Shown: positions 1 to 49,362 of the stretch, one piece after another
How positions within the stretch are numbered: the stretch's first letter is position 1
Layout of the letters: each line of letters starts with the position of its first letter
Origin: Candidatus Aenigmatarchaeota archaeon
GTDB taxonomy: Archaea > Aenigmatarchaeota > Aenigmatarchaeia > QMZP01
Direction of reading: 5' to 3'
Assembly: GCA_039091855.1 (NCBI GenBank)
Contig: JAWCLA010000001.1
Location: forward strand, 13,267-62,628
Length of the DNA stretch: 49,362 bases
Notes under the pieces: generated by a model
What the model was told of the DNA's origin: nothing
The model's input: only the letters and a program-made list of their open reading frames with translations
Database searches by the model: none
Translations under genes and position numbers: made by a program

Positions 1-390
1 ATAAGCGGCATAGCCTTTGAGCAATACAGCGATGTTTTCCCAAAGGCAAAAGGGTCAACAGTAACTGTTTATTATGACTATGATGGGGACAACAACTATG
101 ATGGTTATATGACAGTTTCTGTGGGGCCAGAGCCTTCTGACATTTTTGACCCTGAAAATGATTCAATAGATGATTCCTTTATGCGGCTTATGGACTCAAT
201 AAACTTTATCTGGGATTCAAACCCAAACTCGTACGGAAACGGGACTGCTGAAAACCCTTATGATGGCATAAGCCCACAAAATCCTGTGGACCTTCAAATA
301 ACATCCGAGGTTGAATTTGAAAGCGTGACAGCATCCGAAATACCATCCCTTTGGGGACCTGCAATAATGGAGATAAGGATATGGTCATAA
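1..390 (+). CDS. surface/secreted protein, C-terminal fragment (5' end outside window)
   Basis: Frame 1 is open from base 1 to the stop at 388-390. Acidic, Asn/Ser/Pro-rich, no catalytic motif. Overlaps the next pilin-like gene by 10 nt, so likely the same operon. Confidence 0.4.
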   Translation: MSGIAFEQYSDVFPKAKGSTVTVYYDYDGDNNYDGYMTVSVGPEPSDIFDPENDSIDDSFMRLMDSINFIWDSNPNSYGNGTAENPYDGISPQNPVDLQITSEVEFESVTASEIPSLWGPAIMEIRIWS

Positions 391-1586
391 AAAGGTTTCA
401 AAAAGGCCAGATGTATTCAGCAATAGCGATTTTGATAATGATACCAATAGTTGTTTTTGTGGCTTATTATATAACTGCAAGCCAAAACATAAAATTAGGT
501 GTAACGGAAAAGGTGATTGCTGACCAGCAGCAGCAGGTTGCAAAGGGAATTGAAGATGATTTTGAAAGGGCAATGAAGATATCTGGAAGGAGGGCTTTGC
601 TGTCAGCAGTAAACAAGGTTGTTATATCCGGCTCCTTTCTTGACAACTCAACATTAAGGATTGGGGAACTTATGCTCAATTCAACAATTTATGGAAATCC
701 AAGCATTCTTATGGCAAACAACACGCTTGGCGAATGGAAATCAAGGATAATTTCGCAGAATCACAGCTTCAACATAGACGTCAATTTCACAAACTTGACT
801 GTAAAGAATTATGATGGTATGCATATAGAGGTCTCAATGATATTGACTTTGAATGTTTCTGACAAGCTTAACATATCGAGAATAGACAGGGTTTTGGATA
901 AGAAAGTCCTCGTTTCTGTGGAAGGTCTTGAGGACCCTGTTTACACGCTATCTACAGAAGGTTATGTTAAAAAAACAATAAGGAGTTATCCTTATCCTTA
1001 CTTCACGAGAAAATTCCAGGGAACAATAAATTCTGGGAACTGCTCAGGAAACTCCACATATGATGTAAACGACCCAAACCCGGGATATAAGATAGTCATA
1101 ATTCAAAACACGACAGGAATTCCGGATTCAACCCTTCAGGGATTCAAAGGGGTTGTGGTTGAAGAGGATGAGGACCTAAATTCAAAAGGGGTTTCTTGTT
1201 TTGTTTCCGGAGTGGAAAACGCTGTGGAGATTCCTGAAAACAAAACCGTCTGGATAGATAATCTGACTGCAAGTTTGTGGCTGCTTCCAATAATTGAAGG
1301 TGCAAAAAACACCTATTACTACAAAGGTGTTGGACCAAACTTCCTTCAGAGGCTTGAGGGAAACCTTTCGGAATCGCCTGATGGAAAGGGGATTGAAAGC
1401 TTTGTTATGGAAGATATTGGCGTTCCTGAAAAGCCTTTGCAGACAAGAGTGGATTACCTGTTTTTTTCCAACCAGACATATCAAGGATGCTTCAAGGCGA
1501 GATGGGTTGAGGAATATTGGCTCAGAATGCAACAGGAAGAGATTGAGAGATATAATCTAACAGAACTAAGTTACAATACATGCTGA
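381..1586 (+). CDS. archaeal type IV pilin-like protein (class III signal peptide), rich in N-glycosylation sequons
   Basis: Start moved to ATG 381 (MVIKRFQKGQMYSAIAILIMIPIVVFVAYY): basic residues, then KG|Q, then about 20 hydrophobic residues. At least 15 N-x-S/T sequons in about 400 aa. Confidence 0.55.
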   Translation: MVIKRFQKGQMYSAIAILIMIPIVVFVAYYITASQNIKLGVTEKVIADQQQQVAKGIEDDFERAMKISGRRALLSAVNKVVISGSFLDNSTLRIGELMLNSTIYGNPSILMANNTLGEWKSRIISQNHSFNIDVNFTNLTVKNYDGMHIEVSMILTLNVSDKLNISRIDRVLDKKVLVSVEGLEDPVYTLSTEGYVKKTIRSYPYPYFTRKFQGTINSGNCSGNSTYDVNDPNPGYKIVIIQNTTGIPDSTLQGFKGVVVEEDEDLNSKGVSCFVSGVENAVEIPENKTVWIDNLTASLWLLPIIEGAKNTYYYKGVGPNFLQRLEGNLSESPDGKGIESFVMEDIGVPEKPLQTRVDYLFFSNQTYQGCFKARWVEEYWLRMQQEEIERYNLTELSYNTC

Positions 1587-1626
1587 ATGATGAGATGATT
1601 TAAGAAAGCAGGAGGAATAGATAAAG

Positions 1627-2364
1627 ATGAAAGTAATTGCCTTTTTACTATTTGCTGGAATCATTGGTTCAATTTTTTTATATTACATATCAAATTTTCA
1701 TTATGAGACTGTTGAATGTGAAAGGGGCGACAGGCTTTGCATAGAAAATTTTGAAACTAACAGAGAAAACTGCATACCATCCTCAACAATAATACATGGT
1801 AGAGACGGGATAGTTCTTATGGTCAATATAACAAGAGAAGATGGCAAATGTGTAAGGAAGGAAACTGTAATTGGTTCTGAAAATCCAGAAAGTGATTATC
1901 TTTTAGGTAGAAATATGACGTGTGAATATGGGCTTTCAGGTCTTCAAAACCCTTCGGAAACAAAATGCCCTGGCTCTCTTTATGATTATGTTGTAGAGGG
2001 AAAAGGAAGTGCTCTTGGAGGAGGCTCTATAATCCCAACAAATCCTAGAAAGGAATGCGGTCTTGAGGATGAGGAATGCAAATACAAAGGAATAGGATAT
2101 ATTGAAAGCTGCATAGATGCAGAGATAATAACAACTGATCTTAGATGGGAGCCTTTGGGTTATTGGACAATGCTTACAAAAGTTAACAGAAGAGATAATA
2201 TATGCATCCTTTATTTTGAGATACTGAATGCAGTAAATCTTCCCCCTGGGATTCCAACCACAATTATAGGCAGCAATATGACTTGCAAGATACCGGTTTC
2301 GGAATTTCCTATACAAAACCTTACAGCATCTTGGTGCGCAGGAGAGCTTTACAACTATATCTAA
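1627..2364 (+). CDS. membrane-anchored Cys-rich extracellular protein, function unknown
   Basis: N-terminal signal anchor MKVIAFLLFAGIIGSIFLYYI. 12 Cys in 245 aa. GGAGG at 1611-1615 upstream of the ATG. Confidence 0.5.
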   Translation: MKVIAFLLFAGIIGSIFLYYISNFHYETVECERGDRLCIENFETNRENCIPSSTIIHGRDGIVLMVNITREDGKCVRKETVIGSENPESDYLLGRNMTCEYGLSGLQNPSETKCPGSLYDYVVEGKGSALGGGSIIPTNPRKECGLEDEECKYKGIGYIESCIDAEIITTDLRWEPLGYWTMLTKVNRRDNICILYFEILNAVNLPPGIPTTIIGSNMTCKIPVSEFPIQNLTASWCAGELYNYI

Positions 2365-2411
2365 GGTATAGATTAATTACCATAAAGGGAAATAATTAAT
2401 AGAGGGTTCAG

Positions 2412-3038
2412 ATGCCAAAAGAAAAAAAATCAGGAAAGGTGTCCGTGGAAAAAATACTTACAGGAAAGGATATACAGTGGAAAAAAACTGATGGCAAAAC
2501 ACCATATCTGGAAACAAGCATAGACAAGCTTTACAAACTGGTTAAGGAAAGGTCAAGGGTTGGCTTTGATGAGGCAGCTGAAAAATTTAATGCTGAAAGG
2601 GAGCAGATAGAGTCTTGGGCAAAAATACTTGAGGAGCACAAGCTGATAAAGGTCCATTACCCGGTTTTCGGAAGGCCTGTTATGATATTCAGGGAAATGG
2701 AAAAAAAGAAATTCATTAAAGAGGGTTTAAAACAGAAACCGAAAAACAGGATGACAAAAATAGGGATAGGGATTGCAGGTTGCTTATTGGTTTTCTTTGG
2801 ATATGTAAACTTTGTTACAAATGCTTTCACTCTTAGTATAAGGTCGCAGCTTAACGTTATCTTCTGGAGGTTTTTCGGGATTTTTGGATTCCTTCCCTAC
2901 CCGATAAACATTATAATTCCTGTTTCAATAGTTATAGTGATTCTGTTGATAATTACAAAGTTAAAGAGAAAAAAGAGCAACACAGAAGAAAGGATAGGCA
3001 GCAAGCTGAAAAACATTAAAAAAGAGCTGGGGTCCTGA
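2412..3038 (+). CDS. membrane protein of pilus-like locus (soluble N-domain plus C-terminal TM helices)
   Basis: Lys-rich soluble N-terminal part, then hydrophobic segments IGIGIAGCLLVFFGYVNFV and IIIPVSIVIVILLIITKL. Its stop TGA (3036-3038) overlaps the ATG (3038-3040) of the ATPase gene. Confidence 0.5.
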   Translation: MPKEKKSGKVSVEKILTGKDIQWKKTDGKTPYLETSIDKLYKLVKERSRVGFDEAAEKFNAEREQIESWAKILEEHKLIKVHYPVFGRPVMIFREMEKKKFIKEGLKQKPKNRMTKIGIGIAGCLLVFFGYVNFVTNAFTLSIRSQLNVIFWRFFGIFGFLPYPINIIIPVSIVIVILLIITKLKRKKSNTEERIGSKLKNIKKELGS

Positions 3039-4612
3039 TGGAAAAAAAGGATTTGATAGAGTCTTATGAACTGGTTGTGGATGATGTTCCAGCAACCATA
3101 AAGATAGTTCTCGATAAATCGGAATTTGTCCCTATTTACGAGATGATTTTTCCCGAGATTGAAAAGCCCACAATGGCTGCACTGGATTACATAAGGGAGA
3201 GGCTCATATCTGAGCTTTCAATAGAGCCTGAAGAGATACTGAACACAAAGGAACTTGAACAGCTGAAAAAGGAGTTTGCAGAGAAGGCTCTTAAACTTAT
3301 AAAGAAGGAGATACCAAACCTTTCGGAAAGGAACCAAAGGATACTGGTTGGTATTCTCCTGCACAACTCCCTTGGCTTGGGCCCTCTGGAGATTCTGCTT
3401 CAGGACAAAAACTTGGAGGAAATAGTTATAAACAATTCCAAAAGCCCGATATGGGTTTACCATTTGAGGCTTGGATGGCTTAAAACCAACATTATAATAC
3501 CCTCTGAAACGAGCATATACAACTATGCATCTGCGATAGGGAGGCGTGTCGGAACTCAGATAACAAACCTTAGCCCACTTATGGATGCTTACCTCACTTC
3601 TGGAGACAGGGCAAATGCCACGCTGTTCCCGATAAGCTCGGAAGGTAACACCTTAACTATAAGGAAGTTCGCAAGAAGGCCCTGGACGATAACAGATTTC
3701 GTAGAAAGCGGGACGCTTTCATTGGATGTTGCTGCATTCCTCTGGCTTGCCATACAGTACGAGCTTAATGTTGTTGTTGCAGGTGGAACTGCATCAGGAA
3801 AGACTTCCCTGCTTAATGCTTTGACATGCTTCATACCGCCTAACCACAGGATTATTTCAATAGAGGACACGAGGGAGATACAGCTTCCAAAATACCTTCA
3901 CTGGGTGCCTCTTACCACAAGGCCGCCAAACCCGGAGGGTATGGGTGAGGTAACAATGTTGCAGTTGATGATAAATGCCTTAAGGATGAGGCCTGACAGG
4001 ATAATAGTTGGAGAGATAAGGAGGGGAAAGGAGGCGCAGGTTCTTTTTGAGGCAATAAATACAGGCCATTCGGTTTATTCAACACTTCACGCAAACACAG
4101 CTGACGAAACGTTCAGAAGACTAATAAATCCTCCAATAGACATACCTGTGGCTCTTCTAGGTAGTTTGCAGCTGATAGTAGTAATGCACAGGGACAGGAG
4201 AAGGGGCATAAGGAGGGTTCTTGAGGTGGCAGAACTTATCCCAACAGCTGGACTTAAGCAGCTCGGTATAGAGCTTAACCTTATATTCAGGTGGATAGCT
4301 TCAGAGGATATGATAACAGAATTGGCCAAGTCTTACAGGGCAATAAGCGACATAAAGCTTTATTCTGGTATGAGTGATGAGGACATAAAGAGGGACATGG
4401 AGGACAAGAAAAAGGTATTGAAATGGCTCGTTAAAAACAAGGTAAAGGACATCCACGAGGTAGGAAGGATAGTTTCAGAATATTACAGGAACAAGGAAGA
4501 GCTGATGAAAACTGTTGAAAGGGATATAGGAGAAGATACCAAAACTGGCAAAAAACTTCCTCTTTCTGGAAAGAGGACTGGAAAGCTTTTTCCAAAGAAG
4601 TCAAAAGATTAA
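3038..4612 (+). CDS. type IV pilus/archaellum-type secretion ATPase (FlaI/PilB/VirB11 superfamily)
   Basis: Walker A AGGTASGKTSLLNAL, Asp box ISIEDTREIQL, RPDRIIVGEIRRGKEA, His box SVYSTLHANT. Confidence 0.9.
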   Translation: MEKKDLIESYELVVDDVPATIKIVLDKSEFVPIYEMIFPEIEKPTMAALDYIRERLISELSIEPEEILNTKELEQLKKEFAEKALKLIKKEIPNLSERNQRILVGILLHNSLGLGPLEILLQDKNLEEIVINNSKSPIWVYHLRLGWLKTNIIIPSETSIYNYASAIGRRVGTQITNLSPLMDAYLTSGDRANATLFPISSEGNTLTIRKFARRPWTITDFVESGTLSLDVAAFLWLAIQYELNVVVAGGTASGKTSLLNALTCFIPPNHRIISIEDTREIQLPKYLHWVPLTTRPPNPEGMGEVTMLQLMINALRMRPDRIIVGEIRRGKEAQVLFEAINTGHSVYSTLHANTADETFRRLINPPIDIPVALLGSLQLIVVMHRDRRRGIRRVLEVAELIPTAGLKQLGIELNLIFRWIASEDMITELAKSYRAISDIKLYSGMSDEDIKRDMEDKKKVLKWLVKNKVKDIHEVGRIVSEYYRNKEELMKTVERDIGEDTKTGKKLPLSGKRTGKLFPKKSKD

Positions 4613-4650
4613 TCAGCACAATATTTATTGAAGGATTGCAATATTTTTAT

Positions 4651-6147
4651 ATGCGAAAGGGATTTATGCGTATAGTCGAGATAGTGATAGTAACGATGCT
4701 TGCCTTTGCTGTTCTGGTGCAGTTTTACCAGATTCCTAAGCAAGAAACAGAATGGGAAAAACTAAAGCTTTCTTTACAGGCAAATGACATTATTTTGTCC
4801 CTTGATAAAAAGGGTGTTGACTGGTTCAATTACACAGAGGTAGACAAGGTTATAATTAACAGCATTTCAGGTAATATGTTTTACAACCTGAAAATAGATA
4901 ACGTAATAAAAAACGAGATAAATGTGGGGTGCATATGCAGTGTTGCTGAAACTGCAGGTTTAAGCAATGCTCTTAAATATTTTGATTTAAACAGGCAGGA
5001 AACCGAATTCAGAGTAAGCCAAATTTCACCTGACTCTATATCATTTTCCCACGAATATGATGTCATAGTGGTTTTCGACTACAATCTTACAGAAAATTAC
5101 ACTCAGATAAGGCATTTTCTAGATGCAGGCAAGGGAATTGTGGAATTCAGGCATTTTGACATATCAGAAATTGATTCTGTACAAAGTGATTTCTTCGGGT
5201 TGGAATGGAATTCCTCTTTAAATCCAAATTCTAATCCTGTAGAATTTGTGTCAAATGAAAGTTACGAGACTTACTACAATATTTACAAATACTTTCATCA
5301 CATACCTATTTTTCAGGACAATTTCAGCAGCAGCTCTGGAGAGTGGTCTGTGCAAACAGGTACGTGGAATTTACAAAACGGAAATTATGTCGGGACAGGC
5401 ACGCCTGCAATAGTGACAACAAATGCACAGTTCCAGAATTATTCATTAAGGGCTATGTTTTCCTCGCAGACCGCCAGAAACATAATGCTTATAGTTTACT
5501 GGCAGGACATAAGCAATTATGGAGCCGTTGGTATTGATATGGATTCTGACACTGTAACTGTTTTTGAAAACATATCAGGAAATCCTATAAACAGGGGCTC
5601 TGCGCCTTCTCCCATCCCTTTAAATTATAACAACTGGTATAGTATGAAAATAATCTCAGAGGGAAACAATGTTGATATCTATATAAATAATTCTTATGTT
5701 ATATCTGCTACACTCTCAAATATTCCACAAAGAATTGGCCTTGGTGTTGAAAATGGACAGGCTTCCTTTGACAATGTGAGGGTAACATTTTCGGAAAATC
5801 ATATATTTTCGAACATTTTGCAAAATGAAAAGGTAGGGCCAAATCCAAATGCCAAGCATTCGAAAACCGTTCTTGTCCAGCAAGGTACAAATACACCTTC
5901 CTGTATAATTAATACAAACATTGTAAATGGAAGGGGAAGAACGGCATGGCTGGCTTCTGGTTCAGGAATCAATCAGGAAACAGGAAATATGCTAAAATCT
6001 CTTGTTTCGTGGGCTGCAGGAGAGGAGAGGTATATTGTTAAAAATGAAGTGAGAAATGCCGTTGTTGCAAAGGTTTACAAGGTATATGACGAAGACATAT
6101 ACCAACCTGTTGAGATTACTCTTTCCATAGGAAGCCTTTACTCCTGA
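4651..6147 (+). CDS. pilin-like protein with bacterial-style KGF prepilin N-terminus and a probable ConA/LamG-like beta-sandwich domain
   Basis: ATG at 4651 gives MRKGFMRIVEIVIVTMLAFAVLV (KG|F, Glu at +6, hydrophobic helix). The C-terminal half has WSVQTGTWNLQNGNYVG ... YSMKIISEGNNVDIYINN ... ASFDNVRVTF, reminiscent of DUF1080/LamG lectin folds. The fold assignment is tentative. Confidence 0.55.
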   Translation: MRKGFMRIVEIVIVTMLAFAVLVQFYQIPKQETEWEKLKLSLQANDIILSLDKKGVDWFNYTEVDKVIINSISGNMFYNLKIDNVIKNEINVGCICSVAETAGLSNALKYFDLNRQETEFRVSQISPDSISFSHEYDVIVVFDYNLTENYTQIRHFLDAGKGIVEFRHFDISEIDSVQSDFFGLEWNSSLNPNSNPVEFVSNESYETYYNIYKYFHHIPIFQDNFSSSSGEWSVQTGTWNLQNGNYVGTGTPAIVTTNAQFQNYSLRAMFSSQTARNIMLIVYWQDISNYGAVGIDMDSDTVTVFENISGNPINRGSAPSPIPLNYNNWYSMKIISEGNNVDIYINNSYVISATLSNIPQRIGLGVENGQASFDNVRVTFSENHIFSNILQNEKVGPNPNAKHSKTVLVQQGTNTPSCIINTNIVNGRGRTAWLASGSGINQETGNMLKSLVSWAAGEERYIVKNEVRNAVVAKVYKVYDEDIYQPVEITLSIGSLYS

Positions 6148-7556
6148 TCCATTCTCCATCTAGGACCCTGTGGCGTGTCCTCAATAACAATTCCTTTTTT
6201 GCGAAGCTCTTCCCTTATGGCATCTGCCTCCTTCCATTTCTTTTGTTTTCTGAGATTTTCCCTTTTCTCAAGAAGTTCCCTTGTTTCTTTGTCAGCATCA
6301 TCTAATGAGTGCCATTTCTTTTTAACATTCTTAATATCGAGCCCAAGTATACTGTCTATATCAAAAATCGTTTCAAGAATCTGCTTTGCATTTTTATCAG
6401 AAATGCCTTCCTGCACAAGTATATTTGCATTCTTCATAAATTCAAAAAATGCTTTGAGAGCAAGAGGTGTGTTAAGGTCATCATCAAGAGCGTTCTCGAA
6501 GTCTTCTCTGAGTTTTTTGCACAGCTCCTTTGCCTTTGGGTTTTCCTTTCCTGATTTTATTTCCACAATCTCTGCAACAAAATTCTCAATACCCTTTACC
6601 GTTTCCTCAGCGGATTTCATTGCCTCCATCGTAAAGTTTAGCTTTGTTCTGTAATGCGCCGAAAGAAGGAGATATCTTATTGCCTTTGGACTGAATCCCT
6701 TTGAAAGCAAATCCCTCAGTGTGAAAAAATTTCCGAGTGATTTAGCCATCTTCTGACCGTTCACTAAAAGGTGCTCATTATGAAGCCAGAATCTAACGAA
6801 CTGCTTTCCTGTGGCTGCCTCTGACTGCGCTATCTCATTCTCATGATGTGGGAATACAAGGTCAACGCCTCCTGTGTGTATGTCAAATGTTTCCCCAAGG
6901 TATTTCATACTCATTGCAGAGCATTCTATGTGCCAGCCTGGTCTTCCCTTTCCTAACTCGGTTTCCCAGAAAACATTCCCGTCTTCTTCATTCCAGAACT
7001 TCCATAGAGCAAAGTCGCTTGCCGAACTCTTGTCGTACTCGTCCTGCCTGACGCGCGCTCCTGCTTTAAGCCCCTTTAAGCTTGTTCCTGAAAGCTTTCC
7101 GTAATCCTTGAATCTTGATATCTTGTAGTAGATTCCGTCCTTGCCCTTATAAGCATATCCTCTTTCTTCAAGCTTTTTCACAAGGGAAACCATTTCTTTT
7201 ATGTGCTCCGTTGCCCTTGGATATATTGTCGCTGGTTTTATGTTAAGTGATTTTATGTCCTCAAAAAAAGCCTTCTCATACCTTTCCGTAAACTCTTTCA
7301 GGGATATGCCTTCCTTCCTTGAATTCCTTATTGTCTTGTCATCGACATCGGTTATGTTCATAACCTGCTTAACATTAAAACCTTTCCATTCGAGATATCT
7401 CCTTAAAAGGTCCGCAAAAACATAGGAGCGAAAGTTTCCTATGTGGGCAAAATCGTAAACAGTAGGCCCGCAGTTATAGATGCCTACAACTCCCCTTTTC
7501 AAAGGACTGAAAACTTCCTTTTTCTTAGTAAGGGTGTTGTAAAATTTTATTTCCAT
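6138..7556 (-). CDS. cysS: cysteinyl-tRNA synthetase
   Basis: Class I motifs: HIGN (YDFAHIGNFRSY) and the KMSKS variant KMAKSLGN. CGPTVY zinc-site Cys. Typical length of 472 aa. Confidence 0.95.
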   Translation of the reverse strand: MEIKFYNTLTKKKEVFSPLKRGVVGIYNCGPTVYDFAHIGNFRSYVFADLLRRYLEWKGFNVKQVMNITDVDDKTIRNSRKEGISLKEFTERYEKAFFEDIKSLNIKPATIYPRATEHIKEMVSLVKKLEERGYAYKGKDGIYYKISRFKDYGKLSGTSLKGLKAGARVRQDEYDKSSASDFALWKFWNEEDGNVFWETELGKGRPGWHIECSAMSMKYLGETFDIHTGGVDLVFPHHENEIAQSEAATGKQFVRFWLHNEHLLVNGQKMAKSLGNFFTLRDLLSKGFSPKAIRYLLLSAHYRTKLNFTMEAMKSAEETVKGIENFVAEIVEIKSGKENPKAKELCKKLREDFENALDDDLNTPLALKAFFEFMKNANILVQEGISDKNAKQILETIFDIDSILGLDIKNVKKKWHSLDDADKETRELLEKRENLRKQKKWKEADAIREELRKKGIVIEDTPQGPRWRMDQE

Positions 7557-7600
7557 TTAATCAGCCTTATGTATAATAACAGGGCAAGATAATTATAAAT

Positions 7601-9754
7601 ATGGGTCTTTTCCGAAAGAAGAAATCTGCAATAGACAGGGCGCAGTTCAGAAGGATTGTGATGAGCCAGCAGAGGCACAAGGTTTATCTGCCTCCATACA
7701 GGTCAAAACCGATTATTTCGTCGAGGGAATACAGGATTTTCAAGCAGATGGAAAAAAGAAGGCTGAACTGGTACGAAAGGCTTGCCAAATTTTCTGAAAA
7801 TATACTAACGGTAAAGCCAGGCAAAAGGACAGAAGAGGAGCTCGGAAGCCAGATAGCATTCACAGGGCTTAGGGTAACGCCTGCAAGCGTGATGTCACTT
7901 TTCGTTCTTACGCTTGTTGTTTTCATAGTGATTGGAACTGCATTTACAATAGCGCTTATTTCAAATCCTGTATATGGGCTTACCATAATAGCAATCGGCT
8001 TGGGGCTTTCTTATTATTTTTACAAGTATCCCGCAAACCTGGTGAAAAGGCTGAGAATGCAGGCAAGCTCAGAGGTGGTTTTGGCGATTCTTTATATGGT
8101 TGTTTCTATGAGAATATCTCCAAACCTGGAGAGGGCATTAAGGTTCGCTGCTGCAAACATATCAGGGGCGTTGGCATGGGATATGAGAAGGCTTCTTTGG
8201 GACATAGAGATGAGGAGATATTATTCTGCTTCAGACGCGCTTACAGATTATATAGCGAAATGGAAGCCGGAAAACGAGGAGTTTGCAGAATCTCTCAGGC
8301 TTATAAGGGACTCGGAAACGCAGGTTCCTGAAAGGGGTATGAAGATTTTGGATGAGGCTCTTGATGTCATTCTTGACGGCACAAAAACGAGAATGAAGCA
8401 TTATGCTCAGGAACTTAACCTGCCTGTAATGGTAATACATATGATGGGAATAGTGCTGCCTGTTTTGGGAACAATAATGGCGCCTCTTGCGGCTGTATTT
8501 ATGGCAGATGTTGTGTCTCCATTGTATTTCGTAATAGGGTATGACATAATTCTTCCTGTTGTTCTCATATGGTTCATAAACAATACGCTTAGCAAGAGAC
8601 CTGTCACATTTTCGCGTGTGGATATATCCAGGCATCCCAATATTCCACCAAAGGGCAAGTTCTGGATAGGAAAGGGTAAATCTATGCATGCCCTGCCAAT
8701 AGCAATTATAATTTTTCTCGCCTTCGTATTGCCTGCTGCATATTTCTTTTTGGAAAACCCAAAGCTAATTTCAATAGGTCTTACAGATACGGAAAGATGC
8801 ACCTTTTTTGGAAACTCTTATACAAAAGAGGATGGTGTTTGCCCTGGAATTTCTCTCGCTATGTCATTATTCATCATACTTGGTTTTGGAATAAGCCTTT
8901 CTGTTTACCTTATACTTTCTACATTTCAGACACTAAGGGTTCAGCAAGGTGTTGAGAGCATAGAGGGGCAGTTCGAGCTTGCCCTTTTCCAGCTTGGAAA
9001 CAGGATAAGGGGAGGGACACCTACAGAACTTGCAATGGAAAAGGCAATAGGTGATATGAAGGACATAGAGATATCCAACCTTTTCAGGATAGCACTGAGA
9101 AACATAAAAACGCTGGGAATGACGTTTGATGAGGCATTTTTCAACAGAAATTATGGGGCGTTAAGGTATTACCCATCACAGTTAATAAAGAACATAATGT
9201 ATGCAATTATTGACACATCAAAAAAAGGAGTTACATACGCATCTGAGGCTATGCTTAGGATTTCCCGATATCTGAAAAACATAAGGGAAACCCAGGAATA
9301 CATAAGGGAAATGCTTTCAGAAACCACATCATCAATGAAGTTCCAGGCTTACTTTTTGACTCCTTTGATAACAGGGCTGATAGTTTCTATGGCAGACGTT
9401 ATGATACAGGTTCTTGTTGCCCTTGGCAGTTATCTGAACTCTATTGCAGCGCCTGAAGGCGGTATTGCAGGAATGGACATATCAAAGCTATTTGCTGACA
9501 CAGAAAAGGTAATATCACCGTCCCTTTTCCAGTTAATAGTTGGCGTTTATGTTATAGAGGTTATAATAATACTCGGTATTTTCATGACAAAAATCAGCCA
9601 TGGCGAGAACAAGATACTTCAATGGAACATTGTCGGAAGGATGCTTCTTGTTGGAATGTTTATCTATTTCCTTGTGGCAATTATTTCGAGCACAATGTTT
9701 GGCGGACTCATAAGGGAGGCATTATCAGGAATTCTTGGTATGGAAACCCCTTAA
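7601..9754 (+). CDS. polytopic membrane protein with two T2SS-F (FlaJ/TadC/PilC-like) platform domains
   Basis: 717 aa with many TM helices. Two soluble helical segments (about aa 160-270 and 480-590) each precede TM bundles, as in pilus/archaellum platform proteins. Sits next to the pilus-like locus. Confidence 0.55.
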   Translation: MGLFRKKKSAIDRAQFRRIVMSQQRHKVYLPPYRSKPIISSREYRIFKQMEKRRLNWYERLAKFSENILTVKPGKRTEEELGSQIAFTGLRVTPASVMSLFVLTLVVFIVIGTAFTIALISNPVYGLTIIAIGLGLSYYFYKYPANLVKRLRMQASSEVVLAILYMVVSMRISPNLERALRFAAANISGALAWDMRRLLWDIEMRRYYSASDALTDYIAKWKPENEEFAESLRLIRDSETQVPERGMKILDEALDVILDGTKTRMKHYAQELNLPVMVIHMMGIVLPVLGTIMAPLAAVFMADVVSPLYFVIGYDIILPVVLIWFINNTLSKRPVTFSRVDISRHPNIPPKGKFWIGKGKSMHALPIAIIIFLAFVLPAAYFFLENPKLISIGLTDTERCTFFGNSYTKEDGVCPGISLAMSLFIILGFGISLSVYLILSTFQTLRVQQGVESIEGQFELALFQLGNRIRGGTPTELAMEKAIGDMKDIEISNLFRIALRNIKTLGMTFDEAFFNRNYGALRYYPSQLIKNIMYAIIDTSKKGVTYASEAMLRISRYLKNIRETQEYIREMLSETTSSMKFQAYFLTPLITGLIVSMADVMIQVLVALGSYLNSIAAPEGGIAGMDISKLFADTEKVISPSLFQLIVGVYVIEVIIILGIFMTKISHGENKILQWNIVGRMLLVGMFIYFLVAIISSTMFGGLIREALSGILGMETP

Positions 9755-9785
9755 TATAAAAAGAAAGTCTTAAATATCTCAAGTG

Positions 9786-9805
9786 ATATATCATTAATGA
9801 TATAT
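9786..9805. promoter_or_regulatory. perfect 20-bp palindrome ATATATCATTAATGATATAT at the padR start, candidate operator
   Basis: Read directly: 9786-9795 is the reverse complement of 9796-9805. It overlaps the first ATG (9797) and ends just before the second in-frame ATG (9806). Confidence 0.4.
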
Positions 9806-10258
9806 ATGAAAGGTGAGTCAAAAACTTTCTTATCCATTCCAAGAGGATTTGTGGAGATTCAGATACTAAGGATACTTGAAAAACCTTGCCATGGTTATGA
9901 GATAATAAAGCACTTTGAAAAGGAGTGTTCATGTTGGAAGCCTTCGCCGGGCTCTGTTTACCCTGTACTCAAAAAACTTAAAAAATCAGGGCTTGTGTCA
10001 GAAAAAACAATTGGAAAAAGGAAAGTTTATTCGCTGACAAAAAGCGGAAGGGAAAGGCTCAGGAAAATTGACTTTTATAGGAAGGAGATAAGAAGGAAGT
10101 TGGTTTCCCTTTTCAGGATGATGGGTGAGAATGCTGATTACATAGAAAGTGGTTTAGAGGTTTTTGAAAGAATAAAAAGAAGCCCTGAAAAGATAAAAAA
10201 ATTCAGAAAAATAAACGAGAGATTTATGAAGGAACTAGTGAAGCTTGCGGAGGAATAA
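9797..10258 (+). CDS. PadR-family transcriptional regulator
   Basis: Winged-helix signature ILRILEKPCHGYEIIKHFEK ... SPGSVYPVLKKLKKSGLV. Small size (about 150 aa). True start may be ATG 9806. Confidence 0.8.
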   Translation: MIYMKGESKTFLSIPRGFVEIQILRILEKPCHGYEIIKHFEKECSCWKPSPGSVYPVLKKLKKSGLVSEKTIGKRKVYSLTKSGRERLRKIDFYRKEIRRKLVSLFRMMGENADYIESGLEVFERIKRSPEKIKKFRKINERFMKELVKLAEE

Positions 10259-11378
10259 TATGTGGGACTTGGCTCTGAAAAACATAATGAGAAACAGGAC
10301 AAGAACTACTCTTACGGTTTTAGGAATATTGATAGGTATAGGTGCAATAGTTGCCCTTGGCTCTATAGCAGAGGGAATAGACGCCACTGTTAGGAATGGA
10401 CTGGAACTTGCAGCTGGAAAGATAATAGTCACAGAAAGGGATTCAGGATTTTTCGGGATGGGTGGAGAACTTACAGATGAGGATATTGATGTAATTAAAA
10501 ATATTGCTGGTATCAAGGATGTTGTTCCAATATTGGTTTATTTTGAAATGTCGGGATTTCAGGGGCCAGATTTCAGGGTTATAGGCATCAATCCTGAAAA
10601 AACAGAGTATTTCGTTACCGAAAACATAAAGATGTATGAGGGAAGGAGGATAGAGGAAGGTGAATCTGGGGTTGCAATGGTTGGGAAGACGGTTGCAGAC
10701 AACTATAACATTCAGGTTGGGGATTACTGGGATGTGAGAGAGGAGAGCTTCGAGATTGTTGGCATCATAGAAAAAACCGACATAAGCAACATAGACACGG
10801 GTATAATAGTTCCTTTGGACGACCTGAAAAATATATTGAACAGGGAAACATACCAAGTAATTTACGTTGTGCCTGATGATGTAAAGGATACGGAAAACAT
10901 TGCTTCTCAGATAGAGGATTCAAGCGATAGGTTTGATGCAATGACATCAACAGATATAGCAAGACAGGCATCACAAATAGTTGACCAGATAAGGTTTTTC
11001 ACTTTTGGTATAGGCGCTGTTGCAGCTTTCGTTGGGGGGCTTGGTGTAATGAACACAATGATAATGGCTGTTATGGAGAGAAGAAAGGAGATAGGGGTTA
11101 TGAAGGCCATAGGGGCAACCAACAGCATGGTTCTAAGGCAGATATTGACTGAATCCGCACTGATAAGCTTGATTGGGGGCATTGGTGGGGTTGTCCTCGG
11201 TGTAGTCGCTTCAGCTGTGCTTTTTTCAACATCTTTCGGTCAGATATCACCTGTAGTAACTCCCGGGCTTGCACTTACTGGAATCGGATTTGCACTATTC
11301 CTCGGCGTAATAGGAGGACTTTATCCTGCAAGAAAGGCATCACAGCTCGATCCGGTTGAGGCATTGAGATATGAATAA
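10245..11378 (+). CDS. ABC transporter permease, MacB/FtsX family
   Basis: N-terminal LALKNIMRNRTRTTLTVLGILIGIGAIV, a large periplasmic-type loop, and a C-terminal FtsX domain ending GLYPARKASQLDPVEALRYE. Likely real start is ATG 10260, just after the padR stop. Confidence 0.85.
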   Translation: MRRNNMWDLALKNIMRNRTRTTLTVLGILIGIGAIVALGSIAEGIDATVRNGLELAAGKIIVTERDSGFFGMGGELTDEDIDVIKNIAGIKDVVPILVYFEMSGFQGPDFRVIGINPEKTEYFVTENIKMYEGRRIEEGESGVAMVGKTVADNYNIQVGDYWDVREESFEIVGIIEKTDISNIDTGIIVPLDDLKNILNRETYQVIYVVPDDVKDTENIASQIEDSSDRFDAMTSTDIARQASQIVDQIRFFTFGIGAVAAFVGGLGVMNTMIMAVMERRKEIGVMKAIGATNSMVLRQILTESALISLIGGIGGVVLGVVASAVLFSTSFGQISPVVTPGLALTGIGFALFLGVIGGLYPARKASQLDPVEALRYE

Positions 11379-12096
11379 ACAATATGTAATTCAGACAAAG
11401 AATGTGGTTAAATGTTATGGTGAAGAACATTGCATAACAACAGTGTTAAGAGGTGTGAGCATAAAAATAGAAAGCGGGAGCTTTGTCTCGATAATGGGGC
11501 CTTCTGGAAGCGGTAAAACTACCCTTCTTGACATAATGGGCTGTCTTCTAAAGCCTACAAGCGGGGAAGTTTTCATAGATGGGGTTAGGACTGCTGACCT
11601 AACAGATAATGAGCTTGCTGAAATAAGAAGGGAAAAGATTGGTTTCATATTCCAGCAGTACAATCTTATTCATAGCGCCACTGCAATAGAAAATGTTGAG
11701 GTTCCACTAAGGATAGCAGGCAAGTCAAAATGGGAAGCAAGAGATAGAGCCAAAATGCTTTTGGAAATGGTTGGCCTTAAGGAGCGTCTTGAACATAAGC
11801 CTTCCGAGCTTTCAGGAGGTGAGCAGCAAAGGGTTGCTATTGCAAGGGCTCTTGCAAACAACCCAAAAATAATACTTGGGGATGAACCGACAGGAAACCT
11901 TGACACAAAGACAGGAGAAGTTATATTGAACATACTGAAGGAATTAAATAAAAAGCAAGGTTACACAATAGTTGTTGTTACCCATGATCCAAGAATAGCC
12001 AAGCATGCGGACAAGATAATAAGGCTGCTTGACGGAATGGTATTGCGTGAAGAGTACCAAAAGGATTTTAATGTTAAACCAATAAGGAGGAGATAG
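11371..12096 (+). CDS. ABC transporter ATP-binding protein (MacB/LolD-like)
   Basis: Walker A GPSGSGKTT, Q-loop, signature LSGGEQQRVAIARAL, Walker B ILGDEPTGNLD. Overlaps the permease by 8 nt. Confidence 0.9.
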   Translation: MNKQYVIQTKNVVKCYGEEHCITTVLRGVSIKIESGSFVSIMGPSGSGKTTLLDIMGCLLKPTSGEVFIDGVRTADLTDNELAEIRREKIGFIFQQYNLIHSATAIENVEVPLRIAGKSKWEARDRAKMLLEMVGLKERLEHKPSELSGGEQQRVAIARALANNPKIILGDEPTGNLDTKTGEVILNILKELNKKQGYTIVVVTHDPRIAKHADKIIRLLDGMVLREEYQKDFNVKPIRRR

Positions 12097-12097
12097 T

Positions 12098-13279
12098 ATG
12101 AAAATTTCAGGTAAAATAGGGTTAGAAAATGCTTTAATTGTTGGTATGGCATTTTTTATGCTTGTTGTTTCGGTTACAAGCGTGGATGCCCAAATCACTC
12201 CTGTATTTAACGTTATTCTGACAAACCAGAATCCTTATCCTGCTGAACCGGGTAAGAGCGTTAACATAGAGGTTGAGGTTCAGAACACAGGTCTTGGAGA
12301 CGCGAATAATGTCGTGGTAGAAATATCCCCAACCAATCCTTTCACTCTTATGCCTGGAACTGAAAAGGCAAAGACTTACACAAGAATATCTGCTCTTAGC
12401 TCCGTCAAGATATCATACGATTTGAGGGTAGAAGATAATACAATTTCAAACCAGTATGAGCTTGAATTTAGGATATATTATGCTAACAATCCTTCAAGCT
12501 ATCTCTCAAAAAAGGTATTGGTAAACGTCAAGGGAGATCCTGATTTCATAACAGAAAGCATATGGACTGTACCAGAAAACATAGAGCCTGGCGGAAGGGT
12601 AAAAATATATGCAAAGCTAAAGAACATAGGTACAGGGACTGCCACTAATGTTCAATCATCAATAAATTCTACTTCAGGGTTATTGATCCCCGTGCTTTCA
12701 GGTGGCTCGGTATATCTTGGAACAGTAGAGCCTAATAATGAAGTGACAGCGGAGATAGAGCTTTCTGTTGACAGGACTGCTGAACAAAAAACCTATCCTG
12801 CAACACTTACGATAAGTTACAAGAATGAGTTGGGAGAGATTAAGCAGAAATCCTTCTCTATAGGAATACCTGTAACAGGAATTATAAAGCTGGAAATAAT
12901 AAGCATTGCTGCAAATTTTGAAAGGAATGTCCTTCAAGTAGAAGTGGCAAATAAAGGAACAACTGACGCTAATTCTGTGGAGGTAAGGCTTTTGATGAAC
13001 AACCATACTGTTGGTATTGACTACACAAGCCAGATCAAGGCAACAAAAAAAGCAACATTTGAGTTTCCCCTTGAGTCAGAAGGCAATGCAAAAATAGTAT
13101 TTAGCTATGCAAGCCCTGATCTTAGGCAGTTTGAGATTGAGAAGGAAATAACAATAACTTATGAAAGAAACCAAAATGGAAATCCAACAGGAACTATAAT
13201 TGTTATAGTTGTAATTGTGGTTGTTGGGTACATTGTGTGGAGAAGGTTCTTAAAAAGGAAGAAGAAAAAAGTTGGATAA
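12098..13279 (+). CDS. secreted CARDB/COG1361-like repeat protein with C-terminal TM anchor
   Basis: Signal peptide ending VDAQ. Three to four repeats of the pattern xVxVxNxGxxxAxNVxV. C-terminal IIVIVVIVVVGYIVW followed by RRFLKRKKKK. Confidence 0.6.
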   Translation: MKISGKIGLENALIVGMAFFMLVVSVTSVDAQITPVFNVILTNQNPYPAEPGKSVNIEVEVQNTGLGDANNVVVEISPTNPFTLMPGTEKAKTYTRISALSSVKISYDLRVEDNTISNQYELEFRIYYANNPSSYLSKKVLVNVKGDPDFITESIWTVPENIEPGGRVKIYAKLKNIGTGTATNVQSSINSTSGLLIPVLSGGSVYLGTVEPNNEVTAEIELSVDRTAEQKTYPATLTISYKNELGEIKQKSFSIGIPVTGIIKLEIISIAANFERNVLQVEVANKGTTDANSVEVRLLMNNHTVGIDYTSQIKATKKATFEFPLESEGNAKIVFSYASPDLRQFEIEKEITITYERNQNGNPTGTIIVIVVIVVVGYIVWRRFLKRKKKKVG

Positions 13280-13899
13280 TGCAAGAATGTGATATTATGC
13301 GCATTACTGTTGCAATAATAATCCTGAATATAGTTGCATTTGCTGCACAAGTATTATTTGAACCCTGGTTCACGGAAATTTTTGCTCTAACACCTACAAG
13401 CGCCCTCAATGGCTCATGGTGGCAGTTCTTTACCTATATGTTTATGCATGCCGACCCGCTGCACATTTTCTTAAATATGTTTGCACTTTTTATGTTCGGG
13501 GTGGTGATGGAGCGCGCCCTTGGTTGGAAAAAATACCTGTTCCTTTACATCGCTTCTGGTCTTGGCTCTGCTGCTTTTTATATATTATTAACAGGAATTT
13601 CCCCCACTATTATGCTTGGAGCCTCTGGGGCAGTTTTTGGTATACTTGCCGCCTTTGGTTTCATGTTCCCAAAGGAAGTGATATATGTTTACTTCATACC
13701 ACTTCCTGCTATAAGCGCTGTTTTCATTTTCGCTGCATTTGAGTTGATAGCAGGAATAACTAACATAATGCCTGGAATAGCAAACTTTGGGCATCTTGGA
13801 GGAATAATAACAAGCGCGTCGGTTATGTTTATATGGAAACACACATCAAAACCGAGAAATGAGAGGGAATTGAGAGATTACAGGTTTTATTGGGAATGA
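13279..13899 (+). CDS. rhomboid-family intramembrane serine protease
   Basis: HIFLNMFALF (HxxxN), catalytic GASGAVFG and FGHLGG motifs, 6 TM pattern. Start set to ATG 13279 (TAATG overlap with the upstream stop). Confidence 0.85.
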   Translation: MQECDIMRITVAIIILNIVAFAAQVLFEPWFTEIFALTPTSALNGSWWQFFTYMFMHADPLHIFLNMFALFMFGVVMERALGWKKYLFLYIASGLGSAAFYILLTGISPTIMLGASGAVFGILAAFGFMFPKEVIYVYFIPLPAISAVFIFAAFELIAGITNIMPGIANFGHLGGIITSASVMFIWKHTSKPRNERELRDYRFYWE

Positions 13900-13908
13900 A
13901 AAAACCAA

Positions 13909-14142
13909 ATGTTGGTGACAGAGAATATGAAAAAATCCGACATAATCTTTGCATTCCTTATGTCCATTTTAATGTCATTTTTTATGTCGATTGGAATAGC
14001 GTTGATAAATTTTGGTTTTAGAGAGGGCTTATTTTTCGTGTGGATTAGGGGATTTTTAATCGGCCTTTGCATAGGCTTTCCTGTTTCGATTTTCATTGTT
14101 CCTGTTGTAAGAAAAGCTGTGTCAAAGATTGTGAAGGAATAG
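13909..14142 (+). CDS. small two-TM membrane protein (DUF2798-like)
   Basis: 77 aa with two hydrophobic helices separated by FGFREGLFFVWIRGF. The family call is from memory of the DUF2798 pattern. Confidence 0.45.
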   Translation: MLVTENMKKSDIIFAFLMSILMSFFMSIGIALINFGFREGLFFVWIRGFLIGLCIGFPVSIFIVPVVRKAVSKIVKE

Positions 14143-14180
14143 TAATATAAAACCTTCTCCCAATATACATAGCCAGTGGT

Positions 14181-14378
14181 TTGATGGTAGAATCCAAAGA
14201 GAAGAAGGAAAGTGTAGTAAGGAAGTGCATAAGCTGTGGAATAAGCATAGAGGCAGATGATAAGTGGGTTGAGTTTCCGTGCCCGAAATGTGGAAAGCAG
14301 AGAATAATAAGATGCAGCAAATGCAAGAGGCTTATGAATCCGTATGAATGCAACAAATGTGGATTTATAGGACCTTGA
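14181..14378 (+). CDS. Zn-ribbon protein (DUF1610/COG2888-like) commonly paired with aEF-1 beta
   Basis: Four CxxC pairs (CISCG, CPKCG, CSKCK, CNKCG) in 65 aa. Located directly upstream of aEF-1 beta. Confidence 0.7.
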   Translation: MMVESKEKKESVVRKCISCGISIEADDKWVEFPCPKCGKQRIIRCSKCKRLMNPYECNKCGFIGP

Positions 14379-14395
14379 TTACAATTTAGTGGATT

Positions 14396-14525
14396 GTCAC
14401 AAGGCGAAGCCTCAATTGAAGATGCGAAGCATCTTCTCCGTTGAGTTATATACTTAACCATACAAAGCGAACTGTCTCAAGGCGAAGCCTCAATTGAAGA
14501 TGCGAAGCATCTTCTCCGTTGAGTT
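14396..14525 (+). repeat. two 52-nt direct repeats (14396-14447 and 14474-14525, 1 mismatch), each forming an interrupted 13-bp hairpin
   Basis: Copies read directly. Each folds as CTCAA-TT-GAAGATGC-GAA-GCATCTTC-TCCG-TTGAG. A third partial copy (CAAGGCGAAG) lies at 14557-14566, just before the aEF-1 beta ATG. Confidence 0.8.
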
Positions 14526-14569
14526 GAAAATATAAGCAACAAAATGTTAATTGTAACAAGGCGAAGTTT

Positions 14570-14821
14570 ATGGGAGAGGTTATAGTAGTTTACAGGATTC
14601 TTCCTGACGGAATTGAGAATTTTGAAAAGGTAAAGAAGGCGTGCGAGGCACTCAAGCCTGAGAGATTGGAAGAGGAGCCAATAGCATTTGGATTAAAGGC
14701 TTTGATTTTAACAAAAATAATTCCTGATGGTCCTGGGGTTATAGACAAATTAGAGAATGACATAAACAGCATAAAAGGTATTGGAAGCGTGGAAAATATC
14801 AGGACGAGCAGAGCACTTTGA
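14570..14821 (+). CDS. translation elongation factor aEF-1 beta
   Basis: 83 aa with MGEVIVVYRILPDG ... EEEPIAFGLKALIL ... typical of archaeal EF-1 beta. Conserved neighbourhood with the Zn-ribbon gene. Confidence 0.85.
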   Translation: MGEVIVVYRILPDGIENFEKVKKACEALKPERLEEEPIAFGLKALILTKIIPDGPGVIDKLENDINSIKGIGSVENIRTSRAL

Positions 14822-14928
14822 TGGATTTTTAGTTCTTTACACAAATATAAATAGAATTAGCAAAATAAGCAACAAATTAAGTAGTCACATAATAGCCTTA
14901 TTTGGCAGTTGTGTGAAATGATTAATGT

Positions 14929-15269
14929 GCCTCCGTAGCTCAGTTTGGATAGAGCGCCAGCCTTCTAACAAAGCCTTTTTTTCAAAAAAGGCTTTGGAAC
15001 CCAAAAAATTATCTGAACTATGCGAAAATTTAATATAAAAAGAGTGCAGGTTCCTAGTGTTAGAAGAAATGAGGGAAACAATAAATATGATTTCATAGGT
15101 TTTGGCAATTTCCCGATGATCGGAAGCAAGCTGGAAGTCGCGGGTTCAAACCCTGAGCCTTTCTTCCCGAAAGAAAGGCTAAGGTTCATCCAAAGAAAGG
15201 GAATTAATCGGTTAATTGATTAACTGTTAATATGAAGAGTGAACACAGGAGAAAATCCCGTCGGGGGCA
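14929..15269 (+). tRNA. tRNA-Arg(UCU) with two introns (about 161 nt at 37/38, about 105 nt in the T-loop at 59/60)
   Basis: Exons 14929-14967, 15129-15150 and 15256-15269 give 75 nt. Acceptor GCCTCCG/CGGGGGC, D arm GCTC-AGTTTGGATA-GAGC, anticodon arm CCAGC-CTTCTAA-GCTGG, T arm GCGGG-TTCAAAT-CCCGT. Intron 1 contains GTTAGAAG, complementary to the anticodon-loop junction CTTCTAAC. Confidence 0.8.
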
Positions 15270-15307
15270 TTTATTAAAAATTTAAATCCTTTCTGAATAT
15301 ATCTTAT

Positions 15308-16783
15308 ATGTCGGAGAAAAAAATTAAGAAGTTTTCAAGGAAAATCGCTCTTACTTTTGATGATGTCCTTCTTATACCTTCAAAGTCCGAAGTTCTCCCA
15401 AGGGATGTGAACACGGAAAGCTTTTTGACAAAAAGGATAAGGCTGAAAATACCTGTTCTTAGCGCAGCAATGGACACTGTTACGGAAAGCGAAATGGCGA
15501 TAGCAATGGCCAGGAACGGTGGGTTAGGGGTTATACACAGGAATATGAGCAGGGAGAGGCAGGCAGAAGAGGTTAAAAAGGTAAAAAAGTCAGAGAGCTG
15601 GATAATAGAAAACCCTGTTACAATTTCTCCCGATGACAACGTTGGAAAGGCTAAAGAATTGATGGAGATTAACAATGTTTCGGGGCTTCCTGTTATAGAT
15701 GGTGAAAGGCTTGTTGGGATAATCACCCAAAGGGACCTTCTTTTCAAAACAAATATGCTACAACCGATAAGAGATGTTATGACAAAGGAACTTATTACAG
15801 CTGACGAAAAAATATCTGTTGAGCAGGCTGTTGATATTCTTGACAGGCACAAGATAGAAAAGCTACTGATTACTGACAGACAGGGAAGATTGAAGGGAAT
15901 GATAACAGTAAAGGATATAATAAAGAGCAGGAAATTTCCTGATGCATCAAAGGACAAGGACGGAAGGCTTCTGGTTGGTGCTGCGACAGGACCTCTTGAT
16001 ATGAAAAGGGTGGAAATGCTGATGAATGCAGGTGCAGACGTTATCGTTATAGATACTGCCCACGGCCATTCTTCAAATGTGATAAACACAATAAAACAAA
16101 TCAAAAAGAGATGGGAAACTGAAGTTGTTGGAGGAAACATAGCGACATCAGAGGCAGCCGATGATTTGATATCAGCAGGTGCAGACGCTTTAAAGGTTGG
16201 TATAGGACCTGGTTCTATATGCACAACAAGGATTGTGGCGGGGGCAGGTGTACCGCAGATAACAGCAATACAGGATTGTGCAGAGGTTGCAGAAAGGTAT
16301 GGAATTCCTGTTATTGCTGACGGGGGAATAAAGTATTCGGGTGATATAGCGAAGGCTGTAGCAGCTGGTGCAAACTGTGTTATGATAGGCTCAATTTTTG
16401 CAGGCACAGAGGAATCTCCTGGAAGGGTTGTTTTTGTAAGAGGCAGGAAATACAAGAGTTACAGGGGAATGGGCTCAGTTGGAGCAATGCAGGAAGGCTC
16501 TGACAGGTATGGCTCACAGGAAAAGGGAAAGTTCGTTCCAGAGGGTGTGGAAGGAATAGTGCCTTACAGGGGAACTGTCTCCGAAATGCTTTTCCAGCTT
16601 GTCGGAGGATTGAGGTCTGCGATGGGATATTGTGGGTGCAAAACAATAGAGGAATTGAGAAAAAACTCAAGGTTTGTGAGAATAACAAAGGCAGGTTTAA
16701 GGGAATCGCACCCACATGATATAACAATTACTGCTGAGTCACCCAACTATTGGAGCGAAGGCGAGGAAAAAGAAGATAAGTAA
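15308..16783 (+). CDS. guaB: IMP dehydrogenase
   Basis: LTFDDVLLIPS N-terminus, tandem CBS insert, catalytic loop GIGPGSICTTR, GGIKYSGDI, and C-terminal GYCG. Confidence 0.95.
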   Translation: MSEKKIKKFSRKIALTFDDVLLIPSKSEVLPRDVNTESFLTKRIRLKIPVLSAAMDTVTESEMAIAMARNGGLGVIHRNMSRERQAEEVKKVKKSESWIIENPVTISPDDNVGKAKELMEINNVSGLPVIDGERLVGIITQRDLLFKTNMLQPIRDVMTKELITADEKISVEQAVDILDRHKIEKLLITDRQGRLKGMITVKDIIKSRKFPDASKDKDGRLLVGAATGPLDMKRVEMLMNAGADVIVIDTAHGHSSNVINTIKQIKKRWETEVVGGNIATSEAADDLISAGADALKVGIGPGSICTTRIVAGAGVPQITAIQDCAEVAERYGIPVIADGGIKYSGDIAKAVAAGANCVMIGSIFAGTEESPGRVVFVRGRKYKSYRGMGSVGAMQEGSDRYGSQEKGKFVPEGVEGIVPYRGTVSEMLFQLVGGLRSAMGYCGCKTIEELRKNSRFVRITKAGLRESHPHDITITAESPNYWSEGEEKEDK

Positions 16784-16911
16784 TTGTTATAAAATTTGAG
16801 TAGAGAATGGAGAATTCACGCTTTTATTTACTTCCAGAGTTAATTGAAAGCCAAAAAATATAAATAAGCTAGTTCAACTACTTAACAGGTGAAATTCTAG
16901 TTGAAAAACCT

Positions 16912-17922
16912 ATGAAAGTGGCATTTACCTTTAACCAGAAGAAAGAAGCTGATTCTGACGAGCCTCCGGATGAACAGGCCGAATTCGATTTACCGGAAAC
17001 AATAAACTCAATAAAGTCTGCACTTGAGGCGCTGGGTCACGAAGTTATTATGATAGAGGCAGATGAAAATTCATTTTTTAAGCTCAAGGAATCGTCTCCT
17101 GACATTGTTTTTAACATAGCGGAAGGCAAGAAGGGTGAGTCAAGGGAATCACAGATTCCTATATTTTGTGAGATGTTGGGAATCCCTTATACAGGCTCTG
17201 GTCCTCTCACCCTTGCAATAGCCCTTAACAAGGCAAGAACAAAAGAAATACTATCTTTTTATGGGATACCGACTCCTAGGTTTCAGGTTTTCCAAACTTC
17301 AAACGAACCGCTTAATGAAAAGCTAAAATTTCCTCTTATGGTAAAGCCACTATCAGAAGGCTCGAGCAAGGGAATAAAAAACGATTCGCTTGTGAGGAAT
17401 GAGGTAGAATTGAGGAGAAAGCTGGAAGAGGTTATAAAAAATTACAGGCAACCTGCATTGGTTGAGGAGTTTCTCGAAGGGAGGGAGTTCACTGTTTCGC
17501 TTATAGGAAACAGTGAGCCAGAAATACTTCCTATAGTTGAAGTTTGTTTTGATTCTCTTCCAGAAGGCATTAACAAGTTTGATTCGTATGAGGTTAAGTG
17601 GGTTTATGACAGCCCTGACAGTGGGTATGAAATGGTGAAATGCCCTGCGAAAATACCAAAGAAACTTGAGGAAAAAATAAAGAAGGTTTGTGTTGATGCT
17701 TACAGGGTTTTGGGCTGCAGGGATTTTTGCAGAATAGACATAAGGCTGGATTCAGAAGGAAACCCAAATGTTTTGGATGTAAATCCTCTTCCCGGACTTA
17801 TACCTGACCCCAAAGAGAATTCGAGGTTTCCGAAATCCTGCTATGCAGCAGGTATGAGCTATAAACAAATAATAAAGCGCGTTCTTGAAGAAGGACTAAA
17901 AAGATACGGGATGCTATCATGA
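16912..17922 (+). CDS. ATP-grasp enzyme, D-alanine--D-alanine ligase-like family
   Basis: FPLMVKPLSEGSSKGI, ALVEEFLEGREFTVSLIG, CRDFCRIDIRLD ... VLDVNPLPGL. Short N-domain. Confidence 0.8.
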   Translation: MKVAFTFNQKKEADSDEPPDEQAEFDLPETINSIKSALEALGHEVIMIEADENSFFKLKESSPDIVFNIAEGKKGESRESQIPIFCEMLGIPYTGSGPLTLAIALNKARTKEILSFYGIPTPRFQVFQTSNEPLNEKLKFPLMVKPLSEGSSKGIKNDSLVRNEVELRRKLEEVIKNYRQPALVEEFLEGREFTVSLIGNSEPEILPIVEVCFDSLPEGINKFDSYEVKWVYDSPDSGYEMVKCPAKIPKKLEEKIKKVCVDAYRVLGCRDFCRIDIRLDSEGNPNVLDVNPLPGLIPDPKENSRFPKSCYAAGMSYKQIIKRVLEEGLKRYGMLS

Positions 17923-18983
17923 AAAGGCTTAGGATAGGCATAGTGTTTGACAGTGGAGAGTTTTCCTGTAAAAGCAGCTATGACTCCATATCGGACAAAG
18001 GAGTTATGGAGGAAGTTGCTGCTGTTAAAAAATCCCTTGAAAATCTTGGATACAGGGCAATTCTGATACCAATAGGAAGGGGGATTTCAAAAAAATATGT
18101 AAAAAAAATTCAATCAGAAGCAATAAGGAAAAAGGTAATATCCAAACTGCGATCTGAGTTGAGAAAGGCAAAAACAGATTTAGTTTTCAACCTTTGTGAA
18201 ACCTTTTTTGGAGATCCAAAACTCCAATCTATTATTCCAAGAATTCTTGATGAGATGAAAATTCCATACACGGGTTCGCCATGGCATTCAATAGAGATGA
18301 CCACTGACAAAAGTCTAACAAAAAAAGTTCTGGAAGAGAGGGGAATACCTACCCCCAGGTTCAAGATTTTCTTTCCGGGAGATGAGATATCTGCATTTGG
18401 TTTGAGGTTCCCTCTCATAGTAAAGCCAAACTTCGAAGATGGCAGCGTAGGAATCGAGAAAGATTCTGTTGTTTACGGTCAGGAAGAACTGGTAAAAAAG
18501 GTTTTGGAGGTTATGAAAAAATACGATCAACCTGTATTAGTTGAGGAATATATAGATGGAAGGGAGCTAAATGTCGCCGTTTTCATTAACAATGGTTCTT
18601 CAGAAGTTCTTCCTATATCAGAGATAGTTTTTAATTATCCTGATGATGTTCCAAAAATAACAAGCTATTCTGCAAAGTGGATAGAGAACAGCGAAGAATA
18701 CAAAAAAAGTGTCGGCATCTGCCCGTGTGAGCTTCCAATTGAGCTGGAAGAAAAGATCAAAATGATAGCAAGCGAGTGTGTGAAGGCTTCTGGATGCAGG
18801 GACTATGCAAGGGTTGACATAAGGCTTGACAGGAACAACCAGCCTTATGTCATAGAGGTCAATGCGAACCCTGACATATCTCCAAAGGCAGGTTTTATGA
18901 GGTCATTTTTGGCATCAGGCAGGAGTTATGAAGACTTTGTCAGGGGCTTGGTGAAATTTACACTTCAGAGAAAATCAAATTAA
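17919..18983 (+). CDS. ATP-grasp enzyme, Ddl-like family (paralog of upstream gene)
   Basis: FPLIVKPNFEDGSVGI, VLVEEYIDGRELNVAVF, CRDYARVDIRLD ... VIEVNANPD. 4-nt overlap with the upstream gene. Confidence 0.8.
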   Translation: MKRLRIGIVFDSGEFSCKSSYDSISDKGVMEEVAAVKKSLENLGYRAILIPIGRGISKKYVKKIQSEAIRKKVISKLRSELRKAKTDLVFNLCETFFGDPKLQSIIPRILDEMKIPYTGSPWHSIEMTTDKSLTKKVLEERGIPTPRFKIFFPGDEISAFGLRFPLIVKPNFEDGSVGIEKDSVVYGQEELVKKVLEVMKKYDQPVLVEEYIDGRELNVAVFINNGSSEVLPISEIVFNYPDDVPKITSYSAKWIENSEEYKKSVGICPCELPIELEEKIKMIASECVKASGCRDYARVDIRLDRNNQPYVIEVNANPDISPKAGFMRSFLASGRSYEDFVRGLVKFTLQRKSN

Positions 18984-18988
18984 AAATA

Positions 18989-19408
18989 TCATAGATAGTA
19001 TTTCCTGAAAGCTTTATGGAACGAGTCCTCGTCTCTCAAATCAAATATTTTGTACATAAATTTCTCTAATTTCTTTATGGAAAGTTTGGATGAAAATAGA
19101 TATTCCATTCTTTCTTTGGTGTTTGCTTTATTGAAGGCAATGTCACAAAATTCCTTAAAGTCAGTTAAGGAAAAATCAAAATCTTCTTTTTGTGGCTTGA
19201 AGTTAAGAAAAAAGACTGCACGATTGTAATAAGGTTTTATTATGGAAACATACCAATTTGATTCCTCTAATGCAATTACTGAATAATCGTTTTCGTTAAT
19301 GAAACCAAAAAATTCGGTAGAGTTGTTTTTCGCTTTGTATTTAAGATCCGATCTACTAAAAAACCTATTTTTTGAAAACAAAGGCACAAAACTATGAATT
19401 TTGTCCAT
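18989..19408 (-). CDS. hypothetical protein (AT-rich orphan downstream of aIF2-gamma)
   Basis: 139-aa ORF, Lys/Phe/Asn-rich, no motif recognised. Sits 34 nt downstream of the aIF2-gamma stop on the same strand. Confidence 0.45.
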   Translation of the reverse strand: MDKIHSFVPLFSKNRFFSRSDLKYKAKNNSTEFFGFINENDYSVIALEESNWYVSIIKPYYNRAVFFLNFKPQKEDFDFSLTDFKEFCDIAFNKANTKERMEYLFSSKLSIKKLEKFMYKIFDLRDEDSFHKAFRKYYL

Positions 19409-19442
19409 TATATCACGAAGGGATTAAGTTCATTTTTGATTT

Positions 19443-20753
19443 TTATACCTCAATGATCCCCCATCCTATAAGCCTCCACCTTCCTATGACTTGGCGGGAG
19501 ATTGCAACCTTCTCTCCTTTTTCGGCACAAACAGGTATTTTAAGGTCAACTTGAATTCTTCCGGACTTTATAGAACTCACAATCCCTACTGTCCTTGCTG
19601 TGCCTACTGTAATCATAAGCTGGTCATTTGTTTTAAGTGGCTCTACCTTTAGCTCTTCTTTAGAGCCTACAACCCTATCAAGAAGGTTTACAGAAATGGT
19701 AAGTTGATATGCTGGTTTTGGTAATTTTCCTGGAATTCCTACAACAGTTCCTGTGAGGTTGTCAGATTTTGCCCAATAAGGGTCAAGCTCTGTTGATATT
19801 CCCACAAGGCCTCCTGGTCCTGCTGACTCAACATCCATCATTGCCTGCTGTATTCCCATTACCTTTGTTGTTATTGGCTGAAACCTGTCCTTCACCTTTA
19901 TTCCGGGAGAAAGCTCAATCAAATCTCCTTTGTGAACCTCTCCCTCTATTATTGAGCCTCCAATAACAGCACCCTTTAGTTTATCAATAGGTGTTCCAGG
20001 CTTGTTTACATCAAACGACCTTGCAACAAGCATTTTGAGAGGCTTCTTTGGGTCCCTTTTTGGTGTAGGAATGGTTTTCTCTATTGCCTCTATAAGGGCG
20101 TCTATGTTTATTCCCTGCCTTGCGGATACCGGTATTATTGGTGCATTTTCGGCAATAGTTCCTTTTATAAAATCCTTTATCTGTTGGTAATTCTTAAGTG
20201 CCTGCTCCTCTGTAGCAAGGTCTATCTTGTTCTGCACAACAACTATGTTTTTTATTCCAACTATTTCAAGCGCTTTCAAATGTTCCCTTGTCTGCGGTTG
20301 CGGGCAGGGCTCTATTGCAGAAACGAGAAGAAGAGCACCATCCATAAGGGATGCCCCTGAAAGAACAGTCGCCATAAGGGTCTCGTGCCCCGGTGCATCA
20401 ACAAAGGAAACTGTTCTTAGTGGAATGCAATCGGAAAAGCACTTGGGGCATTTTTTGGCTGTTGAATATTGTTCATACCCCTTGCATTTCGGGCATTTGT
20501 AAAAAGTTGCCTCAGCATACCCAAGCCTTATTGTTATGCCCCTTTTTATCTCTTCTGAATGCGTGTCTGTCCACTTTCCTGTCAATGCCTCTGTGAGGCT
20601 TGTCTTTCCGTGATCAACGTGTCCCACAAGACCTATGCTTACCTCTGGAATGAGCGGCTTTATCTCAACTTTATTGATGCGCCTTGTCTTTTCTATTGCA
20701 AACCTGTCCTTTTCTACTTGCCTTTTCTTTTCTTTTCTTTCGACCTCAATCAC
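19443..20753 (-). CDS. eif2g: translation initiation factor aIF-2 gamma subunit
   Basis: GTPase motifs GHVDHGKTS, DAPGHE, QNKIDL. Zn-knuckle CPKCKG ... CPKC insert typical of a/eIF2 gamma. Confidence 0.95.
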   Translation of the reverse strand: MIEVERKEKKRQVEKDRFAIEKTRRINKVEIKPLIPEVSIGLVGHVDHGKTSLTEALTGKWTDTHSEEIKRGITIRLGYAEATFYKCPKCKGYEQYSTAKKCPKCFSDCIPLRTVSFVDAPGHETLMATVLSGASLMDGALLLVSAIEPCPQPQTREHLKALEIVGIKNIVVVQNKIDLATEEQALKNYQQIKDFIKGTIAENAPIIPVSARQGINIDALIEAIEKTIPTPKRDPKKPLKMLVARSFDVNKPGTPIDKLKGAVIGGSIIEGEVHKGDLIELSPGIKVKDRFQPITTKVMGIQQAMMDVESAGPGGLVGISTELDPYWAKSDNLTGTVVGIPGKLPKPAYQLTISVNLLDRVVGSKEELKVEPLKTNDQLMITVGTARTVGIVSSIKSGRIQVDLKIPVCAEKGEKVAISRQVIGRWRLIGWGIIEV

Positions 20754-20862
20754 CCAATACTCTATAATATTGAAGATATATATGTGTTCAGGAATTTTCC
20801 TGTCAAAAATATAAATAAATAGCTATAGTTTTTTTATTGTTGCTGTAATAAATATACAGCAA

Positions 20863-21055
20863 GGGCCCATAGCTCAGTCTGGTTTGAATTTGAAGCAATA
20901 TATAGCTTCTCTTCCGGAAAGAGCGCTCGGCTCTTATCGCTTTGTTAACGGCGTTCGCCGCTAATGATTGGGTGAGACCGAGAAGTCGAGGGTTCGAAGG
21001 CGCAAGGTTAATGATTGGAAACTGTCTTTTAGTTACGAAAATCCCTCTGGGCCCA
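20863..21055 (+). tRNA. tRNA-Lys(CUU) with three introns (D-loop about 36 nt, 37/38 about 40 nt, T-loop 59/60 about 43 nt)
   Basis: Exons 20863-20883, 20920-20936, 20977-20998 and 21042-21055 give 74 nt. Acceptor GGGCCCA/TGGGCCC, D arm GCTC-AGTCTGGTA-GAGC, anticodon arm CTCGG-CTCTTAA-CCGAG, T arm GAGGG-TTCGAAT-CCCTC. All stems are perfect. Confidence 0.8.
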
Positions 21056-21098
21056 TTCAGGTTTTAATGTATTTAAGAAACAATTACAAAAATCAAAC

Positions 21099-22043
21099 AT
21101 GTTTGGTATTTTTGTGGATTTTTCGCTTCTTGTTGTCAGCCTTGCCTCGCTTGTTTTTATTGCTGACAAGCTGATAGATCACTCTGTCAAGTTTGCAAAG
21201 ATAGTTGGCGTTTCTGGGGCAGTTATAGGTTTGACGCTATTGGCTTATGGGACATCCGTTCCTGAGTTTGCTGTTTCTTCGATCGCTTCCTATGGAACGC
21301 ACGACCAGCTCTCTGTTTCAAACATAATCGGTTCGAATATCTACAACATAGCAATGGTTCTCGGAATTGCTGCCATAATTCTGCCATTCTCTTGGAAGGA
21401 TGACTTCAGGAGGGACGGTATATTTATGATTTTTGCAACCTTGGTTTTGATACCGCTTGCTTTTATCGGAGGGATATCACCCTTGTCAGGGCTTATGATG
21501 GTTTTTTTGCTGGCGATATATTCTTATTACGTAATCAGGAAGGACAAAAAGGTTGATAGTGACGGAAATGCTATAAAGAAAGAGAGCGGTTCAGTAAAAA
21601 AGGAGTTTGCATTCTGTTTGATCCTTCTTTTAGGAGTTTTGGTTGCAGGATACTTCACAGTGGAATTTGCTGTTGAAACAGCAAGGGGTTTTGGAATTTC
21701 GGAATGGATAATAGGAGCCACTATAGTTGCCGCTGGCACGTCAATGCCGGAGACTGTTGTGAGCATAATATCGGCAAAGAAGAAGCAAATGGGAATGTCC
21801 CTTGGTAACATAATAGGTTCAAACTATTTCAATGTTCTATGGATACTTGGGGCATCGGCAATAATAAGCCCCCTTTCCTTTCATATTCAGGATATATGGA
21901 TTGACTTGCTTTTCCTTTTCATTTTGACAGGTCTTTTCTTTTTGGCCGTATTGAGAAAGAAGATAACCAGGATTTATGGTTTCATTTATATAGGAATTTA
22001 TATTATTTTTGTATTGCACATACTTGGATTTCTGGGTTTTTAG
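21099..22043 (+). CDS. Na+/Ca2+ exchanger family (CaCA, YrbG-like) membrane protein
   Basis: Two alpha-repeat motifs GTSVPEF and GTSMPET in a 10-TM, 314-aa protein. Confidence 0.85.
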   Translation: MFGIFVDFSLLVVSLASLVFIADKLIDHSVKFAKIVGVSGAVIGLTLLAYGTSVPEFAVSSIASYGTHDQLSVSNIIGSNIYNIAMVLGIAAIILPFSWKDDFRRDGIFMIFATLVLIPLAFIGGISPLSGLMMVFLLAIYSYYVIRKDKKVDSDGNAIKKESGSVKKEFAFCLILLLGVLVAGYFTVEFAVETARGFGISEWIIGATIVAAGTSMPETVVSIISAKKKQMGMSLGNIIGSNYFNVLWILGASAIISPLSFHIQDIWIDLLFLFILTGLFFLAVLRKKITRIYGFIYIGIYIIFVLHILGFLGF

Positions 22044-22294
22044 ATTAAAAAGGTAACTGACTAATCGGCAGAATACATAAAGCACTCCAAATGATATGGT
22101 GGAGTATTTCATAGTTGGTTAATAAATTGTTACGGGAATACATCTCTTATGTGTTAAAGATGACAGGATGTCTGCATCTTATTTGTGGAGAACGTAGAAA
22201 CTTCTTTTCGCCCACTGCAAGGGAGACAAAGATCTCATGAATCCTCCGGAAACACGACCCCGCTTCAACTGGTTGTTGTTTGGTTTCACACTAA

Positions 22295-23020
22295 TCATTC
22301 AAGCGTGAAGTAAACCCGTCTGTTGTTCTTTCCCTTGTTCTCTATGTTTTTTATCACTATCCTTCCTATTTCCTTTGTGTTCCTTACGTGGCAACCACCA
22401 CAAGCCTGCCTGTCAAAGCCTTCTATCTCAACAATCCTGAATTCTTTTATTGAAGGGTCCATTCCCTTGGCAAGCATTACAAGAGACGGGTCTCTTTCAA
22501 CATCCTCCTTTGAAAGGAAATGAAACCTTATGGGAAGGGCTTCCTGGATTATCCTGTTTGCTTTTTCAGCAAAAGAATGTATCTGCTCTCTATTGAACTC
22601 TTCAAGCGAGAAATCTATCCTTGTCTTGTCCTCAGCAATCTGGTTGCCTGTTATGAGGGCTCCTGTCTCCTTGTTTATTACAGAGGAAAGGATATGGGCA
22701 GCTGTGTGGTATCTCATAAAAAGGTATCTTCTGTCCCAGTCTATTCTGCAAAAAACCTTATCGCCAACATCGAGCCCTGTTTGATCAACCTCGTGTGAAA
22801 TATGTTCTCCGAACTTTCCAACGTAAACCACCCTAAAAACCTTGTGGTCAGAAATCCTTTCCATTGTTCCTGTGTCAAATGGCTGCCCACCCGAATTTGG
22901 ATAGAAGGCTGTCTCGTCAAGAACAACATAGTTCCTGTCCACTCTTGTAACAGTTGCCTCAAACTCTTTCAGGTATGGATTAAGCAGATAAATAGGTCTT
23001 TCCATAGGAAAATTATCCAA
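22295..23020 (-). CDS. alaX: alanyl-tRNA editing protein AlaX (AlaRS editing-domain homolog)
   Basis: Zn-binding motifs HTAAHIL and CGGCHV. About 240 aa, AlaX-M size. Confidence 0.85.
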   Translation of the reverse strand: MDNFPMERPIYLLNPYLKEFEATVTRVDRNYVVLDETAFYPNSGGQPFDTGTMERISDHKVFRVVYVGKFGEHISHEVDQTGLDVGDKVFCRIDWDRRYLFMRYHTAAHILSSVINKETGALITGNQIAEDKTRIDFSLEEFNREQIHSFAEKANRIIQEALPIRFHFLSKEDVERDPSLVMLAKGMDPSIKEFRIVEIEGFDRQACGGCHVRNTKEIGRIVIKNIENKGKNNRRVYFTLE

Positions 23021-23049
23021 ATTATAAATATATATTTGTCACATCTGGA

Positions 23050-24036
23050 ATGGTTAATATGATATGCCTTGGTGTGGAAAGCACTGCGCACACTTTCGGT
23101 ATCGGTGTTGCTAAAGGAAATGGAGAGATGTTGTGCAATGTTTGGGATATGTACAAGCCCCCTGGGGGATGGGGAATAAAGCCGCAGGAAGCGGCAATTC
23201 ATCACAGGAAGGTTTCTAAGGAGGTTCTTGAAAAGGCGCTTTCACAGGCAAGGATATCATTGAAGGATGTTGATTTTTTTGCCTTCTCACAAGGTCCTGG
23301 ACTGCCGCCTTGTCTTAGGGAGGGTCTCTCCTTCACGAAGTCAATAGCAGGAAAAAAGCCTTTTTTTGGGGTAAACCATTGCATAGCCCACGTAGAGATA
23401 GGAAGGCTCTACACTGGGCTTAAAGACCCAGTAACCCTTTATGTTTCCGGAGCAAACACTCAGGTTCTCGCTTTTGCAGAAGGCAGGTACAGGTGTTTTG
23501 GGGAAACAATGGATGTTGGTATTGGAAACGCGCTTGACAAGTTCGGGAGGGAGGTTGGAGTAGAATTTCCCGCAGGTCCGAAGATAGAGAAACTGGCTGA
23601 AAGGGGAAGATATGTTGAGCTTCCCTATGTTGTCAAGGGTATGGATTTGTCATTCTCGGGAATAATAACAGAGGCATTGTCCAGATATAAGAAAGGTGAA
23701 TCAGTTGAAAACTTGTGCTATTCCATTCAGGAAACGCTTTTTGCAATGCTTACAGAGGTAACCGAAAGGGCAATGGCGCATACAGGAAAAACAGAGCTTC
23801 TGCTTACAGGAGGAGTTGCCTCTAATTCGAGGCTTCAGGAGATGCTCGGTATAATGTGCAGGGAAAGAGGCGCCCTCTTCAGAACAGTCCCAAGGGAAGT
23901 TTCTGGTGACAATGGCGCAATGATAGCTTGGACGGGAATTCTAATAAAAAAATCCCTTAAAAAGCCACCTACAAGGGCAGACAGAATATTCCCAAGGCAG
24001 AGGACGGATGAGGTTGATGTTTTCTGGAGGAGGTAG
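23050..24036 (+). CDS. kae1: tRNA N6-adenosine threonylcarbamoyltransferase Kae1
   Basis: ICLGVESTAHTFG, metal-site NHCIAHVE, GGVASN. Not fused to Bud32. Confidence 0.9.
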   Translation: MVNMICLGVESTAHTFGIGVAKGNGEMLCNVWDMYKPPGGWGIKPQEAAIHHRKVSKEVLEKALSQARISLKDVDFFAFSQGPGLPPCLREGLSFTKSIAGKKPFFGVNHCIAHVEIGRLYTGLKDPVTLYVSGANTQVLAFAEGRYRCFGETMDVGIGNALDKFGREVGVEFPAGPKIEKLAERGRYVELPYVVKGMDLSFSGIITEALSRYKKGESVENLCYSIQETLFAMLTEVTERAMAHTGKTELLLTGGVASNSRLQEMLGIMCRERGALFRTVPREVSGDNGAMIAWTGILIKKSLKKPPTRADRIFPRQRTDEVDVFWRR

Positions 24037-24081
24037 ATTTTTGTAACAGAGGCTTTTTTATCTGCTTTCAAAAATATTATT

Positions 24082-24501
24082 ATGCCTGTCCAGACTTTTA
24101 CAATCAAGGTGAAATCCTCGCCTGAAACCGACGTGATAGACATCACACAAGACTTAATAAAGGCTGTTTCCTCCTCAAAAATAAGGAATGGTATTGTTAC
24201 CGTTTTTGTGCCTGGATCAACTGCCTCTGTGAGCACTATAGAATTCGAGCCGAATCTCGTAAAGGACTTCAAGGAAGCGATAGAAAGGATCGTGCCTTCC
24301 AACATTAAGTACAGGCACAGGGAGACGTGGGGTGATGACAACGGAAAGTCTCACATAAGGGCAACGCTTATGGGACCTTCCATAACCATACCTTTCAGGG
24401 AAAAAAAGCTTCTTCTTGGAACCTGGCAACAGGTTGTGGTGATAGATTTTGACGTTCCTGCAAGAACAAGGGATGTCATAATACAGGTTATGGGAGAATA
24501 A
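24082..24501 (+). CDS. YjbQ/UPF0047 family protein (secondary thiamine-phosphate synthase-like)
   Basis: 139 aa. VFVPGSTASVSTIEFEP, DNGKSHIRATLMGPS, LGTWQQVVVIDFD are typical UPF0047 blocks. Confidence 0.75.
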   Translation: MPVQTFTIKVKSSPETDVIDITQDLIKAVSSSKIRNGIVTVFVPGSTASVSTIEFEPNLVKDFKEAIERIVPSNIKYRHRETWGDDNGKSHIRATLMGPSITIPFREKKLLLGTWQQVVVIDFDVPARTRDVIIQVMGE

Positions 24502-24503
24502 AA

Positions 24504-24731
24504 GGCAGCTATCTGGCCTTCCCTCCTGGTTCCGGCAAGAAAGCCCAACAATGGTTGGGCATCCAAGCTGTCGGAAGTACAAGCCAGACCGTAGGGGGTC
24601 TTAACTTCCGTGTTCGGATTTCCCCACCCCTTTCTTTTTACGTTTTTTGCTCCACCGCTTTTTGAAGAAGCGGTAAGCTCTCGTAAAAAAGCGGTGTATG
24701 GGAACGGGTGAACACCCCCGCTTTGGCCGCC
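24504..24731 (-). rRNA. 5S rRNA, abnormally long (about 228 nt)
   Basis: Minus strand reads GGCGGCCAAAGCGGGGGTGTTCACCCGTTCCCAT[79 nt]TCCGAACACGGAAGTTAAGACCCCCTACGGTCTGGCTTGTACT...CCGGAACCAGGAGGGAAGGCCAGATAGCTGCC. Helix I is GGCGGC/GCTGCC. TATA-like TTATATAAA lies about 29 nt upstream (24757-24765). A T-run follows the 3' end. Confidence 0.7.
24619..24697 (-). other. about 79-nt insertion (intron or expansion segment) in loop C of the 5S rRNA gene
   Basis: It interrupts the otherwise contiguous conserved CCCAT|TCCGAAC. Internally, CACCGCTTTTT pairs with AAAAAGCGGTG (11 bp). It contains AAAGAAAGGGG, resembling a motif in the tRNA T-loop introns. Boundaries are good to plus or minus 2 nt. Confidence 0.6.
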
Positions 24732-24774
24732 ATTAGTCTAATAATTGAATGTAACATTTATATAAGTTTCTTGC

Positions 24775-25227
24775 CTATTTAGAATCCAACAATTTTCCCA
24801 CAATTGTCCTTCTTTCATTATACCCGTTTTTCCTGAAAAATTCAAGTGAATTTATATTAGTATTGGTTATTTCAGCCGTTACCTCCATTATTCCCATCAA
24901 GGAGAAAAATTTTTCAGCCTCCTGAAGGAGAAGCTTCCCTATGCCTTGCCTTCTGTATTTTTTTTCAACAAATATTATGTTTACGTAGCCAAATCTGCCA
25001 AAAGGGCCTGACCTCGGCTGAAACCTTATGAAGCCGATGGGTTTTCCTCCTGCTTCGGCAACCTTTATTGTGCCTGGATATTTTTTAATATGTTTTAAAA
25101 TAATTTTCCTTTCAGCGTCCTTGTCCATAACCTTTCCTGGAAAGCTTATCCTTCCTGTTTCCTCCCTGAATGTAAGTACAGCTTCCATATCTTCTGGTAT
25201 GAAATCTCTTATTTTCACATTTGTCAT
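24775..25227 (-). CDS. GNAT-family N-acetyltransferase
   Basis: Acetyl-CoA motif A RRQGIGKLLLQEAEKF. 150 aa. Confidence 0.8.
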   Translation of the reverse strand: MTNVKIRDFIPEDMEAVLTFREETGRISFPGKVMDKDAERKIILKHIKKYPGTIKVAEAGGKPIGFIRFQPRSGPFGRFGYVNIIFVEKKYRRQGIGKLLLQEAEKFFSLMGIMEVTAEITNTNINSLEFFRKNGYNERRTIVGKLLDSK

Positions 25228-25841
25228 CCAATCACCAGAGCAAGAGCAAATCCTGTTATTATGGGGATTAAAAGGTTGTCATCAATAATCCCTTTTCCTT
25301 TTGAGTATATAATTTTTGTTTCTGGAAGAAGTTCTGAAAAAGTCGCTACTATTGCGCCAAATAGAGCAATCAAAGGATTGAAAAACAAGAAGCAAACAAT
25401 AAAGGCTGTTATAAAGAAAGCCGCTGTTCCCTCAAGCGTTTTCCTTCCAATGATTTTAATCCTACCTAACTTTAGTCCTAAAACAGTTGATATTGAGTCA
25501 GAAACAGCCAAAACAATTCCTGCTGCAGAGGCGGCTTTAAGGGGAAAGAGCAAAAATGCAAGTCCTATCCCAAAGTAGAACCAGAAAGCGCCTGCAAATG
25601 GCTTTCTTGAATCCTTCCTCTCGAGCATAAGGGCAACGTCCCTCAGCCTGCACTCGATCCTTGAAAATAATGTTTTTTTGTTTTTCTCAAATTTTGTTAT
25701 GTATTCAGAGTAAATTAGGAAAAGAAATGCGATTAACAGGAAAAACAGCCCTGTAAGGCTCTTTTCGAAAAACTGTCCAAAAAATATGAACAAAACACCG
25801 CTTATATGGACAGCTTGCCTAAGGATTTCATTTCTCATCAT
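25224..25841 (-). CDS. CTP-dependent polyprenol (dolichol) kinase / cytidylyltransferase-family membrane protein (COG0170-like)
   Basis: Multi-TM protein. AVSDSISTVLGLKLGR ... GRKTLEGTAAFFITAF ... DDNLLIP match the SEC59/DGK1/VTE5-type pattern. 4-nt overlap with the GNAT gene. Confidence 0.65.
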   Translation of the reverse strand: MMRNEILRQAVHISGVLFIFFGQFFEKSLTGLFFLLIAFLFLIYSEYITKFEKNKKTLFSRIECRLRDVALMLERKDSRKPFAGAFWFYFGIGLAFLLFPLKAASAAGIVLAVSDSISTVLGLKLGRIKIIGRKTLEGTAAFFITAFIVCFLFFNPLIALFGAIVATFSELLPETKIIYSKGKGIIDDNLLIPIITGFALALVIG

Positions 25842-25872
25842 AAGATATTTTGCCCTTTTTTATTAAAAGGAA

Positions 25873-26805
25873 TCAGGATGGAAACATCCCTGTTTTTGCA
25901 AAAAACAGGAAAACACCAAACGCTGCAAAAACCATTATCAGAGAATGTTTCATTCCGGCTGTCGCTGAGTTATCGGAAAGTTGCCCTGCTATCAGACCCG
26001 TGAATATTGCCTGTATTACAACAACTGAGAAAAATATTGCCAAATAGTAACAGGTTATTCCCTCGCTTACGTTTAATATGGAGCATATTCCTGAAAACAA
26101 CCCGCAGGGAAATATTGGACCGTTTTCGCACGGGTTTATGAAAAAAAATGTCATCCCACTTACTCCAGCAGTCATTCCTGCCTGTGATTTCACCATAGGA
26201 ACCATAACATAAACTATCATAACCGCTATTCCGAGAAATATGAAGAAAAGCCCGTACATTACCATAACATGCTGCCTTACGATAGATGCCCTCTCTGCCT
26301 CTGCCTCCTTAAGCATTATGATGTCCTTTGAAACTGCATCAAGAGTGTCAGGTATGCTTCCGCCTGTCTCGAATGAGTGTTTTATTATCCTGAGTGCCTC
26401 GCACATTATCTTGGAGTCTTTCACGCTCTCGTTGAAAATGTCCATAACCCTGAGGAAAGGGGTTCCCCAGGAAAGCCTGTTGTGCATCTTCTGCACTTCA
26501 GGTGTGAGCTTTCCATAATTAGCCTTTGACGCTATTCCTATTGCTTCTGGCAGAGACATTCCTGAACGAGTTGAGTCAGCAAGGTCCCTTATGAAGTTTG
26601 GGAATTGCTCTTCAAGTCCTCTTATCCAGAGAAATTTCGAATATTTGTAAAACACATATGGCACAATGCTGATGAAAACAGATATTATTATAAGGTTGCC
26701 TAGAATGGGAACATCACCAAGGAGAATTCCTATGAATATCAATATTATGCTTATAGCTGTAGGTACAAGGATGAACTTCAGCATTGTGTTTGGCTTGTTT
26801 TTCAT
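25873..26805 (-). CDS. T2SS-F domain pilus platform protein (TadC/FlaJ-like)
   Basis: QFPNFIRDLADSTRSGMSLPEAI ... helical domain flanked by TM helices. Downstream of the secretion ATPase. Confidence 0.75.
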   Translation of the reverse strand: MKNKPNTMLKFILVPTAISIILIFIGILLGDVPILGNLIIISVFISIVPYVFYKYSKFLWIRGLEEQFPNFIRDLADSTRSGMSLPEAIGIASKANYGKLTPEVQKMHNRLSWGTPFLRVMDIFNESVKDSKIMCEALRIIKHSFETGGSIPDTLDAVSKDIIMLKEAEAERASIVRQHVMVMYGLFFIFLGIAVMIVYVMVPMVKSQAGMTAGVSGMTFFFINPCENGPIFPCGLFSGICSILNVSEGITCYYLAIFFSVVVIQAIFTGLIAGQLSDNSATAGMKHSLIMVFAAFGVFLFFAKTGMFPS

Positions 26806-26821
26806 ATTTTACCCTTTGATT

Positions 26822-27724
26822 TTACTCGCTTGGATATATGCCCTTAAGCAGGACTATGAACCCAACTGAAACAGCAGGGACAACGAAAAATACCAGGAAT
26901 GTCTGGAGGAATAGAGAAAATCCACCTCCGCCAACAAGAGGGCTCATTATTGATAGCATAACTATAAAGAAGAGGCTTCCCACTATGACAAGCGTTGTGT
27001 ATATCTCTGTGTAAAGGGATATCTGCTTTGAATAGTTCTCGAGGTTTCTCCTGTACTGTGACATAAAGGTTTTTGTTTTCCCTGAAAGGTATTTCTGGAC
27101 ATCCCCTCCTGTTGTTATTATGGTTGCCATACTCAGGAGTATGTCAGCGAACTGTGGGGATGGTGTTCTGGCTGCTGCCTTCTGAAGTGCATCAGGAAGT
27201 GACATCCCAAGGCTGTTAACATCATTGTATATCCTTCCTGCCTCCTCTCCTATCAGTCCGCCCTTCTTTGAGAGCATATTGAATATCTCAACGGGATTTA
27301 TTCCTGATGAAGCTGATGTCGCCATATGAAAAATCGTGAATGGCAAAATCCTTTCTATTCTTGACCTCCTGCTCTTTGCCCTCATTGAAGGATAGTAATA
27401 ACCAATCCCGAAAATTCCTCCAGCACCTGCAAATGATATTATTATCGCAAGGGTAAATGAGTAAACCATATCATAAGCAGATGTGGTTTTTGAAATCAAT
27501 GGTATAACATAACCAAATATGGTAGCTCCTGAAATAATTAGTATGACATAGCCTATAAGTGCATAAAGTGTTATGGTAGAAATGTATTCCACAACAGGGG
27601 TTTTTATGCCTGCCTTTTTAAGGTTCATTTTAAGAGAATCAAGGTAAATTACATACTTGTCAAAAATGCTTCCAAAAAAACCGTACGCAGTCTTGCTCAA
27701 AGGCATTTTTCCGTGCATTCGCAA
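26822..27724 (-). CDS. T2SS-F domain pilus platform protein (TadB/FlaJ-like)
   Basis: ILPFTIFHMATSASSGINPVEIF ... GMSLPDALQKAA ... GGDVQKYL pattern with N- and C-terminal TM helices. Confidence 0.75.
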   Translation of the reverse strand: MRMHGKMPLSKTAYGFFGSIFDKYVIYLDSLKMNLKKAGIKTPVVEYISTITLYALIGYVILIISGATIFGYVIPLISKTTSAYDMVYSFTLAIIISFAGAGGIFGIGYYYPSMRAKSRRSRIERILPFTIFHMATSASSGINPVEIFNMLSKKGGLIGEEAGRIYNDVNSLGMSLPDALQKAAARTPSPQFADILLSMATIITTGGDVQKYLSGKTKTFMSQYRRNLENYSKQISLYTEIYTTLVIVGSLFFIVMLSIMSPLVGGGGFSLFLQTFLVFFVVPAVSVGFIVLLKGIYPSE

Positions 27725-27742
27725 CTCCTTCTGTTAAAATAA

Positions 27743-29551
27743 TTAAGCAGTTTCTATAAGGTCCATAACCCTGTCTGGGTTTGAGTAATATTCGCTCACT
27801 ATTTTCGCAACTTCCCTGTAATCGTATATTTCCTGCTCAAGCATCCACTCAAGTATGAACTTCCTTCTCATAAGCTCGTTCTTTATCGTTTCTTCTGTCA
27901 CACCCATCCTTCTCGCAAGGGTCTTCATAACAATTGACTTGTTTGCTATCTCAAACTCGTCAGTTATCGGCTTCCATACAAATACTTTGTTGGTAACAGG
28001 CTTGTTTTCCTTAACCCCTATCACTTCAAGAATTGCGTCAGCTCTCCTCACATAGCTTTCCTTTATTCTTGAAAGTGTAAGGAAAACTACTATGTTTATG
28101 TTCTCGAGAAGCGTGGGTGGAAGGGATATAGGAGGTGTTGTAAGCCTGTCTATGAGCTGCTCTATTGATGCGGCGTGTATCGTTGCAAGGGAAGGGTGTC
28201 CTGTTGCCATCTGCTGGAAAAGGACAAAGGCTTCCTTTCCCCTGACCTCACCCATAACTATGTAGTCCGGCCTTTGCCTTAGGGAAGACTTCAGCAAATC
28301 GAAAAGGCTAACCTCGCCCTTCTTTCCCTCTATGCTGAGTGGTGTCCTCGCTACCTCAGGTATCCAGTGTGGGTGGGGAAGCCTGAGTTCGGGGGTGTCC
28401 TCTATGCTTACTATTTTCAGGTTTGGCCTTATGAAAAGCGAGAGGGCGTTAAGAAGGCTTGTCTTTCCTGTTGCGGTTCCTCCTGATATGAGGACTGACA
28501 TCCCGTTGTCTATTGCAAGCCAAAGGTATGCGAGCTGGGTTGAATTAACCGTTCCGTTCCTGAGCATATGTGTAGGTGTTAGTGGCTCCTCTGTGAACTT
28601 TCTTATTGTGAAGTTAGAACCCCTCCTTGCTATGTCAGTTCCCAAAGTTGCCTGCACTCTTGAGCCGTCTGGTAGAGAGGCGTCAAGCAATGGCTCTGCT
28701 ATTGAGATTGTTTTCCTGCACTTCTGCGCAAGCCTCATAACAAAGGTGTTAAGCTCGTCTATGTCCTCGAAGAATATGTTAGTCTTTATTGACCCTATTT
28801 TTGGATCCCTGTGGTAAACATAAATTGGTATTCCGACCCCGTCGCAGGAAACGTCCTCTATGTTAGGGTCGTTCATAAGGGTTTCTATCTTTCCGAGACC
28901 TATGATTTCCTTCTCTATGTAGTAGATGTAAATAAGCTTCTTGCTCTCGTCAATCTGCTCCTTCATCTCGCTTAAAATGTTGAGTATCTCTGCCTTTAGT
29001 ACGCTTTTTGCCCTTATCTCGCCGAGCTTTACGAAATCCACATCGAGCCTTTCCTCAAGCTCCTTTTTGACAAACTCTATTATCTCCCTGTCCCTTTGGG
29101 TAAGCCTTGGCTCAATCACCCTGTAAACAAGCTCCTTTGATTGTGGGTCCCAAACTATGTTTGCGTAAGCGAAAATCAGGTCGCCCTTTTTCGGAAACCT
29201 TGGGATAAGATGGTAGGTTATGTTTATGTGCTGCAGCATCTCCCTTGACTCCTCTATAGCTATTGGTCCTCCTGTGCCAACATATTCTGTTGGTATCTCA
29301 ACCCCTTCCTTTGCAACTTCTGTCTCGTAGGGTTTCTTTTCTTCTTTGCCCTCCTTTCTTATGTCTTTCTTGCTGTAAGGCGCGTAGATTATTGGCTGAT
29401 ATATGAACGAAGGCCCTCCTATGCCCATTTTTTCCTTCTGCTTCTTCTTTATCCATAGCTTATAACCTTTCTTGAACCTTCTTGCTATGTACCTGACTGC
29501 AAAGGGCTTTTTTTCCCTCTGGCTCCTTATCCTGACTTTGGGGATTCTCAT
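27743..29551 (-). CDS. type IV pilus/archaellum-type secretion ATPase (FlaI/PilB-like), second paralog
   Basis: Walker A SGGTATGKTSLLNAL, KIVSIEDTPELRL, RPDYIVMGEVRGKEA, His box SLATIHA. Lys-rich N-terminal extension. Confidence 0.9.
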   Translation of the reverse strand: MRIPKVRIRSQREKKPFAVRYIARRFKKGYKLWIKKKQKEKMGIGGPSFIYQPIIYAPYSKKDIRKEGKEEKKPYETEVAKEGVEIPTEYVGTGGPIAIEESREMLQHINITYHLIPRFPKKGDLIFAYANIVWDPQSKELVYRVIEPRLTQRDREIIEFVKKELEERLDVDFVKLGEIRAKSVLKAEILNILSEMKEQIDESKKLIYIYYIEKEIIGLGKIETLMNDPNIEDVSCDGVGIPIYVYHRDPKIGSIKTNIFFEDIDELNTFVMRLAQKCRKTISIAEPLLDASLPDGSRVQATLGTDIARRGSNFTIRKFTEEPLTPTHMLRNGTVNSTQLAYLWLAIDNGMSVLISGGTATGKTSLLNALSLFIRPNLKIVSIEDTPELRLPHPHWIPEVARTPLSIEGKKGEVSLFDLLKSSLRQRPDYIVMGEVRGKEAFVLFQQMATGHPSLATIHAASIEQLIDRLTTPPISLPPTLLENINIVVFLTLSRIKESYVRRADAILEVIGVKENKPVTNKVFVWKPITDEFEIANKSIVMKTLARRMGVTEETIKNELMRRKFILEWMLEQEIYDYREVAKIVSEYYSNPDRVMDLIETA

Positions 29552-29568
29552 TGCATTTCACCTGTAGC

Positions 29569-29991
29569 TTATGTTATGATAATTTGATTTCCTGTCTTAT
29601 ATATCATAGAATTTCCTGAAGAGCTTACAACCCTTCCCTTCAGTTCAAGGGATTTGTTTATGTTGTAAAGGTCGAAGTGCCTTGTTATGTTTGTATCCAT
29701 TGATGTCAGATTTAAGCCTGTGTTAGAAAGGTATATTATGTAAAACTCATTGCCTGCCCTTGTTGGTATTCTTATCTTTATGGATGCTTCCTCCCTCTCG
29801 CTCAGCTTGATTATGTTTGATGATATATACTCTCCAATTTCTGTGAGCTGGTCTTTGACTGTGAGTTCATTAAAGCTACTTTCATATCCCCTGAACAAGG
29901 CAAGGCTTGAAATGAAGATTATAACGCTAAACATGAATAACAGGACGTGCTCAAATATCAGAGAAAGCGCCTTCATTTTTTTTCGCTTCAT
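29569..29991 (-). CDS. pilin-like protein (N-terminal hydrophobic helix, possible class III signal peptide)
   Basis: MKRKKMKALSLIFEHVLLFMFSVIIFISSLALF. 140 aa. Directly upstream of the ATPase. Confidence 0.5.
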   Translation of the reverse strand: MKRKKMKALSLIFEHVLLFMFSVIIFISSLALFRGYESSFNELTVKDQLTEIGEYISSNIIKLSEREEASIKIRIPTRAGNEFYIIYLSNTGLNLTSMDTNITRHFDLYNINKSLELKGRVVSSSGNSMIYKTGNQIIIT

Positions 29992-30182
29992 ATAAATTTA
30001 TTTAGAAAATGTATTAAAATTCAATTCTTTATGGCTCGGCAAATTACTTCTGGAATTTGAGCAATTGAATAGGCCTAAAATTGTATAGTCTTGGAGAGGT
30101 TTTCATTTTTAGACCTAATTTGGCTTTTCAGGTTCCAGATTTAACCTGGTGCAACCTTCTATTGCAATATTCAGAACATCTT

Positions 30183-30677
30183 TCAAACCCAAAGGATGAA
30201 TTTAAGCCTTGCAGGTTTCTCATCGTAAATCACATACCTTTCCGAAGGTACAGAGAAAGAAGCGCTTTGTGGCGGATAATTTCCCGTAACAGCCTTTGAC
30301 CCACCTGGAACTTCTGCAAGGGTGCCGTTTGAGTACCTTATCTCGAAGTAGAAATTATAGCCTGATATACCAAGAATTGTCTTTATTGTCTCCGAATCCA
30401 TGTTTACAAAATATCCAACCTTTGTTTCGTTAAGGACATTTTCCCTTACAGCAAGCCCGATAGTTTCGACGGTTGTTTCATTCCACTCATTTGGAATTCC
30501 AGGCTGCCTGACAAGGGAATCCGATATCCCCATTGCTGTGCTCTCCATAGAATTCAATAAAATCTGCTGCTGGTTCTGCTGCATTACATAGCTCCATGCA
30601 AACAGAAGTATTACCATCGCTGATATGAATATAAGGAGCGATGCCCCGAAATCCATTGACCATATCTGAGCTTTCAT
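30183..30677 (-). CDS. archaeal type IV pilin-like protein (class III signal peptide)
   Basis: MKAQIWSMDFGASLLIFISAMVILLFAW: KA|Q followed by a hydrophobic helix. Confidence 0.6.
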   Translation of the reverse strand: MKAQIWSMDFGASLLIFISAMVILLFAWSYVMQQNQQQILLNSMESTAMGISDSLVRQPGIPNEWNETTVETIGLAVRENVLNETKVGYFVNMDSETIKTILGISGYNFYFEIRYSNGTLAEVPGGSKAVTGNYPPQSASFSVPSERYVIYDEKPARLKFILWV

Positions 30678-31090
30678 GATATCACAATCTCCCCGTTCCT
30701 GTTGTAAATCCTGTTCTCCCCCTTCCTGAAATGGCCGCTAACGTTTCCCGAAAGCAGGATTTTTGAGTACGTTCGGTTGTTTATCTCCAGAAAAATAAGC
30801 CCTGAACTCACATTAAGCAAGTAGTCAGAGTTCACTATCTGATAAGGAAGCGTTATGTTTGTGGAAAACCCGTCACCCTCAAGAAATGCGGTGTCAATCC
30901 TGCCCTTTACAAGCGAAAGCAATTCCTCTACCTTAAGGTCAATTTGGGAAGAATAAACGTTTTGGCTGTTCTGAAAAACATAAACAGCAGCAACCGACAA
31001 AGCAGCCATAAATATTATGTAAATGAACATAAACTCTATTGATATCTGTGCCTTTTTCCTGAATGAAATGGAAAAATCAACCGAGCGCAT
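30674..31090 (-). CDS. archaeal type IV pilin-like protein (class III signal peptide)
   Basis: Start moved to the internal Met (MRSVDFSISFRKKAQISIEFMFIYIIFMAALSVAAVYVF), giving the QxSxEF class III signature. 4-nt overlap with the next pilin gene. Confidence 0.6.
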   Translation of the reverse strand: MRSVDFSISFRKKAQISIEFMFIYIIFMAALSVAAVYVFQNSQNVYSSQIDLKVEELLSLVKGRIDTAFLEGDGFSTNITLPYQIVNSDYLLNVSSGLIFLEINNRTYSKILLSGNVSGHFRKGENRIYNRNGEIVIS

Positions 31091-31178
31091 TTTTACACCA
31101 TCTTCAACAGAGAGCTGGAAACCTGCTGTATTTACAGGCTTTATATTGTTTATAATTAGGCAGTGCAATTAATTAAAT

Positions 31179-34100
31179 ATGGAAGAGCGGGCGGGATGGA
31201 TATTGTTAATTTTGGCGTTTGTTTTATTAGTAGCGCAAACAGGAGCCGCAACCGAATATGCACCATCTACTTGCATAATACAGAGGTCTACAATTCAGGG
31301 ACATGATATTGTTTACTATGAAACAATAAATTGCAAAATAGATAAAATTTCATATGATGATGAATCAACTGTCTATGTTAGCGGCCTGGGATATATCTTT
31401 ACTTCTTGGAATGGTCTCCCTTCTTCAGTAGGCTCTATTTCCCTGACAATTAAAATGCGCTGTCGTTCACTTGTTTATAATGATTGTAAAAAATTACTTG
31501 GATGTGAAGGCATTGATGGCGAAGAAGTAAATTATAAGAAATATTATCTTGAGTTAATAAGTGATTGCACATCAGATTTGGGGTTTTTGAACCCTGACAC
31601 ACAGATAATTGTTTCGAATGGTGTGAATTCAAAGGAAATAGCCACTGTTGCCGTGACAAACGATTATTCATATTACACTTATGATTTAACAAACATATTA
31701 AAGCCCGCATCTGGATATTATTCCGTAACGATAAATAACAATAAAAAATATGTAACAGGTTCTGGCAGTAGATATGTATTCAAAACCATTTATATAGATT
31801 TAGTCAAATTGGAAGCAGAACCATGTCAATGCTCATCAGGAATATGTTGTGACGGCTGTAACTACAAGCCTTCAGGCACTGCTTGTGGAGCATCTACCTG
31901 CCCTTCTGATTACTATTACCAAAACAGCGGAAACTGCTACAAGGCAGATTACCCAGAATCCTGCACAAAAACCTGCGACAGTTCTGGAAACTGCCAGGAT
32001 TGCTGCAATCCCGTGATTTCATTAAATAACTGGAGCTGCAATCCCTTGTGTCAAAAACCAGACTATACAAGTTCATGTACAGGCCAAACACCGCCAAAAT
32101 GCATAAACTTACCTTCAACCACAACATGTGGTACAAACATATGCAGTTCAAATAACGGGTATGTTCAAAGTTCAGGAAATTGCTATTATAGGGTATATAA
32201 TGACTGCACAAAATACTGCAGCAACGGTATCTGCCAGGACTGCGCTTGCACATACACAGATTATCCCCAAAGCTGGGATTGTGGAATATGCAAAGAAAAG
32301 GACTACTCATCCTGTGCATTAACAACAGGACCGTTGTGCAAGAACTCAGCTCCAGGAACGCCTTGCACGATTTCAGGCCAGCAGGGAAAATGTGACGGAT
32401 ACGGAAACTGCACAGTTCCGCCATCTCTTTCTGTTTCTGCAACCCTTTCTTCATCCTCGATAAAGGCAGGTGAAACCACAATGCTCAAAGGAGAGATAAT
32501 TTGCTCTAACGCAAACTGTGGTTATGTTTATGTGCACGCAAAAAACACATCAGGTTCACCGATAAACCAGATTCCCGGGCTTTCAGTGCAAGGAACAAAT
32601 CCTTACACTTGCGGCTATATGGGTTCAGGGCAAAAATGCTATCCCAATTGGACAATAACAGGAATGTCAGCAGGAACGTACCCTCTTTACCTGATAGCAA
32701 CAAACGGAACACTGATCAACACATCATCTATAGTCACTCTTAACGTAACAGAAATACCTTCGGGCAGTTTGTCCATTTCAGGATTAACGCCTGTTACTAC
32801 GACTGTTGGAATCCCTGTGACAATAAGCGCAAATATTTTATGTTCTGGAATTTCGGGCTCATATTGTGGAAATGTGACCTCCTACCTCTATTACAATTCA
32901 TCCTCTTCAAGTTGGGTTTTGATGGGCCCATCAGGAAGCCTCTACACGACTTCCAATAATCCGCAAAGGCCAACTTCCTGCAGCAATCTCTGGTCAGGAC
33001 AGTCCTGCCCTGTTTACTGGACTGTAAACAGCACAAAGACAGGAACATACCACATAAATATGGTTGCCGATTCCGACAGCCCAAAGGTTGATAACTCAAG
33101 CCATTCAGTCCAGCTTGTTGTAAAGGAAAAGCCTGTTGGTGTTATTTCAATAGAGAGCCTTGGTCTTAATCCTGCCCAGATAAAGACAGGGGAGGAAACT
33201 AATTTAAGTGCGGTTATAAAATGTCTCTCTTCGGACAGCATAACAACTGTATCCTGTGGAAAGGTAAATGCATATACAAGACACAACGGCACAAAAATAG
33301 AGGTTTCAGGCCCTTTGGCAACACAAATCCCAGAAAGGGAATGCGGGACAATGGGTTCGGGTGGAACCTGCAATGTTATATGGAGCATAAAAGGAAACTC
33401 CGTAGGAACATACCTGGTTGACATTTTAGCTTACTCTGACTCTGCTGAAGTCCAGGACAAGACATCTGAAACCAAAACCCTTTCCGTTATAAAGAATATT
33501 GGCACTCTTTCAATACCAAGATTATATGCAACTCCTCCTGAAATAAACATCACAAACACAACAACAATTTCCGTGACAGTCAACTGCTCAACAAGCTATT
33601 GTGGAAACATCAATCTAACGCTCTCTGTTCCATCAGGACTTGTATTTGAAGGCGCAAGCCAGCAGTACTGCCTTTCCTTCCCTTGTAACCTGAACTTTAC
33701 TCTAAGGGGAATCTCCGAAGGCTCCTTTACAGTTTCCCTTGAGGCAAAATCAAATGAGTCAATACCAACAGCAACAAATTCCACATCAATTGTTGTCAAG
33801 GGCCCAAACCCGCTTTTAAGTCTAACCATAACCATACCAAACTCTGCAACTTTGTTTGAACCTGTTCAGGCAAAGACAACAGTTTACTGCCACGTGAAAA
33901 ACTGCGGCAACACCAAAACAGCAATCGCTTACAAAACAACGGAAGGATGGAAAGAGATATCCTATTCAGGCGATGTTCACATTTCAAACCAGCAGCAAAA
34001 TCCAATTTCAACAGAGATGTTCGTAAACCAGTCAAAGGAAATAGTCTGGGAGCTGAACTTTACCAAGACAGGAATTTATGAGATTATGGTTTATGCAAAC

Positions 34101-35783
34101 GGTTCTGATCCTGGGGTCGTAAATGCAACTTACATTACTTTAATAAATGCATCCCCTGTCAGCAGGATTTCAATAGAAATCCTTTCCCCAAACGATGGGG
34201 AGACATTCTCTCTTGGGGAAACCGTTTTCCTTAAGTCAAGAATTACCAAAGGCGGCAATCCTTTGATAGGAATCAAGCCATTTGTTTCACTTTCTTCCTT
34301 TTTGGGAGCAGAACTTTTCGATGACGGCAAGCACAATGACAGCCTGAATGATGATGGAATTTATGGTGGAGAGATTAAGCTGTTGCTTGAAGGCATAAGG
34401 GAAAGGAAGCCCCAATACCTTGCGTTCAGGGCAGGAGATTCGGAAGAAAAGATTTACATATATATCGATCCTTCGCTTTCAGTAACACTAAAAACCGACA
34501 AGTATTCATATGAATGGGGAGAGAACATAACAATATACGGAGAGGTTAAAAGAAAGGATAAAGAAACAAGCTCAGACATTCAGGCATATCTCGAATGCGG
34601 CGGATGGACAGGGCAGGCAAACTCATTTTCCAGCGAAAACGGCTCTTACTTGATAAACTATCAGAACATCTATATGCCCCCATTTTCCGACTGCAACTTA
34701 AGCATACAAATTTTGGCAAAGGACAATTACGAAAACTTCGGCAATGCTATAAAAGAGGTTTTAGTGAAGGCATACAAGGGAGATTTGTATTCCTTATCTT
34801 TCAGTATGGAAAGATACAATTACAGCAGAATGGAAAACATTCCGATAAGGGCAACCGTGAGTTATCTGGGTTCAACTCAAACCAATGCAAATGTAAAATG
34901 CAGCTTTTTAGGAAAGGAAATAACCCTTACCGAAAAAAATGGCGAATATATAGGTTATTATGAAATACCCTTTGACGCTCCTCTTAAGGAAGAAACACTG
35001 AGCTGCTCTGCTTCAGGACCCAAATCAGAAAAGCCCGGACCAGGTAGCACGAAAATAAAGATAGAACCAGTTCCCATTCAGCTATCAATAGTAAGCCCCA
35101 AGCTTTTGCCAAACAACATTATTTACGTGTTTTCAGAAAATATGGTAGCCCTTGTCGTAAATGCAACCTATCCTGACAAAAAACCCGTGCTTGGTGCTGA
35201 AATTCACATAACAATAAATAACCAGACAGTCAAGCTTAAGCATATGGGAAACGGCACATACACAACCGATGAAGGCTGGTTCACAGGCTCTGGTGTTACT
35301 GAGATGTTTTTGTCAGCGCAGGACGCTTACGGAAACAATGGCAATAACAACATAACACTTGTTGTAAACCCAAGCCAGTTCAATTGGTGGTGGCTGCTTC
35401 TGATACCAGCGGGTTTGGCAATTCTGTTTTTCCTATGGTATTATGTTAAATCCAAGGAGCAGCCAAAAGTTCAGATACAGGAGAAAATCATAAGGCTTCC
35501 TGTTACGGAAAGAGTGAGGGAGATTGTTTACAAGCCAATAAGGGTTCCCTCACAACAAAAAATTGACCCGATTACAAAATTGAGAAGGGAGATAGCAGAG
35601 CTTGAGGAAAGGTCAAACACAGTTAATCGCGCAAAGGACATTGCAGAGCAGCAGTATTACAAGAGGCAGATAGACGAGCAGACATTCAACAACCTTATGC
35701 AAAGATATGAGGAGAAGCTTATAGAGATTGACGCCGCAATAAGGGAGAAAAGGAAAAAACTCCGTGAAATGGGAGCTGTGTGA
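31179..35783 (+). CDS. giant (1534 aa) surface protein: signal peptide, tandem Cys-rich modules, about 5 Ig/CARDB-like repeats, C-terminal TM and coiled-coil cytoplasmic tail
   Basis: N-terminal WILLILAFVLLVAQTGAA. Cys-rich region about 31824-32415. Repeated blocks of the form xxxCGxVxxY...G...C...W(T/S)(I/V)...GTYxxxxxA. TM WWWLLLIPAGLAILFFLWYYV (about 35386-35448). Then a roughly 110-aa charged heptad-like tail. Many N-x-S/T sequons. Confidence 0.8.
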   Translation: MEERAGWILLILAFVLLVAQTGAATEYAPSTCIIQRSTIQGHDIVYYETINCKIDKISYDDESTVYVSGLGYIFTSWNGLPSSVGSISLTIKMRCRSLVYNDCKKLLGCEGIDGEEVNYKKYYLELISDCTSDLGFLNPDTQIIVSNGVNSKEIATVAVTNDYSYYTYDLTNILKPASGYYSVTINNNKKYVTGSGSRYVFKTIYIDLVKLEAEPCQCSSGICCDGCNYKPSGTACGASTCPSDYYYQNSGNCYKADYPESCTKTCDSSGNCQDCCNPVISLNNWSCNPLCQKPDYTSSCTGQTPPKCINLPSTTTCGTNICSSNNGYVQSSGNCYYRVYNDCTKYCSNGICQDCACTYTDYPQSWDCGICKEKDYSSCALTTGPLCKNSAPGTPCTISGQQGKCDGYGNCTVPPSLSVSATLSSSSIKAGETTMLKGEIICSNANCGYVYVHAKNTSGSPINQIPGLSVQGTNPYTCGYMGSGQKCYPNWTITGMSAGTYPLYLIATNGTLINTSSIVTLNVTEIPSGSLSISGLTPVTTTVGIPVTISANILCSGISGSYCGNVTSYLYYNSSSSSWVLMGPSGSLYTTSNNPQRPTSCSNLWSGQSCPVYWTVNSTKTGTYHINMVADSDSPKVDNSSHSVQLVVKEKPVGVISIESLGLNPAQIKTGEETNLSAVIKCLSSDSITTVSCGKVNAYTRHNGTKIEVSGPLATQIPERECGTMGSGGTCNVIWSIKGNSVGTYLVDILAYSDSAEVQDKTSETKTLSVIKNIGTLSIPRLYATPPEINITNTTTISVTVNCSTSYCGNINLTLSVPSGLVFEGASQQYCLSFPCNLNFTLRGISEGSFTVSLEAKSNESIPTATNSTSIVVKGPNPLLSLTITIPNSATLFEPVQAKTTVYCHVKNCGNTKTAIAYKTTEGWKEISYSGDVHISNQQQNPISTEMFVNQSKEIVWELNFTKTGIYEIMVYANGSDPGVVNATYITLINASPVSRISIEILSPNDGETFSLGETVFLKSRITKGGNPLIGIKPFVSLSSFLGAELFDDGKHNDSLNDDGIYGGEIKLLLEGIRERKPQYLAFRAGDSEEKIYIYIDPSLSVTLKTDKYSYEWGENITIYGEVKRKDKETSSDIQAYLECGGWTGQANSFSSENGSYLINYQNIYMPPFSDCNLSIQILAKDNYENFGNAIKEVLVKAYKGDLYSLSFSMERYNYSRMENIPIRATVSYLGSTQTNANVKCSFLGKEITLTEKNGEYIGYYEIPFDAPLKEETLSCSASGPKSEKPGPGSTKIKIEPVPIQLSIVSPKLLPNNIIYVFSENMVALVVNATYPDKKPVLGAEIHITINNQTVKLKHMGNGTYTTDEGWFTGSGVTEMFLSAQDAYGNNGNNNITLVVNPSQFNWWWLLLIPAGLAILFFLWYYVKSKEQPKVQIQEKIIRLPVTERVREIVYKPIRVPSQQKIDPITKLRREIAELEERSNTVNRAKDIAEQQYYKRQIDEQTFNNLMQRYEEKLIEIDAAIREKRKKLREMGAV

Positions 35784-35811
35784 TTTATAAATTGGGATGT
35801 AAAAATATTTT

Positions 35812-36480
35812 ATGAGAGCTATGAAAATCACAACAGGCATACCAGGTTTGGACAAGCTAATAGGCAACGGCTTCGAACAGGGAAGCGTTAATCTTGTTAC
35901 AGGAAAGACAGGCACGGGAAAGTCTATATTCTCCCTGCAGTTTCTTATTCACGGCGCAAAGCTTAAGGAAAAGGGGCTTTTCGTCACAACAGAGGAAAGC
36001 AGCGAATACCTGAAGAAGCAGGCTGAGAACATAGGATGGGACATCTCCTCACTCGAGAAGCAGGGCATGCTAAAAATAGTTGCCTTTGAGCCCTTTGACA
36101 TAGACACTCTTATGACAAAGATAACAGAGGCTGTTAGGGCGTTTGGCGCAAAAAGGGTTGCAATAGATTCGCTCAGCATGTTCGAGCTTTACATAGACGA
36201 GCCATTCAAGACGAGGAAGGCAATGTTCAAGTTCCTTGAAAAGCTCAAGGAGATGGGAGTGACCACTGTTGTTACAGCCGAAATACCAGAAGACAGCAAC
36301 AACCTTTCAAGGACAGGGGTTGTGGAATTTCTTGTTGATTCAGTGATAGTTCTTCAGTACCTGAGCATAGCCAAATACAAGAGAAGCCTCATGATAAGGA
36401 AGATGAGGACAAGCAAGCACTCAATGGACATTCACCCATTTGAAATAGGGCCTTCGGGTATAGAGGTAAAGTCAATATAA
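35812..36480 (+). CDS. KaiC/RecA-superfamily single-domain ATPase (ArlH/FlaH-like)
   Basis: GIPGLDKLIGNGFEQGSVNLVTGKTGTGKS (Walker A), Walker B-like VAIDSLS. 222 aa. Confidence 0.8.
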   Translation: MRAMKITTGIPGLDKLIGNGFEQGSVNLVTGKTGTGKSIFSLQFLIHGAKLKEKGLFVTTEESSEYLKKQAENIGWDISSLEKQGMLKIVAFEPFDIDTLMTKITEAVRAFGAKRVAIDSLSMFELYIDEPFKTRKAMFKFLEKLKEMGVTTVVTAEIPEDSNNLSRTGVVEFLVDSVIVLQYLSIAKYKRSLMIRKMRTSKHSMDIHPFEIGPSGIEVKSI

Positions 36481-36488
36481 TTCTGAAA

Positions 36489-36893
36489 TTAACCTGTGGT
36501 TATCTCGACATAATCACCTTTGCTCTCAACGCTTATTATGTAATTTCCCTCTGATTTAGGAATGGTTCCAGTGAGGTTTGCTATAGAATCAGAAAAAACG
36601 TCAGAAATCCCGGAGCCAGACCTCATTTTGAAGTTGATAGTCTTGCCTTCTATCTCAATCTCTTCCACACCCTTCGGGATATATACATTCAGTTTCAACT
36701 TGGCAGGCGGGCCCTGGGCATAAACAAGGTCAGCAGCGCTTGTTATCTGCCTTGCAGCGTTTTTGGCATAGGAAACAGAAAGCTCTTCCCCTGCACCCTG
36801 CTGAACAGAGGAAACATAAACCCAAACCGGTATCACAAACGCGATTGCAAGCGCAAAAATCATCATGTACTCAAAAGAAACCTGCGCTTTCAT
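36489..36893 (-). CDS. archaeal type IV pilin-like protein (class III signal peptide)
   Basis: MKAQVSFEYMMIFALAIAFVIPVWVYV: textbook KAQxSxEY class III signal peptide. Confidence 0.7.
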   Translation of the reverse strand: MKAQVSFEYMMIFALAIAFVIPVWVYVSSVQQGAGEELSVSYAKNAARQITSAADLVYAQGPPAKLKLNVYIPKGVEEIEIEGKTINFKMRSGSGISDVFSDSIANLTGTIPKSEGNYIISVESKGDYVEITTG

Positions 36894-37438
36894 AAATAGT
36901 TATTTGTTTTTCTGTATAAAAATGGACTGGCGGATGAGACAACCCATAAGGAGGCTGTCACCCAGGAAACAGTCTCTGGTATGGCTGCACCAACATATCC
37001 CAAAAAGTAAGCAGCAAAGGAAATCATGCTGAATGCAGAAACCAGAGCGAGCCGTGATTTTTTCTCTGCAAAATAAAGAATTGAAGAAAAAAGCAGGGAA
37101 GCAAACATAATTGAAGAAACTGCCGTATGAATGTGTCCGTAAGACTCGTCAAACATCCCCACAAAAACAAGAAAGAAGGAAGTTAAAGCAAGACCATAAG
37201 ATGTTTTCTCTGCCTGATTTTTCAGTGATTTTAGTGAATAAAGAAGCAACATTATTCCTGATAACTCAACCCCTGAATTGAACAATATTGCACCATAGCC
37301 GTTGGAAGGATTTCCCAGGTCGCTCAGGGCGTTGGTCTCCAGCCTGAACCAAGGCGAGAAAATTATAGACAAGCCTGTGAAAAGGAACAAAACTATAATG
37401 GCTAAAGGTCCAAAAACTGACCATTTTTCAATACTCAT
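36890..37438 (-). CDS. polytopic membrane protein (DUF998-like)
   Basis: 182 aa, 6 predicted TM helices, N-terminal ...NALSDLGN motif. 4-nt overlap with the downstream pilin gene. Confidence 0.45.
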   Translation of the reverse strand: MSIEKWSVFGPLAIIVLFLFTGLSIIFSPWFRLETNALSDLGNPSNGYGAILFNSGVELSGIMLLLYSLKSLKNQAEKTSYGLALTSFFLVFVGMFDESYGHIHTAVSSIMFASLLFSSILYFAEKKSRLALVSAFSMISFAAYFLGYVGAAIPETVSWVTASLWVVSSASPFLYRKTNNYL

Positions 37439-37440
37439 AA

Positions 37441-37676
37441 TGGGGTCGCTGGGATTCCCATTTTATGCACAATAAGCCGTATTATCAGCCTCTTGCGTAA
37501 ATCCCTTTCTTTGGGATAATCCCTACACCTTTCTTTCGGGAAAGAAAGGGGTTGGGCTTTGAACCCAGATGAGCCGGTTTCGCCTCTTCACTGCTTTGCA
37601 AGCAAAGCTCATATTTCCAAACGCAAGCGCTAAGCGCTGTCTGGAGCCGGCCAGGTTGCCGTTGCCTCACGACCCC
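37441..37676 (-). tRNA. tRNA-Trp(CCA) with two introns (about 62 nt at 37/38, about 103 nt in the T-loop at 59/60)
   Basis: Exons 37676-37641, 37578-37558 and 37454-37441 give 71 nt. Acceptor GGGGTCG/CGACCCC, anticodon arm GCCGG-CTCCAGA-CCGGC, T arm CTGGG-TTCAAAT-CCCAG, D arm AGGC-AACGGCA-ACCT with one mismatch. Confidence 0.75.
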
Positions 37677-37679
37677 TAA

Positions 37680-37906
37680 AGCCCCGGGCGCGGCTTTCAA
37701 ATAAAGAGGCTTTATTTATCCGTTATTAGCCGCCAATCTTTATTGAACGCGCGACCTCCCCATTACCAGCGGGGTGCTCTCTATCGGCTCCTTTTCTGCA
37801 GGCGGTTTCTCCCTGAAGGCCGTCGTTTTGAAGGGGTTTTGCTCTACGGCCTTTTGGATGAAGCCAGCAGGCTCGAAAAGGCCGTAACCGACTGAGCTAC
37901 CGAGGC
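37680..37906 (-). tRNA. tRNA-Thr(GGU) with two introns (about 106 nt in the D-loop, about 48 nt in the T-loop near 59/60)
   Basis: Exons 37906-37887, 37780-37742 and 37693-37680 give 73 nt. Acceptor GCCTCGG/CCGGGGC, D arm GCTC-AGTCGGTA-GAGC, anticodon arm CCCCG-CTGGTAA-TGGGG, T arm GCGCG-TTCAATC-CGCGC. Only 3 nt separate it from tRNA-Trp. Confidence 0.75.
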
Positions 37907-37959
37907 TTAATAATATTTCCTATATAAATTAATAGCTTAATTAAGGCTTGTTTGATAAT

Positions 37960-38460
37960 ATGAAAGAGTATTTTCAGGTTGTGGACAGGAATGACAGGGT
38001 CATAGGGAAAGCCACAAGGGAGCGCTGTCACTCGAGCAGGGAGATTATACACAGGGCAGTGGCTGTTGTCGTCCTAAACAAAAAAGGCGAAATACTTCTT
38101 GAGAAAAGAAGCCTCAAAAAAGATATGGAGCCGGGAAAGTGGGGGCTTGTCGCAGGTCATGTCAGCCCTGGAGAAAGTTATGAGGAGGCCGCAGTAAGGG
38201 AGATTGAAGAGGAAATAGGGATAAAGCCTGAAAAACTCAGTCAGCTTTTCAAGGTTTTTTTCAGGACAGAAAAGGAATCCGAGATTATAAAATGCTTCTC
38301 CTGCGTTTGCGAAGGCCCTTTCAAATTTAACAGGGAAGAGATGGATGAGGTAAGGTTTTTTTCAAAAGATGAAGTTAAAAAAGCCCTTGAAAAAAGCTTA
38401 ATTAAAATAACAGAATCCGACACTATCATACTGAAGAGATTTTTAAGAATCAGGCAGTAA
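37960..38460 (+). CDS. NUDIX hydrolase (IDI-related subfamily, lacking the IDI catalytic Cys)
   Basis: Nudix box GHVSPGESYEEAAVREIEEEIGI preceded by IIHRAVAVVVLNKKGEILLEKR. ATG at 37960 (the ORF track starts at TTG 37948). Confidence 0.8.
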   Translation: MKEYFQVVDRNDRVIGKATRERCHSSREIIHRAVAVVVLNKKGEILLEKRSLKKDMEPGKWGLVAGHVSPGESYEEAAVREIEEEIGIKPEKLSQLFKVFFRTEKESEIIKCFSCVCEGPFKFNREEMDEVRFFSKDEVKKALEKSLIKITESDTIILKRFLRIRQ

Positions 38461-39247
38461 TTATCGTACCAATGCCTTTCTTTCCTAAAAGCGCCTTTCC
38501 CAAATTACCTTCCTTGAGACCGTTTATTATCTCACACTCAGTTCCCGACTTTGCAAGCTCAAGGCAAAGCTCAACCTTGTGAAGCATGCCACCCGTGACA
38601 TCTATCCCGTCAGATGACGTCAGGTATTTTTTTACTTCAGGAAAAGTTTTCTGGTTGATTTTTGGTATGAGTTTTGCCGATTTTTCCTTGTTGGGATCAG
38701 CATTGAAAACACCATCAACCTTTCCGCACATTATTATCCTTTCAGGCTTGAATTTCTTTGCAAGAAAGGAGAATATCTCCTCTGTCGAGAGTATGCAGCA
38801 TCCCTTTGAAACATCCATCCCTACGTCACCATAAACAACAGGAAGAATGCCGCAGTCGAGCATTTTTTCAACAGGCTTTGTATAGCCCTCGATTATCTTA
38901 CCGTTTCTCGCAATGCAGAATGAGGAAGGCTGGACAGAAACCGCATTTTCCCCTGCCTCTATAAGAGCGCTTACCACTATCCTGTTAAGCCTTGCCGCCG
39001 CGTCTTGAACAAGTGCGAGACCTTTTAGGCTGTCCTTTGAAAAAATCCCTTTTTGTGTCTGGTATCTCCTTGCAGGCTCATGGGGATAGGAACCTCCACC
39101 ATGGCCAATCAAAACCCTCACGTCTTTCTTTCTGGCATTGTGTATTTCATATGCAAGCCTTTTTATCACATCAACCCTTTCGGTAAATGGCTTTGACTTG
39201 TCTGTAATCAAAGAGCCACCGAGCTTTACGAAAACCAAGCTGTCCAT
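38450..39247 (-). CDS. ipk: isopentenyl phosphate kinase (amino-acid kinase fold)
   Basis: VKLGGSLITDK N-terminus, GHGGGSYPH, C-terminal DVTGGM. 265 aa. Last gene of the mevalonate operon. Confidence 0.85.
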   Translation of the reverse strand: MDSLVFVKLGGSLITDKSKPFTERVDVIKRLAYEIHNARKKDVRVLIGHGGGSYPHEPARRYQTQKGIFSKDSLKGLALVQDAAARLNRIVVSALIEAGENAVSVQPSSFCIARNGKIIEGYTKPVEKMLDCGILPVVYGDVGMDVSKGCCILSTEEIFSFLAKKFKPERIIMCGKVDGVFNADPNKEKSAKLIPKINQKTFPEVKKYLTSSDGIDVTGGMLHKVELCLELAKSGTECEIINGLKEGNLGKALLGKKGIGTIITA

Positions 39248-39256
39248 AATTTACCT

Positions 39257-39808
39257 TTATTCCCACCTTTTATAAAGCTCGTTTTCAAAACCGAGGACGT
39301 CAAGAACCTTTCCAACTACATAATTGACCATTTCTTCAACTGTCTTTGGCTTTGAGTAGAACGACAGGACAGGAGGAAGTATTACAGCCCCTGCATCCGA
39401 GGCAATTTTCATATTCCTTATGTGCACCTTACTCAAGGGAGTTTCCCTAACCACGAGCACAAGCCTTCTCCTCTCCTTCAGGCAAACGTCAGCGCACCTC
39501 AAAAGCAGGTTGTACGAAAAACCCGATGCTATTCCTGCAAGCGTTTTCATGCTGCAAGGTATAACAACCATCCCTTCTGTTTTGAAAGAGCCTGAGGCAA
39601 CAGGGGAAAATAAATCAGAATTGTCATAATTTCTGGAGGCAAAATTTTCCACCTGCCTAACAGAAAACCCTGTTTCGTGTTCAAGTATTTTTCTTGCGGT
39701 TTCCGTTATTATAAGATGCGTTTCTGCCTTTCCTCCGAGTTCCTGCAACAGCCTTATCCCAAGAATTGAGCCAGAAGCGCCTGAAATCCCGACTATTATT
39801 CTTTTCAT
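39257..39808 (-). CDS. ubiX: flavin prenyltransferase UbiX
   Basis: MKRIIVGISGASGSILGIRLL, 183 aa, flavoprotein fold pattern. Confidence 0.9.
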   Translation of the reverse strand: MKRIIVGISGASGSILGIRLLQELGGKAETHLIITETARKILEHETGFSVRQVENFASRNYDNSDLFSPVASGSFKTEGMVVIPCSMKTLAGIASGFSYNLLLRCADVCLKERRRLVLVVRETPLSKVHIRNMKIASDAGAVILPPVLSFYSKPKTVEEMVNYVVGKVLDVLGFENELYKRWE

Positions 39809-40206
39809 CTTATCTCCACAATTCCCAAATCACCATCAACAACAACCTTGTCCCCATTCTTGATCTTTGCTATGTCTATCTTGTCAACGCAGGGTATGTC
39901 AGATATTATTGCCCCGACAGCAACTATTGTCTCGCACTCCCTGTTTACAATGGCAGCAGGCGCAACGCCATTTTTCTTTAGCCTCAAAAGCGTATAAGAG
40001 CCGACGGTGGAACCTGAGCCGTTTGGAAATACGAAAACCTTTCCCGCTATTGACCTTCCCTCAAGGTCGTGGCCCTTCTCAACTATGACACCTGTGTTAG
40101 GGTCAACCCCACCATAGAATGATATTGTTTTATTTGAAACAATTGCCTCTCCGGATGCCTTTCCCTTGGAAATCCTTCTCCCCCTCAAGCGCACAACTTT
40201 TATCAT
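39805..40206 (-). CDS. aconitase X small subunit (DUF126): phosphomevalonate dehydratase small subunit
   Basis: MIKVVRLRGRRISKGKASGEAIVS ... ISFYGGVDP ... pattern. Start set to ATG 40206 (ATGA overlap with the large-subunit stop). Confidence 0.8.
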   Translation of the reverse strand: MIKVVRLRGRRISKGKASGEAIVSNKTISFYGGVDPNTGVIVEKGHDLEGRSIAGKVFVFPNGSGSTVGSYTLLRLKKNGVAPAAIVNRECETIVAVGAIISDIPCVDKIDIAKIKNGDKVVVDGDLGIVEIR

Positions 40207-41381
40207 TTTTTCAAGGCCTCCCTTATGCAATCCTCGAGGCTCATAAATCTTGTCTTAAAGCCATTTGAACCCCTTCCATAATAGCAACCCTTTGCTGAAT
40301 TAGTGGCAATTGCCTTAAACCTGCCTTTTAAAGGAGCGACCGCAAGGCACGTGTCTGCCACTATTTTGGCACCGCTTGCCTCTATCTTCTTTGCGAGCCC
40401 CGTTTTCTCAGCAAGCTCCTTTACCTGCCTTGATGTTGTTATCCATGTTTCCTTGCAAACTTTCTTTCCTTTCAGCAAAGACGCTATCCTCCCAATCTCC
40501 TTGATTGAGCAGTGCGGGCAGCCTATAGAAACAAAGTCGACGTCACATTCATCATTAAGGAATTTTATAGCCTCGTTAATATCTTCCTGATTAATTTTTA
40601 TCTTCTCAAAAGGCTCTGATTTTACCCTGTTTGGTGTTATTCCTTCCATATGGAACATCGCTGTCCCGCTGTATGTAGCAAACGAGGCGGAAAAGCTCTT
40701 AAGCTCCTCAAGCGAGGCTTTTTTTATCCCCCTGATTAAAGGAATTTTTTCCTTTGTTCTCCTTCCTATTGCCAACGCAAGAGCGCCAAAAACATCTTCC
40801 CCTTTCACAGGAGCTTCCACATCAACAACAACCTTTGGCTCCCTGTTCTCATCAAGATGGAATCCGTAAAGAGGAGTCCTTCCTGTGATTGCCGCTGCCA
40901 GCGCGCTTGGCCCACCCTCCCTGTTAGTTCTTGCGCCAAGCACAGAATTCGCAAAACAGACAGCAGAGGACTCGCTCCAAGCTATGTGCTCTCCGATTTT
41001 AGGCCTGTATCCAACAATATAGGGTGTGCACGTGCAAGTTATGGTTATGCCAAGCTTCCTGAAAGCCTCTATAACCCTTTTCTGCTTTTCAGCGAAATCC
41101 TCACTTATTCCGAGATTTTTCCAGTCCTGCAGGTCCATTCCAGCAGGATTTAAAGTGGTTTTAACCCTCACCTTTCCATCCTTTGCCATCTCCTCAAGAA
41201 ACCCCAGCCCAGCTTCCCCAAGGTTGTGATATGAAACCCCTGCCACCTGAACTGAGCTGACAGGAACCAGTCTCTCAGCGCCAAATATCTCACCAAGCGC
41301 TACAAGAATCTCCATGCTTTTTTGTGCAGCCCTGCCTTCCTTGCCATCAAGGACGGCTTTCTCTTCCTTTGTCAGAAGCAA
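40203..41381 (-). CDS. aconitase X large subunit (DUF521): phosphomevalonate dehydratase large subunit
   Basis: MLLTKEEKAVLDGKEGRAAQKSMEILVALGE ... SVQVAGVSY ... CTCTPY and CPHCS Fe-S ligand-type Cys. 392 aa. Confidence 0.85.
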   Translation of the reverse strand: MLLTKEEKAVLDGKEGRAAQKSMEILVALGEIFGAERLVPVSSVQVAGVSYHNLGEAGLGFLEEMAKDGKVRVKTTLNPAGMDLQDWKNLGISEDFAEKQKRVIEAFRKLGITITCTCTPYIVGYRPKIGEHIAWSESSAVCFANSVLGARTNREGGPSALAAAITGRTPLYGFHLDENREPKVVVDVEAPVKGEDVFGALALAIGRRTKEKIPLIRGIKKASLEELKSFSASFATYSGTAMFHMEGITPNRVKSEPFEKIKINQEDINEAIKFLNDECDVDFVSIGCPHCSIKEIGRIASLLKGKKVCKETWITTSRQVKELAEKTGLAKKIEASGAKIVADTCLAVAPLKGRFKAIATNSAKGCYYGRGSNGFKTRFMSLEDCIREALKK

Positions 41382-41385
41382 CCAA

Positions 41386-42663
41386 TCACCTTGTGTATTT
41401 TTCTATATTAACAGCAAAGGACGGCTTTAGTCTCAAAAAATCACTTTTCCTCCTGTCCGAAGGTATGGTGGCGTCAATCCCCACCTTTGTTGTTTCTGTT
41501 GTCTGCAGGTTTGATGAAGGATCAAGGGAGGAACCTTTCTCTTTTGGCTTTATCACAAGGTTCTTGTCTGCCTGAAACCTTGTTGCTATTGCCCATTCCA
41601 CATCGTTTGGGTTGTAAATGTCTATGTCTTCATCAACTACAACAACGTGCTTCAGAGACTTGTGCCCTTGGAAAGCGGCCTCTATCGCCTTTTTCCCGTC
41701 ATCAGGACGTCTTTTCTCTATCTGCACTATTGCGTGAAGCCACGAGCACCCGCCTGGCGTAATGACTACATTTTTGCACCTGCAAACCTTGTTAACCTCC
41801 CTGAATATTGTCGGCTCCCTCGGGACTCCCATCAGAATCTTGTGCTCAAAACCGCCAGGCAATAGTGCATGGAAAAATGGGTTTTTTCTGGAAAAGATTT
41901 TTGTTATCTTGAACACGGGCTGCTCCCTGACTATGTCAGGGGTTTCTGTCAAGTCCAGAAACGGGCCCTCCTTTGCCGTTTTCCCTGTGACTTCTGCAAT
42001 CATCACAAACTCGGATTCAGGAGCCAAAATCCCGTCAAAATCAATCAACCTTGTTTCAGAAATGGCATTGGCGATTGAGAGCTCGCTCTTGCCTATCTCA
42101 ACGGATATTGCAGACGCGAGAAGGACCTGCGTGGGATTCCCTATGCATATCGCGAACCTTTTCAAGCCCCTTTTCAAGTATTCGTTCAAATGTCTCGGAA
42201 CAACTCTTGCAACAACCTCATTTTTTGACAAAACCATCATCCTGTGAAAAGAAGAATTGAGCCCGTATTCCTCATCACTTGCCACAACTATCGCTGACGC
42301 TATATAGGGCCCTCCATCCTCCTTGTAGTATGTGAGAATCGGGAGTTTTTTCAGGTCAGGGGGAACCTCCTCATATCCAGAAGGCTTGATTGTTTCTGGT
42401 TTTTTTGGACGATCTATCGCATTGTTGATAACCCTTATCATATCCTCTTTCTTCACACCTATGCTTTCTGCAAGAAGATCCCTTGTGGATATAACATTCG
42501 CCGCGACCTTGTATCCGAACCCTTCAACATTCTCAAAAAAAATCGGCTTCCCGTCCAGACTCTTCATAACAGCGGCCATCTCATACCTTGTAGAGACAGG
42601 CTTGGTTATTTTAACAACCTTACCTTCGCTTTCTATTTTTGCCAGAAAATCTCTGAATAACAT
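41386..42663 (-). CDS. UbiD-family decarboxylase (candidate anhydromevalonate phosphate decarboxylase)
   Basis: FRDFLAKIESEGKVVKITKPVS N-terminus typical of UbiD. 425 aa. Operon context with AcnX, UbiX and IPK. Confidence 0.85.
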   Translation of the reverse strand: MLFRDFLAKIESEGKVVKITKPVSTRYEMAAVMKSLDGKPIFFENVEGFGYKVAANVISTRDLLAESIGVKKEDMIRVINNAIDRPKKPETIKPSGYEEVPPDLKKLPILTYYKEDGGPYIASAIVVASDEEYGLNSSFHRMMVLSKNEVVARVVPRHLNEYLKRGLKRFAICIGNPTQVLLASAISVEIGKSELSIANAISETRLIDFDGILAPESEFVMIAEVTGKTAKEGPFLDLTETPDIVREQPVFKITKIFSRKNPFFHALLPGGFEHKILMGVPREPTIFREVNKVCRCKNVVITPGGCSWLHAIVQIEKRRPDDGKKAIEAAFQGHKSLKHVVVVDEDIDIYNPNDVEWAIATRFQADKNLVIKPKEKGSSLDPSSNLQTTETTKVGIDATIPSDRRKSDFLRLKPSFAVNIEKYTR

Positions 42664-42778
42664 TATAACCCCTAAAAGATTTTTGATAGTTGAATTTAAA
42701 TGTGAAAACTGCTTATATAAGATATATTTATAAATAAATATAACATACTACTGATTAGTGATATAAATTATATAATTT

Positions 42779-43636
42779 ATGAGGTGTATTATGGACATCG
42801 CTGTTGTTAATTGGGATGTTGATAATGTTTGGTATAAGGGAATTTCAACTACATATTGCGCTGAAAAAAGCACATTAGACCCAAAGCCATTTATATATGA
42901 TTTCATAAAAAAGGGATGGTTCACAGAAGAAGACATAAGAAAATGGGACGCTAAATATAATGATAATAAGGGGATAAAAACAGTAGGTAGCCTTTCTAAA
43001 TGCCTGACAGACTTCTTCTACAAAATGAAGAAAAATGAAAAACCCGTAATCACAAGAGATCAGATTATAGAAGGAAAGCAGTCACTATTAAGAGGTATGA
43101 CGATAAAGGACATTATAGAAATTGCAGATTCTGTTGATTTTTCTGATGGTCTTGTAGAAACAATTGAGGACTTCAGAAAAAGAAAAATTTATCAGACAGC
43201 ATTCAGCGACGGTCTTGGACCTTTTGTTTGCTATCTTATGAAAAAGAATAAAATGGATTATAAAGGCTTTGTTCCTGCAATAATGGAGATAGGAGGAGAG
43301 GAGAAACCTTTTGAGGAACATATGCTTGATATTAAAGATGCAAAACTGACAGGCAAAACACTCAAGTTTGATAAAGCAAGTTCATTTTTTAAACACATTG
43401 AAAAGAAGGGACATCCTCTAAATGTCATTGCTGCTATTGATGATTCGGGCGCTAATGTAGAAACTCTGCTACTACCTATTCAGGAAGGTGGTGGTATAGC
43501 TGTTGGTTATAATCCTACGGAAGAACACAAAAAAATATTCTACAAATTCTCTATACCTGTTCTAAAAGGAACAGATTTAAGGCTTTTTGGAGAAATTGTG
43601 AGAAATCCTGGCAAAATAAAAGATTATTGCATATAA
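42779..43636 (+). CDS. HAD-superfamily hydrolase (phosphatase-like, capped)
   Basis: Motif I IAVVNWDVDNV (DxD), motif II QTAFSDG, motif III Lys near KFDK, motif IV AAIDDSGAN. AT-rich. Start may be ATG 42791. Confidence 0.6.
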   Translation: MRCIMDIAVVNWDVDNVWYKGISTTYCAEKSTLDPKPFIYDFIKKGWFTEEDIRKWDAKYNDNKGIKTVGSLSKCLTDFFYKMKKNEKPVITRDQIIEGKQSLLRGMTIKDIIEIADSVDFSDGLVETIEDFRKRKIYQTAFSDGLGPFVCYLMKKNKMDYKGFVPAIMEIGGEEKPFEEHMLDIKDAKLTGKTLKFDKASSFFKHIEKKGHPLNVIAAIDDSGANVETLLLPIQEGGGIAVGYNPTEEHKKIFYKFSIPVLKGTDLRLFGEIVRNPGKIKDYCI

Positions 43637-43649
43637 TTTCAGTGATTTT

Positions 43650-44702
43650 ATGAAACTTCAACCTTATGAGATAGATTCTTCCAGAATGCCAGTTTACTTG
43701 GGCAGTGCACTCCGTGTTCCAGACTACGCTTTTCCTGAATGGGGAATAGATGGAGATGAAAACTGGCTAAGGGAGGAGAGCGACAGTCAGTATGAGATAG
43801 AGTTTAAAGGTGGCTCTACAAAACAGATGAATTATGTAATTGAAGCACTAAGAGAAGCGGGTTTGGAAAATTATTCCCAAATGCTAAGAGATGCTAATGC
43901 AGATCTTGTTTCCAAGATTGTCAAAAAATCAAATGAAAGAGTAAATTATATGGAATTGGGAGCAGGTGTCAGCACAATAACGGTTTATAATAAATTAAGT
44001 GATGATAAAATAGATTTGGAAAGATTGTTCAGCATATTGATTGAGCCTTCCAAGGAAAGGATAGAATCAGCTGCTTCAGAACTTGAAAAGAAGGGCCTGA
44101 AAAGAGAAAAGAACTTCAGAATATATGAAGCAAGAGACATAGATATACCTAAATTTGTGGAACCAAATTCCCAAGACATAGCAAGCTATGTGGCCGTTCT
44201 TCATCATCATGCGTACATTGATACTCCATTAAAGCTGGTTTACAATGCCCTTAAGGACAAAGGTTTTATTATTGTTGCGGACTGGCATAATTCTATGTGG
44301 GAACATCCTAACAGGGTATATGAATTTCTGAGAGATGAATTTGAATGGTCTACAAAGGAAGAAGATTTGAAGATTTTTGTAGAAGTGTATCCAAAGGCAG
44401 TCAAGAAGGCACCTGAATTGTCAAAAATTGACGCCGAAGCCAACAAGCAAATAAAAAGTTTCTGGAAAGGCTGGGCTCGTGTGAGGGAAAGACAAAAGAA
44501 TTGCGGAATATTCAAGCCAGAGGACGATATTTGGATGCTCGAGGCGCACAGACCTGTGGAAAAGCAGAATGAAATAATAGAAAAAGTTGGATACATTCTG
44601 AACTCGCCTGAAGTAATAGAATTGCAAAACCCAAACCCGAGAAGAATTATTCCAGATGCTGGAATACTTTACGTAACTGTTGGACAGAAGCAAATTATGT
44701 GA
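43650..44702 (+). CDS. class I SAM-dependent methyltransferase, substrate unknown
   Basis: Motif I YMELGAGVSTIT, post-I ILIEPS, later IIVADWHN. 350 aa with N- and C-terminal extensions. Confidence 0.65.
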   Translation: MKLQPYEIDSSRMPVYLGSALRVPDYAFPEWGIDGDENWLREESDSQYEIEFKGGSTKQMNYVIEALREAGLENYSQMLRDANADLVSKIVKKSNERVNYMELGAGVSTITVYNKLSDDKIDLERLFSILIEPSKERIESAASELEKKGLKREKNFRIYEARDIDIPKFVEPNSQDIASYVAVLHHHAYIDTPLKLVYNALKDKGFIIVADWHNSMWEHPNRVYEFLRDEFEWSTKEEDLKIFVEVYPKAVKKAPELSKIDAEANKQIKSFWKGWARVRERQKNCGIFKPEDDIWMLEAHRPVEKQNEIIEKVGYILNSPEVIELQNPNPRRIIPDAGILYVTVGQKQIM

Positions 44703-44706
44703 TTTT

Positions 44707-45198
44707 ATGTCAGTATACAAGAAAGTAGCATGGGGGTTATACAACCCGTGATATTGGAAAGGGAAAGGAACTTCTTGTCGCTGAAAGAAAGAAAAAGAGT
44801 GACCCCTGAGACAAGGAGAATATGTAATCCCTGGTGGAGGATTGAAAACTAGTGAGGATTACTTGAATGCAGCAATAAGGGAGGTTTTTGAGGAAACAGG
44901 AATATCAGCAAAACCTGCAATAAAACAACCGAAGTTAAGAAATTTTGAGTTCAAGAACAGCAAAATATCCGGACACACAGAAAATGGTGAAATATTTTTG
45001 GAATATATAGACAGTGGAAAAGCATATCAGGGCAGAATTGTATTTCTTGAGCCAATTGATCCACTACAAGAGCCTGAAGAACAGACAGAAAGTGACGCAA
45101 GAAACCCAAGATATATCTCGGTTATGCAAATCCCGAAAATGAAAGACAGGTTCATGCCAGCATGTCAGCTCCTGCTCGATTTAATAGAAGAAGGTTAA
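44707..45198 (+). pseudogene. NUDIX hydrolase gene disrupted by at least two frameshifts
   Basis: Three consecutive frames carry the parts. MSVYKKVAWGLYNP* runs 44707-44751. ...DIGKGKELLVAERKKKSDP* runs to 44809. (P)LRQGEYVIPGGGLKTSEDYLNAAIREVFEETGI... runs 44803-45198. The Nudix box is intact only in the last piece, which has no ATG upstream. Confidence 0.6.
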
Positions 45199-46239
45199 CT
45201 ACTTCTCAACCCTGACCCCTTCCACCCCCAGCTTCACTTCCATGGGATCAAATCCCTCTGACTTTATTGCTTTTTTGAGCCTATCCAAATCCTCGTGATA
45301 GGCAAGCATCATTCCCCCTCCGCAGGCACCGCAGAGCTTTGCAGCGCCGCCCATTGATTTGATTTTTTCTATCAGCTTGTCGGCAGTTGGGGTGGACAGC
45401 CCAAAATCCCTTAGAAGAGTCCAGTCCTCATTTATCAGGGACTTTATCCCTTCGGAATCCCTTTCCTTCAATGCCCCGAGCATCTCCCTGGTTATTTCGC
45501 CTATCCTCTTTATTCTCGGGTCCCTGAACTCTGGCTCGTGCATCCTGACCTGCTGGACAAGCTCCCCTGTCGTCTTTTCAGGCTTTCCTGTGTAAACAAG
45601 AACAAATTCTTTCATCTCGTAAGGAACTTCCTTCCTGAGCGATTTGATGATAAATTTTCCGGTTTTAATATCCTTCTGGAACCATATAAGACCTCCAAAG
45701 CAACAAGTGGAGTTGTCCCCACCCGAAGGCATTCCGTGGGCAAGCTGCTCGCACCCAAAGGCAATCTCATTTATTTTCTCAAGCGGGAGTTTTTTTCCGT
45801 ACGCCTCTGAAACTGCCTTTACTATAGCAACCGAAAGCGCTGAAGATGAGCCAAGCCCGGAACCCGTTGGTATCTCGCTGGTTATCCTCACTTTAACACC
45901 TTCCATTATTCCAAGTTTTGAAAGCGTTGTTCCTATCACAGCCTTCTTGAAGTCATCCCCCTTCACAAAGGAGAAAAGCCCTGAAAAGTCGGCCGGCTTT
46001 TTTCCCGCTCCGCTCTCCCAGATTTTCCTTGCCTCTTCTGAAAAATCCAAAACCCCCTTCAAATCCCACTTTGCCTTGAACTTCCTCTGAAAATCTTCAA
46101 CAATAACAGAACCCCTTTCCCTTTCTGCATCAACGTAAGTCCTTAGTCCGACAGCGGCCATTATGGCAGGTTCCCCATAAACAACAGCATGCTCGCCGAC
46201 AAGATGGACTTTACCAGGCGCTGAAACCTTTACGGGCAT
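45199..46239 (-). CDS. mvk: mevalonate kinase
   Basis: GHMP kinase motifs APGKVHLVGEHAVVYG and PTGSGLGSSSALSVA. 346 aa. Confidence 0.85.
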   Translation of the reverse strand: MPVKVSAPGKVHLVGEHAVVYGEPAIMAAVGLRTYVDAERERGSVIVEDFQRKFKAKWDLKGVLDFSEEARKIWESGAGKKPADFSGLFSFVKGDDFKKAVIGTTLSKLGIMEGVKVRITSEIPTGSGLGSSSALSVAIVKAVSEAYGKKLPLEKINEIAFGCEQLAHGMPSGGDNSTCCFGGLIWFQKDIKTGKFIIKSLRKEVPYEMKEFVLVYTGKPEKTTGELVQQVRMHEPEFRDPRIKRIGEITREMLGALKERDSEGIKSLINEDWTLLRDFGLSTPTADKLIEKIKSMGGAAKLCGACGGGMMLAYHEDLDRLKKAIKSEGFDPMEVKLGVEGVRVEK

Positions 46240-46261
46240 AATAATAATTTGCAGTTGTTAT

Positions 46262-46639
46262 TTATTTACCCACTTTGCTCTTGGAAGAGGATTTGCTGGA
46301 TCTTGTTTTTAGGTAATATGCCATAAGACCCGTGGCAAGAGTAACTGCCATAGCAATCGAACTTCCGTAAAGGAACCTCTGTATGTGCGCCCAGGGCCAG
46401 GCCTCCTGTGGATAGGGAAAGAAAAACACCCTGAAGACGAACGCCTTCAATCCATGGATTATGACGGAGAACAAAACACCAGCAAAAAGCAACTGCTTCC
46501 ATCCAAAATTGTGTTTCCAGGCAAGGGTGAAAACCGCTGCGAAAACAAAAATCTCCCACAGCCACTGCGTTATCCTTGCAACAATCTCGTTGTATCCTAT
46601 GTAAGCAAGCATTCCCTCGTACTGGAAAATAACAACCAA
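46262..46639 (-). CDS. small hydrophobic membrane protein, function unknown
   Basis: Three hydrophobic helices and a Ser/Lys-rich tail. Only a TTG start at 46639 or ATG at 46615 is available. The competing 131-aa frame looks non-coding. Confidence 0.45.
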   Translation of the reverse strand: MVVIFQYEGMLAYIGYNEIVARITQWLWEIFVFAAVFTLAWKHNFGWKQLLFAGVLFSVIIHGLKAFVFRVFFFPYPQEAWPWAHIQRFLYGSSIAMAVTLATGLMAYYLKTRSSKSSSKSKVGK

Positions 46640-46735
46640 AACAGAAGCTATAACATACCACTTTACAGGCCAGATATAGTCTTCAGCGACTTACCTAATA
46701 TTTTCATAAAATTATGTTGGGTTTTCGGATTAAAA

Positions 46736-46945
46736 TTAGTTTAAACCATATCCCCCAATCTCTTTTTTAAGCCTCTCAAGGTTTGTTGCGTCAACTTCCA
46801 TTATCCTTTTGTATGCAAGAATCGTTTCAGGAGGAGGGTTTCCTTCATATTCCTCAAAAAGCCTTCTCGTCTTGTATTCCATCTTAATCAGGCTTTTCTG
46901 TAGTCGCTGAATCTGGAAAAGTATGGATTCAGGAGATTTCCCCAT
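46736..46945 (-). CDS. small helical hypothetical protein (69 aa)
   Basis: ORF with a charged, helical-looking sequence. An AT-rich promoter-like region with TATA-like repeats lies upstream. Confidence 0.35.
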   Translation of the reverse strand: MGKSPESILFQIQRLQKSLIKMEYKTRRLFEEYEGNPPPETILAYKRIMEVDATNLERLKKEIGGYGLN

Positions 46946-47074
46946 ATTGTTATTTTTGATAAACGGAAATAAAAATTAATTTTTAATGGTACACGATGTT
47001 AACCTGAAAAAGCTGTTCTGTCCTTTCCAGAAATAAAACATTTATATAGCATAATATAGCATATAATATAAAAA

Positions 47075-47090
47075 TGTATCATATGATACA
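47075..47090. promoter_or_regulatory. 16-bp perfect palindrome TGTATCATATGATACA next to tandem ATATAGCATA x2 (47044-47063)
   Basis: Read directly in the spacer between the ftsZ 3' end and the start of the 69-aa gene. Confidence 0.3.
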
Positions 47091-47129
47091 AAATTATGGC
47101 ATATTGAACTTGTAATAGTGATAAAATTC

Positions 47130-48239
47130 CTATCCGACGAAATCAATCCCCAGGACCCTCTCTATCTCCTTCTGCTTTTCAACCTTGTATGTCCTGCCTG
47201 GACCGTAAATCTGGGAGGACTTCACTCCTGTTATAATCAACATTGCCCTTATGGTGTCCCCCAAGTCCTTGATTATCTGCGCGCCCCATATAATTTTTGC
47301 ATCCGGGTTGATTTTCGTTGAAACGCCCTCGACAATCTGCTGGCACTCCTTTATCGTGATGTCAGCACCTCCAGATACGTTGACGAGCGCACCCGTGGCA
47401 TCCTCTATCTCCACGTCGAGAAGCGGGTTGCTCAGAGCCTTTTCAACAGACTCAACTGCCCTGTTCTCAGAGTCAGACTCGCCCATTCCTATCATTGCGA
47501 GCCCTCCTGAGCCCATGACAGCCCTTATGTCAGCAAAGTCCAAATTAACAAGTCCGGGCTTTGTTATCAGTTCAGCAATGCCTTTGACTGAATTTACAAG
47601 AATCTCGTCAGCAACCTTGAACGCGGTTGTGATGGAAACGTCAGGCACAATTTCAAGAAGCTTGTCATTGGGTATGATTATCAGGGTGTCCGCGACCTGC
47701 TCAAGGTTCTCAAGCCCGTCCTGGGCATTTCGGAACCTCTGCTTTCCCTCCATCGAGAACGGAAGAGTGACCACGCTCACGGTTAAGGCACCGAGCTTTT
47801 TTGATATGTCAGCAATTATAGGAGCTGCTCCTGTTCCTGTCCCGCCGCCGAGGCCACAGGTGACAAAAACCATGTCGGCTCCCTCAAGAACCTTCTTTAT
47901 GTCCTCCTTGGATTCCTTTGCTGCCTCCTGACCGACCTTCGGGTCAGCCCCTGCCCCGAGTCCTCCTGTGAGCTCCTTACCTATAAGGACCTTCTTGTCA
48001 GCATCAGTGTAAAGCAAATCCTGCGCGTCAGTGTTCATTGCAACAGTTTCAGCACCAACAATGCCTATCTGCATCATTCTCGATATCGTGTTGCCGCCGG
48101 CGCCACCAACACCAACAACCTTTATAACAGCCTTCTTTGATTCAAGTATCTTTCTCAGTTCCTCATCTGTTTCTGTGTGTCCCTCAACGTCCTTTATTAT
48201 GATTTTTTCCATCTCCTCAGGAAGCATAGGCTTTCTCAT
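47130..48239 (-). CDS. ftsZ: cell division protein FtsZ
   Basis: Tubulin signature GGGTGTGAAP, VGVGGAGGN, NTDAQDL. GGAGGG lies 7 nt upstream of the ATG. Confidence 0.95.
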   Translation of the reverse strand: MRKPMLPEEMEKIIIKDVEGHTETDEELRKILESKKAVIKVVGVGGAGGNTISRMMQIGIVGAETVAMNTDAQDLLYTDADKKVLIGKELTGGLGAGADPKVGQEAAKESKEDIKKVLEGADMVFVTCGLGGGTGTGAAPIIADISKKLGALTVSVVTLPFSMEGKQRFRNAQDGLENLEQVADTLIIIPNDKLLEIVPDVSITTAFKVADEILVNSVKGIAELITKPGLVNLDFADIRAVMGSGGLAMIGMGESDSENRAVESVEKALSNPLLDVEIEDATGALVNVSGGADITIKECQQIVEGVSTKINPDAKIIWGAQIIKDLGDTIRAMLIITGVKSSQIYGPGRTYKVEKQKEIERVLGIDFVG

Positions 48240-48332
48240 AGCAAACCCTCCGATCTATATTCCACTAAAATGGTATTAATGAGTAGAAGAGTTAGTTTTT
48301 TAAGGCTTTGTTGTAACAGCAATTTTCAAAAA

Positions 48333-49013
48333 TCATTCTGTTTGTGCTTTTTTCTGCTCAGCGATTTCCTTTTTCTCAGTCTCCCCAAACAATATGTTTT
48401 TTATCTCAGGAATCCATTCCATTATCTTCTTTCCAAGACTGTCCTTAAGAAAATCCGGAATCGGTTTTTCTGTTTTTATTACTAACTTGTCCCCTTCCAA
48501 CCCTGTCTCGCACCTTATTCCATAATACGAAAGCAGTGATTTTGCCTTCTCGTGCGTGTCTGTTATCTGCCTGACTATCCTTACCTTGTACTTGAGAGCC
48601 TTCCCTGCCAGGGGGTGGTTGAAGTCAACCCTCACCCTTCCCCCTGAAACTGACAGAACCTTTGCCTGAAAGCCATCTATGTCCACATAAATACCGGGCA
48701 CGGGGTTTATTTTTTCCTTTTTGAAAATTGAGAGCGGGACCACCTTCACAAGATTCAGTGTTCTCTCACCAAACCCCTCCTCAGGCTTTACCTCAAATTC
48801 CCTTTCCTCACCAACTTCCATCCTTTCTATCTCCTTATCGACTCCCTCAACAGCCATTCCTGAGCCAACTATGACAAGAGATGGCTTGTATTTGTGCTTT
48901 GGGTCGTAAAGCCCCTCCTTTTTAGCATCCTCTTCAGAGGTCAGGTCAAAAACCTCTCCTGTTGATGCAATCCTTCCTACAAAATCTATCTCGACGAAAT
49001 CGCCTTTTTTCAT
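48333..49013 (-). CDS. FKBP-type peptidyl-prolyl cis-trans isomerase (long archaeal SlyD/FKBP26-like)
   Basis: MKKGDFVEIDFVGR ... IF-domain insert ... DFNHPLAGKALKYKVRI, plus a C-terminal extra domain. Confidence 0.9.
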   Translation of the reverse strand: MKKGDFVEIDFVGRIASTGEVFDLTSEEDAKKEGLYDPKHKYKPSLVIVGSGMAVEGVDKEIERMEVGEEREFEVKPEEGFGERTLNLVKVVPLSIFKKEKINPVPGIYVDIDGFQAKVLSVSGGRVRVDFNHPLAGKALKYKVRIVRQITDTHEKAKSLLSYYGIRCETGLEGDKLVIKTEKPIPDFLKDSLGKKIMEWIPEIKNILFGETEKKEIAEQKKAQTE

Positions 49014-49089
49014 AGTTTTCTCAACCTGTGAGAAAGATATTCTCGCAACAGTTTATAACCTTTAACATTGGCAAAAAGTGACTGTTAAC

Positions 49090-49362
49090 TTAAAAGCCCT
49101 TTTTCAAGCTTATACAGCCCCACAAAAACCTCGAGAAACGCCTGGAGGTTTCTATGCCGCTCTTCAAATCCTTGCAGTTGATGTTGTTGTAGAACCCTTT
49201 GGTCCTGTTCTTGACCAGCCTGAGCCTCTCTATGCTGTTCCTCAGGCCGAAGGTCATGTGTTCGTGCTCGAATCCTCTTAAGCTCCATTTGGCGTTACCC
49301 TGATAGCCAAATCCAGATTGACGGCTTAAGCCAATTTCATAAAGCCGTCCTTCCAAATCACG
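49090..49362 (-). mobile_element. C-terminal fragment of a DDE transposase (IS6-like?), N-terminus outside window
   Basis: The frame is open to the window edge. ...GLRNSIERLRLVKNRTKGFYNNIN... resembles the N-x-x-E-R-x-x-x-x-K-x-R-T block holding the final catalytic Glu of IS6/related transposases. Confidence 0.4.

Follow-up and report, generated by a model that had tools for sequence, protein, structure and literature searches.

Putative bulge-helix-bulge introns in the 5S rRNA gene of a DPANN archaeon

The window analyzed here, a stretch of 49,362 nucleotides, carries on its minus strand a 5S rRNA gene of about twice the normal length, which is due to two short insertions in loops C and D. 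The question raised by this locus is whether the additional sequence stays in the mature rRNA or is removed from its precursor. The original prediction took a retained expansion of the Halococcus type as its lead comparison and flagged a spliced intron as more unusual still. We find the first option less likely given the exact absence of the insertions in relatives, their core-complementary 3' ends and their bulge-helix-bulge (BHB) termini, and the comparative sequence evidence favors splicing for both insertions rather than for the loop C insertion alone. Our preferred reading, which we consider probable, is that the gene contains two putative BHB introns that would be removed by the tRNA splicing endonuclease and a ligase, leaving a 5S rRNA of ~110 nt.

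A 5S rRNA gene of nearly double length

The precursor body of 230 nt spans positions 24504-24733 (minus strand), as supported by the Rfam alignment, the predicted fold, an identical copy in a second assembly (GCA_038999105.1, L003) and the alignment with relatives. The last of these defines the gene limits, and the actual 5' end could be 1-2 nt upstream of the limit given here. A TATA box, CTTATATAAA (24757-24766, minus strand), is centered ~28 nt upstream of the 5' end, and a TTTATAA/CTTATAAA box was found at the same distance from the 5S gene in all seven relatives. The probable terminator is a T-run immediately past helix I (TTTT, 24500-24503, minus strand), which is extended to TTTTTT in L003. 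The stand-alone gene with its TATA box and T-run had thus been recognized correctly, as had the origin of its near-double length in a loop C insertion plus extra sequence in the helix IV/loop D region.

Three exons were delineated on the minus strand. Exon 1 (24698-24733, 36 nt) includes the 5' strands of helices I, II and III and loop C up to CCCAU, and exon 2 (24570-24618, 49 nt) the remaining part of loop C, the 3' strands of helices III and II, the 5' strand of helix V, loop E and the 5' strand of helix IV. Exon 3 (24504-24528, 25 nt) provides the 3' strand of helix IV (GGAGG), the GAA of loop E and the 3' strands of helices V and I. The Rfam check that had been proposed gave a divided answer. 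In a local scan RF00001 (5S_rRNA) aligned to the gene end to end, with an 81-nt block left unaligned after CCCAUA, but the score of 26.6 bits falls below the gathering score of 38 bits, and a search of the whole window at the gathering threshold returned no 5S match. Among the relatives, genes with one insertion scored 41-56 bits and an insert-free gene (L034) 65.4 bits, while the two-insert gene of L029 was missed. The low score of the window gene is caused by its insertions and not by its core.

The minimum free energy (MFE) fold of positions 24500-24736 (minus strand) recovers helices I, II and V at -97.5 kcal/mol (z = -5.3, with none of 200 shuffles reaching this value). When the insertions were spliced out in silico, the alignment of eight genes showed 95.2% of cells paired and 8 pairs with compensatory change, which was matched by none of 500 shuffled alignments; slid controls had 29-56% of cells paired. 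The spliced alignment displays the three-way junction, helices I-V, loop C as CCAUNCC and loop E as GUA/GAA, with covariation. The 5S exons are under structural selection.

These results bear on the possibility that the window gene is a decaying or unexpressed copy and that the ribosome obtains its 5S rRNA from a canonical gene located elsewhere in the genome. Two 5S genes have been reported in some Aenigmarchaeota genome bins (PMC8407114). We nevertheless regard this pseudogene explanation as highly improbable: neither the promoter nor the T-run nor any exon helix is damaged, the changes between relatives are compensatory, and the same gene occurs unchanged in the second assembly. The 5S gene lies within ~2.5 kb of the aIF2-gamma gene in six of the seven relatives, including the insert-free one. 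A second canonical 5S gene had been named in advance as evidence that would speak against the original prediction; a search of the 49-kb window with a cutoff as loose as E <= 1 gave no further 5S signal. Finally, the ends of the insertions are conserved and their interiors diverged, a pattern that decay would not yield.

The two insertions and their distribution among relatives

The first insertion, putative intron 1, occupies 79 nt of loop C at positions 24619-24697 (minus strand), exactly as predicted. In the predicted fold of this insertion, its 5' CACC(GC) pairs with its own 3' end, and the partner of AAAAAGCGGUG is an internal repeat, UACCGCUUCUU. The 11-bp internal helix proposed earlier, CACCGCTTTTT/AAAAAGCGGTG, is present as sequence (24696-24686 and 24663-24653), but according to this fold the pairing is probably not used. 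The second insertion, putative intron 2, had been described as a helix IV hairpin about 20 nt longer than usual. The extra sequence is real, but comparison with insert-free relatives resolves it into a discrete 41-nt insertion in loop D (24529-24569, minus strand), with the noted GCCCAAC/GTTGGGC hairpin at 24560-24554 and 24549-24543. A 21-nt "intron" candidate within the second insertion was rejected, as its removal would disrupt the 7-bp hairpin and no canonical loop would result.

Related genes were sought in several collections. A pattern scan of 185,579 species genomes (the window not among them) for 5S genes with a 60-90-nt gap in loop C found no true relative, its two matches being bacterial tandem or partial 5S duplications. 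The same kind of scan in metagenomes gave 16 matches, one of them a true relative (L016) and the other 15 bacterial duplications or oddities. Gene callers place a spurious 101-aa ORF over the L016 5S gene; a search for relatives via this ORF returned only L026, a one-SNP variant. Two scans of viral contigs detected no relatives. Synteny around Kae1 was shared by L003 alone, the assembly with 99% identity, and no 5S gene was found near Kae1 in the 78% relatives L004-L009. Altogether, the comparison set consists of seven related 5S genes, which with the window gene make eight distinct genes from a single DPANN clade, probably Aenigmatarchaeota. The aIF2-gamma proteins are 77-89% identical within the clade, with L016 as the outgroup.

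The comparison with relatives, which had been suggested as a check, revealed every combination of insertions. Both are present in the window and L029, intron 1 only in L030, L032 and L016, intron 2 only in L027 and L031, and neither in L034, whose 5S gene is 109 nt long. The loop C insertions of the relatives measure 80 nt (L030), 60 nt (L029), 61 nt (L032) and 86 nt (L016), and the loop D insertions 44 nt (L029 and L031) and 36 nt (L027). Where the loop C insertion is missing (L027, L031, L034), the loop reads CCCAUUUCGAAC or CCCGUUCCGAAC; where the loop D insertion is missing, helix IV is closed as CUUCC-UUCG-GGAGG in L030 and as CUUCC-GAAA-GGAGG in L032 and L034.

This distribution is relevant to the rival proposal that neither insertion is removed and that both extend the mature 5S rRNA as solvent-exposed helices, one on helix III/loop C and the other on helix IV/loop D. 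For insertions, positions 34-37 of loop C have been described as the least obstructed site, and several Clostridia have long unbranched helices there (PMC7812874). Both insertions form stable hairpins, and the MFE fold of the window gene retains helix IV with the second insertion stacked on top of it. Identity within an intron family is 93-98% (40-66% between families), a level to be expected of functional rRNA that could mean a function in the mature molecule. Against retention, the insertions are precisely missing in close relatives with canonical loops (CCCAUUUCGAAC, or a GAAA or UUCG tetraloop), which shows that they can be dispensed with and have been lost exactly. Furthermore, intron 1 of the window is more conserved than the flanking exons when compared with L030: the insertions are 96% identical, whereas the exons differ at 14 of 110 positions (87% identity) and the third codon positions of aIF2-gamma are just 40% identical. 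The distribution of the insertions is also incongruent with the aIF2-gamma tree. Taken with the features of the insert ends described below, these observations make retention unlikely in our estimate.

BHB motifs and predicted splicing products

In the archaeal BHB motif, two 3-nt bulges on opposite strands are separated by a 4-bp helix (hBHBh'), and the relaxed forms HBh' and hBH are also accepted (PMC5829648). The proposed check for BHB folding at the junctions was positive for both insertions of the window. All nine insertions found in the eight genes have this geometry at their ends, with a 4-bp helix formed between exon and insertion and flanked by two 3-nt bulges. Intron 2 conforms to the strict motif and intron 1 to the relaxed HBh' motif.

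For intron 1, the 5' half of the motif (24693-24703, minus strand) consists of helix H UCCC (24703-24700), the bulge AU↓A (24699-24697; the arrow marks the predicted cut) and h' CACC (24696-24693), and the 3' half (24618-24628, minus strand) of h' GGUG (24628-24625), H GGGA (24624-24621) and the bulge AA↓U (24620-24618). The outer helix is missing, and the motif is therefore of the relaxed HBh' form. In all five loop C insertions H is UCCC/GGGA with 4/4 pairs, the bulges are AU↓A(G) and AA↓U, h' has 3-12 bp and h has none. For intron 2, the 5' half (24567-24577, minus strand) comprises h CU (24577-24576), H UCCG (24575-24572), the bulge AC↓A (24571-24569) and h' GC (24568-24567), and the 3' half (24526-24536, minus strand) h' GC (24536-24535), H CGGA (24534-24531), the bulge AC↓C (24530-24528) and h AG (24527-24526). 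All four loop D insertions share H UCCG/CGGA (4/4 pairs), the two 3-nt bulges, h of 2 bp and h' of 1-2 bp; the strict hBHBh' form (h 2, H 4/4, h' 2) occurs in the window, L029 and L031, and h' is 1 bp in L027.

Cutting after the second nucleotide of each bulge predicts the products CCCAU↓UUCGAAC and CUUCC-GAAA-GGAGG, which are the exact insert-free alleles of L027, L034 and L032. The predicted spliced RNAs thus coincide with natural insert-free alleles and fit the 5S fold. In the window the predicted exon-exon junctions are GUUCCCAU↓UCCGAAC and CUUCCGAC↓CAGGAGG. The same cutting rule applied to seven tRNA introns regenerates the sequence of the intron-free tRNA-Lys orthologue.

Shuffled insertions placed a BHB-type motif at the correct position in 0.5%, 2.5% and 2.6% of trials. 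Without a fixed position HBh'-like motifs are frequent by chance (~40 per 250 nt in an unrestricted scan), so that such a scan is uninformative unless the position is fixed. Since H and the bulges are invariant among the insertions, the support comes from conservation and not from covariation; only h' covaries (CACC/GGUG versus CGC/GCG). A target-site duplication was considered as the source of the terminal pairing. It was rejected for intron 1, where UCCC and GGGA are complementary and not repeats, and it is weakly possible for intron 2, where CCGAAA resembles CCGGAAA. No UGAUGA box of the C/D-box sRNA type was seen in the insertions by eye, and Pfam scans of 45 ORFs found neither EndA nor RtcB genes in the window.

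The same ends are difficult to reconcile with retention in the mature rRNA. Their conserved 3' termini, GGGAAA and CCGGAA, are complementary to the core and would compete with helices III and IV. Described 5S expansions are without complementarity to the core (PMC7812874), whereas here GGGA and CGGA pair with core UCCC and UCCG in place of purely internal pairing. In a retained fold CGGAAC would be a conserved yet unpaired internal loop, and the retention of the 4-bp helix with its two 3-nt bulges in nine of nine insertions would have to be accounted for, as would the recurrence of insert modules within bona fide tRNA introns.

Some features count against splicing. The outer helix of intron 1 is absent in five of five genes, and its 3' splice site lies inside a 9-nt loop. 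Such relaxed motifs are not cleaved by every EndA. The BHB conformer of intron 2 is 4.5-8 kcal/mol less stable than folds that retain helix IV. In favor of splicing, the BHB conformer of intron 1 is the unconstrained MFE structure in L030 and L032 and lies 0.9 kcal/mol above the MFE in L016.

On our preferred reading, that of two spliced introns, a precursor of ~230 nt would be transcribed from its own TATA promoter. The intron 3' ends would pair with the four exon nucleotides upstream of the 5' junctions (UCCC:GGGA and UCCG:CGGA), which would displace the upper end of helix III along with a portion of helix IV and leave each junction in a 3-nt bulge. EndA would cleave after the second nucleotide of every bulge, and RtcB would ligate the three exons and probably circularize the introns. 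In the product, loop C would again read CCAUUCC, and helix IV (CUUCC/GGAGG) would be closed by a loop of 5 nt. Cleavage, ligation and the absence of the insertions from mature 5S rRNA are all inferred from sequence comparison.

The BHB evidence applies equally to a gene product that is cleaved and not rejoined, in which one or both insertions would be excised and the 5S rRNA would function in two or three pieces that helices I-V keep together. As each cut would fall within a hairpin loop, the helices on either side could keep the pieces in place, and excision without religation is among the fates suggested for rRNA insertions (PMC7812874). We consider this outcome very unlikely. Normally, RtcB rejoins the BHB cleavage products of archaeal tRNAs and rRNAs (PMC4496867). 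In this genome, tRNAs whose genes have as many as three introns could not function without religation, and after the loop C cut helix III would be held by 6-7 bp alone.

Shared modules with tRNA introns and comparison with known systems

The host genome depends on the splicing of comparable introns. A tRNA-Lys(CUU) gene of 193 nt (20863-21055, plus strand) has three introns (20885-20919, 20937-20976 and 20999-21041), located in the D-loop, the anticodon loop and the T-loop. Their central helices have 4/4, 3/4 and 4/4 pairs, with h or h' down to 0-1, and the mature tRNA of 75 nt is identical to the intron-free L030/L034 orthologue except for one nucleotide. The orthologous genes of the relatives have zero, one or two introns, and the BHB motifs of the two- and three-intron genes are no better than those of the 5S genes. 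The organism must therefore splice relaxed BHB introns at non-canonical positions. ARAGORN and Rfam reported no tRNA in the 49-kb window and missed this gene. The window holds at least one clear three-intron tRNA gene and several further candidates; a tRNA-Trp candidate (37544-37678) with a poor acceptor stem and no convincing BHB motif was not used as a control.

Sequence modules link the tRNA and 5S introns. The inner hairpin of intron 1 together with GAGCAAAAA matches the start of a T-loop intron in an L026 tRNA at 20 of 20 positions (E = 1e-5; 31 of 33 over the aligned region). The 3' module of intron 2, CUUUCUUGCCGGAA, is also found in the D-loop intron of the window tRNA-Lys. The module TTCYYKCCGGAA has six occurrences in 170 kb versus ~0.16 expected: four in 5S intron 2, one in the D-loop intron of the window tRNA-Lys and one just upstream of an L029 tRNA. 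Similar modules thus recur across genes and sites in a manner incongruent with the host tree, although it is modules and not whole introns that are common. The 5S introns probably come from a stock of small hairpin introns also present in the tRNA genes of the clade, and would have been gained and lost, or exchanged, between close relatives. We lean toward the view that introns, up to two per gene, are seen here for the first time in a 5S rRNA gene, and that they stem from a set of mobile BHB mini-introns shuttling between tRNA genes and an rRNA gene in this DPANN lineage. A literature search over the full text of about 8 million papers found no earlier report of a 5S rRNA intron.

5S is alone among the universal rRNAs in that we found no report of an intron, and its gene would be a new host for introns. 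A three-exon 5S gene, if spliced, would widen the known substrates of the archaeal splicing machinery and, combining a strict and a relaxed motif within 230 nt, would offer a compact natural substrate for DPANN splicing endonucleases. The four insert states and the tRNA-intron modules could help to address the gain, loss and movement of archaeal introns. If the interpretation is true, 5S and tRNA genes of such genomes would be systematically overlooked or scored too low by models blind to introns, and "missing" 5S or tRNA genes in DPANN bins, together with the quality scores that depend on them, may in part be intron artefacts.

Three known systems resemble this locus. The first is the 5S expansion segments, which likewise nearly double the gene length by helical insertions, one of them in loop C, and make standard 5S models miss or under-score the gene, as seen for the window. 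In Halococcus morrhuae a 108-nt insertion adjoins loop E and is retained in the mature RNA and the ribosome (Stepanov and Fox 2021, PMC7812874; Tirumalai et al. 2020, PMC7530397), and in bacteria loop C is known to accommodate retained 5S expansions (PMC7812874). In contrast to the Halococcus and Clostridia expansions, the insert ends in the window pair with the core in BHB geometry, and the 5S insertions come and go precisely between close relatives.

The second system is the BHB introns of archaeal 16S and 23S rRNA genes, known from Thermoproteales, Desulfurococcales and Aigarchaeota, some of which are short (<50 nt) and consist of a hairpin only (Jay and Inskeep 2015, PMC4496867). Both groups are small non-coding hairpin insertions in an rRNA gene, with conserved junction nucleotides that form a bulge-helix-bulge, a sporadic occurrence among relatives, and expected removal by the tRNA splicing endonuclease and RtcB. 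The present introns differ in that the host gene is 5S rRNA and the host lineage is DPANN and not Thermoproteota. They also have no homing-endonuclease ORF, and none lies nearby to co-convert the site; intron 1 differs further in its relaxed motif without an outer helix.

The third comparison is with multiple and non-canonical tRNA introns. The same genomes have tRNAs with up to three introns (D-, anticodon and T-loop) and the same relaxed BHB variants. Certain types of archaeal EndA cleave relaxed HBh' and BHL motifs, and an association between DPANN EndAs and disrupted tRNA genes has been noted (PMC5829648). In Thermoproteales, introns have been described to transpose from one tRNA gene to another (Fujishima et al. 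2010, as reviewed in PMC4090602). As in that case, modules are common to different sites and genes; unlike in that case, the modules found here connect tRNA introns with the putative introns of 5S rRNA.

An interrupted 5S rRNA gene and its relatives

The 5S rRNA gene at 24504-24733 (-) contains two extra sequence blocks, which we favor interpreting as bulge-helix-bulge (BHB) introns whose splicing is proposed from sequence alone. At gathering thresholds Rfam gave no match in the whole window; in a local scan RF00001 aligned end to end with only 26.6 bits (gathering score 38), skipping 81 nt in loop C after CCCAUA. At -97.5 kcal/mol (z = -5.3) the folded 5S strand is far more stable than its shuffled versions, and among the helices predicted are 5S helix I (GGCGGC/GCUGCC), helix II and helix V. 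The sequence CTTATATAAA lies upstream at 24766-24757 (-), centered ~28 nt away, and a T-run directly follows helix I. Exons, promoter and neighborhood are intact, which makes a dead gene copy highly improbable. The gene recurs, identical and with the same surroundings, in a second assembly, GCA_038999105.1.

Genes near the 5S gene are archaeal (aIF2-gamma, Kae1, an AlaX-like protein, a pilus-type ATPase and membrane proteins), the named homologs closest to Kae1 and aIF2-gamma belong to bins of Candidatus Aenigmarchaeota/Aenigmatarchaeota, and window G+C is ~40%. This setting points to a DPANN archaeon as the host. Elsewhere in the window, a 1534-aa ORF at 31179-35783 (+) had no Pfam match at E <= 1e-4, and sizeable ORFs without a Pfam family occur at 351-1586, 1627-2364, 2412-3038, 7601-9754 and 42779-43636.

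Kae1 synteny gave no relatives past GCA_038999105.1. Species genomes and metagenomes were also scanned by pattern; nearly all matches were bacterial tandem 5S artefacts, the one true relative being L016, a metagenome outgroup contig with aIF2-gamma near its 5S gene. Contigs with aIF2-gamma 79-85% identical to that of the window were looked up and their 5S located by motif, yielding six further distinct 5S genes. Loop C inserts are found in the window (79 nt), L029 (60 nt), L030 (80 nt), L032 (61 nt) and L016 (86 nt) but not in L027, L031 and L034, while loop D inserts occur in the window (41 nt), L029 (44 nt), L027 (36 nt) and L031 (44 nt) and are missing from L030, L032, L016 and L034. The insert-free L034 gene (109 nt) scores 65.4 bits with the Rfam 5S model and genes with one insert 41-56 bits, except L016; at the gathering threshold the model misses L029 (two inserts) and L016 (one insert).

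The original prediction placed the loop C interruption at 24619-24697, and these limits proved exact. It also regarded helix IV as extended. Insert-free alleles have an ordinary loop C (CCCAUUUCGAAC) and an ordinary helix IV/loop D (CUUCC-GAAA-GGAGG or CUUCC-UUCG-GGAGG), and the apparent extension is therefore a discrete 41-nt loop D insert, 24569-24529.

A block of IMPDH, two D-Ala-D-Ala-ligase-like ATP-grasp genes and aIF2-gamma is kept across the clade (window 15308-20753 compared with relatives L027-L035). These relatives have the 5S gene and tRNA-Lys within 0.5-2.5 kb on the upstream side of aIF2-gamma. The window differs in that tRNA-Lys and the 5S gene are separated by four genes, those for a Na/Ca exchanger, an AlaX-like protein, Kae1 and YjbQ. 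Four other metagenome contigs (L014, L019, L023 and L024; G+C 0.63) carry an identical, bacterial-looking 5S-like sequence in which ~37 nt separate CCCATTCC and CCGAACACGGAAGTTAAG and the 3' half is unlike 5S; this may be a degenerate 5S or a chimera, or else a loop C insertion of a different kind.

BHB geometry of the insert ends

BHB folding at the junctions had been raised in the original prediction, and BHB-type ends were found at all inserts analyzed (five in loop C, four in loop D). In every loop C case exon UCCC pairs with GGGA at the insert 3' end (4/4 pairs), with a 3-nt bulge AU↓A or AU↓G directly 3' of UCCC and AA↓U following GGGA (arrows mark the cut). A helix of 3-12 bp joins both insert ends (CACC/GGUG in four genes, CGC/GCG in L016); these inserts have no outer helix (h) and so represent the relaxed HBh' form. 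All four loop D inserts combine UCCG:CGGA (4/4 pairs) with two 3-nt bulges, an h of 2 bp and an inner helix (h') of 1-2 bp; three have the strict hBHBh' form, the exception being L027, with an h' of just 1 bp.

Predicted cutting after bulge nucleotide 2 restores the intron-free tRNA-Lys ortholog from seven tRNA introns. Applied to the 5S inserts, the same rule yields ...CCCAU↓U(U/C)CGAAC... and CUUCC-GAAA-GGAGG, the exact natural insert-free alleles, and CUUCC-GACCA-GGAGG for the window loop D. At such sites the tRNA splicing endonuclease EndA would cut and RtcB would ligate, the ordinary archaeal mechanism; excision with the exons left unligated appears quite unlikely.

BHB-like motifs are common if their position is unconstrained, but when inserts are shuffled the motif turns up at the fixed position in only 0.5-2.6% of trials. 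For intron 1 (loop C), unconstrained folding of L030 and L032 yields the BHB conformer as the minimum-free-energy structure, and the intron 2 (loop D) conformer costs 4.5-8 kcal/mol more than folds retaining helix IV. Covariation at the insert ends is confined to h'; since the central 4-bp helix (H) and the bulges are invariant, the BHB case stands on conservation, geometry and context.

Joined together, the exons amount to a functional 5S: the eight sequences in predicted spliced form are 109-110 nt long, with a mean column identity of 92%. The 5S fold is 95.2% paired across their alignment and has eight pairs changed on both sides, a result that beats 500/500 shuffles and every slid control. 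Helix IV CUUCC/GGAGG is present in all genes of the aIF2-gamma clade, and L016 retains the helix with a different sequence. In insert-bearing genes its 5' strand can therefore pair with either of two conserved partners, an exonic one or one within the insert, but not with both at once, which is exactly what a BHB intron requires. Retained expansion segments, for which this duality has no reason, are an unlikely alternative: loop C is already known as a permissive site, and 5S inserts that have not been tested may be retained or excised (Stepanov & Fox, PMC7812874), but retention does not explain the complementarity of exon and insert, bulges fixed at 3 nt, the precise losses among relatives or the tRNA-intron modules within the inserts.

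Interrupted tRNA genes and shared sequence modules

A tRNA-Lys(CUU) gene at 20863-21055 (+; 193 nt), undetected by ARAGORN at default settings and by Rfam, has three interruptions: a D-loop intron (20885-20919, 35 nt), an anticodon-loop intron (20937-20976, 40 nt) and a T-loop intron (20999-21041, 43 nt), all on the plus strand. Its exons (75 nt) match the intron-free L030/L034 ortholog, one base apart; orthologs among relatives have 0, 1 or 2 introns. In BHB quality these introns do not surpass the 5S inserts (H 4/4, 3/4 and 4/4; h or h' as low as 0-1); splicing of relaxed motifs at non-canonical sites is therefore a necessity for this organism. This need agrees with the extra loop reported for DPANN endonucleases and associated with tRNA gene disruption (PMC5829648).

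Sequence modules are common to 5S and tRNA introns. The T-loop intron of a tRNA in L026, a one-SNP variant of L016, begins with sequence matching the inner hairpin of window intron 1 together with GAGCAAAAA (20/20 exact, E = 1e-5; 31/33 aligned). For the intron 2 3' module TTCYYKCCGGAA, 170 kb of sequence contain six copies, versus ~0.16 expected: four in 5S intron 2, one in the window tRNA-Lys D-loop intron and one just upstream of an L029 tRNA. The L027 intron 2 hairpin GGAAGGCGAC..GUCGCCUUC resembles tRNA-Lys intron hairpins of L031 and L032. Downstream of tRNA-Lys in L031 (~615-665), a terminator-like hairpin GGAAGGCGACAAGTCGCCTTCTTTCTTTC matches the L027 5S intron 2 core at 26/27 positions. 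This same GAAGGCG..CGCCTTC hairpin recurs in L004 (a 78% Kae1 relative) and elsewhere, and so may be a dispersed small repeat.

Further tRNA-like sequences were observed. At ~14929-15170 (+), a sequence detected by no tool begins with GCCTCCGTAGCTCAGTTTGGATAGAGCGCCAGCCTTCTAA, has the anticodon loop CUUCUAA and, after a ~170 nt interruption, a T-arm-like GCGGGTTCAAACCC; this is probably one more tRNA gene with extensive interruptions. At ~37690-37906 (-) lies a tRNA-Thr(GGU)-like gene with several interruptions and paired acceptor strands (GCCUCGG/CCGGGGC). Directly after it, a tRNA-Trp(CCA) candidate at 37544-37678 (-), with a 62 nt anticodon-loop insert, was matched by ARAGORN at relaxed settings only, and its acceptor stem and BHB are unconvincing. 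The L026 tRNA gene, ~3700-3945 (+), is interrupted by a long stretch after its anticodon stem and by another within the T-loop, and a repeated GGAGCC...ACGGCUUCC element is present in both introns. In L029, an intron-type hairpin module GGUUGAAGGCGG...CCGCCUUCUCUCCGGAA at ~6120-6181 (-) stops two bases 5' of the tRNA gene GGGCCCAUAGCUCAG...; a BHB-processed leader is one possibility, a split or permuted tRNA arrangement another. Orthologous tRNA genes in L030, ~6040-6244 (-), and L032, ~290-468 (-), of ~190-210 nt, start with GGGCCCATAGCTCAGCCTGGTAGAGCA, end with GGGGGTTCGAATCCCCCTGGGCTCA and enclose >100 nt of interrupting sequence; they are further multi-intron tRNAs of the clade.

Evolution of the inserts and comparison with known introns

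Intron 1 is 96% identical between the window and L030 and 98% between L029 and L032; intron 2 is 93% identical between L029 and L031. The host genes are far more diverged, the window and L030 differing at 14/110 exon positions and being 40% identical at aIF2-gamma third codon positions. Between insert families the ends alone align (overall identity 40-66%), and families and presence states are incongruent with the aIF2-gamma tree. No homing-endonuclease ORF was found within the inserts. The pattern is consistent with exchange or recent spread, together with precise loss, and is like the tRNA intron transposition described in Thermoproteales (PMC4090602).

A literature search for "5S rRNA intron" and like phrases found no report, an absence of evidence within the literature searched only. 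The nearest precedents are short hairpin BHB introns in Thermoproteales 16S rRNA genes (PMC4496867). The novelty lies in the host, a 5S rRNA gene with two putative introns, in the DPANN lineage and in sequences that link tRNA introns with those of an rRNA gene.

What the first reader, a model, noticed from the sequence alone, without database searches (positions are those of the whole stretch)
25873..37438. Type IV pilus-like operon divergently coupled to a giant adhesin-like protein and a KaiC/ArlH-like ATPase
On the minus strand lie three class III signal-peptide pilins, a FlaI/PilB-type ATPase and two T2SS-F platform proteins. Across an 88-nt AT-rich divergent promoter lies a 1534-aa surface protein with a signal peptide, Cys-rich modules, Ig-like repeats, a TM helix and a roughly 110-aa coiled-coil cytoplasmic tail. 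It is followed by a single-domain KaiC/ArlH-like ATPase. After that, convergently, come another textbook pilin (MKAQVSFEY) and a DUF998-like membrane protein. ArlH-type ATPases normally belong to archaella, yet no archaellins or ArlF/G/C/D/E are present. The coiled-coil tail next to a KaiC-like ATPase hints at inside-out regulation of an adhesin or pilus. For a small-genome archaeon this is a candidate cell-cell (host) attachment apparatus. No prepilin peptidase lies in the window.
Basis: inference. Interest (0 to 1): 0.65.

Follow-up and report, generated by a model that had tools for sequence, protein, structure and literature searches.

The report
Pilus-linked surface protein with KaiC partner
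In a tiny hot-spring archaeon (Aenigmatarchaeota), a giant surface protein carries a previously undescribed 60-residue tail inside the cell that, across relatives, is either encoded next to a KaiC-type switch ATPase or fused to the pilus motor ATPase, which suggests a wire between cell-surface adhesion and the pilus machine.

Summary
The organism is a DPANN archaeon (Aenigmatarchaeota) from a hot-spring metagenome. The region holds two separable modules.

Module A (25873-29991) is the 3' part of a phylum-wide type IV pilus operon. In about 75 related loci this operon also carries a coiled-coil protein, a major pilin and a 206-aa pilin. These three genes are missing here, although a 99.3%-identical MAG contig has them. 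The join to module B (30027-30181) is not supported by any other assembly.

Module B (30183-36893) is pilin, pilin, then divergently the giant protein and KaiC, then a convergent pilin. It recurs as a unit in relatives.

The ATPase is a true single-domain KaiC. It is not ArlH and not RadA/RadB.

The new result is a roughly 60-aa helical hairpin (YYKRxIDExTF) in the giant's cytoplasmic tail. It has no Pfam or PDB match. It occurs on surface proteins of very different sizes, adjacent to KaiC-like genes in at least 7 divergent lineages. It is also fused to the N-terminus of the pilus ATPase in 10 loci.

Best reading: an adhesin-like surface protein coupled to the pilus motor through this hairpin and KaiC. 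The mechanism is inferred, not shown.

The parts
25873..26805 (-). TadC-like platform subunit (310 aa, one T2SSF domain)
   Evidence: Pfam T2SSF scores 57.9 bits. Orthologues at 34-73% identity follow TadB in all 80 related ATPase loci that extend far enough.
26822..27724 (-). TadB-like platform subunit (300 aa, one T2SSF domain)
   Evidence: Pfam T2SSF scores 57.5 bits. It matches the N-terminal half of ArlJ/FlaJ models (114 bits, far below cut-off). Synteny is conserved.
27743..29551 (-). Type IV pilus assembly ATPase (602 aa). It lacks the N-terminal hairpin extension found in a sister clade.
   Evidence: T2SSE 108 bits and PilB3_C 29.8 bits. PDB: afGspE 2OAP 376 bits, FlaI 303, CpaF 157. 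The NCBIfam FlaI equivalog scores 395 bits, below its cut-off of 550.
29569..29991 (-). pil140, a minor pilin-like protein of the conserved operon
   Evidence: Leader MKRKKMKA|LSLIFE plus a hydrophobic helix. Weak DUF7266 hit. An orthologue lies directly upstream of the ATPase in about 50 loci. The protein is identical in L127.
30027..30181 (.). Join between the pilus operon and the pilin/giant/KaiC module; not corroborated
   Evidence: Identity to the 99.3%-identical contig L127 stops at 30026. The Logan contig of run X1 ends at 30185. Contigs of X1 and X3 that match from 30181 rightwards carry a different sequence on their left.
30183..30677 (-). pil164a, pilin-like (MKA|QIWSMDF)
   Evidence: Sequence. 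Weak DUF7287 hit. Orthologues at 43-59% identity pair with pil164b and lie divergent from hairpin-tailed surface proteins in L004, L017, L019, L112, L114, L116 and L117.
30674..31090 (-). pil164b, pilin-like (..FRKKA|QISIEF), taking the ATG at 31090 as the start
   Evidence: Class_IIIsignal hit at E 0.008, below cut-off. Conserved partner of pil164a.
31091..31178 (.). Divergent intergenic region, 88 nt, 68% A+T, with TATA-like TTTATATT and TTTATAAT
   Evidence: The promoter function is inferred only; the sigma-70 scan is not applicable to archaea.
31179..31793 (+). Giant protein: signal peptide (aa 1-27) and hypervariable distal domain (aa 28-205)
   Evidence: Hydrophobic N-terminus. No protein among 1.84 billion representatives matches residues 1-198. 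Identity to homologues is 13-21%.
31794..32414 (+). Giant protein: Cys-rich region (32 Cys in 207 aa, two repeats of about 95 aa)
   Evidence: A contig of run X1 lacks 240 nt here (31990-32231), consistent with repeat-number variation.
32415..35378 (+). Giant protein: tandem Ig-like beta-sandwich domains. These are Cys-paired repeats (aa 413-985) and family-conserved membrane-proximal domains (aa 986-1400).
   Evidence: AF2 model of aa 1102-1534 has pLDDT 81.5 and shows three beta-sandwiches. Foldseek matches the tandem Ig domains of SiiE, MpIBP, MG domains and SbsB at E 1e-9 to 5e-12. Residues 990-1200 are shared by most of the 82 family members.
35379..35567 (+). Giant protein: transmembrane helix (about aa 1403-1425) and conserved, predicted-disordered linker (IQEKIIRLPxxERVREIVY)
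   Evidence: invariant columns. Linker identity to homologues is 53-68%.
35568..35768 (+). Giant protein: cytoplasmic helical hairpin domain (aa 1464-1530) with YYKRQIDEQTF at the inter-helix turn
   Evidence: AF2 predicts helices 1464-1494 and 1500-1530 at pLDDT 84-95. An 18-sequence alignment has almost no internal gaps (A3). An HMM built from surface-protein tails alone hits the ATPase N-extensions at E 4e-16 to 4e-11 (Z = 1e6), with no other hit among 17,112 ORFs. No Pfam or PDB family matches.
35812..36480 (+). Single-domain KaiC-family ATPase (222 aa; Walker A GKTGTGKS)
   Evidence: Pfam KaiC 216.8 bits. PDB: KaiC 235 bits, PH0186 159, FlaH 35-36. More than 185 orthologues at 55-88% identity, mostly Aenigmatarchaeota. 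The X1 contig 35365-36758 spans the giant's end, KaiC and the pil134 3' end with 0 mismatches.
36489..36893 (-). pil134, pilin-like (MKA|QVSFEY), convergent with KaiC
   Evidence: Orthologues at 52-72% identity lie convergent after KaiC in L001, L002, L005, L008-L010 and L111-L115, including L010, which has no giant gene.
36890..37438 (-). DUF998 membrane protein, co-directional with pil134
   Evidence: Pfam DUF998 59.8 bits. Conserved after pil134 in L008/L009, L113 and L115. Membership in the system is uncertain.

Best explanation
The region contains two modules of an Aenigmatarchaeota (DPANN) cell-surface apparatus.

**Module A** is the ATPase, split TadB/TadC platform and minor-pilin end of the phylum's conserved type IV pilus operon. 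It is truncated here.

**Module B** is a conserved cassette: two pilin-like genes, then divergently a type-I membrane surface protein followed by a single-domain KaiC-like ATPase, then a convergent pilin.

The surface protein looks like an adhesin. It has a hypervariable distal tip, Cys-rich modules, a stalk of Ig-like domains, one TM helix and a conserved cytoplasmic tail that ends in a roughly 60-aa helical hairpin.

**Inferred mechanism.** The hairpin is a cytoplasmic docking or oligomerisation module. It ties the surface protein to a hexameric RecA-type ATPase, either the neighbouring KaiC-like protein, the pilus ATPase, or both. KaiC then acts as the nucleotide- or phosphorylation-dependent switch. 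This would resemble the way membrane-anchored ArlX and KaiC-like ArlH sit on ArlI in the archaellum. Surface contact and pilus assembly or retraction would thereby be coupled.

**Shown versus inferred.**
- Shown: gene identities, protein architecture, homology of the hairpin in both contexts, and the neighbourhood statistics.
- Inferred: binding partners, direction of signalling, and the adhesion or host-attachment role.
For: 1. **Components.** T2SSE ATPase, two T2SSF proteins, four class-III-leader proteins and KaiC.
2. **Module B recurs as a unit.** It recurs as a whole in L112 and L114; L004+L005, two contigs of one MAG, together hold the same genes. L117 has the pilins, the giant homologue and KaiC; L116 has the pilins and the giant homologue. 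L017 and L019 keep only the pilin pair plus the tailed protein. Housekeeping genes lie beyond pil164a.
3. **Tail-to-KaiC adjacency.** The tailed surface protein is immediately adjacent to a KaiC-like gene in these lineages:
   - the window clade (84-88% KaiC identity);
   - L117 (59%), L118 (58%) and L003 (52%);
   - L121 (46%) and L122 (44%);
   - L120/L123 (37-39%, divergent orientation);
   - L028, where the KaiC gene (41%) lies 2.2 kb away.

   In L003 and L120-L123 the pair stands alone among housekeeping genes.
4. **Fusion to the pilus ATPase.** The same hairpin forms part of the N-terminal extension of the pilus ATPase. It lies in a single ORF of 806-849 aa, within otherwise orthologous pil140-ATPase-TadB-TadC operons. 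This holds in L020, L022, L023, L025, L026, L064, L067, L074, L098 and L119. The homology is statistically robust.
5. **Selection pattern.** The tail is much better conserved than the ectodomain: hairpin 49-69% and linker 53-68% identity, against 13-21% for the tip.
6. **Structure.** The AF2 model shows Ig-like domains, a TM helix, a disordered linker and a helix-turn-helix. Foldseek finds the tandem Ig stalks of giant adhesins.
7. **Precedents.** ArlX (a single-TM protein with a ring-forming cytosolic domain) binds ArlH and ArlI (PMC8978795). KaiC ATPases and S-layer-like proteins are associated with archaeal T4P loci (PMC4858521).
Against: - No interaction was tested, and AF-multimer was not available.
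- KaiC orthologues of the same family lie between Memo and ArgRS with no pilus gene nearby in L011-L014. KaiC may therefore be a general regulator.
- No KaiC gene is adjacent to the ATPase-fused hairpins.
- About half of the tailed proteins with enough flanking sequence have no KaiC neighbour: L016/L116, L017, L018, L027 and L030.
- In this window the canonical operon lacks its major pilin, and the join to module B is unsupported.
- Module B also travels with a different pilus system in L110 and L118. The cognate motor is therefore unclear.
- A coiled-coil hairpin could simply mediate self-association.
Confidence: 0.55

Rival explanations
1. Neighbours without coupling. The giant protein is a general envelope, S-layer-like or adhesin protein. 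KaiC is a housekeeping regulator. The pilus operon is unrelated, and their proximity here is a lineage-specific accident or an assembly chimera.
For: - The join at 30027-30181 is not spanned by any public contig, and run X3 shows 365 nt of alternative sequence.
- L127 is 99.3% identical up to position 30026. From there it continues with pil206, the major pilin and cc149 instead.
- None of the 80 ATPase loci has a separate tailed gene nearby.
- KaiC orthologues lie in a Memo/ArgRS context.
- Foldseek also hits the S-layer protein SbsB.
Against: - This does not explain the hairpin being fused to the pilus ATPase in 10 loci.
- It does not explain the pilin pair flanking the giant in at least 7 loci.
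- It does not explain the convergent pilin after KaiC even where the giant is absent.
- It does not explain KaiC adjacency across at least 7 KaiC lineages.
- The family is rare: 82 hits among 1.84 billion representatives. That is unlike a general S-layer protein.
Confidence: 0.2
2. The hairpin is only a self-association (clustering or oligomerisation) module. On the ATPase it helps hexamer or membrane-proximal assembly. On surface proteins it bundles tails. KaiC regulates something else, for example transcription of the cassette, as CirA does for arl genes in Haloferax.
For: - The two helices have a coiled-coil character.
- No KaiC lies next to the fused ATPases.
- CirA, a KaiC-like protein, lowers arl gene transcription; whether it does so directly or through other factors is not known (PMC10983859).
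- L098 (fused form) and L003 (tailed form) come from one MAG, so homotypic pairing between the two forms is possible.
Against: - The invariant residues sit at the inter-helix turn (YYKRxIDExTF), not in heptad positions. This looks more like a binding epitope.
- The tight tail-KaiC gene pairing, sometimes with only 17-54 nt between the genes, suggests a shared complex.
Confidence: 0.2
3. One reading: an archaellum-derived ArlH-type ATPase recruited to an adhesin or pilus.
For: ArlH is KaiC-like and single-domain, and weak model hits exist (62 bits).
Against: - The ArlH equivalog cut-off of 215 bits is not met.
- The protein scores 235 bits to KaiC CI and 159 bits to PH0186, but 35-36 bits to solved FlaH structures.
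- No archaellin or ArlC/D/E/F/G/X family appeared in any Pfam or NCBIfam scan of the window's ORFs.
Confidence: 0.03

Closest known systems
Archaeal Tad/Epd-like type IV pili. The ATPase is related to A. fulgidus GspE (2OAP) and FlaI. The DPANN T4P clusters are described in PMC4858521, PMC6393860 and PMC9563170.
   Same: - A T2SSE ATPase, T2SSF platform proteins and several class-III-leader pilin-like proteins.
- The platform is split into two single-domain genes, as in Tad and Epd systems.
- Three of the four pilins have Gln at +1. From my own knowledge, this is typical of EppA-processed Methanococcus pilins.
- KaiC genes in DPANN pilus clusters have been noted before.
   Different: - No prepilin peptidase and no major pilin lie in this window.
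- The canonical Aenigmatarchaeota operon adds a conserved cytoplasmic coiled-coil protein (cc149).
- The tailed surface protein and its hairpin have not been described in the papers I could read.
Archaellum motor sub-complex ArlX (or ArlCDE)-ArlH-ArlI
   Same: A single-pass membrane protein with a helical cytoplasmic part, a single-domain KaiC-like protein and a FlaI-family ATPase are encoded together or linked by fusion. ArlX binds both ArlH and ArlI (PMC8978795).
   Different: - The KaiC here is not ArlH (62 bits against a cut-off of 215).
- The membrane protein has a huge extracellular part and the opposite topology to ArlX: the TM is near the C-terminus and the cytoplasmic domain is only about 110 aa.
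- There are no archaellins or stator proteins.
- Sequence homology of the hairpin to ArlX was not testable.
Giant bacterial Ig-repeat adhesins (SiiE, MpIBP) and DPANN giant surface proteins (SPEARE of Nanohaloarchaeota)
   Same: A long stalk of tandem beta-sandwich domains and a variable distal end. A role in cell-cell contact is presumed in a symbiont lineage.
   Different: - It is anchored by a C-terminal TM helix with a conserved cytoplasmic signalling-type tail, and is not secreted by T1SS.
- There is no sequence similarity, only fold-level similarity of generic Ig domains.
- No SPEARE domains were detected.
Archaeal single-domain KaiC-like ATPases (PH0186 type; CirA of Haloferax; arCOG01171-like 'signal transduction hubs')
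   Same: One KaiC domain, an intact Walker A motif, and an association with pilus or archaellum genes (PMC4858521, PMC10983859).
   Different: Here the recurrent partner is a transmembrane surface protein with a specific hairpin tail. As far as I could check, no such partner is among those listed in PMC4858521 (a KaiB-like component and an alpha-helical protein distantly similar to the DEATH domain). The 2017 mBio paper on KaiC hubs was not available.

Membership tests
Archaeal type IV pilus (Tad/Epd-like) system | PilB/FlaI-family secretion ATPase (T2SSE) | tested here: met
   T2SSE 108 bits against a cut-off of 24.9. afGspE 376 bits and FlaI 303 bits.
Archaeal type IV pilus (Tad/Epd-like) system | Polytopic platform protein(s) with a T2SSF domain | tested here: met
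   Two adjacent genes with one T2SSF domain each, 57.9 and 57.5 bits against a cut-off of 25.2.
Archaeal type IV pilus (Tad/Epd-like) system | Pilins with a class III signal peptide | tested here: inconclusive
   Four proteins have a K/R-A|Q/L leader plus a hydrophobic helix. Pfam Class_IIIsignal, DUF7266 and DUF7287 score only E 0.001-0.01, below cut-off. No cleavage data exist.
Archaeal type IV pilus (Tad/Epd-like) system | Major pilin encoded with the machinery | tested here: not met
   The major pilin and pil206, present in about 75 related loci and in the 99.3%-identical L127, have no tblastn hit anywhere in the window.
Archaeal type IV pilus (Tad/Epd-like) system | Prepilin peptidase (A24: PibD, EppA or FlaK) | tested here: not met
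   There is no Peptidase_A24 hit in any window ORF scanned and no GxGD motif. It may lie elsewhere in the genome.
ArlH (archaellum KaiC-like protein) | Score above the ArlH equivalog threshold | tested here: not met
   NF052589 scores 62.4 bits against a cut-off of 215. FlaH structures 4YDS and 4WIA score 36 and 35 bits.
ArlH (archaellum KaiC-like protein) | Encoded in an arl cluster with archaellins, ArlF/G and ArlC/D/E or ArlX | tested here: not met
   None of these families was found among the window ORFs.
KaiC family (PF06745) | KaiC/RecA-like domain above the gathering score, with a Walker A motif | tested here: met
   216.8 bits against a cut-off of 26.6. Walker A is GKTGTGKS. KaiC CI domain scores 235 bits.
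KaiC family (PF06745) | Duplicated CI+CII domains and KaiA/KaiB partners (clock-type KaiC) | tested here: not met
   It has a single 222-aa domain, and no KaiB or KaiA family appeared in the Pfam scans of the window's ORFs. It is therefore a PH0186-type single-domain KaiC-like protein.
RadA/RadB recombinases | Score above the RadA/RadB equivalog thresholds | tested here: not met
   RadB 31 bits against 172. RadA (sms) 42 bits against 403. Archaeal RadA 22-24 bits against 259-361.
ArlX-like membrane scaffold | Single TM plus a cytoplasmic helical domain that binds KaiC-like and FlaI-like ATPases | not testable with these tools
   The architecture is analogous, and the genetic links to KaiC and to the ATPase are shown. 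No ArlX profile and no interaction prediction were available.
S-layer protein | Match to a known S-layer domain family; abundant and widely conserved in the lineage | tested here: not met
   There is no Pfam or NCBIfam S-layer family hit. Only 82 relatives exist among 1.84 billion representatives. Foldseek similarity to SbsB is a generic Ig fold.

The most novel reading that the evidence does not exclude
The roughly 60-aa YYKRxIDExTF hairpin is a dedicated adaptor. It plugs extracellular adhesins of DPANN archaea into a KaiC-gated type IV pilus motor. This would be a transmembrane clutch, integrin-like in logic and ArlX/ArlH/ArlI-like in parts. Contact of the hypervariable tip with a host cell would switch pilus extension or retraction, or KaiC state would switch adhesin clustering. 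The domain can sit either on the adhesin or on the ATPase itself.
Probability: 0.25. Interest if true: 0.8.

Novelty: new variant of a known kind. Interest (0 to 1): 0.55.

Why it matters
DPANN archaea are thought to live attached to other cells, but the molecules that make and control that contact are almost unknown. This analysis gives three things:

- A defined, rare protein family: hairpin-tailed Ig-repeat surface proteins.
- A conserved two-gene unit of that family with KaiC.
- A fusion that links it to the pilus ATPase.

Together these yield concrete, testable protein-protein interaction hypotheses for how an archaeal pilus is regulated from, or signals to, the cell surface. The hairpin is also a candidate for a new domain family entry.

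The analysis also shows that the apparent 'operon coupling' in this contig should not be taken at face value.

Tried and rejected
- **Homologue search with the full-length giant.** The word-indexed search returned only the query itself. The exhaustive search was needed.
- **AF2 of giant residues 1-420 without an alignment.** It failed (pLDDT 36.6) and was not used.
- **Pfam, NCBIfam and PDB sequence searches of the giant and of the hairpin.** They gave only sub-threshold coiled-coil noise. My recollection that the motif resembles SHOCT was not supported by any hit, and I dropped it.
- **tRNA and Rfam scans.** Nothing was found.
- **The sigma-70 promoter/terminator scan.** It is at or below the shuffle expectation and not meaningful for an archaeon.
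- **Genome scan with pil164a alone.** It found one locus.
- **RNA evidence.** The one metatranscriptome of the same study has no contig on the region.
- **up205 (25224-25841).** I suspected a prepilin peptidase or polyprenol kinase. It has no Pfam or NCBIfam hit and no GxGD motif.
- **ArlH and RadA/RadB assignments for the KaiC-like gene.** They were rejected on scores.
- **'Mutually exclusive' distribution of the tail-borne and ATPase-borne hairpin.** It was rejected because L003 and L098 come from the same MAG.

Full report
**1. What is in the sequence**

On the minus strand:
- Two single-domain T2SSF proteins lie at 25873-26805 and 26822-27724.
- A 602-aa T2SSE ATPase with a PilB3_C end lies at 27743-29551.
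- Three small proteins have class-III-type leaders: pil140, pil164a and pil164b.

On the plus strand:
- A 1534-aa protein starts at 31179. It has no Pfam family.
- A 222-aa KaiC-domain protein follows it.

Convergent with these are pil134 (MKAQVSFEY) and a DUF998 protein.

The 88-nt divergent spacer exists if pil164b starts at the ATG at 31090. It is 68% A+T and has TATA-like boxes.

Related contigs name the organism as Candidatus Aenigmatarchaeota (DPANN). The public runs that hold the sequence are hot-spring metagenomes.

**2. The ATPases**

The pilus ATPase is closest to A. fulgidus GspE (376 bits) and FlaI (303 bits). It falls below the FlaI equivalog cut-off.

The small ATPase is a genuine KaiC-family domain:
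- Pfam KaiC scores 216.8 bits.
- It scores 235 bits to the KaiC CI domain and 159 bits to PH0186.
- It is not ArlH (62 bits against a cut-off of 215; 35-36 bits to solved FlaH structures).
- It is not RadA/RadB.

It belongs to a well-conserved family of about 220 aa, mostly from Aenigmatarchaeota, at 55-88% identity.

KaiC-family genes next to non-archaellum archaeal pilus loci were reported by Makarova et al. 2016 (PMC4858521). They were also noted in DPANN pilus clusters (PMC9563170).

**3. The giant protein**

From N- to C-terminus it has:

| Residues | Feature |
|---|---|
| 1-27 | Signal peptide |
| 28-205 | Distal domain |
| 206-412 | Cys-rich region (32 Cys) |
| 413-1400 | Tandem beta-sandwich domains |
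| about 1403-1425 | One TM helix |
| 1426-1534 | 110-aa tail |

- All 34 N-glycosylation sequons lie outside the cell.
- The AF2 model of residues 1102-1534, built with eight aligned sequences, has pLDDT 81.5. It shows three Ig-like domains, the TM helix and a disordered linker. Two helices (1464-1494 and 1500-1530) follow, with YYKRQIDE at the turn between them.
- Foldseek finds the tandem Ig stalks of giant adhesins (SiiE, MpIBP), MG domains, cadherins and SbsB. This is a generic fold-level likeness.
- An exhaustive HMMER search of residues 1-1200 against 1.84 billion representatives found only 82 proteins at E up to 1e-3. None matched residues 1-198.
- Most full-length hits have the same plan (signal peptide, C-terminal TM, charged tail). 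42 of 81 carry the tail motif, even though the query lacked it.
- Identity to homologues rises from 13-21% at the tip to 49-69% in the hairpin. A variable tip on a conserved anchor is the pattern expected of a contact protein.

**4. The hairpin domain**

The last 60 or so residues align almost without internal gaps across 18 diverse sequences (A3). No Pfam or PDB family matches them.

The hairpin occurs in two contexts.

(a) It ends the cytoplasmic tail of surface proteins ranging from 145 aa to more than 2176 aa. These come from Aenigmatarchaeota, from a MAG labelled Nanohalarchaeota and from unclassified archaeal MAGs.

(b) It forms part of a soluble N-terminal extension of the pilus ATPase. 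It lies in one ORF of 806-849 aa, in L020, L022, L023, L025, L026, L064, L067, L074, L098 and L119. In L025 the ORF is longer because of insertions, and in L119 it is cut by the contig end.

An HMM built only from context (a) finds every context (b) sequence at E 4e-16 to 4e-11, with Z set to 1e6. It finds nothing else among 17,112 six-frame ORFs.

The two forms are not mutually exclusive. L003 (tail form) and L098 (fused form) come from one MAG.

**5. Neighbourhoods**

*Tail protein and KaiC.* The tailed surface protein has a KaiC-like gene as its immediate neighbour in these lineages:

| Locus | KaiC identity to window | Arrangement |
|---|---|---|
| Window clade | 84-88% | Tandem |
| L117 | 59% | Tandem |
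| L118 | 58% | Tandem |
| L003 | 52% | Tandem |
| L121 | 46% | Tandem |
| L122 | 44% | Tandem |
| L120/L123 | 37-39% | Divergent |
| L028 | 41% | KaiC gene 2.2 kb away |

- In L003 and L120-L123 the pair stands alone among housekeeping genes.
- It is therefore a two-gene unit, conserved across at least 7 divergent KaiC lineages.
- It is not universal. L016/L116, L017, L018, L027 and L030 lack a KaiC neighbour.
- KaiC orthologues in L011-L014 lie between Memo and ArgRS.

*Pilin genes.*
- pil164b/pil164a lie divergent from the tailed protein in the window, L004, L017, L019, L112, L114, L116 and L117.
- pil134 follows KaiC convergently in the window clade and in L010, where the giant is absent.

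**6. The pilus operon and the join**

Across 80 related ATPase loci the operon is cc149 (a cytoplasmic coiled-coil protein), one or more major pilins, pil206, pil140, ATPase, TadB and TadC. A conserved unknown membrane protein often follows.

The window has only pil140 to TadC. L127, from an NCBI MAG, is 99.3% identical to window 28784-30026 and encodes an identical pil140. From 30026 onward L127 continues with pil206, the major pilin and cc149, while the window diverges. These three genes have no hit anywhere in the window.

On the other side of the join:
- Contigs of runs X1 and X3 match the window from 30181 rightwards.
- To the left of 30181 they carry a different sequence, 33 nt in X1 and 365 nt in X3.
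- The X1 contig that covers pil140 ends at 30185.

The closest relatives keep the two modules on different contigs: L031 versus L004, and L062 versus L002.

The physical coupling of the ATPase operon to the giant gene is therefore either a strain-specific rearrangement or an assembly join. It cannot be used as evidence of function. The functional link rests on sections 4 and 5 instead.

**7. A second pilus system**

The window also encodes, at 351-9754:
- a second T2SSE ATPase (3038-4612, 34% identical to the first);
- pilin-like proteins;
- a LamG-type pilin-like protein;
- a weak T2SSF platform.

In L110, orthologues of this second system (ATPase 63%, p411 41%) lie next to pil164b/pil164a. 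In L118 the order is tail protein, KaiC, a 1402-aa pilin-like protein, then a p411-like protein. Module B may therefore serve this system, the canonical one, or both.

**8. Interpretation**

The best reading is an adhesin-like surface protein whose conserved cytoplasmic hairpin docks a RecA-type hexameric ATPase: the neighbouring KaiC-like switch, the pilus ATPase, or both.

The nearest analogue in logic is ArlX/ArlCDE-ArlH-ArlI of the archaellum. There, a membrane-anchored ring-forming protein binds both the KaiC-like ArlH and the motor ATPase (PMC8978795).

Membership in that family fails: the ATPase is not ArlH and the membrane protein's topology is different. The claim is therefore 'works like', not 'is'.

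The rivals remain open because no interaction could be computed or measured here:
- unrelated neighbours;
- a pure self-association module with KaiC acting on transcription, as CirA lowers arl transcription in Haloferax (PMC10983859).

**9. Novelty**

Already known:
- pilus clusters with KaiC genes and S-layer-like proteins in archaea, including DPANN (PMC4858521, PMC6393860, PMC9563170).

New, as far as the accessible literature and libraries show:
- the hairpin domain;
- its pairing with KaiC as a two-gene unit;
- its alternative fusion to the pilus ATPase.

I rate this a new variant of a known kind.

Noticed in passing
window 351-9754: A second type IV pilus-like locus lies here. Its parts are:
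- a pilin-like 411-aa protein;
- a Cys-rich secreted 245-aa protein;
- a 208-aa protein with a C-terminal TM;
- a second T2SSE ATPase (3038-4612);
- a LamG/3-keto-disaccharide-hydrolase-type pilin-like 503-aa protein;
- a 717-aa polytopic protein with a weak T2SSF hit.

Orthologues in L110 and L118 sit next to pil164a/b or next to the tail protein plus KaiC.
   Followed up: partly
L127 283-1828, and about 75 of loci L020-L109: The canonical Aenigmatarchaeota pilus operon begins with a conserved 149-aa cytoplasmic coiled-coil protein (cc149, 28-90% identity across loci). Major pilin(s) and a 206-aa pilin follow it. cc149 has no Pfam family. It may correspond to the coiled-coil arCOG07564 mentioned in PMC4858521, but I did not test this.
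   Followed up: partly
L025 5476-11043: The pilus ATPase ORF is 1856 aa. Two insertions of about 1.5 kb interrupt conserved ATPase segments, and the reading frame stays open. The insertions look like two inteins.
   Followed up: no
window 31990-32231; 32617; 34636: Population variants occur inside the giant gene. One contig of run X1 skips 240 nt (80 aa) in the Cys-rich repeats. In-frame 3-nt deletions occur in runs X3 and X2. This fits a variable surface protein.
   Followed up: no
window 25224-25841 (-): A 205-aa polytopic membrane protein lies directly after TadC. Orthologues at 31-65% identity hold the same position in about 17 related loci. It has no Pfam or NCBIfam family and no GxGD motif, so it is not a recognisable prepilin peptidase.
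   Followed up: partly
window 30053-30093: A 41-nt stretch inside the unsupported join also occurs on an unrelated 276-nt contig of run X1. It is a short repeat that could have misled an assembler or mediated recombination.
   Followed up: partly
window 38450-46239: A cluster of genes lies here: an amino-acid-kinase-family protein, a UbiX-like flavoprotein, both aconitase-X subunits, a UbiD-like protein and a GHMP kinase. It looks like the archaeal-type mevalonate pathway. That reading is from my own knowledge of the pathway.
   Followed up: no
window 16912-18983: Two adjacent D-Ala-D-Ala-ligase-type ATP-grasp genes lie in an archaeon that should have no murein.
   Followed up: no
window 9797-13899: A run of genes lies here: a PadR regulator, a MacB/FtsX permease, an ABC ATPase, a CARDB/NEW3 surface protein and a rhomboid protease. 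It is another envelope-related cluster.
   Followed up: no

Follow-up and report, generated by a model that had tools for sequence, protein, structure and literature searches.

Multiple-intron tRNA genes of the Thermoproteales are said to have been reported by Sugahara in 2008 and by Fujishima in 2010. Multi-intron tRNAs and noncanonical BHB introns were described in this order, and the presence of similar introns in different tRNAs led to a transposition hypothesis (PMC4033280, PMC4090602). ARMAN-2 (Ca. Micrarchaeum) likewise harbors disrupted tRNAs (56% of its tRNA genes) together with an epsilon2 EndA (PMC3239211, PMC3488258), and its pre-tRNA-Cys and pre-tRNA-Pro bear introns at position 59/60 alongside an EndA of broad specificity (PMC3239211). 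In DPANN, raised tRNA disruption was associated with an L3-loop EndA, and a warning was given about incomplete tRNA gene sets (PMC5829648). In Caldiarchaeum, heterogeneity of tRNA-Thr(GGU) was described as gene disruption by integrating mobile elements (PMC3293823), and a tRNA-Trp intron at 37/38 with a box C/D guide RNA is described for Haloferax, Pyrococcus, and Halobacterium (cited in PMC12558985).

Here, we analyzed four tRNA genes in a window of 49,362 nucleotides (the whole stretch of DNA under study). As in the Thermoproteales, these genes have up to three BHB introns each, at noncanonical D- and T-arm positions, and similar introns occur in different tRNA species, implying intron transposition. 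They differ in their host, which is a DPANN archaeon (Aenigmarchaeota) and not a member of TACK, in the length of their introns (up to 161 nt), and in one intron family marked by a defined, structured module that recurs in different phyla. The splicing enzyme of the Thermoproteales belongs to the (alpha-beta)2 class and has a Crenarchaea-specific loop. With ARMAN-2, the window shares a DPANN host and 59/60 introns, which in ARMAN-2 have hBH or strict BHB motifs, and two introns in a single T-loop have been described there; the phylum is different, and all four window genes have a 59/60 intron. The Caldiarchaeum case concerns the same tRNA species, with an intron number that also varies between close genomes, but the window contains neither a recombinase nor a 1.8-kb insertion, the elements here being hairpins of ~50 nt. 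Given these precedents in Thermoproteales and ARMAN-2 for multi-intron tRNAs, 59/60 introns, and cross-tRNA intron likeness, the core finding is of a known type. Among the papers we consulted, none analyzed multi-intron tRNA genes of Aenigmarchaeota, and the new parts are the intron turnover data and the hairpin module presented below.

The segment from 37441 to 37906 is noncoding and GC-rich in a window of ~40% GC, and carries the Thr and Trp genes, both on the minus strand; the Arg and Lys genes lie on the plus strand. Their features are as follows:

37680..37906, minus strand: tRNA-Thr(GGU) gene (stem scan; ARAGORN after in-silico splicing; orthologues in six relatives)
37906-37887, 37780-37742, and 37693-37680, minus strand: tRNA-Thr exons, the final base being the discriminator U
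37781..37886, minus strand: Thr D-loop intron, 106 nt, position 20/21 (BHB test and hand reading)
37694..37741, minus strand: Thr T-loop intron, 48 nt, position 59/60 (BHB test)
37677..37679, minus strand: Thr-Trp spacer, 3 nt, from the Thr discriminator (37680) to Trp G1 (37676)
37441..37676, minus strand: tRNA-Trp(CCA) gene (stem scan; ARAGORN after in-silico splicing; orthologue alignment)
37676-37641, 37578-37558, and 37454-37441, minus strand: tRNA-Trp exons, the final base being the discriminator A
37579..37640, minus strand: Trp anticodon-loop intron, 62 nt, position 37/38 (BHB test)
37455..37557, minus strand: Trp T-loop intron, 103 nt, position 59/60 (BHB test)
14929..15269, plus strand: tRNA-Arg(UCU) gene (stem scan, BHB test, ARAGORN after splicing)
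14968-15128, plus strand: Arg 37/38 intron, 161 nt
15151-15255, plus strand: Arg 59/60 T-loop intron, 105 nt
20863..21055, plus strand: tRNA-Lys(CUU) gene (stem scan, BHB test, ARAGORN after splicing)
20885-20919, plus strand: Lys D-loop intron, 35 nt
20937-20976, plus strand: Lys 37/38 intron, 40 nt
20999-21041, plus strand: Lys 59/60 T-loop intron, 43 nt

On the raw, unspliced window, ARAGORN called no tRNA, Rfam returned no RNA genes at the gathering threshold, and a permissive Rfam scan of 37441-37906 gave only noise. The genes were recovered by a custom stem scan demanding together a T-stem with UUCRA, its downstream complement, and a 7-bp acceptor stem with U8; four of its 26 raw matches in the window, those with GC-rich stems, survived inspection (Thr, Trp, Arg matched at 14929-15268, and Lys matched at 20863-21054). 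After in-silico splicing, ARAGORN recognized canonical cloverleaves and assigned them to Thr(ggt), Trp(cca), Arg(tct), and Lys(ctt), intron removal thus restoring the cloverleaf in 4/4 genes, as expected of archaeal BHB introns. The 3' CCA of the Thr and Trp tRNAs is not encoded. The earlier note had described Thr(GGU) and Trp(CCA) genes with two introns each, of roughly 106 and roughly 48 nt and of 62 and 103 nt, the genes being separated by 3 nt. ARAGORN on the spliced sequences agreed with the identities, in-silico splicing and the BHB test reproduced the lengths and positions, and the gap was measured as UUA. Its tally of nine introns across four tRNA genes in 49 kb was likewise recovered by in-silico splicing, as was a T-loop 59/60 intron in every window tRNA gene (BHB test and ARAGORN on spliced genes). 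We propose, with a probability of about 0.85, that Thr and Trp are genuine, functional tRNA genes of Aenigmarchaeota with two BHB introns each.

The splice sites were tested for pairing between the 4 nt ending 2 nt before the 5' cut and the 4 nt ending 2 nt before the 3' cut. A BHB core was present at all nine junction pairs of the window, demonstrating both the BHB cores and the exon/intron anatomy. Among the T-loop introns, those of Thr, Trp, and Lys had a central helix (H) with 4/4 pairs, and that of Arg had 3/4; elsewhere, it reached 4/4 in the Arg anticodon-loop and Lys D-loop introns and 3/4 in the Trp and Lys 37/38 introns. Each of the four T-loop introns has its predicted cut between nucleotides 59 and 60, the 5-bp T-stem as outer helix, and T-loop nucleotides 54 to 57 (UUCA or UUCG) that pair with the last intron nucleotides (...GAA). 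Hence, the 59/60 site, within a T-loop of 7 nt that caps a 5-bp stem, is the geometric counterpart of the 37/38 site of the anticodon loop. The fully strict motif, in which h and h' both have at least 2 bp, occurs only in the Thr T-loop intron (hBHBh', with H UUCA/UGAA at 4/4, the 5-bp T-stem as h, and an h' of 2 bp), the remaining introns being relaxed. Thus, the Trp T-loop intron has H UUCA/UGGG (4/4 counting G-U pairs) with the T-stem as outer helix, the Trp 37/38 intron combines an H of 3/4 with an outer helix of 6 bp, and h' is missing in the Thr D-loop, Trp T-loop, and Lys T-loop introns. A strict alpha4 or alpha2 splicing endonuclease would not cut such relaxed BHBs. Among the scanned open reading frames (ORFs) of the window, there was no tRNA_int_endo domain and no EndA or RtcB gene.

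The Thr D-loop intron, the least certain of the nine, required a choice of splice register. By hand reading, it has a relaxed BHB with a 4/4 core (GUCG/CGAU), the bulges being GU|U and AG|A; no helices flank this core, and the boundaries of the intron are therefore uncertain by ~2 nt. The intron (fold z-score, -2.8) includes a 10-bp hairpin (GGCCUUUU...AAAAGGCC) and a decoy copy of the 3' strand of the D-stem (GUAGAGCA), a likeness to the partial exon duplication of Caldiarchaeum. Three other solutions were rejected: (i) the register c5=15/c3=122, which would remove G18 and G19, (ii) the register c5=22/c3=124 (alternative CGGU/GCCG), which results in a 12-nt D-loop, and (iii) a split into two introns (one of 40 nt at 20/21 and one of 64 nt at 26/27), which gives the same mature RNA with a BHB helix of only 2/4 for the first intron. 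We retained a single 106-nt intron because the 4/4 core is kept in the homologous D-loop intron at the same Thr site of the related lineage L008 and because the chosen splicing restores the D-loop AGUCGGUA of the intron-less orthologues in L002 and L007.

The locus was found in four metagenomes, and the sequencing runs with it were all hot-spring DNA runs. An independent Logan assembly covers it at 99.84% identity over 3173 nt with no difference within the tRNA genes, and it is therefore no assembly artefact. The best named relatives of the flanking isopentenyl phosphate kinase (IPK) are Candidatus Aenigmarchaeota (DPANN), and the window is ordinary chromosome, with genes for CysRS, aIF2-gamma, Kae1, IMPDH, and FtsZ, archaeal mevalonate genes, and pilus genes.

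For comparison, six relatives were taken from contigs with IPK homologues of 71 to 78% identity and a conserved gene order (L002, L004, L007, L008, L009, and L010). In 6/6, Thr(GGU) and Trp(CCA) occupy opposite strands with ~75 to 145 nt of AT-rich DNA in between; therefore, the head-to-tail pair of the window with its 3-nt spacer reflects a derived inversion of Thr. As judged from gene order, this tandem layout is derived and not ancestral.

Across the seven lineages, Thr(GGU) has one to three introns. Its 59/60 site is filled in 7/7, and the sequences there fall into four unrelated groups (window with L004; L002 with L007; L008; L009 with L010), the window intron being homologous to a 49-nt intron of L004. 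The Thr D-loop intron is common to the window and L008, and the anticodon arm of Thr contains two additional introns in L004 and in L009. For Trp, every relative has the 37/38 intron (ARAGORN detects an orthologous canonical intron in L002 and L004), and the T-loop intron is limited to the window (103 nt) and L010 (40 nt), with unrelated sequences, being absent from L002, L004, L007, L008, and L009. The lineage-wide proliferation at a preferred site suggested by the earlier note thus applies to Thr, with all seven lineages occupied at 59/60 and a turnover of sequences, but not to Trp, with two of seven orthologues. Moreover, 59/60 introns were documented in ARMAN-2, which qualifies the preferred-site claim, as this insertion site was already known. 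While introns vary in presence, length, and sequence, the exons keep their pairing: the Trp T-stem reads CUGGG/CCCAG in some lineages and GCGAG/CUCGC in others, a compensatory change, and pair 6-67 of the Thr acceptor stem is either G-C or A-U, depending on the lineage. Altogether, these comparisons demonstrated that the exons are under purifying selection and that introns turn over rapidly in related lineages. One tRNA in seven lineages with four unrelated 59/60 introns gives an unusually clear view of intron gain, loss, and replacement at one site.

By their sequences, the Trp and Arg T-loop introns of the window are members of one family, which is also found at Thr 59/60 in two sister lineages. 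The two window introns have in common collinear exact blocks of 15 and 13 nt, and both match the Thr T-loop introns of L010 (116 nt) and L009 (121 nt); the same family is also present in a class-II tRNA of L133. With a single family at 59/60 of Trp, Arg, and Thr, introns would therefore move between tRNA genes at this site, in line with the proposal made for the Thermoproteales. The family includes a conserved hairpin module, located in the window as follows:

37504..37549, minus strand: conserved module in the Trp T-loop intron (pattern match and covariation)
15158..15200, plus strand: the same module in the Arg T-loop intron (pattern match and blocks shared with the Trp intron)

In the Trp intron, the module is a CCUUUCUUU-CCCG-AAAGAAAGG hairpin whose lower stem is extended and which is accompanied by a further copy of AAAGAAAGG. 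In general, the module comprises a lower stem that covaries, an R-A mismatch that is conserved, the 9-bp CCUUUCUUU/AAAGAAAGG stem, a short spacer, and the second AAAGAAAGG copy. Lower-stem covariation was 0.238, compared with 0.096 for shuffled data (reached in 0/500) and 0.07 to 0.12 for slid partners. Against shuffles, the fold z was -3.5 for the Trp and -3.4 for the Arg T-loop intron; the Thr T-loop intron had no significant fold of its own (z, +0.17).

A module pattern written from four copies (Trp and Arg of the window and Thr of L009 and L010), with 0 chance matches expected in the window, was found in the GTDB species collection (at least 119 contigs) and in only 2 contigs of IMG/VR, leading us to discard a viral origin. 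Among the matches listed, ~74 GTDB loci in ~56 assemblies were archaeal (counted by accession prefix), the hosts including Aenigmatarchaeota, Micrarchaeota/Norongarragalinales, Pacearchaeota, Nanoarchaeota, Thermoplasmata, DHVE2, Altiarchaeota, and others; bacterial matches may partly be due to chance. Several genomes have multiple copies (e.g., five loci in CAZVWU and four in CAYYYJ). The matches listed also placed the module in anticodon-loop introns (Cys, Met, Arg, Gly, and Lys) and D-loop introns, and in every confirmed case among them a module inside a tRNA has the orientation of that tRNA. Outside tRNAs, it occurs in antisense 8 to 10 nt upstream of start codons and at other intergenic sites, copies beside genes having both orientations. 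A rough tRNA census over archaeal loci gave 46 tRNA candidates lacking a T-loop intron, 15 bearing the module, and 42 further T-loop candidates, numbers that yield no rate since these loci had been selected through the module and the scan includes false positives.

We found no description of the module in the literature and no Rfam family for it. When signs of a MITE or of an IS200/IS605-type element were looked for, the copies yielded neither a shared target sequence nor a terminal repeat, and the metagenomes with the locus had no empty-site allele. We tentatively suggest, rating this clearly below an even chance, that the T-loop introns of Trp and Arg represent copies of a structured, apparently mobile, and so far undescribed module of ~45 to 50 nt. 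The hairpin in two window T-loop introns may help to show how such introns spread. If the module does seed or carry BHB introns between tRNA genes, it would be the first concrete handle on the spread of archaeal tRNA introns, and a shared hairpin could make BHB intron mobility a testable question.

The strongest competing explanation concerns the cause of the site preference and not the nature of the genes. Introns may arrive anywhere and survive where a stem and a 7-nt loop already provide half of a BHB, in which case the sharing of 59/60 would reflect only selection for splice-competent geometry, with no targeted insertion or proliferation. The mirroring of 37/38 by 59/60 (T-stem as h and nucleotides 54 to 57 as H), the filling of the same site by unrelated sequences, and the occurrence of the same module in anticodon-loop introns, D-loop introns, and outside tRNAs all fit this idea, and the 59/60 preference could be due to such selection rather than to insertion bias. 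However, the module always lies at the 5' edge of the intron: among the matches listed, it was found there inside a full acceptor and T-stem frame in 21 archaeal cases and no bacterial-labeled one, and in sense orientation in all 21, in different tRNAs, which suggests a directional process. We regard selection on geometry alone as a real contender, falling only a little short of an even chance.

As for expression, the 3-nt spacer makes it plausible that Thr and Trp form a single transcript. Based on established archaeal tRNA processing, we propose the following steps: (i) a single precursor covering the pair would probably be transcribed from the AT-rich stretch upstream of Thr, (ii) RNase Z and RNase P would cut in and around the 3-nt spacer, (iii) EndA would cut in both 3-nt bulges of each BHB, (iv) an RtcB-type ligase would join the exons and circularize the introns, and (v) CCA would be added last. 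Alternatively, Trp could be transcribed separately from a putative promoter within the Thr T-loop intron. A TATA-like TTTATTT lies there at 37705-37699, 23 to 29 nt upstream of Trp G1; this AT-rich heptamer has a spacing that fits an archaeal TATA box, as established for archaeal promoters. In all relatives, moreover, Trp has its own promoter region with Thr pointing the other way, and the homologous intron of L004 has no TTTATTT, which we also counted in favor of a separate promoter. Yet no BRE-like purine run precedes the heptamer, so short a motif is frequent by chance in an intron of 33% GC, and read-through from Thr would still be expected in the absence of a T-run terminator between the genes; we therefore consider a separate Trp promoter unlikely.

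The least probable explanation, that these are decaying pseudo-tRNAs full of insertions with functional intron-less copies elsewhere in the genome, draws on the silence of standard finders in the window, the relaxed state of some BHB motifs, and a Trp gene in L009 that appears broken at its 5' end, but it is very improbable given that removal of every insert leaves a perfect cloverleaf, that stems maintained through compensatory changes across lineages while the insertions diverge argue against pseudogenes, that 4/4 tRNA genes in 49 kb share the architecture, and that no intron-less allele of the Thr and Trp exons was present among the contigs of the four metagenomes with the locus. The four window genes illustrate that in an Aenigmarchaeota genome every local tRNA gene, and probably 5S rRNA too (with its 79-nt insertion in loop C), can be hidden from finders, and multi-intron tRNA genes of this kind would explain the incomplete tRNA sets reported for DPANN genomes (a problem raised in PMC5829648).

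The Trp 37/38 intron, finally, was compared with box C/D guide RNAs. Conserved blocks GUUUGGAAAnnUGA(G) and (G/A)UGAAAG lie on both sides of a covarying hairpin. Two box-like elements are conserved, a NUGA resembling box D' and a (G/A)UGAAAG resembling box C', the former with a potential guide of 6 bp to U33-A38. By hand reading of the alignment, UUUGGA precedes the D'-like NUGA and could pair with U33-A38, placing C34, the known Cm34 target, opposite the fifth nucleotide upstream. The gene and position are those of the haloarchaeal and Pyrococcus tRNA-Trp intron with box C/D RNA, and the intron is conserved in all relatives analyzed here. Unlike that intron, it lacks terminal boxes, both C (RUGAUGA) and D (CUGA), and has no Rfam match; a full box C/D RNA was thus set aside, and with an internal D'/C'-like pair alone the intron is at most a candidate member of this group.

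Among the relatives, the Trp gene of L009, which looks broken at its 5' end, contains a 785-nt insertion with an ORF matching LAGLIDADG_3 (34.9 bits). The ends of this insertion have no BHB by hand reading, and a group I intron was discarded, as an Rfam E-value scan of L009 from 5200 to 6700 gave tRNA only (from model position 4). LAGLIDADG ORFs adjoin the locus in L008 and L009, so that mobile-element genes neighbor these tRNA genes in relatives, as in Caldiarchaeum.

The 37/38 intron of tRNA-Trp (window 37579-37640) may resemble a known guide RNA in part of its design. In the alignment of Trp orthologues the blocks GUUUGGAAAnnUGA(G) and (G/A)UGAAAG, with a covarying hairpin between them, are kept in all relatives, and the UUUGGA of the intron could pair with U33-A38, so that C34 would face the fifth nucleotide 5' of a D'-like box. 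This predicted placement of C34 agrees with the euryarchaeal tRNA-Trp introns that act as Cm34 guides. The intron has no terminal C or D box.

The same tRNA gene is interrupted differently in L009, a contig of one of the six related lineages compared, where it begins at tRNA position 4 (Rfam tRNA match 6459-6580, model positions 4-67; locus 5671-6586), the initial nucleotides GGG(GTC) being located 785 nt upstream of the remainder. The DNA splitting the gene encodes a 250-aa LAGLIDADG_3 protein, and neither a BHB nor a group I core was found in this insertion, which may represent a gene-breaking homing-endonuclease insertion or an unrecognised kind of intron.

Immediately 3' of tRNA-Trp, the window and two of the related contigs present the following reading frames:
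Window 36890-37438, minus strand: DUF998 ORF, with its ATG 2 nt past the tRNA-Trp discriminator (junction 37436-37441).
L008 5677-6300: LAGLIDADG ORF about 30 nt past the tRNA-Trp 3' end, from a Pfam match.
L009 6614-7084: LAGLIDADG ORF about 30 nt past the tRNA-Trp 3' end, with a similar N-terminus, read by hand.
The cut that processes the 3' end of tRNA-Trp may free a nearly leaderless DUF998 mRNA from the same precursor. Of the six relatives, L008 alone had a DUF998 gene called, L009 stopping too soon 3' of Trp to judge. In L008 the LAGLIDADG ORF lies between tRNA-Trp and the DUF998 gene; at the matching site of the window, the LAGLIDADG ORF is absent.

The D-loop intron of tRNA-Thr (window 37781-37886) holds a decoy that imitates the start of the exon downstream: the intron has GUAGAGCA, the exon AGAGAGCA. 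The corresponding intron of L008 has a decoy that agrees with the exon of its own lineage (GAGCG). This points to an intron origin that would have involved partial exon duplication or gene conversion.

The 5S rRNA gene of the window probably contains a BHB intron as well, which would be unusual if true:
Window 24566-24734, minus strand: 5S rRNA match at 26.6 bits, below the gathering score of 38.
Window 24697-24619, minus strand: 79-nt insertion in loop C of this match, flanked by CCCAU and UCCGAAC.
Reading by hand gave a BHB-like core, UCCC/GGGA, with bulges AU|A and AA|U, and the helix IV/V region of the match is shortened.

The Arg 37/38 intron (window 14968-15128) is, at 161 nt, very long among archaeal tRNA introns. 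It opens with an 11-bp pyrimidine/purine hairpin (AAAGCCUUUUU...AAAAAGGCUUU), a style also seen in the Thr D-loop intron, in the 5S insertion and in the hairpin module, the conserved ~45-50-nt element of the window's Trp and Arg T-loop introns. A second small hairpin family, GAAGGCG-N5-7-CGCCTTC, is another palindromic element common to introns and spacers: L002 has it in its Thr T-loop intron and L010 in its Trp T-loop intron, and it recurs in intergenic DNA flanking the tRNA pair. Its regions in the related contigs are:
L002 6190-6660
L004 6850-7240
L010 2630-2760

Beyond tRNA introns, L047 (CAYYYJ010000031.1) has two copies of the hairpin module on the minus strand at ~5590-5790, in a 98-nt tandem unit that also repeats the first 44 nt of a peroxiredoxin-like ORF; the module's second AAAGAAAAGGAG copy stands 5 nt before each ATG, positioned like a Shine-Dalgarno sequence. 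Six contigs of one bacterial MAG, Verrucomicrobia bacterium GWC2_42_7, fit the search pattern for the module (L046, L076, L083, L101, L105, and L118). In the four of them whose sequence was read (L046, L101, L105, and L118), the match is a repeat in which a long hairpin, GCGAAAACCTTTCTTTT...AAAAGAAAGGTTTTCGC, is followed by CCAAAGAAAAG, an architecture shared with the archaeal module. The bacterial repeat looks like a MITE.

Follow-up and report, generated by a model that had tools for sequence, protein, structure and literature searches.

A cassette-bearing family of tRNA introns in DPANN archaea, predicted to be protein-spliced and to have moved between tRNA genes

The T-loops of a tRNA-Trp(CCA) and a tRNA-Arg(UCU) gene in the window (the whole stretch of 49,362 nucleotides that was analysed) are interrupted by two related insertions. 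These insertions and their relatives are probably BHB (bulge-helix-bulge) introns that are removed by proteins, and they belong to one family that is widespread in DPANN archaea and has probably moved between tRNA genes. The family is found mainly in Aenigmatarchaeota, with variants in Micrarchaeota and Iainarchaeota. The origin of archaeal tRNA introns is an old question and, to our knowledge, large-scale transposition of such introns is documented only in Thermoproteales. The DPANN family would provide a second, independent case from a distant lineage, and its conserved cassette makes the intron family traceable by a model.

Interrupted tRNA genes, the shared cassette and predicted splicing

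Each of the three tRNA genes recognised in the window carries introns (Table 1). ARAGORN finds 0 tRNAs in the unspliced window and Rfam returns nothing there at curated thresholds, and after removal of the introns the Trp, Arg and Lys genes all give normal cloverleaves in ARAGORN. For tRNA-Trp, the exons 37676-37641, 37578-37558 and 37454-37441 join to 71 nt that ARAGORN reads as tRNA-Trp(cca); the boundaries of its 37/38 intron are approximate because of A residues at the flanks. A run of A residues likewise makes the T-loop insertion site formally ambiguous between 57 and 60, and it was placed at 59/60. Since standard finders miss all three tRNAs of the window, DPANN genomes that look poor in tRNA genes may in fact be full of introns.

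Table 1. Interrupted RNA genes, introns and cassette copies in the window, with the basis of each assignment
Feature	Position	Strand	Basis
tRNA-Arg(UCU) gene, 2 introns	14929..15269	plus	joined exons = tRNA-Arg(tct) by ARAGORN
Arg anticodon-loop (37/38) intron, 161 nt	14968..15128	plus	central helix CUUC/GAAG by eye
Arg T-loop cassette: linker CCCUGAG, P1 GCCUUUCUU-CCCG-AAGAAAGGC, spacer UAAGGUUCAUCC, purine box AAAGAAAGGGAAUUA	15148..15213	plus	model R1
Arg T-loop (59/60) intron, 105 nt, after UUCAAA	15151..15255	plus	BHB fold (predicted)
tRNA-Lys(CUU) gene, 3 introns	20863..21055	plus	joined exons = tRNA-Lys(ctt) by ARAGORN
Lys D-loop intron	20884-20919	plus	
Lys anticodon-loop intron	20937-20976	plus	
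Lys T-loop (59/60) intron, 43 nt, without cassette	20999..21041	plus	central helix UUCG/CGAA, 4/4 pairs
79-nt insertion in 5S rRNA loop C, BHB-like junctions	24619..24697	minus	Rfam and by eye
tRNA-Trp(CCA) gene, 2 introns	37441..37676	minus	read by eye and ARAGORN on joined exons
Trp T-loop (59/60) intron, 103 nt, after UUCAAA	37455..37557	minus	BHB-compatible fold (predicted)
Trp cassette: P1 CCCCUUUCUUU-CCCG-AAAGAAAGG, spacer, P3 AUCCC-AAAGAAA-GGGAU, then UUAC	37491..37558	minus	model R1
Trp anticodon-loop (37/38) intron, ~62 nt, without cassette	37579..37640	minus	by eye

The T-loop introns of tRNA-Trp and tRNA-Arg align with a Smith-Waterman score of 58, against 15.5±2.5 and a maximum of 29 in 2000 dinucleotide shuffles (z=17). 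The aligned region comprises intron nt 8-60 in Trp and 7-56 in Arg, that is 52 columns with three one-base gaps and ~85% identity, and the 3' halves do not align. The original prediction had described a hairpin and a box occurring in both introns in the same order and spacing, which this alignment confirms, and had read them as homologous; the score and the covariance model R1 support their membership of one family, and the reservation made at the time, that the similarity might be no better than that of shuffled sequence, falls away. The T-loop intron of tRNA-Lys aligns with those of Trp and Arg at chance level.

The elements shared by the two introns are the hairpin P1 (CCUUUCUU(U)-CCCG-AAAGAAAGG), a spacer of 12-15 nt, the box CC-AAAGAAA-GGGA and a tail AUUUA or AAUUA; neither the hairpin nor the box CCAAAGAAAGGGA has another exact match in the window. 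In general form the cassette joins, through a spacer, the stable pyrimidine/purine hairpin P1 (CCUUUCUUU/AAAGAAAGG) to a second purine box, and the whole intron runs from a linker that begins 3-9 nt past the 5' splice site through P1, spacer and P3 to a variable 3' region that ends in YGAA-AA. P3 is the small hairpin, with loop AAAGAAA, into which the box CC-AAAGAAA-GGGA can fold, and pairing of its flanks is better with the cognate partner than with a shuffled one (p=0.0014, a modest support). As to base-pair covariation in P1, slid registers pair nearly as well in this low-complexity sequence and pattern-selected set, and the same holds for an alternative in which the pyrimidine strand pairs instead with the second purine box. 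A purine-motif triple helix of P1 and the second purine box was rejected by reasoning on strand polarity. The idea that the 5' end of the intron (CCUGAGCC...) is a relic of a tRNA 3' end was also unsupported, the bacterial matches to GGTTCRAA-CCTGAGCCTTT being chance matches and not tRNAs.

Searched with model R1, the window yields the Trp cassette at 64.9 bits (E=1.8e-17), the Arg cassette at 55 bits (E=1.4e-14) and a third copy at 14965-15038 (20.8 bits, E=1.4e-4). This last one belongs to the Arg anticodon-loop intron, which opens with a diverged, U-rich version of the cassette (GCCUUUUUUU-C-AAAAAAGGC ... CCCAAAAAA) that is also present in the anticodon-loop intron of a tRNA-Gln gene (L010). 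The cassette has no Rfam family, neither in gathering nor in E-value mode on the raw window.

Established BHB geometry combines an outer helix with a central helix of 4 bp and bulges of 3 nt, one per strand and each cut after its second base. Folded on this basis, the T-loop introns of Trp, Arg and Lys are all predicted to fit the motif, Trp in a relaxed form. In Lys, the T-stem is the outer helix and the central helix UUCG/CGAA is perfect. The Arg junction combines the outer helix GCGGG/CCCGU, the central helix UUC/GAA (3/4 pairs), the bulges AAC and AAU and the inner helix CCUG/CAGG; in the family, the linker would form the inner helix with a stretch close to the 3' end, as CCUGAG does by pairing with CUCAGG. 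In Trp, the outer helix CUGGG/CCCAG and the central helix UUCA/UGGG (4/4 pairs including two G-U) are accompanied by the bulges AAG and AAU, and there is no convincing inner helix, so that the motif is relaxed. The BHB-constrained folds lie 1.9-3.5 kcal/mol above the MFE in all three introns (Trp, -42.5 vs. -44.9 kcal/mol; Arg, -35.0 vs. -36.9 kcal/mol). Across 23 T-loop introns from related genomes, T-loop bases 54-57 pair with the tetranucleotide just ahead of the 3' bulge, and the first base of this tetranucleotide co-varies with R57 (U with A, C with G; Fisher p=0.013 and 0.029), which is supportive rather than proof because the 23 sequences are not independent. With a length of 103-105 nt and no match in Rfam up to E=5 at their sites, the introns do not qualify as self-splicing introns of group I or II.

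From the BHB rules, YGAA would pair with the invariant T-loop bases U54-U55-C56-R57 to build the 4-bp central helix, the T-stem would provide the outer helix, and a splicing endonuclease would cut both 3-nt bulges (AAN and AAU, each after the second A), whereupon an RNA ligase would join the exons. All tRNAs have a UUCR T-loop and a T-stem, and such introns would therefore be pre-adapted to any 59/60 site. Position 59/60 would thus serve as a universal docking site, an intron ending in YGAA-AA being spliceable from any tRNA. This idea fits the presence of the family in many isoacceptors, and the match between the exon-pairing sequence and the universal T-loop would explain why 59/60 is a frequent home. 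The TCCC or TCCG next to the insertions, formerly suggested as a target motif, is simply the 3' exon side of the BHB junction and not a demonstrated recognition site. A folding clamp that shields the BHB and the tRNA body from interference by the intron is the simplest guess at the role of the P1/P3 cassette; the cassette would be dispensable for splicing at 59/60, because the 43-nt Lys intron and the tRNA-Trp of L153 do without it.

Distribution of the family and movement between genes

An exact pattern composed of the 3' arm of the hairpin, a gap and the box was run on species-representative genomes, metagenomes and viral contigs. Species-representative genomes contributed eight matching archaeal loci, and metagenomes 18 more. 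Viral contigs gave 0 matches to the pattern, which leaves a viral or plasmid origin of the cassette unsupported. Model R1, built from 46 cassette copies, finds 54 non-redundant copies at 30 bits or more in 51 archaeal sources, distributed over T-loop introns (16), D-loop introns (6), anticodon-loop introns (4), the vicinity of start codons (~14) and other intergenic positions (~10). The covariance-model search suggested beforehand has thus produced further family members, both in related sources and, as the diverged third copy, in the window itself. The specificity for T-loops that had been proposed for the family does not hold, as introns of the D-loop and of the anticodon loop, and sites outside tRNAs, also harbour the cassette.

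The 26 model-detected copies in tRNA introns are all in tRNA sense and begin 3-9 nt beyond the 5' splice site; some T-loop introns of Micrarchaeota have an extra antisense copy at the 3' end. Non-repetitive parts, i.e., the spacer UAAGGUUCAYCC and the tail GGGAAUUAC, are common to dozens of archaeal introns. Bacterial loci that match the bare hairpin pattern look like unrelated multi-copy repeats.

A T-loop subfamily with the linker (A/C)CCUGAG occupies position 59/60 in tRNA-Arg(UCU) (window and L173), tRNA-Gln(CUG) (L010/L171), tRNA-Ser(UGA) (L189), tRNA-Ser(CGA) (L103), tRNA-Lys(CUU) and tRNA-Asp(GUC) (both L177) and, with a one-base change, tRNA-Ile(UAU) (L104). In the related MAG L177, the T-loop introns of the Lys and Asp genes are identical at 107/110 positions over their first 110 nt. 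This identity spans a long insertion in the P1 loop, and the two genes are 3.6 kb apart. Such a resemblance is hard to explain without transfer between genes, and nearly identical copies in neighbouring genes of one relative render the question of intron origin more tractable. The D-loop intron of the same tRNA-Lys has the same ACCUGAGCCUUU start and the same AAAGGCUAAGGCUCACCCAAA, with a different tetranucleotide (CUGA against UCAG). Because copies at other positions have a different exon-pairing tetranucleotide, the family would have moved between positions as well as between genes. Transfer may have proceeded at the DNA level, by recombination or gene conversion, or through reverse splicing. 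Judged from sequence comparison, the copying of an intron into new genes and positions would be expected to produce these facts, and the pattern matches that of Thermoproteales.

The individual introns of the window point to a longer residence. In L173, the exons of tRNA-Arg differ by one base from those in the window and the upstream gene is the same; the T-loop intron is homologous to that of the window over its full length, whereas the anticodon-loop intron differs. In L012, a more distant ortholog which like the window gene is situated upstream of IMP dehydrogenase, the same site holds a 108-nt intron whose cassette has diverged. Being common to these orthologs, the Arg T-loop intron has been inherited vertically for some time, and it is present in 3/3 orthologs seen (window, L173 and L012), which represent few genomes. 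The tRNA-Trp of L153 has introns at 53/54 and 59/60, both without cassette. The Arg cassette is 94% identical to that of the T-loop intron in the tRNA-Ser(CGA) of L103, 92% to that of the tRNA-Ser intron in L149 and 81% to the Trp cassette of the window. From the greater proximity to the Ser intron, together with the orthologs, it follows that the two window introns represent different subfamilies, and the Trp and Arg copies thus appear to be old residents rather than a recent pair. Intron transposition, which the original prediction deduced from precisely this pair, is therefore supported for the family, given its presence in non-orthologous tRNAs and the 107/110 identity in L177, but not as a recent event between the two window genes (94% vs. 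81%). The expectation that copies within a genome are more alike than copies from different genomes was rejected on average, the mean cassette identity being 0.78 within and 0.76 between genomes, and consequently there is no general signal of recent bursts. The conservation across genomes may instead reflect selection on the cassette sequence rather than mobility.

Copies beside start codons and alternative explanations

About 14 copies end 4-8 nt from the ATG of genes on the opposite strand, mostly ribosomal-protein genes. Fifteen such genes were examined, of which 10 were confirmed by Pfam and the others, including repeats, identified by reading translations. They encode ribosomal proteins S12 (three copies in three species; one by Pfam, two by translation), S6e (three copies; one by Pfam, two by translation), S10 and S3Ae, as well as SBDS, the exosome subunit Rrp41, a class I aminoacyl-tRNA synthetase, prefoldin beta, pyruvate:ferredoxin oxidoreductase and a CBS-domain protein (one copy each, all by Pfam) and an AbrB-like protein (one copy, by translation only). 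Translation-related genes are in clear excess. Relative to the mRNA, they run as reverse complements of the copies found in introns. A Shine-Dalgarno role of the purine box was discarded by reasoning, as it matches the archaeal anti-SD poorly. Copies outside tRNAs are not explained by a model based on introns only; their placement at start codons may be due to a common regulator, to pairing of these RNAs with excised introns, or to a preference of insertion for highly transcribed DNA.

These copies bear on the possibility, which we hold as a tentative one, that the cassette is mainly a functional RNA or DNA element maintained by selection; it might, for instance, bind a protein of the translation apparatus or pair with another RNA. 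Its sharing by the Trp and Arg introns would then reflect a common function, which is compatible with mobility. Next to the position of the ~14 copies at start codons, this reading is favored by a sequence that stays near-invariant across species in which the neighbouring proteins have diverged (e.g., upstream of S12 in three species), by a cassette identity that is as high between genomes as within, by the fixed sense orientation and position of the tRNA-intron copies, and by the preference of the AAAGAAA-loop flanks for their own partner. The absence of an Rfam family, the opposite orientation of start-proximal and intron copies, and the lack of the cassette in the 43-nt Lys intron and the L153 tRNA-Trp ortholog speak against it. 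A more specific version, to which we give little credence, takes the cassette as a putative cis-element of the translation apparatus and has excised tRNA introns act in trans on mRNA leaders, so that the production of tRNAs and ribosomal proteins is coupled. An excised intron would present the loop AAAGAAA, an exact complement of the hairpin loop UUUCUUU in the mRNA leaders of the ribosomal-protein, SBDS, exosome and aminoacyl-tRNA synthetase genes, and the putative action could proceed by loop-loop pairing or by competition for one binding protein. If the placement at start codons is no coincidence of insertion preference, it would suggest that tRNA processing and ribosome synthesis are linked in a way not recognised so far.

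It is improbable that the cassette is instead a MITE-like small DNA insertion element which survives in tRNA genes only where a BHB forms. Such an element would account for the two orientations that non-tRNA copies take relative to neighbouring genes and for the Micrarchaeota T-loop introns that hold one sense and one antisense copy. However, inspection by eye reveals neither terminal inverted repeats nor target-site duplications around intron and intergenic copies, the inverted repeat being internal, and no associated transposase or viral-contig match was found. Such an element is also difficult to reconcile with 26/26 model-detected tRNA-intron copies that are in sense and adjoin the 5' splice site. 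The intron termini of the inner helix, like the exon-pairing tetranucleotide, are not part of the cassette and yet travel with it.

That the interrupted genes are pseudogenes or assembly artefacts with introns that are never removed is very unlikely: the unspliced genes indeed escape ARAGORN and Rfam, but the joined exons form perfect cloverleaves, the interruptions affect all three tRNAs of the window, an independent assembly (L173) has the same gene structure, and the pairing tetranucleotide co-varies with the T-loop. A chance or compositional origin of the Trp/Arg similarity in A/G- and U/C-rich low complexity is negligible, since low-complexity boxes and the same hairpin in unrelated bacterial repeats weigh little against the score relative to dinucleotide shuffles and the recurrence of order, spacing and non-repetitive spacer and tail in dozens of archaeal introns.

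Known systems and further features of the window

According to the summary in PMC4090602, very similar BHB introns occur in Thermoproteales in tRNAs for different isoacceptors (Fujishima et al. 2010, Mol Biol Evol 27:2233), at canonical as well as at non-canonical positions, and are read as gained by transposition with an unknown mechanism. Similar introns in non-orthologous tRNA genes and at different positions are common to both cases. The present family, in contrast, belongs to DPANN and not to TACK, its introns measure ~60-160 nt, and it has a structured conserved cassette that also exists outside tRNA genes, of which the Thermoproteales summary (PMC4090602) makes no mention. Within DPANN, Candidatus Micrarchaeum acidiphilum ARMAN-2 has a 59/60 intron with a relaxed hBH motif that is cut in vitro by the epsilon2 endonuclease (PMC3239211). 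It resembles the present case in its heavily disrupted tRNA genes and its 59/60 intron, splicing in the window being predicted, and its two introns in one T-arm recall the L153 tRNA-Trp ortholog; the available part of that account (PMC3239211) describes no shared intron sequence families or conserved cassette. DPANN endonucleases with an L3 loop accompany heavy disruption of tRNA genes (PMC5829648). For Caldiarchaeum subterraneum, integration of a mobile element of 1.8 kb with a recombinase was proposed as a DNA-level route of intron gain at tRNA genes (PMC3293823); the insertions described here are ~100 nt, contain no protein gene and have no match in viral contigs. The literature searched on tRNA introns and transposition in DPANN, Aenigmarchaeota and Micrarchaeota gave no account of the cassette or of intron families in Aenigmatarchaeota. 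Transposition of BHB introns is known, whereas its DPANN form with a traceable cassette appears to be new, the cassette having neither a description in the literature searched nor an Rfam family.

A functional RNA module inside a tRNA intron is exemplified by the tRNA-Trp 37/38 intron of Euryarchaeota, which carries a box C/D sRNA. Here, in contrast, the cassette is located in a T-loop intron; box C/D sRNAs are defined by a C box RUGAUGA and a D box CUGA with a K-turn, the cassette has no C box, and no Rfam snoRNA match was found at the cassette sites.

The 5S rRNA gene of the window is interrupted as well. Its Rfam match (26.6 bits) includes an 81-nt insert, for which a central helix UCCC/GGGA, bulges AUA and AAU, each cut after the second base, and an inner helix CACC/GGUG can be drawn by eye, and excision restores the loop C sequence CCCAUUCCGAAC. 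This insertion had been counted among the possible members of the intron family, a membership that was rejected despite the BHB-like junctions, as model R1 detects no significant similarity (10 bits, E=0.2). No gene for a splicing endonuclease (EndA) or RtcB ligase is present within the window. The window is chromosomal DNA of a DPANN archaeon, probably one of the Aenigmatarchaeota, with genes for CysRS, aIF2-gamma, Kae1, FtsZ and aconitase X, and its IMP dehydrogenase shares 76-77% identity with that of the nearest MAGs (uncultured archaeon / Candidatus Aenigmatarchaeota).

Insertion in the 5S rRNA gene

Loop C of the 5S rRNA gene in the window carries an insertion of 79 nt, of which the junctions resemble a bulge-helix-bulge (BHB) splice motif, in which UCCC/GGGA forms the central helix, CACC/GGUG the inner one, and AU|A and AA|U the two bulges. 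When the insertion is taken out, the consensus CCCAUUCCGAAC is restored. A related metagenome-assembled genome (L177) has an insertion of 41 nt at the matching place in its 5S gene, which lies directly upstream of a tRNA-Asp gene. A literature search for BHB introns in archaeal 5S rRNA found no paper describing any. In the helix IV/V region, the 5S rRNA of the window is about 40 nt longer than that of L177, and this region may contain a second insertion.

Features of the window discussed in this part
Feature	Positions	Strand	Remark
5S rRNA gene	24505-24734	minus	intron-like insertion at 24619-24697
tRNA-Lys(CUU)	20863-21055		three introns: D-loop, anticodon loop, T-loop
Second module, tRNA-Arg(UCU) T-loop intron	15200-15245		diverged version
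ORF, 1534 aa	31179-35783	plus	no Pfam match at E<=1e-5
Four ORFs	351-1586, 1627-2364, 2412-3038, 7601-9754		no Pfam match at E<=1e-5
SNORD35 match	45239-45317	minus	23.2 bits, E=0.76

The cassette at start codons and similar bacterial repeats

Outside the window, copies of the cassette, the conserved element of about 50 bases found in tRNA introns, end close to genes on the opposite strand, at a distance of 4-8 nt from the start codon (L002, L004, L009, L097, L123, L147, L151, L154, L157, L158, L161, L163, L167). The linker to the start codon is conserved as well (GGGAUUURUU-AUG in mRNA sense), and in this form of the cassette the second purine box is followed by a third pyrimidine box, CCUUCUUYC. 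The majority of the adjoining genes belong to the translation apparatus, namely those for S12 (three times), S6e (three times), S10, S3Ae, SBDS, Rrp41 and an aminoacyl-tRNA synthetase. The S12 gene downstream of the copy at L004 encodes 652 amino acids and runs on after ...GLIKC as VSPDTRILIADG..., which looks like an intein inserted in this ribosomal protein.

Multi-copy bacterial repeats (bacterial members of L090-L146) match the cassette in design and even in sequence, with a hairpin CCCUUUCUUUCNGGAAAGAAAGGG, a few bases and a second AAAGAAAG. Their hosts are Bacteroidota SPRUCE_29, Ignavibacteriota MFD04408, Chloroflexota J06630_15, Flavonifractor and Lachnospiraceae, the last of which carry them as tandem arrays with a unit of 38-39 nt. 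The likeness to the archaeal cassette may reflect either convergence or a cross-domain element.

Further features of T-loop introns

Many T-loop introns contain a second conserved module 3' of the cassette, composed of a hairpin UUAACGGUUCAAACCGUUAA followed by UAUGA or GUGAA (e.g., L103, L104, L122, L177, L173, L010, L012); the tRNA-Arg intron of the window has it as AAUCGGUUAAUUGAUUAACUGUUAAUAUGA. The centre of this module, GGUUCAAACC, looks like a T-arm. The T-loop intron of the window's tRNA-Lys starts with GGCGCA and the tRNA-Trp 59/60 intron of L153 with AGGCGCA; because they begin alike, these introns hint at a second family that lacks the cassette.

Other features of the window

The four ORFs grouped in the table lie close to type IV pilus/secretion ATPase genes. 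The weak Rfam match to SNORD35, a box C/D snoRNA family, includes a plausible C box (AUGAUGC) and may represent an archaeal C/D box sRNA.
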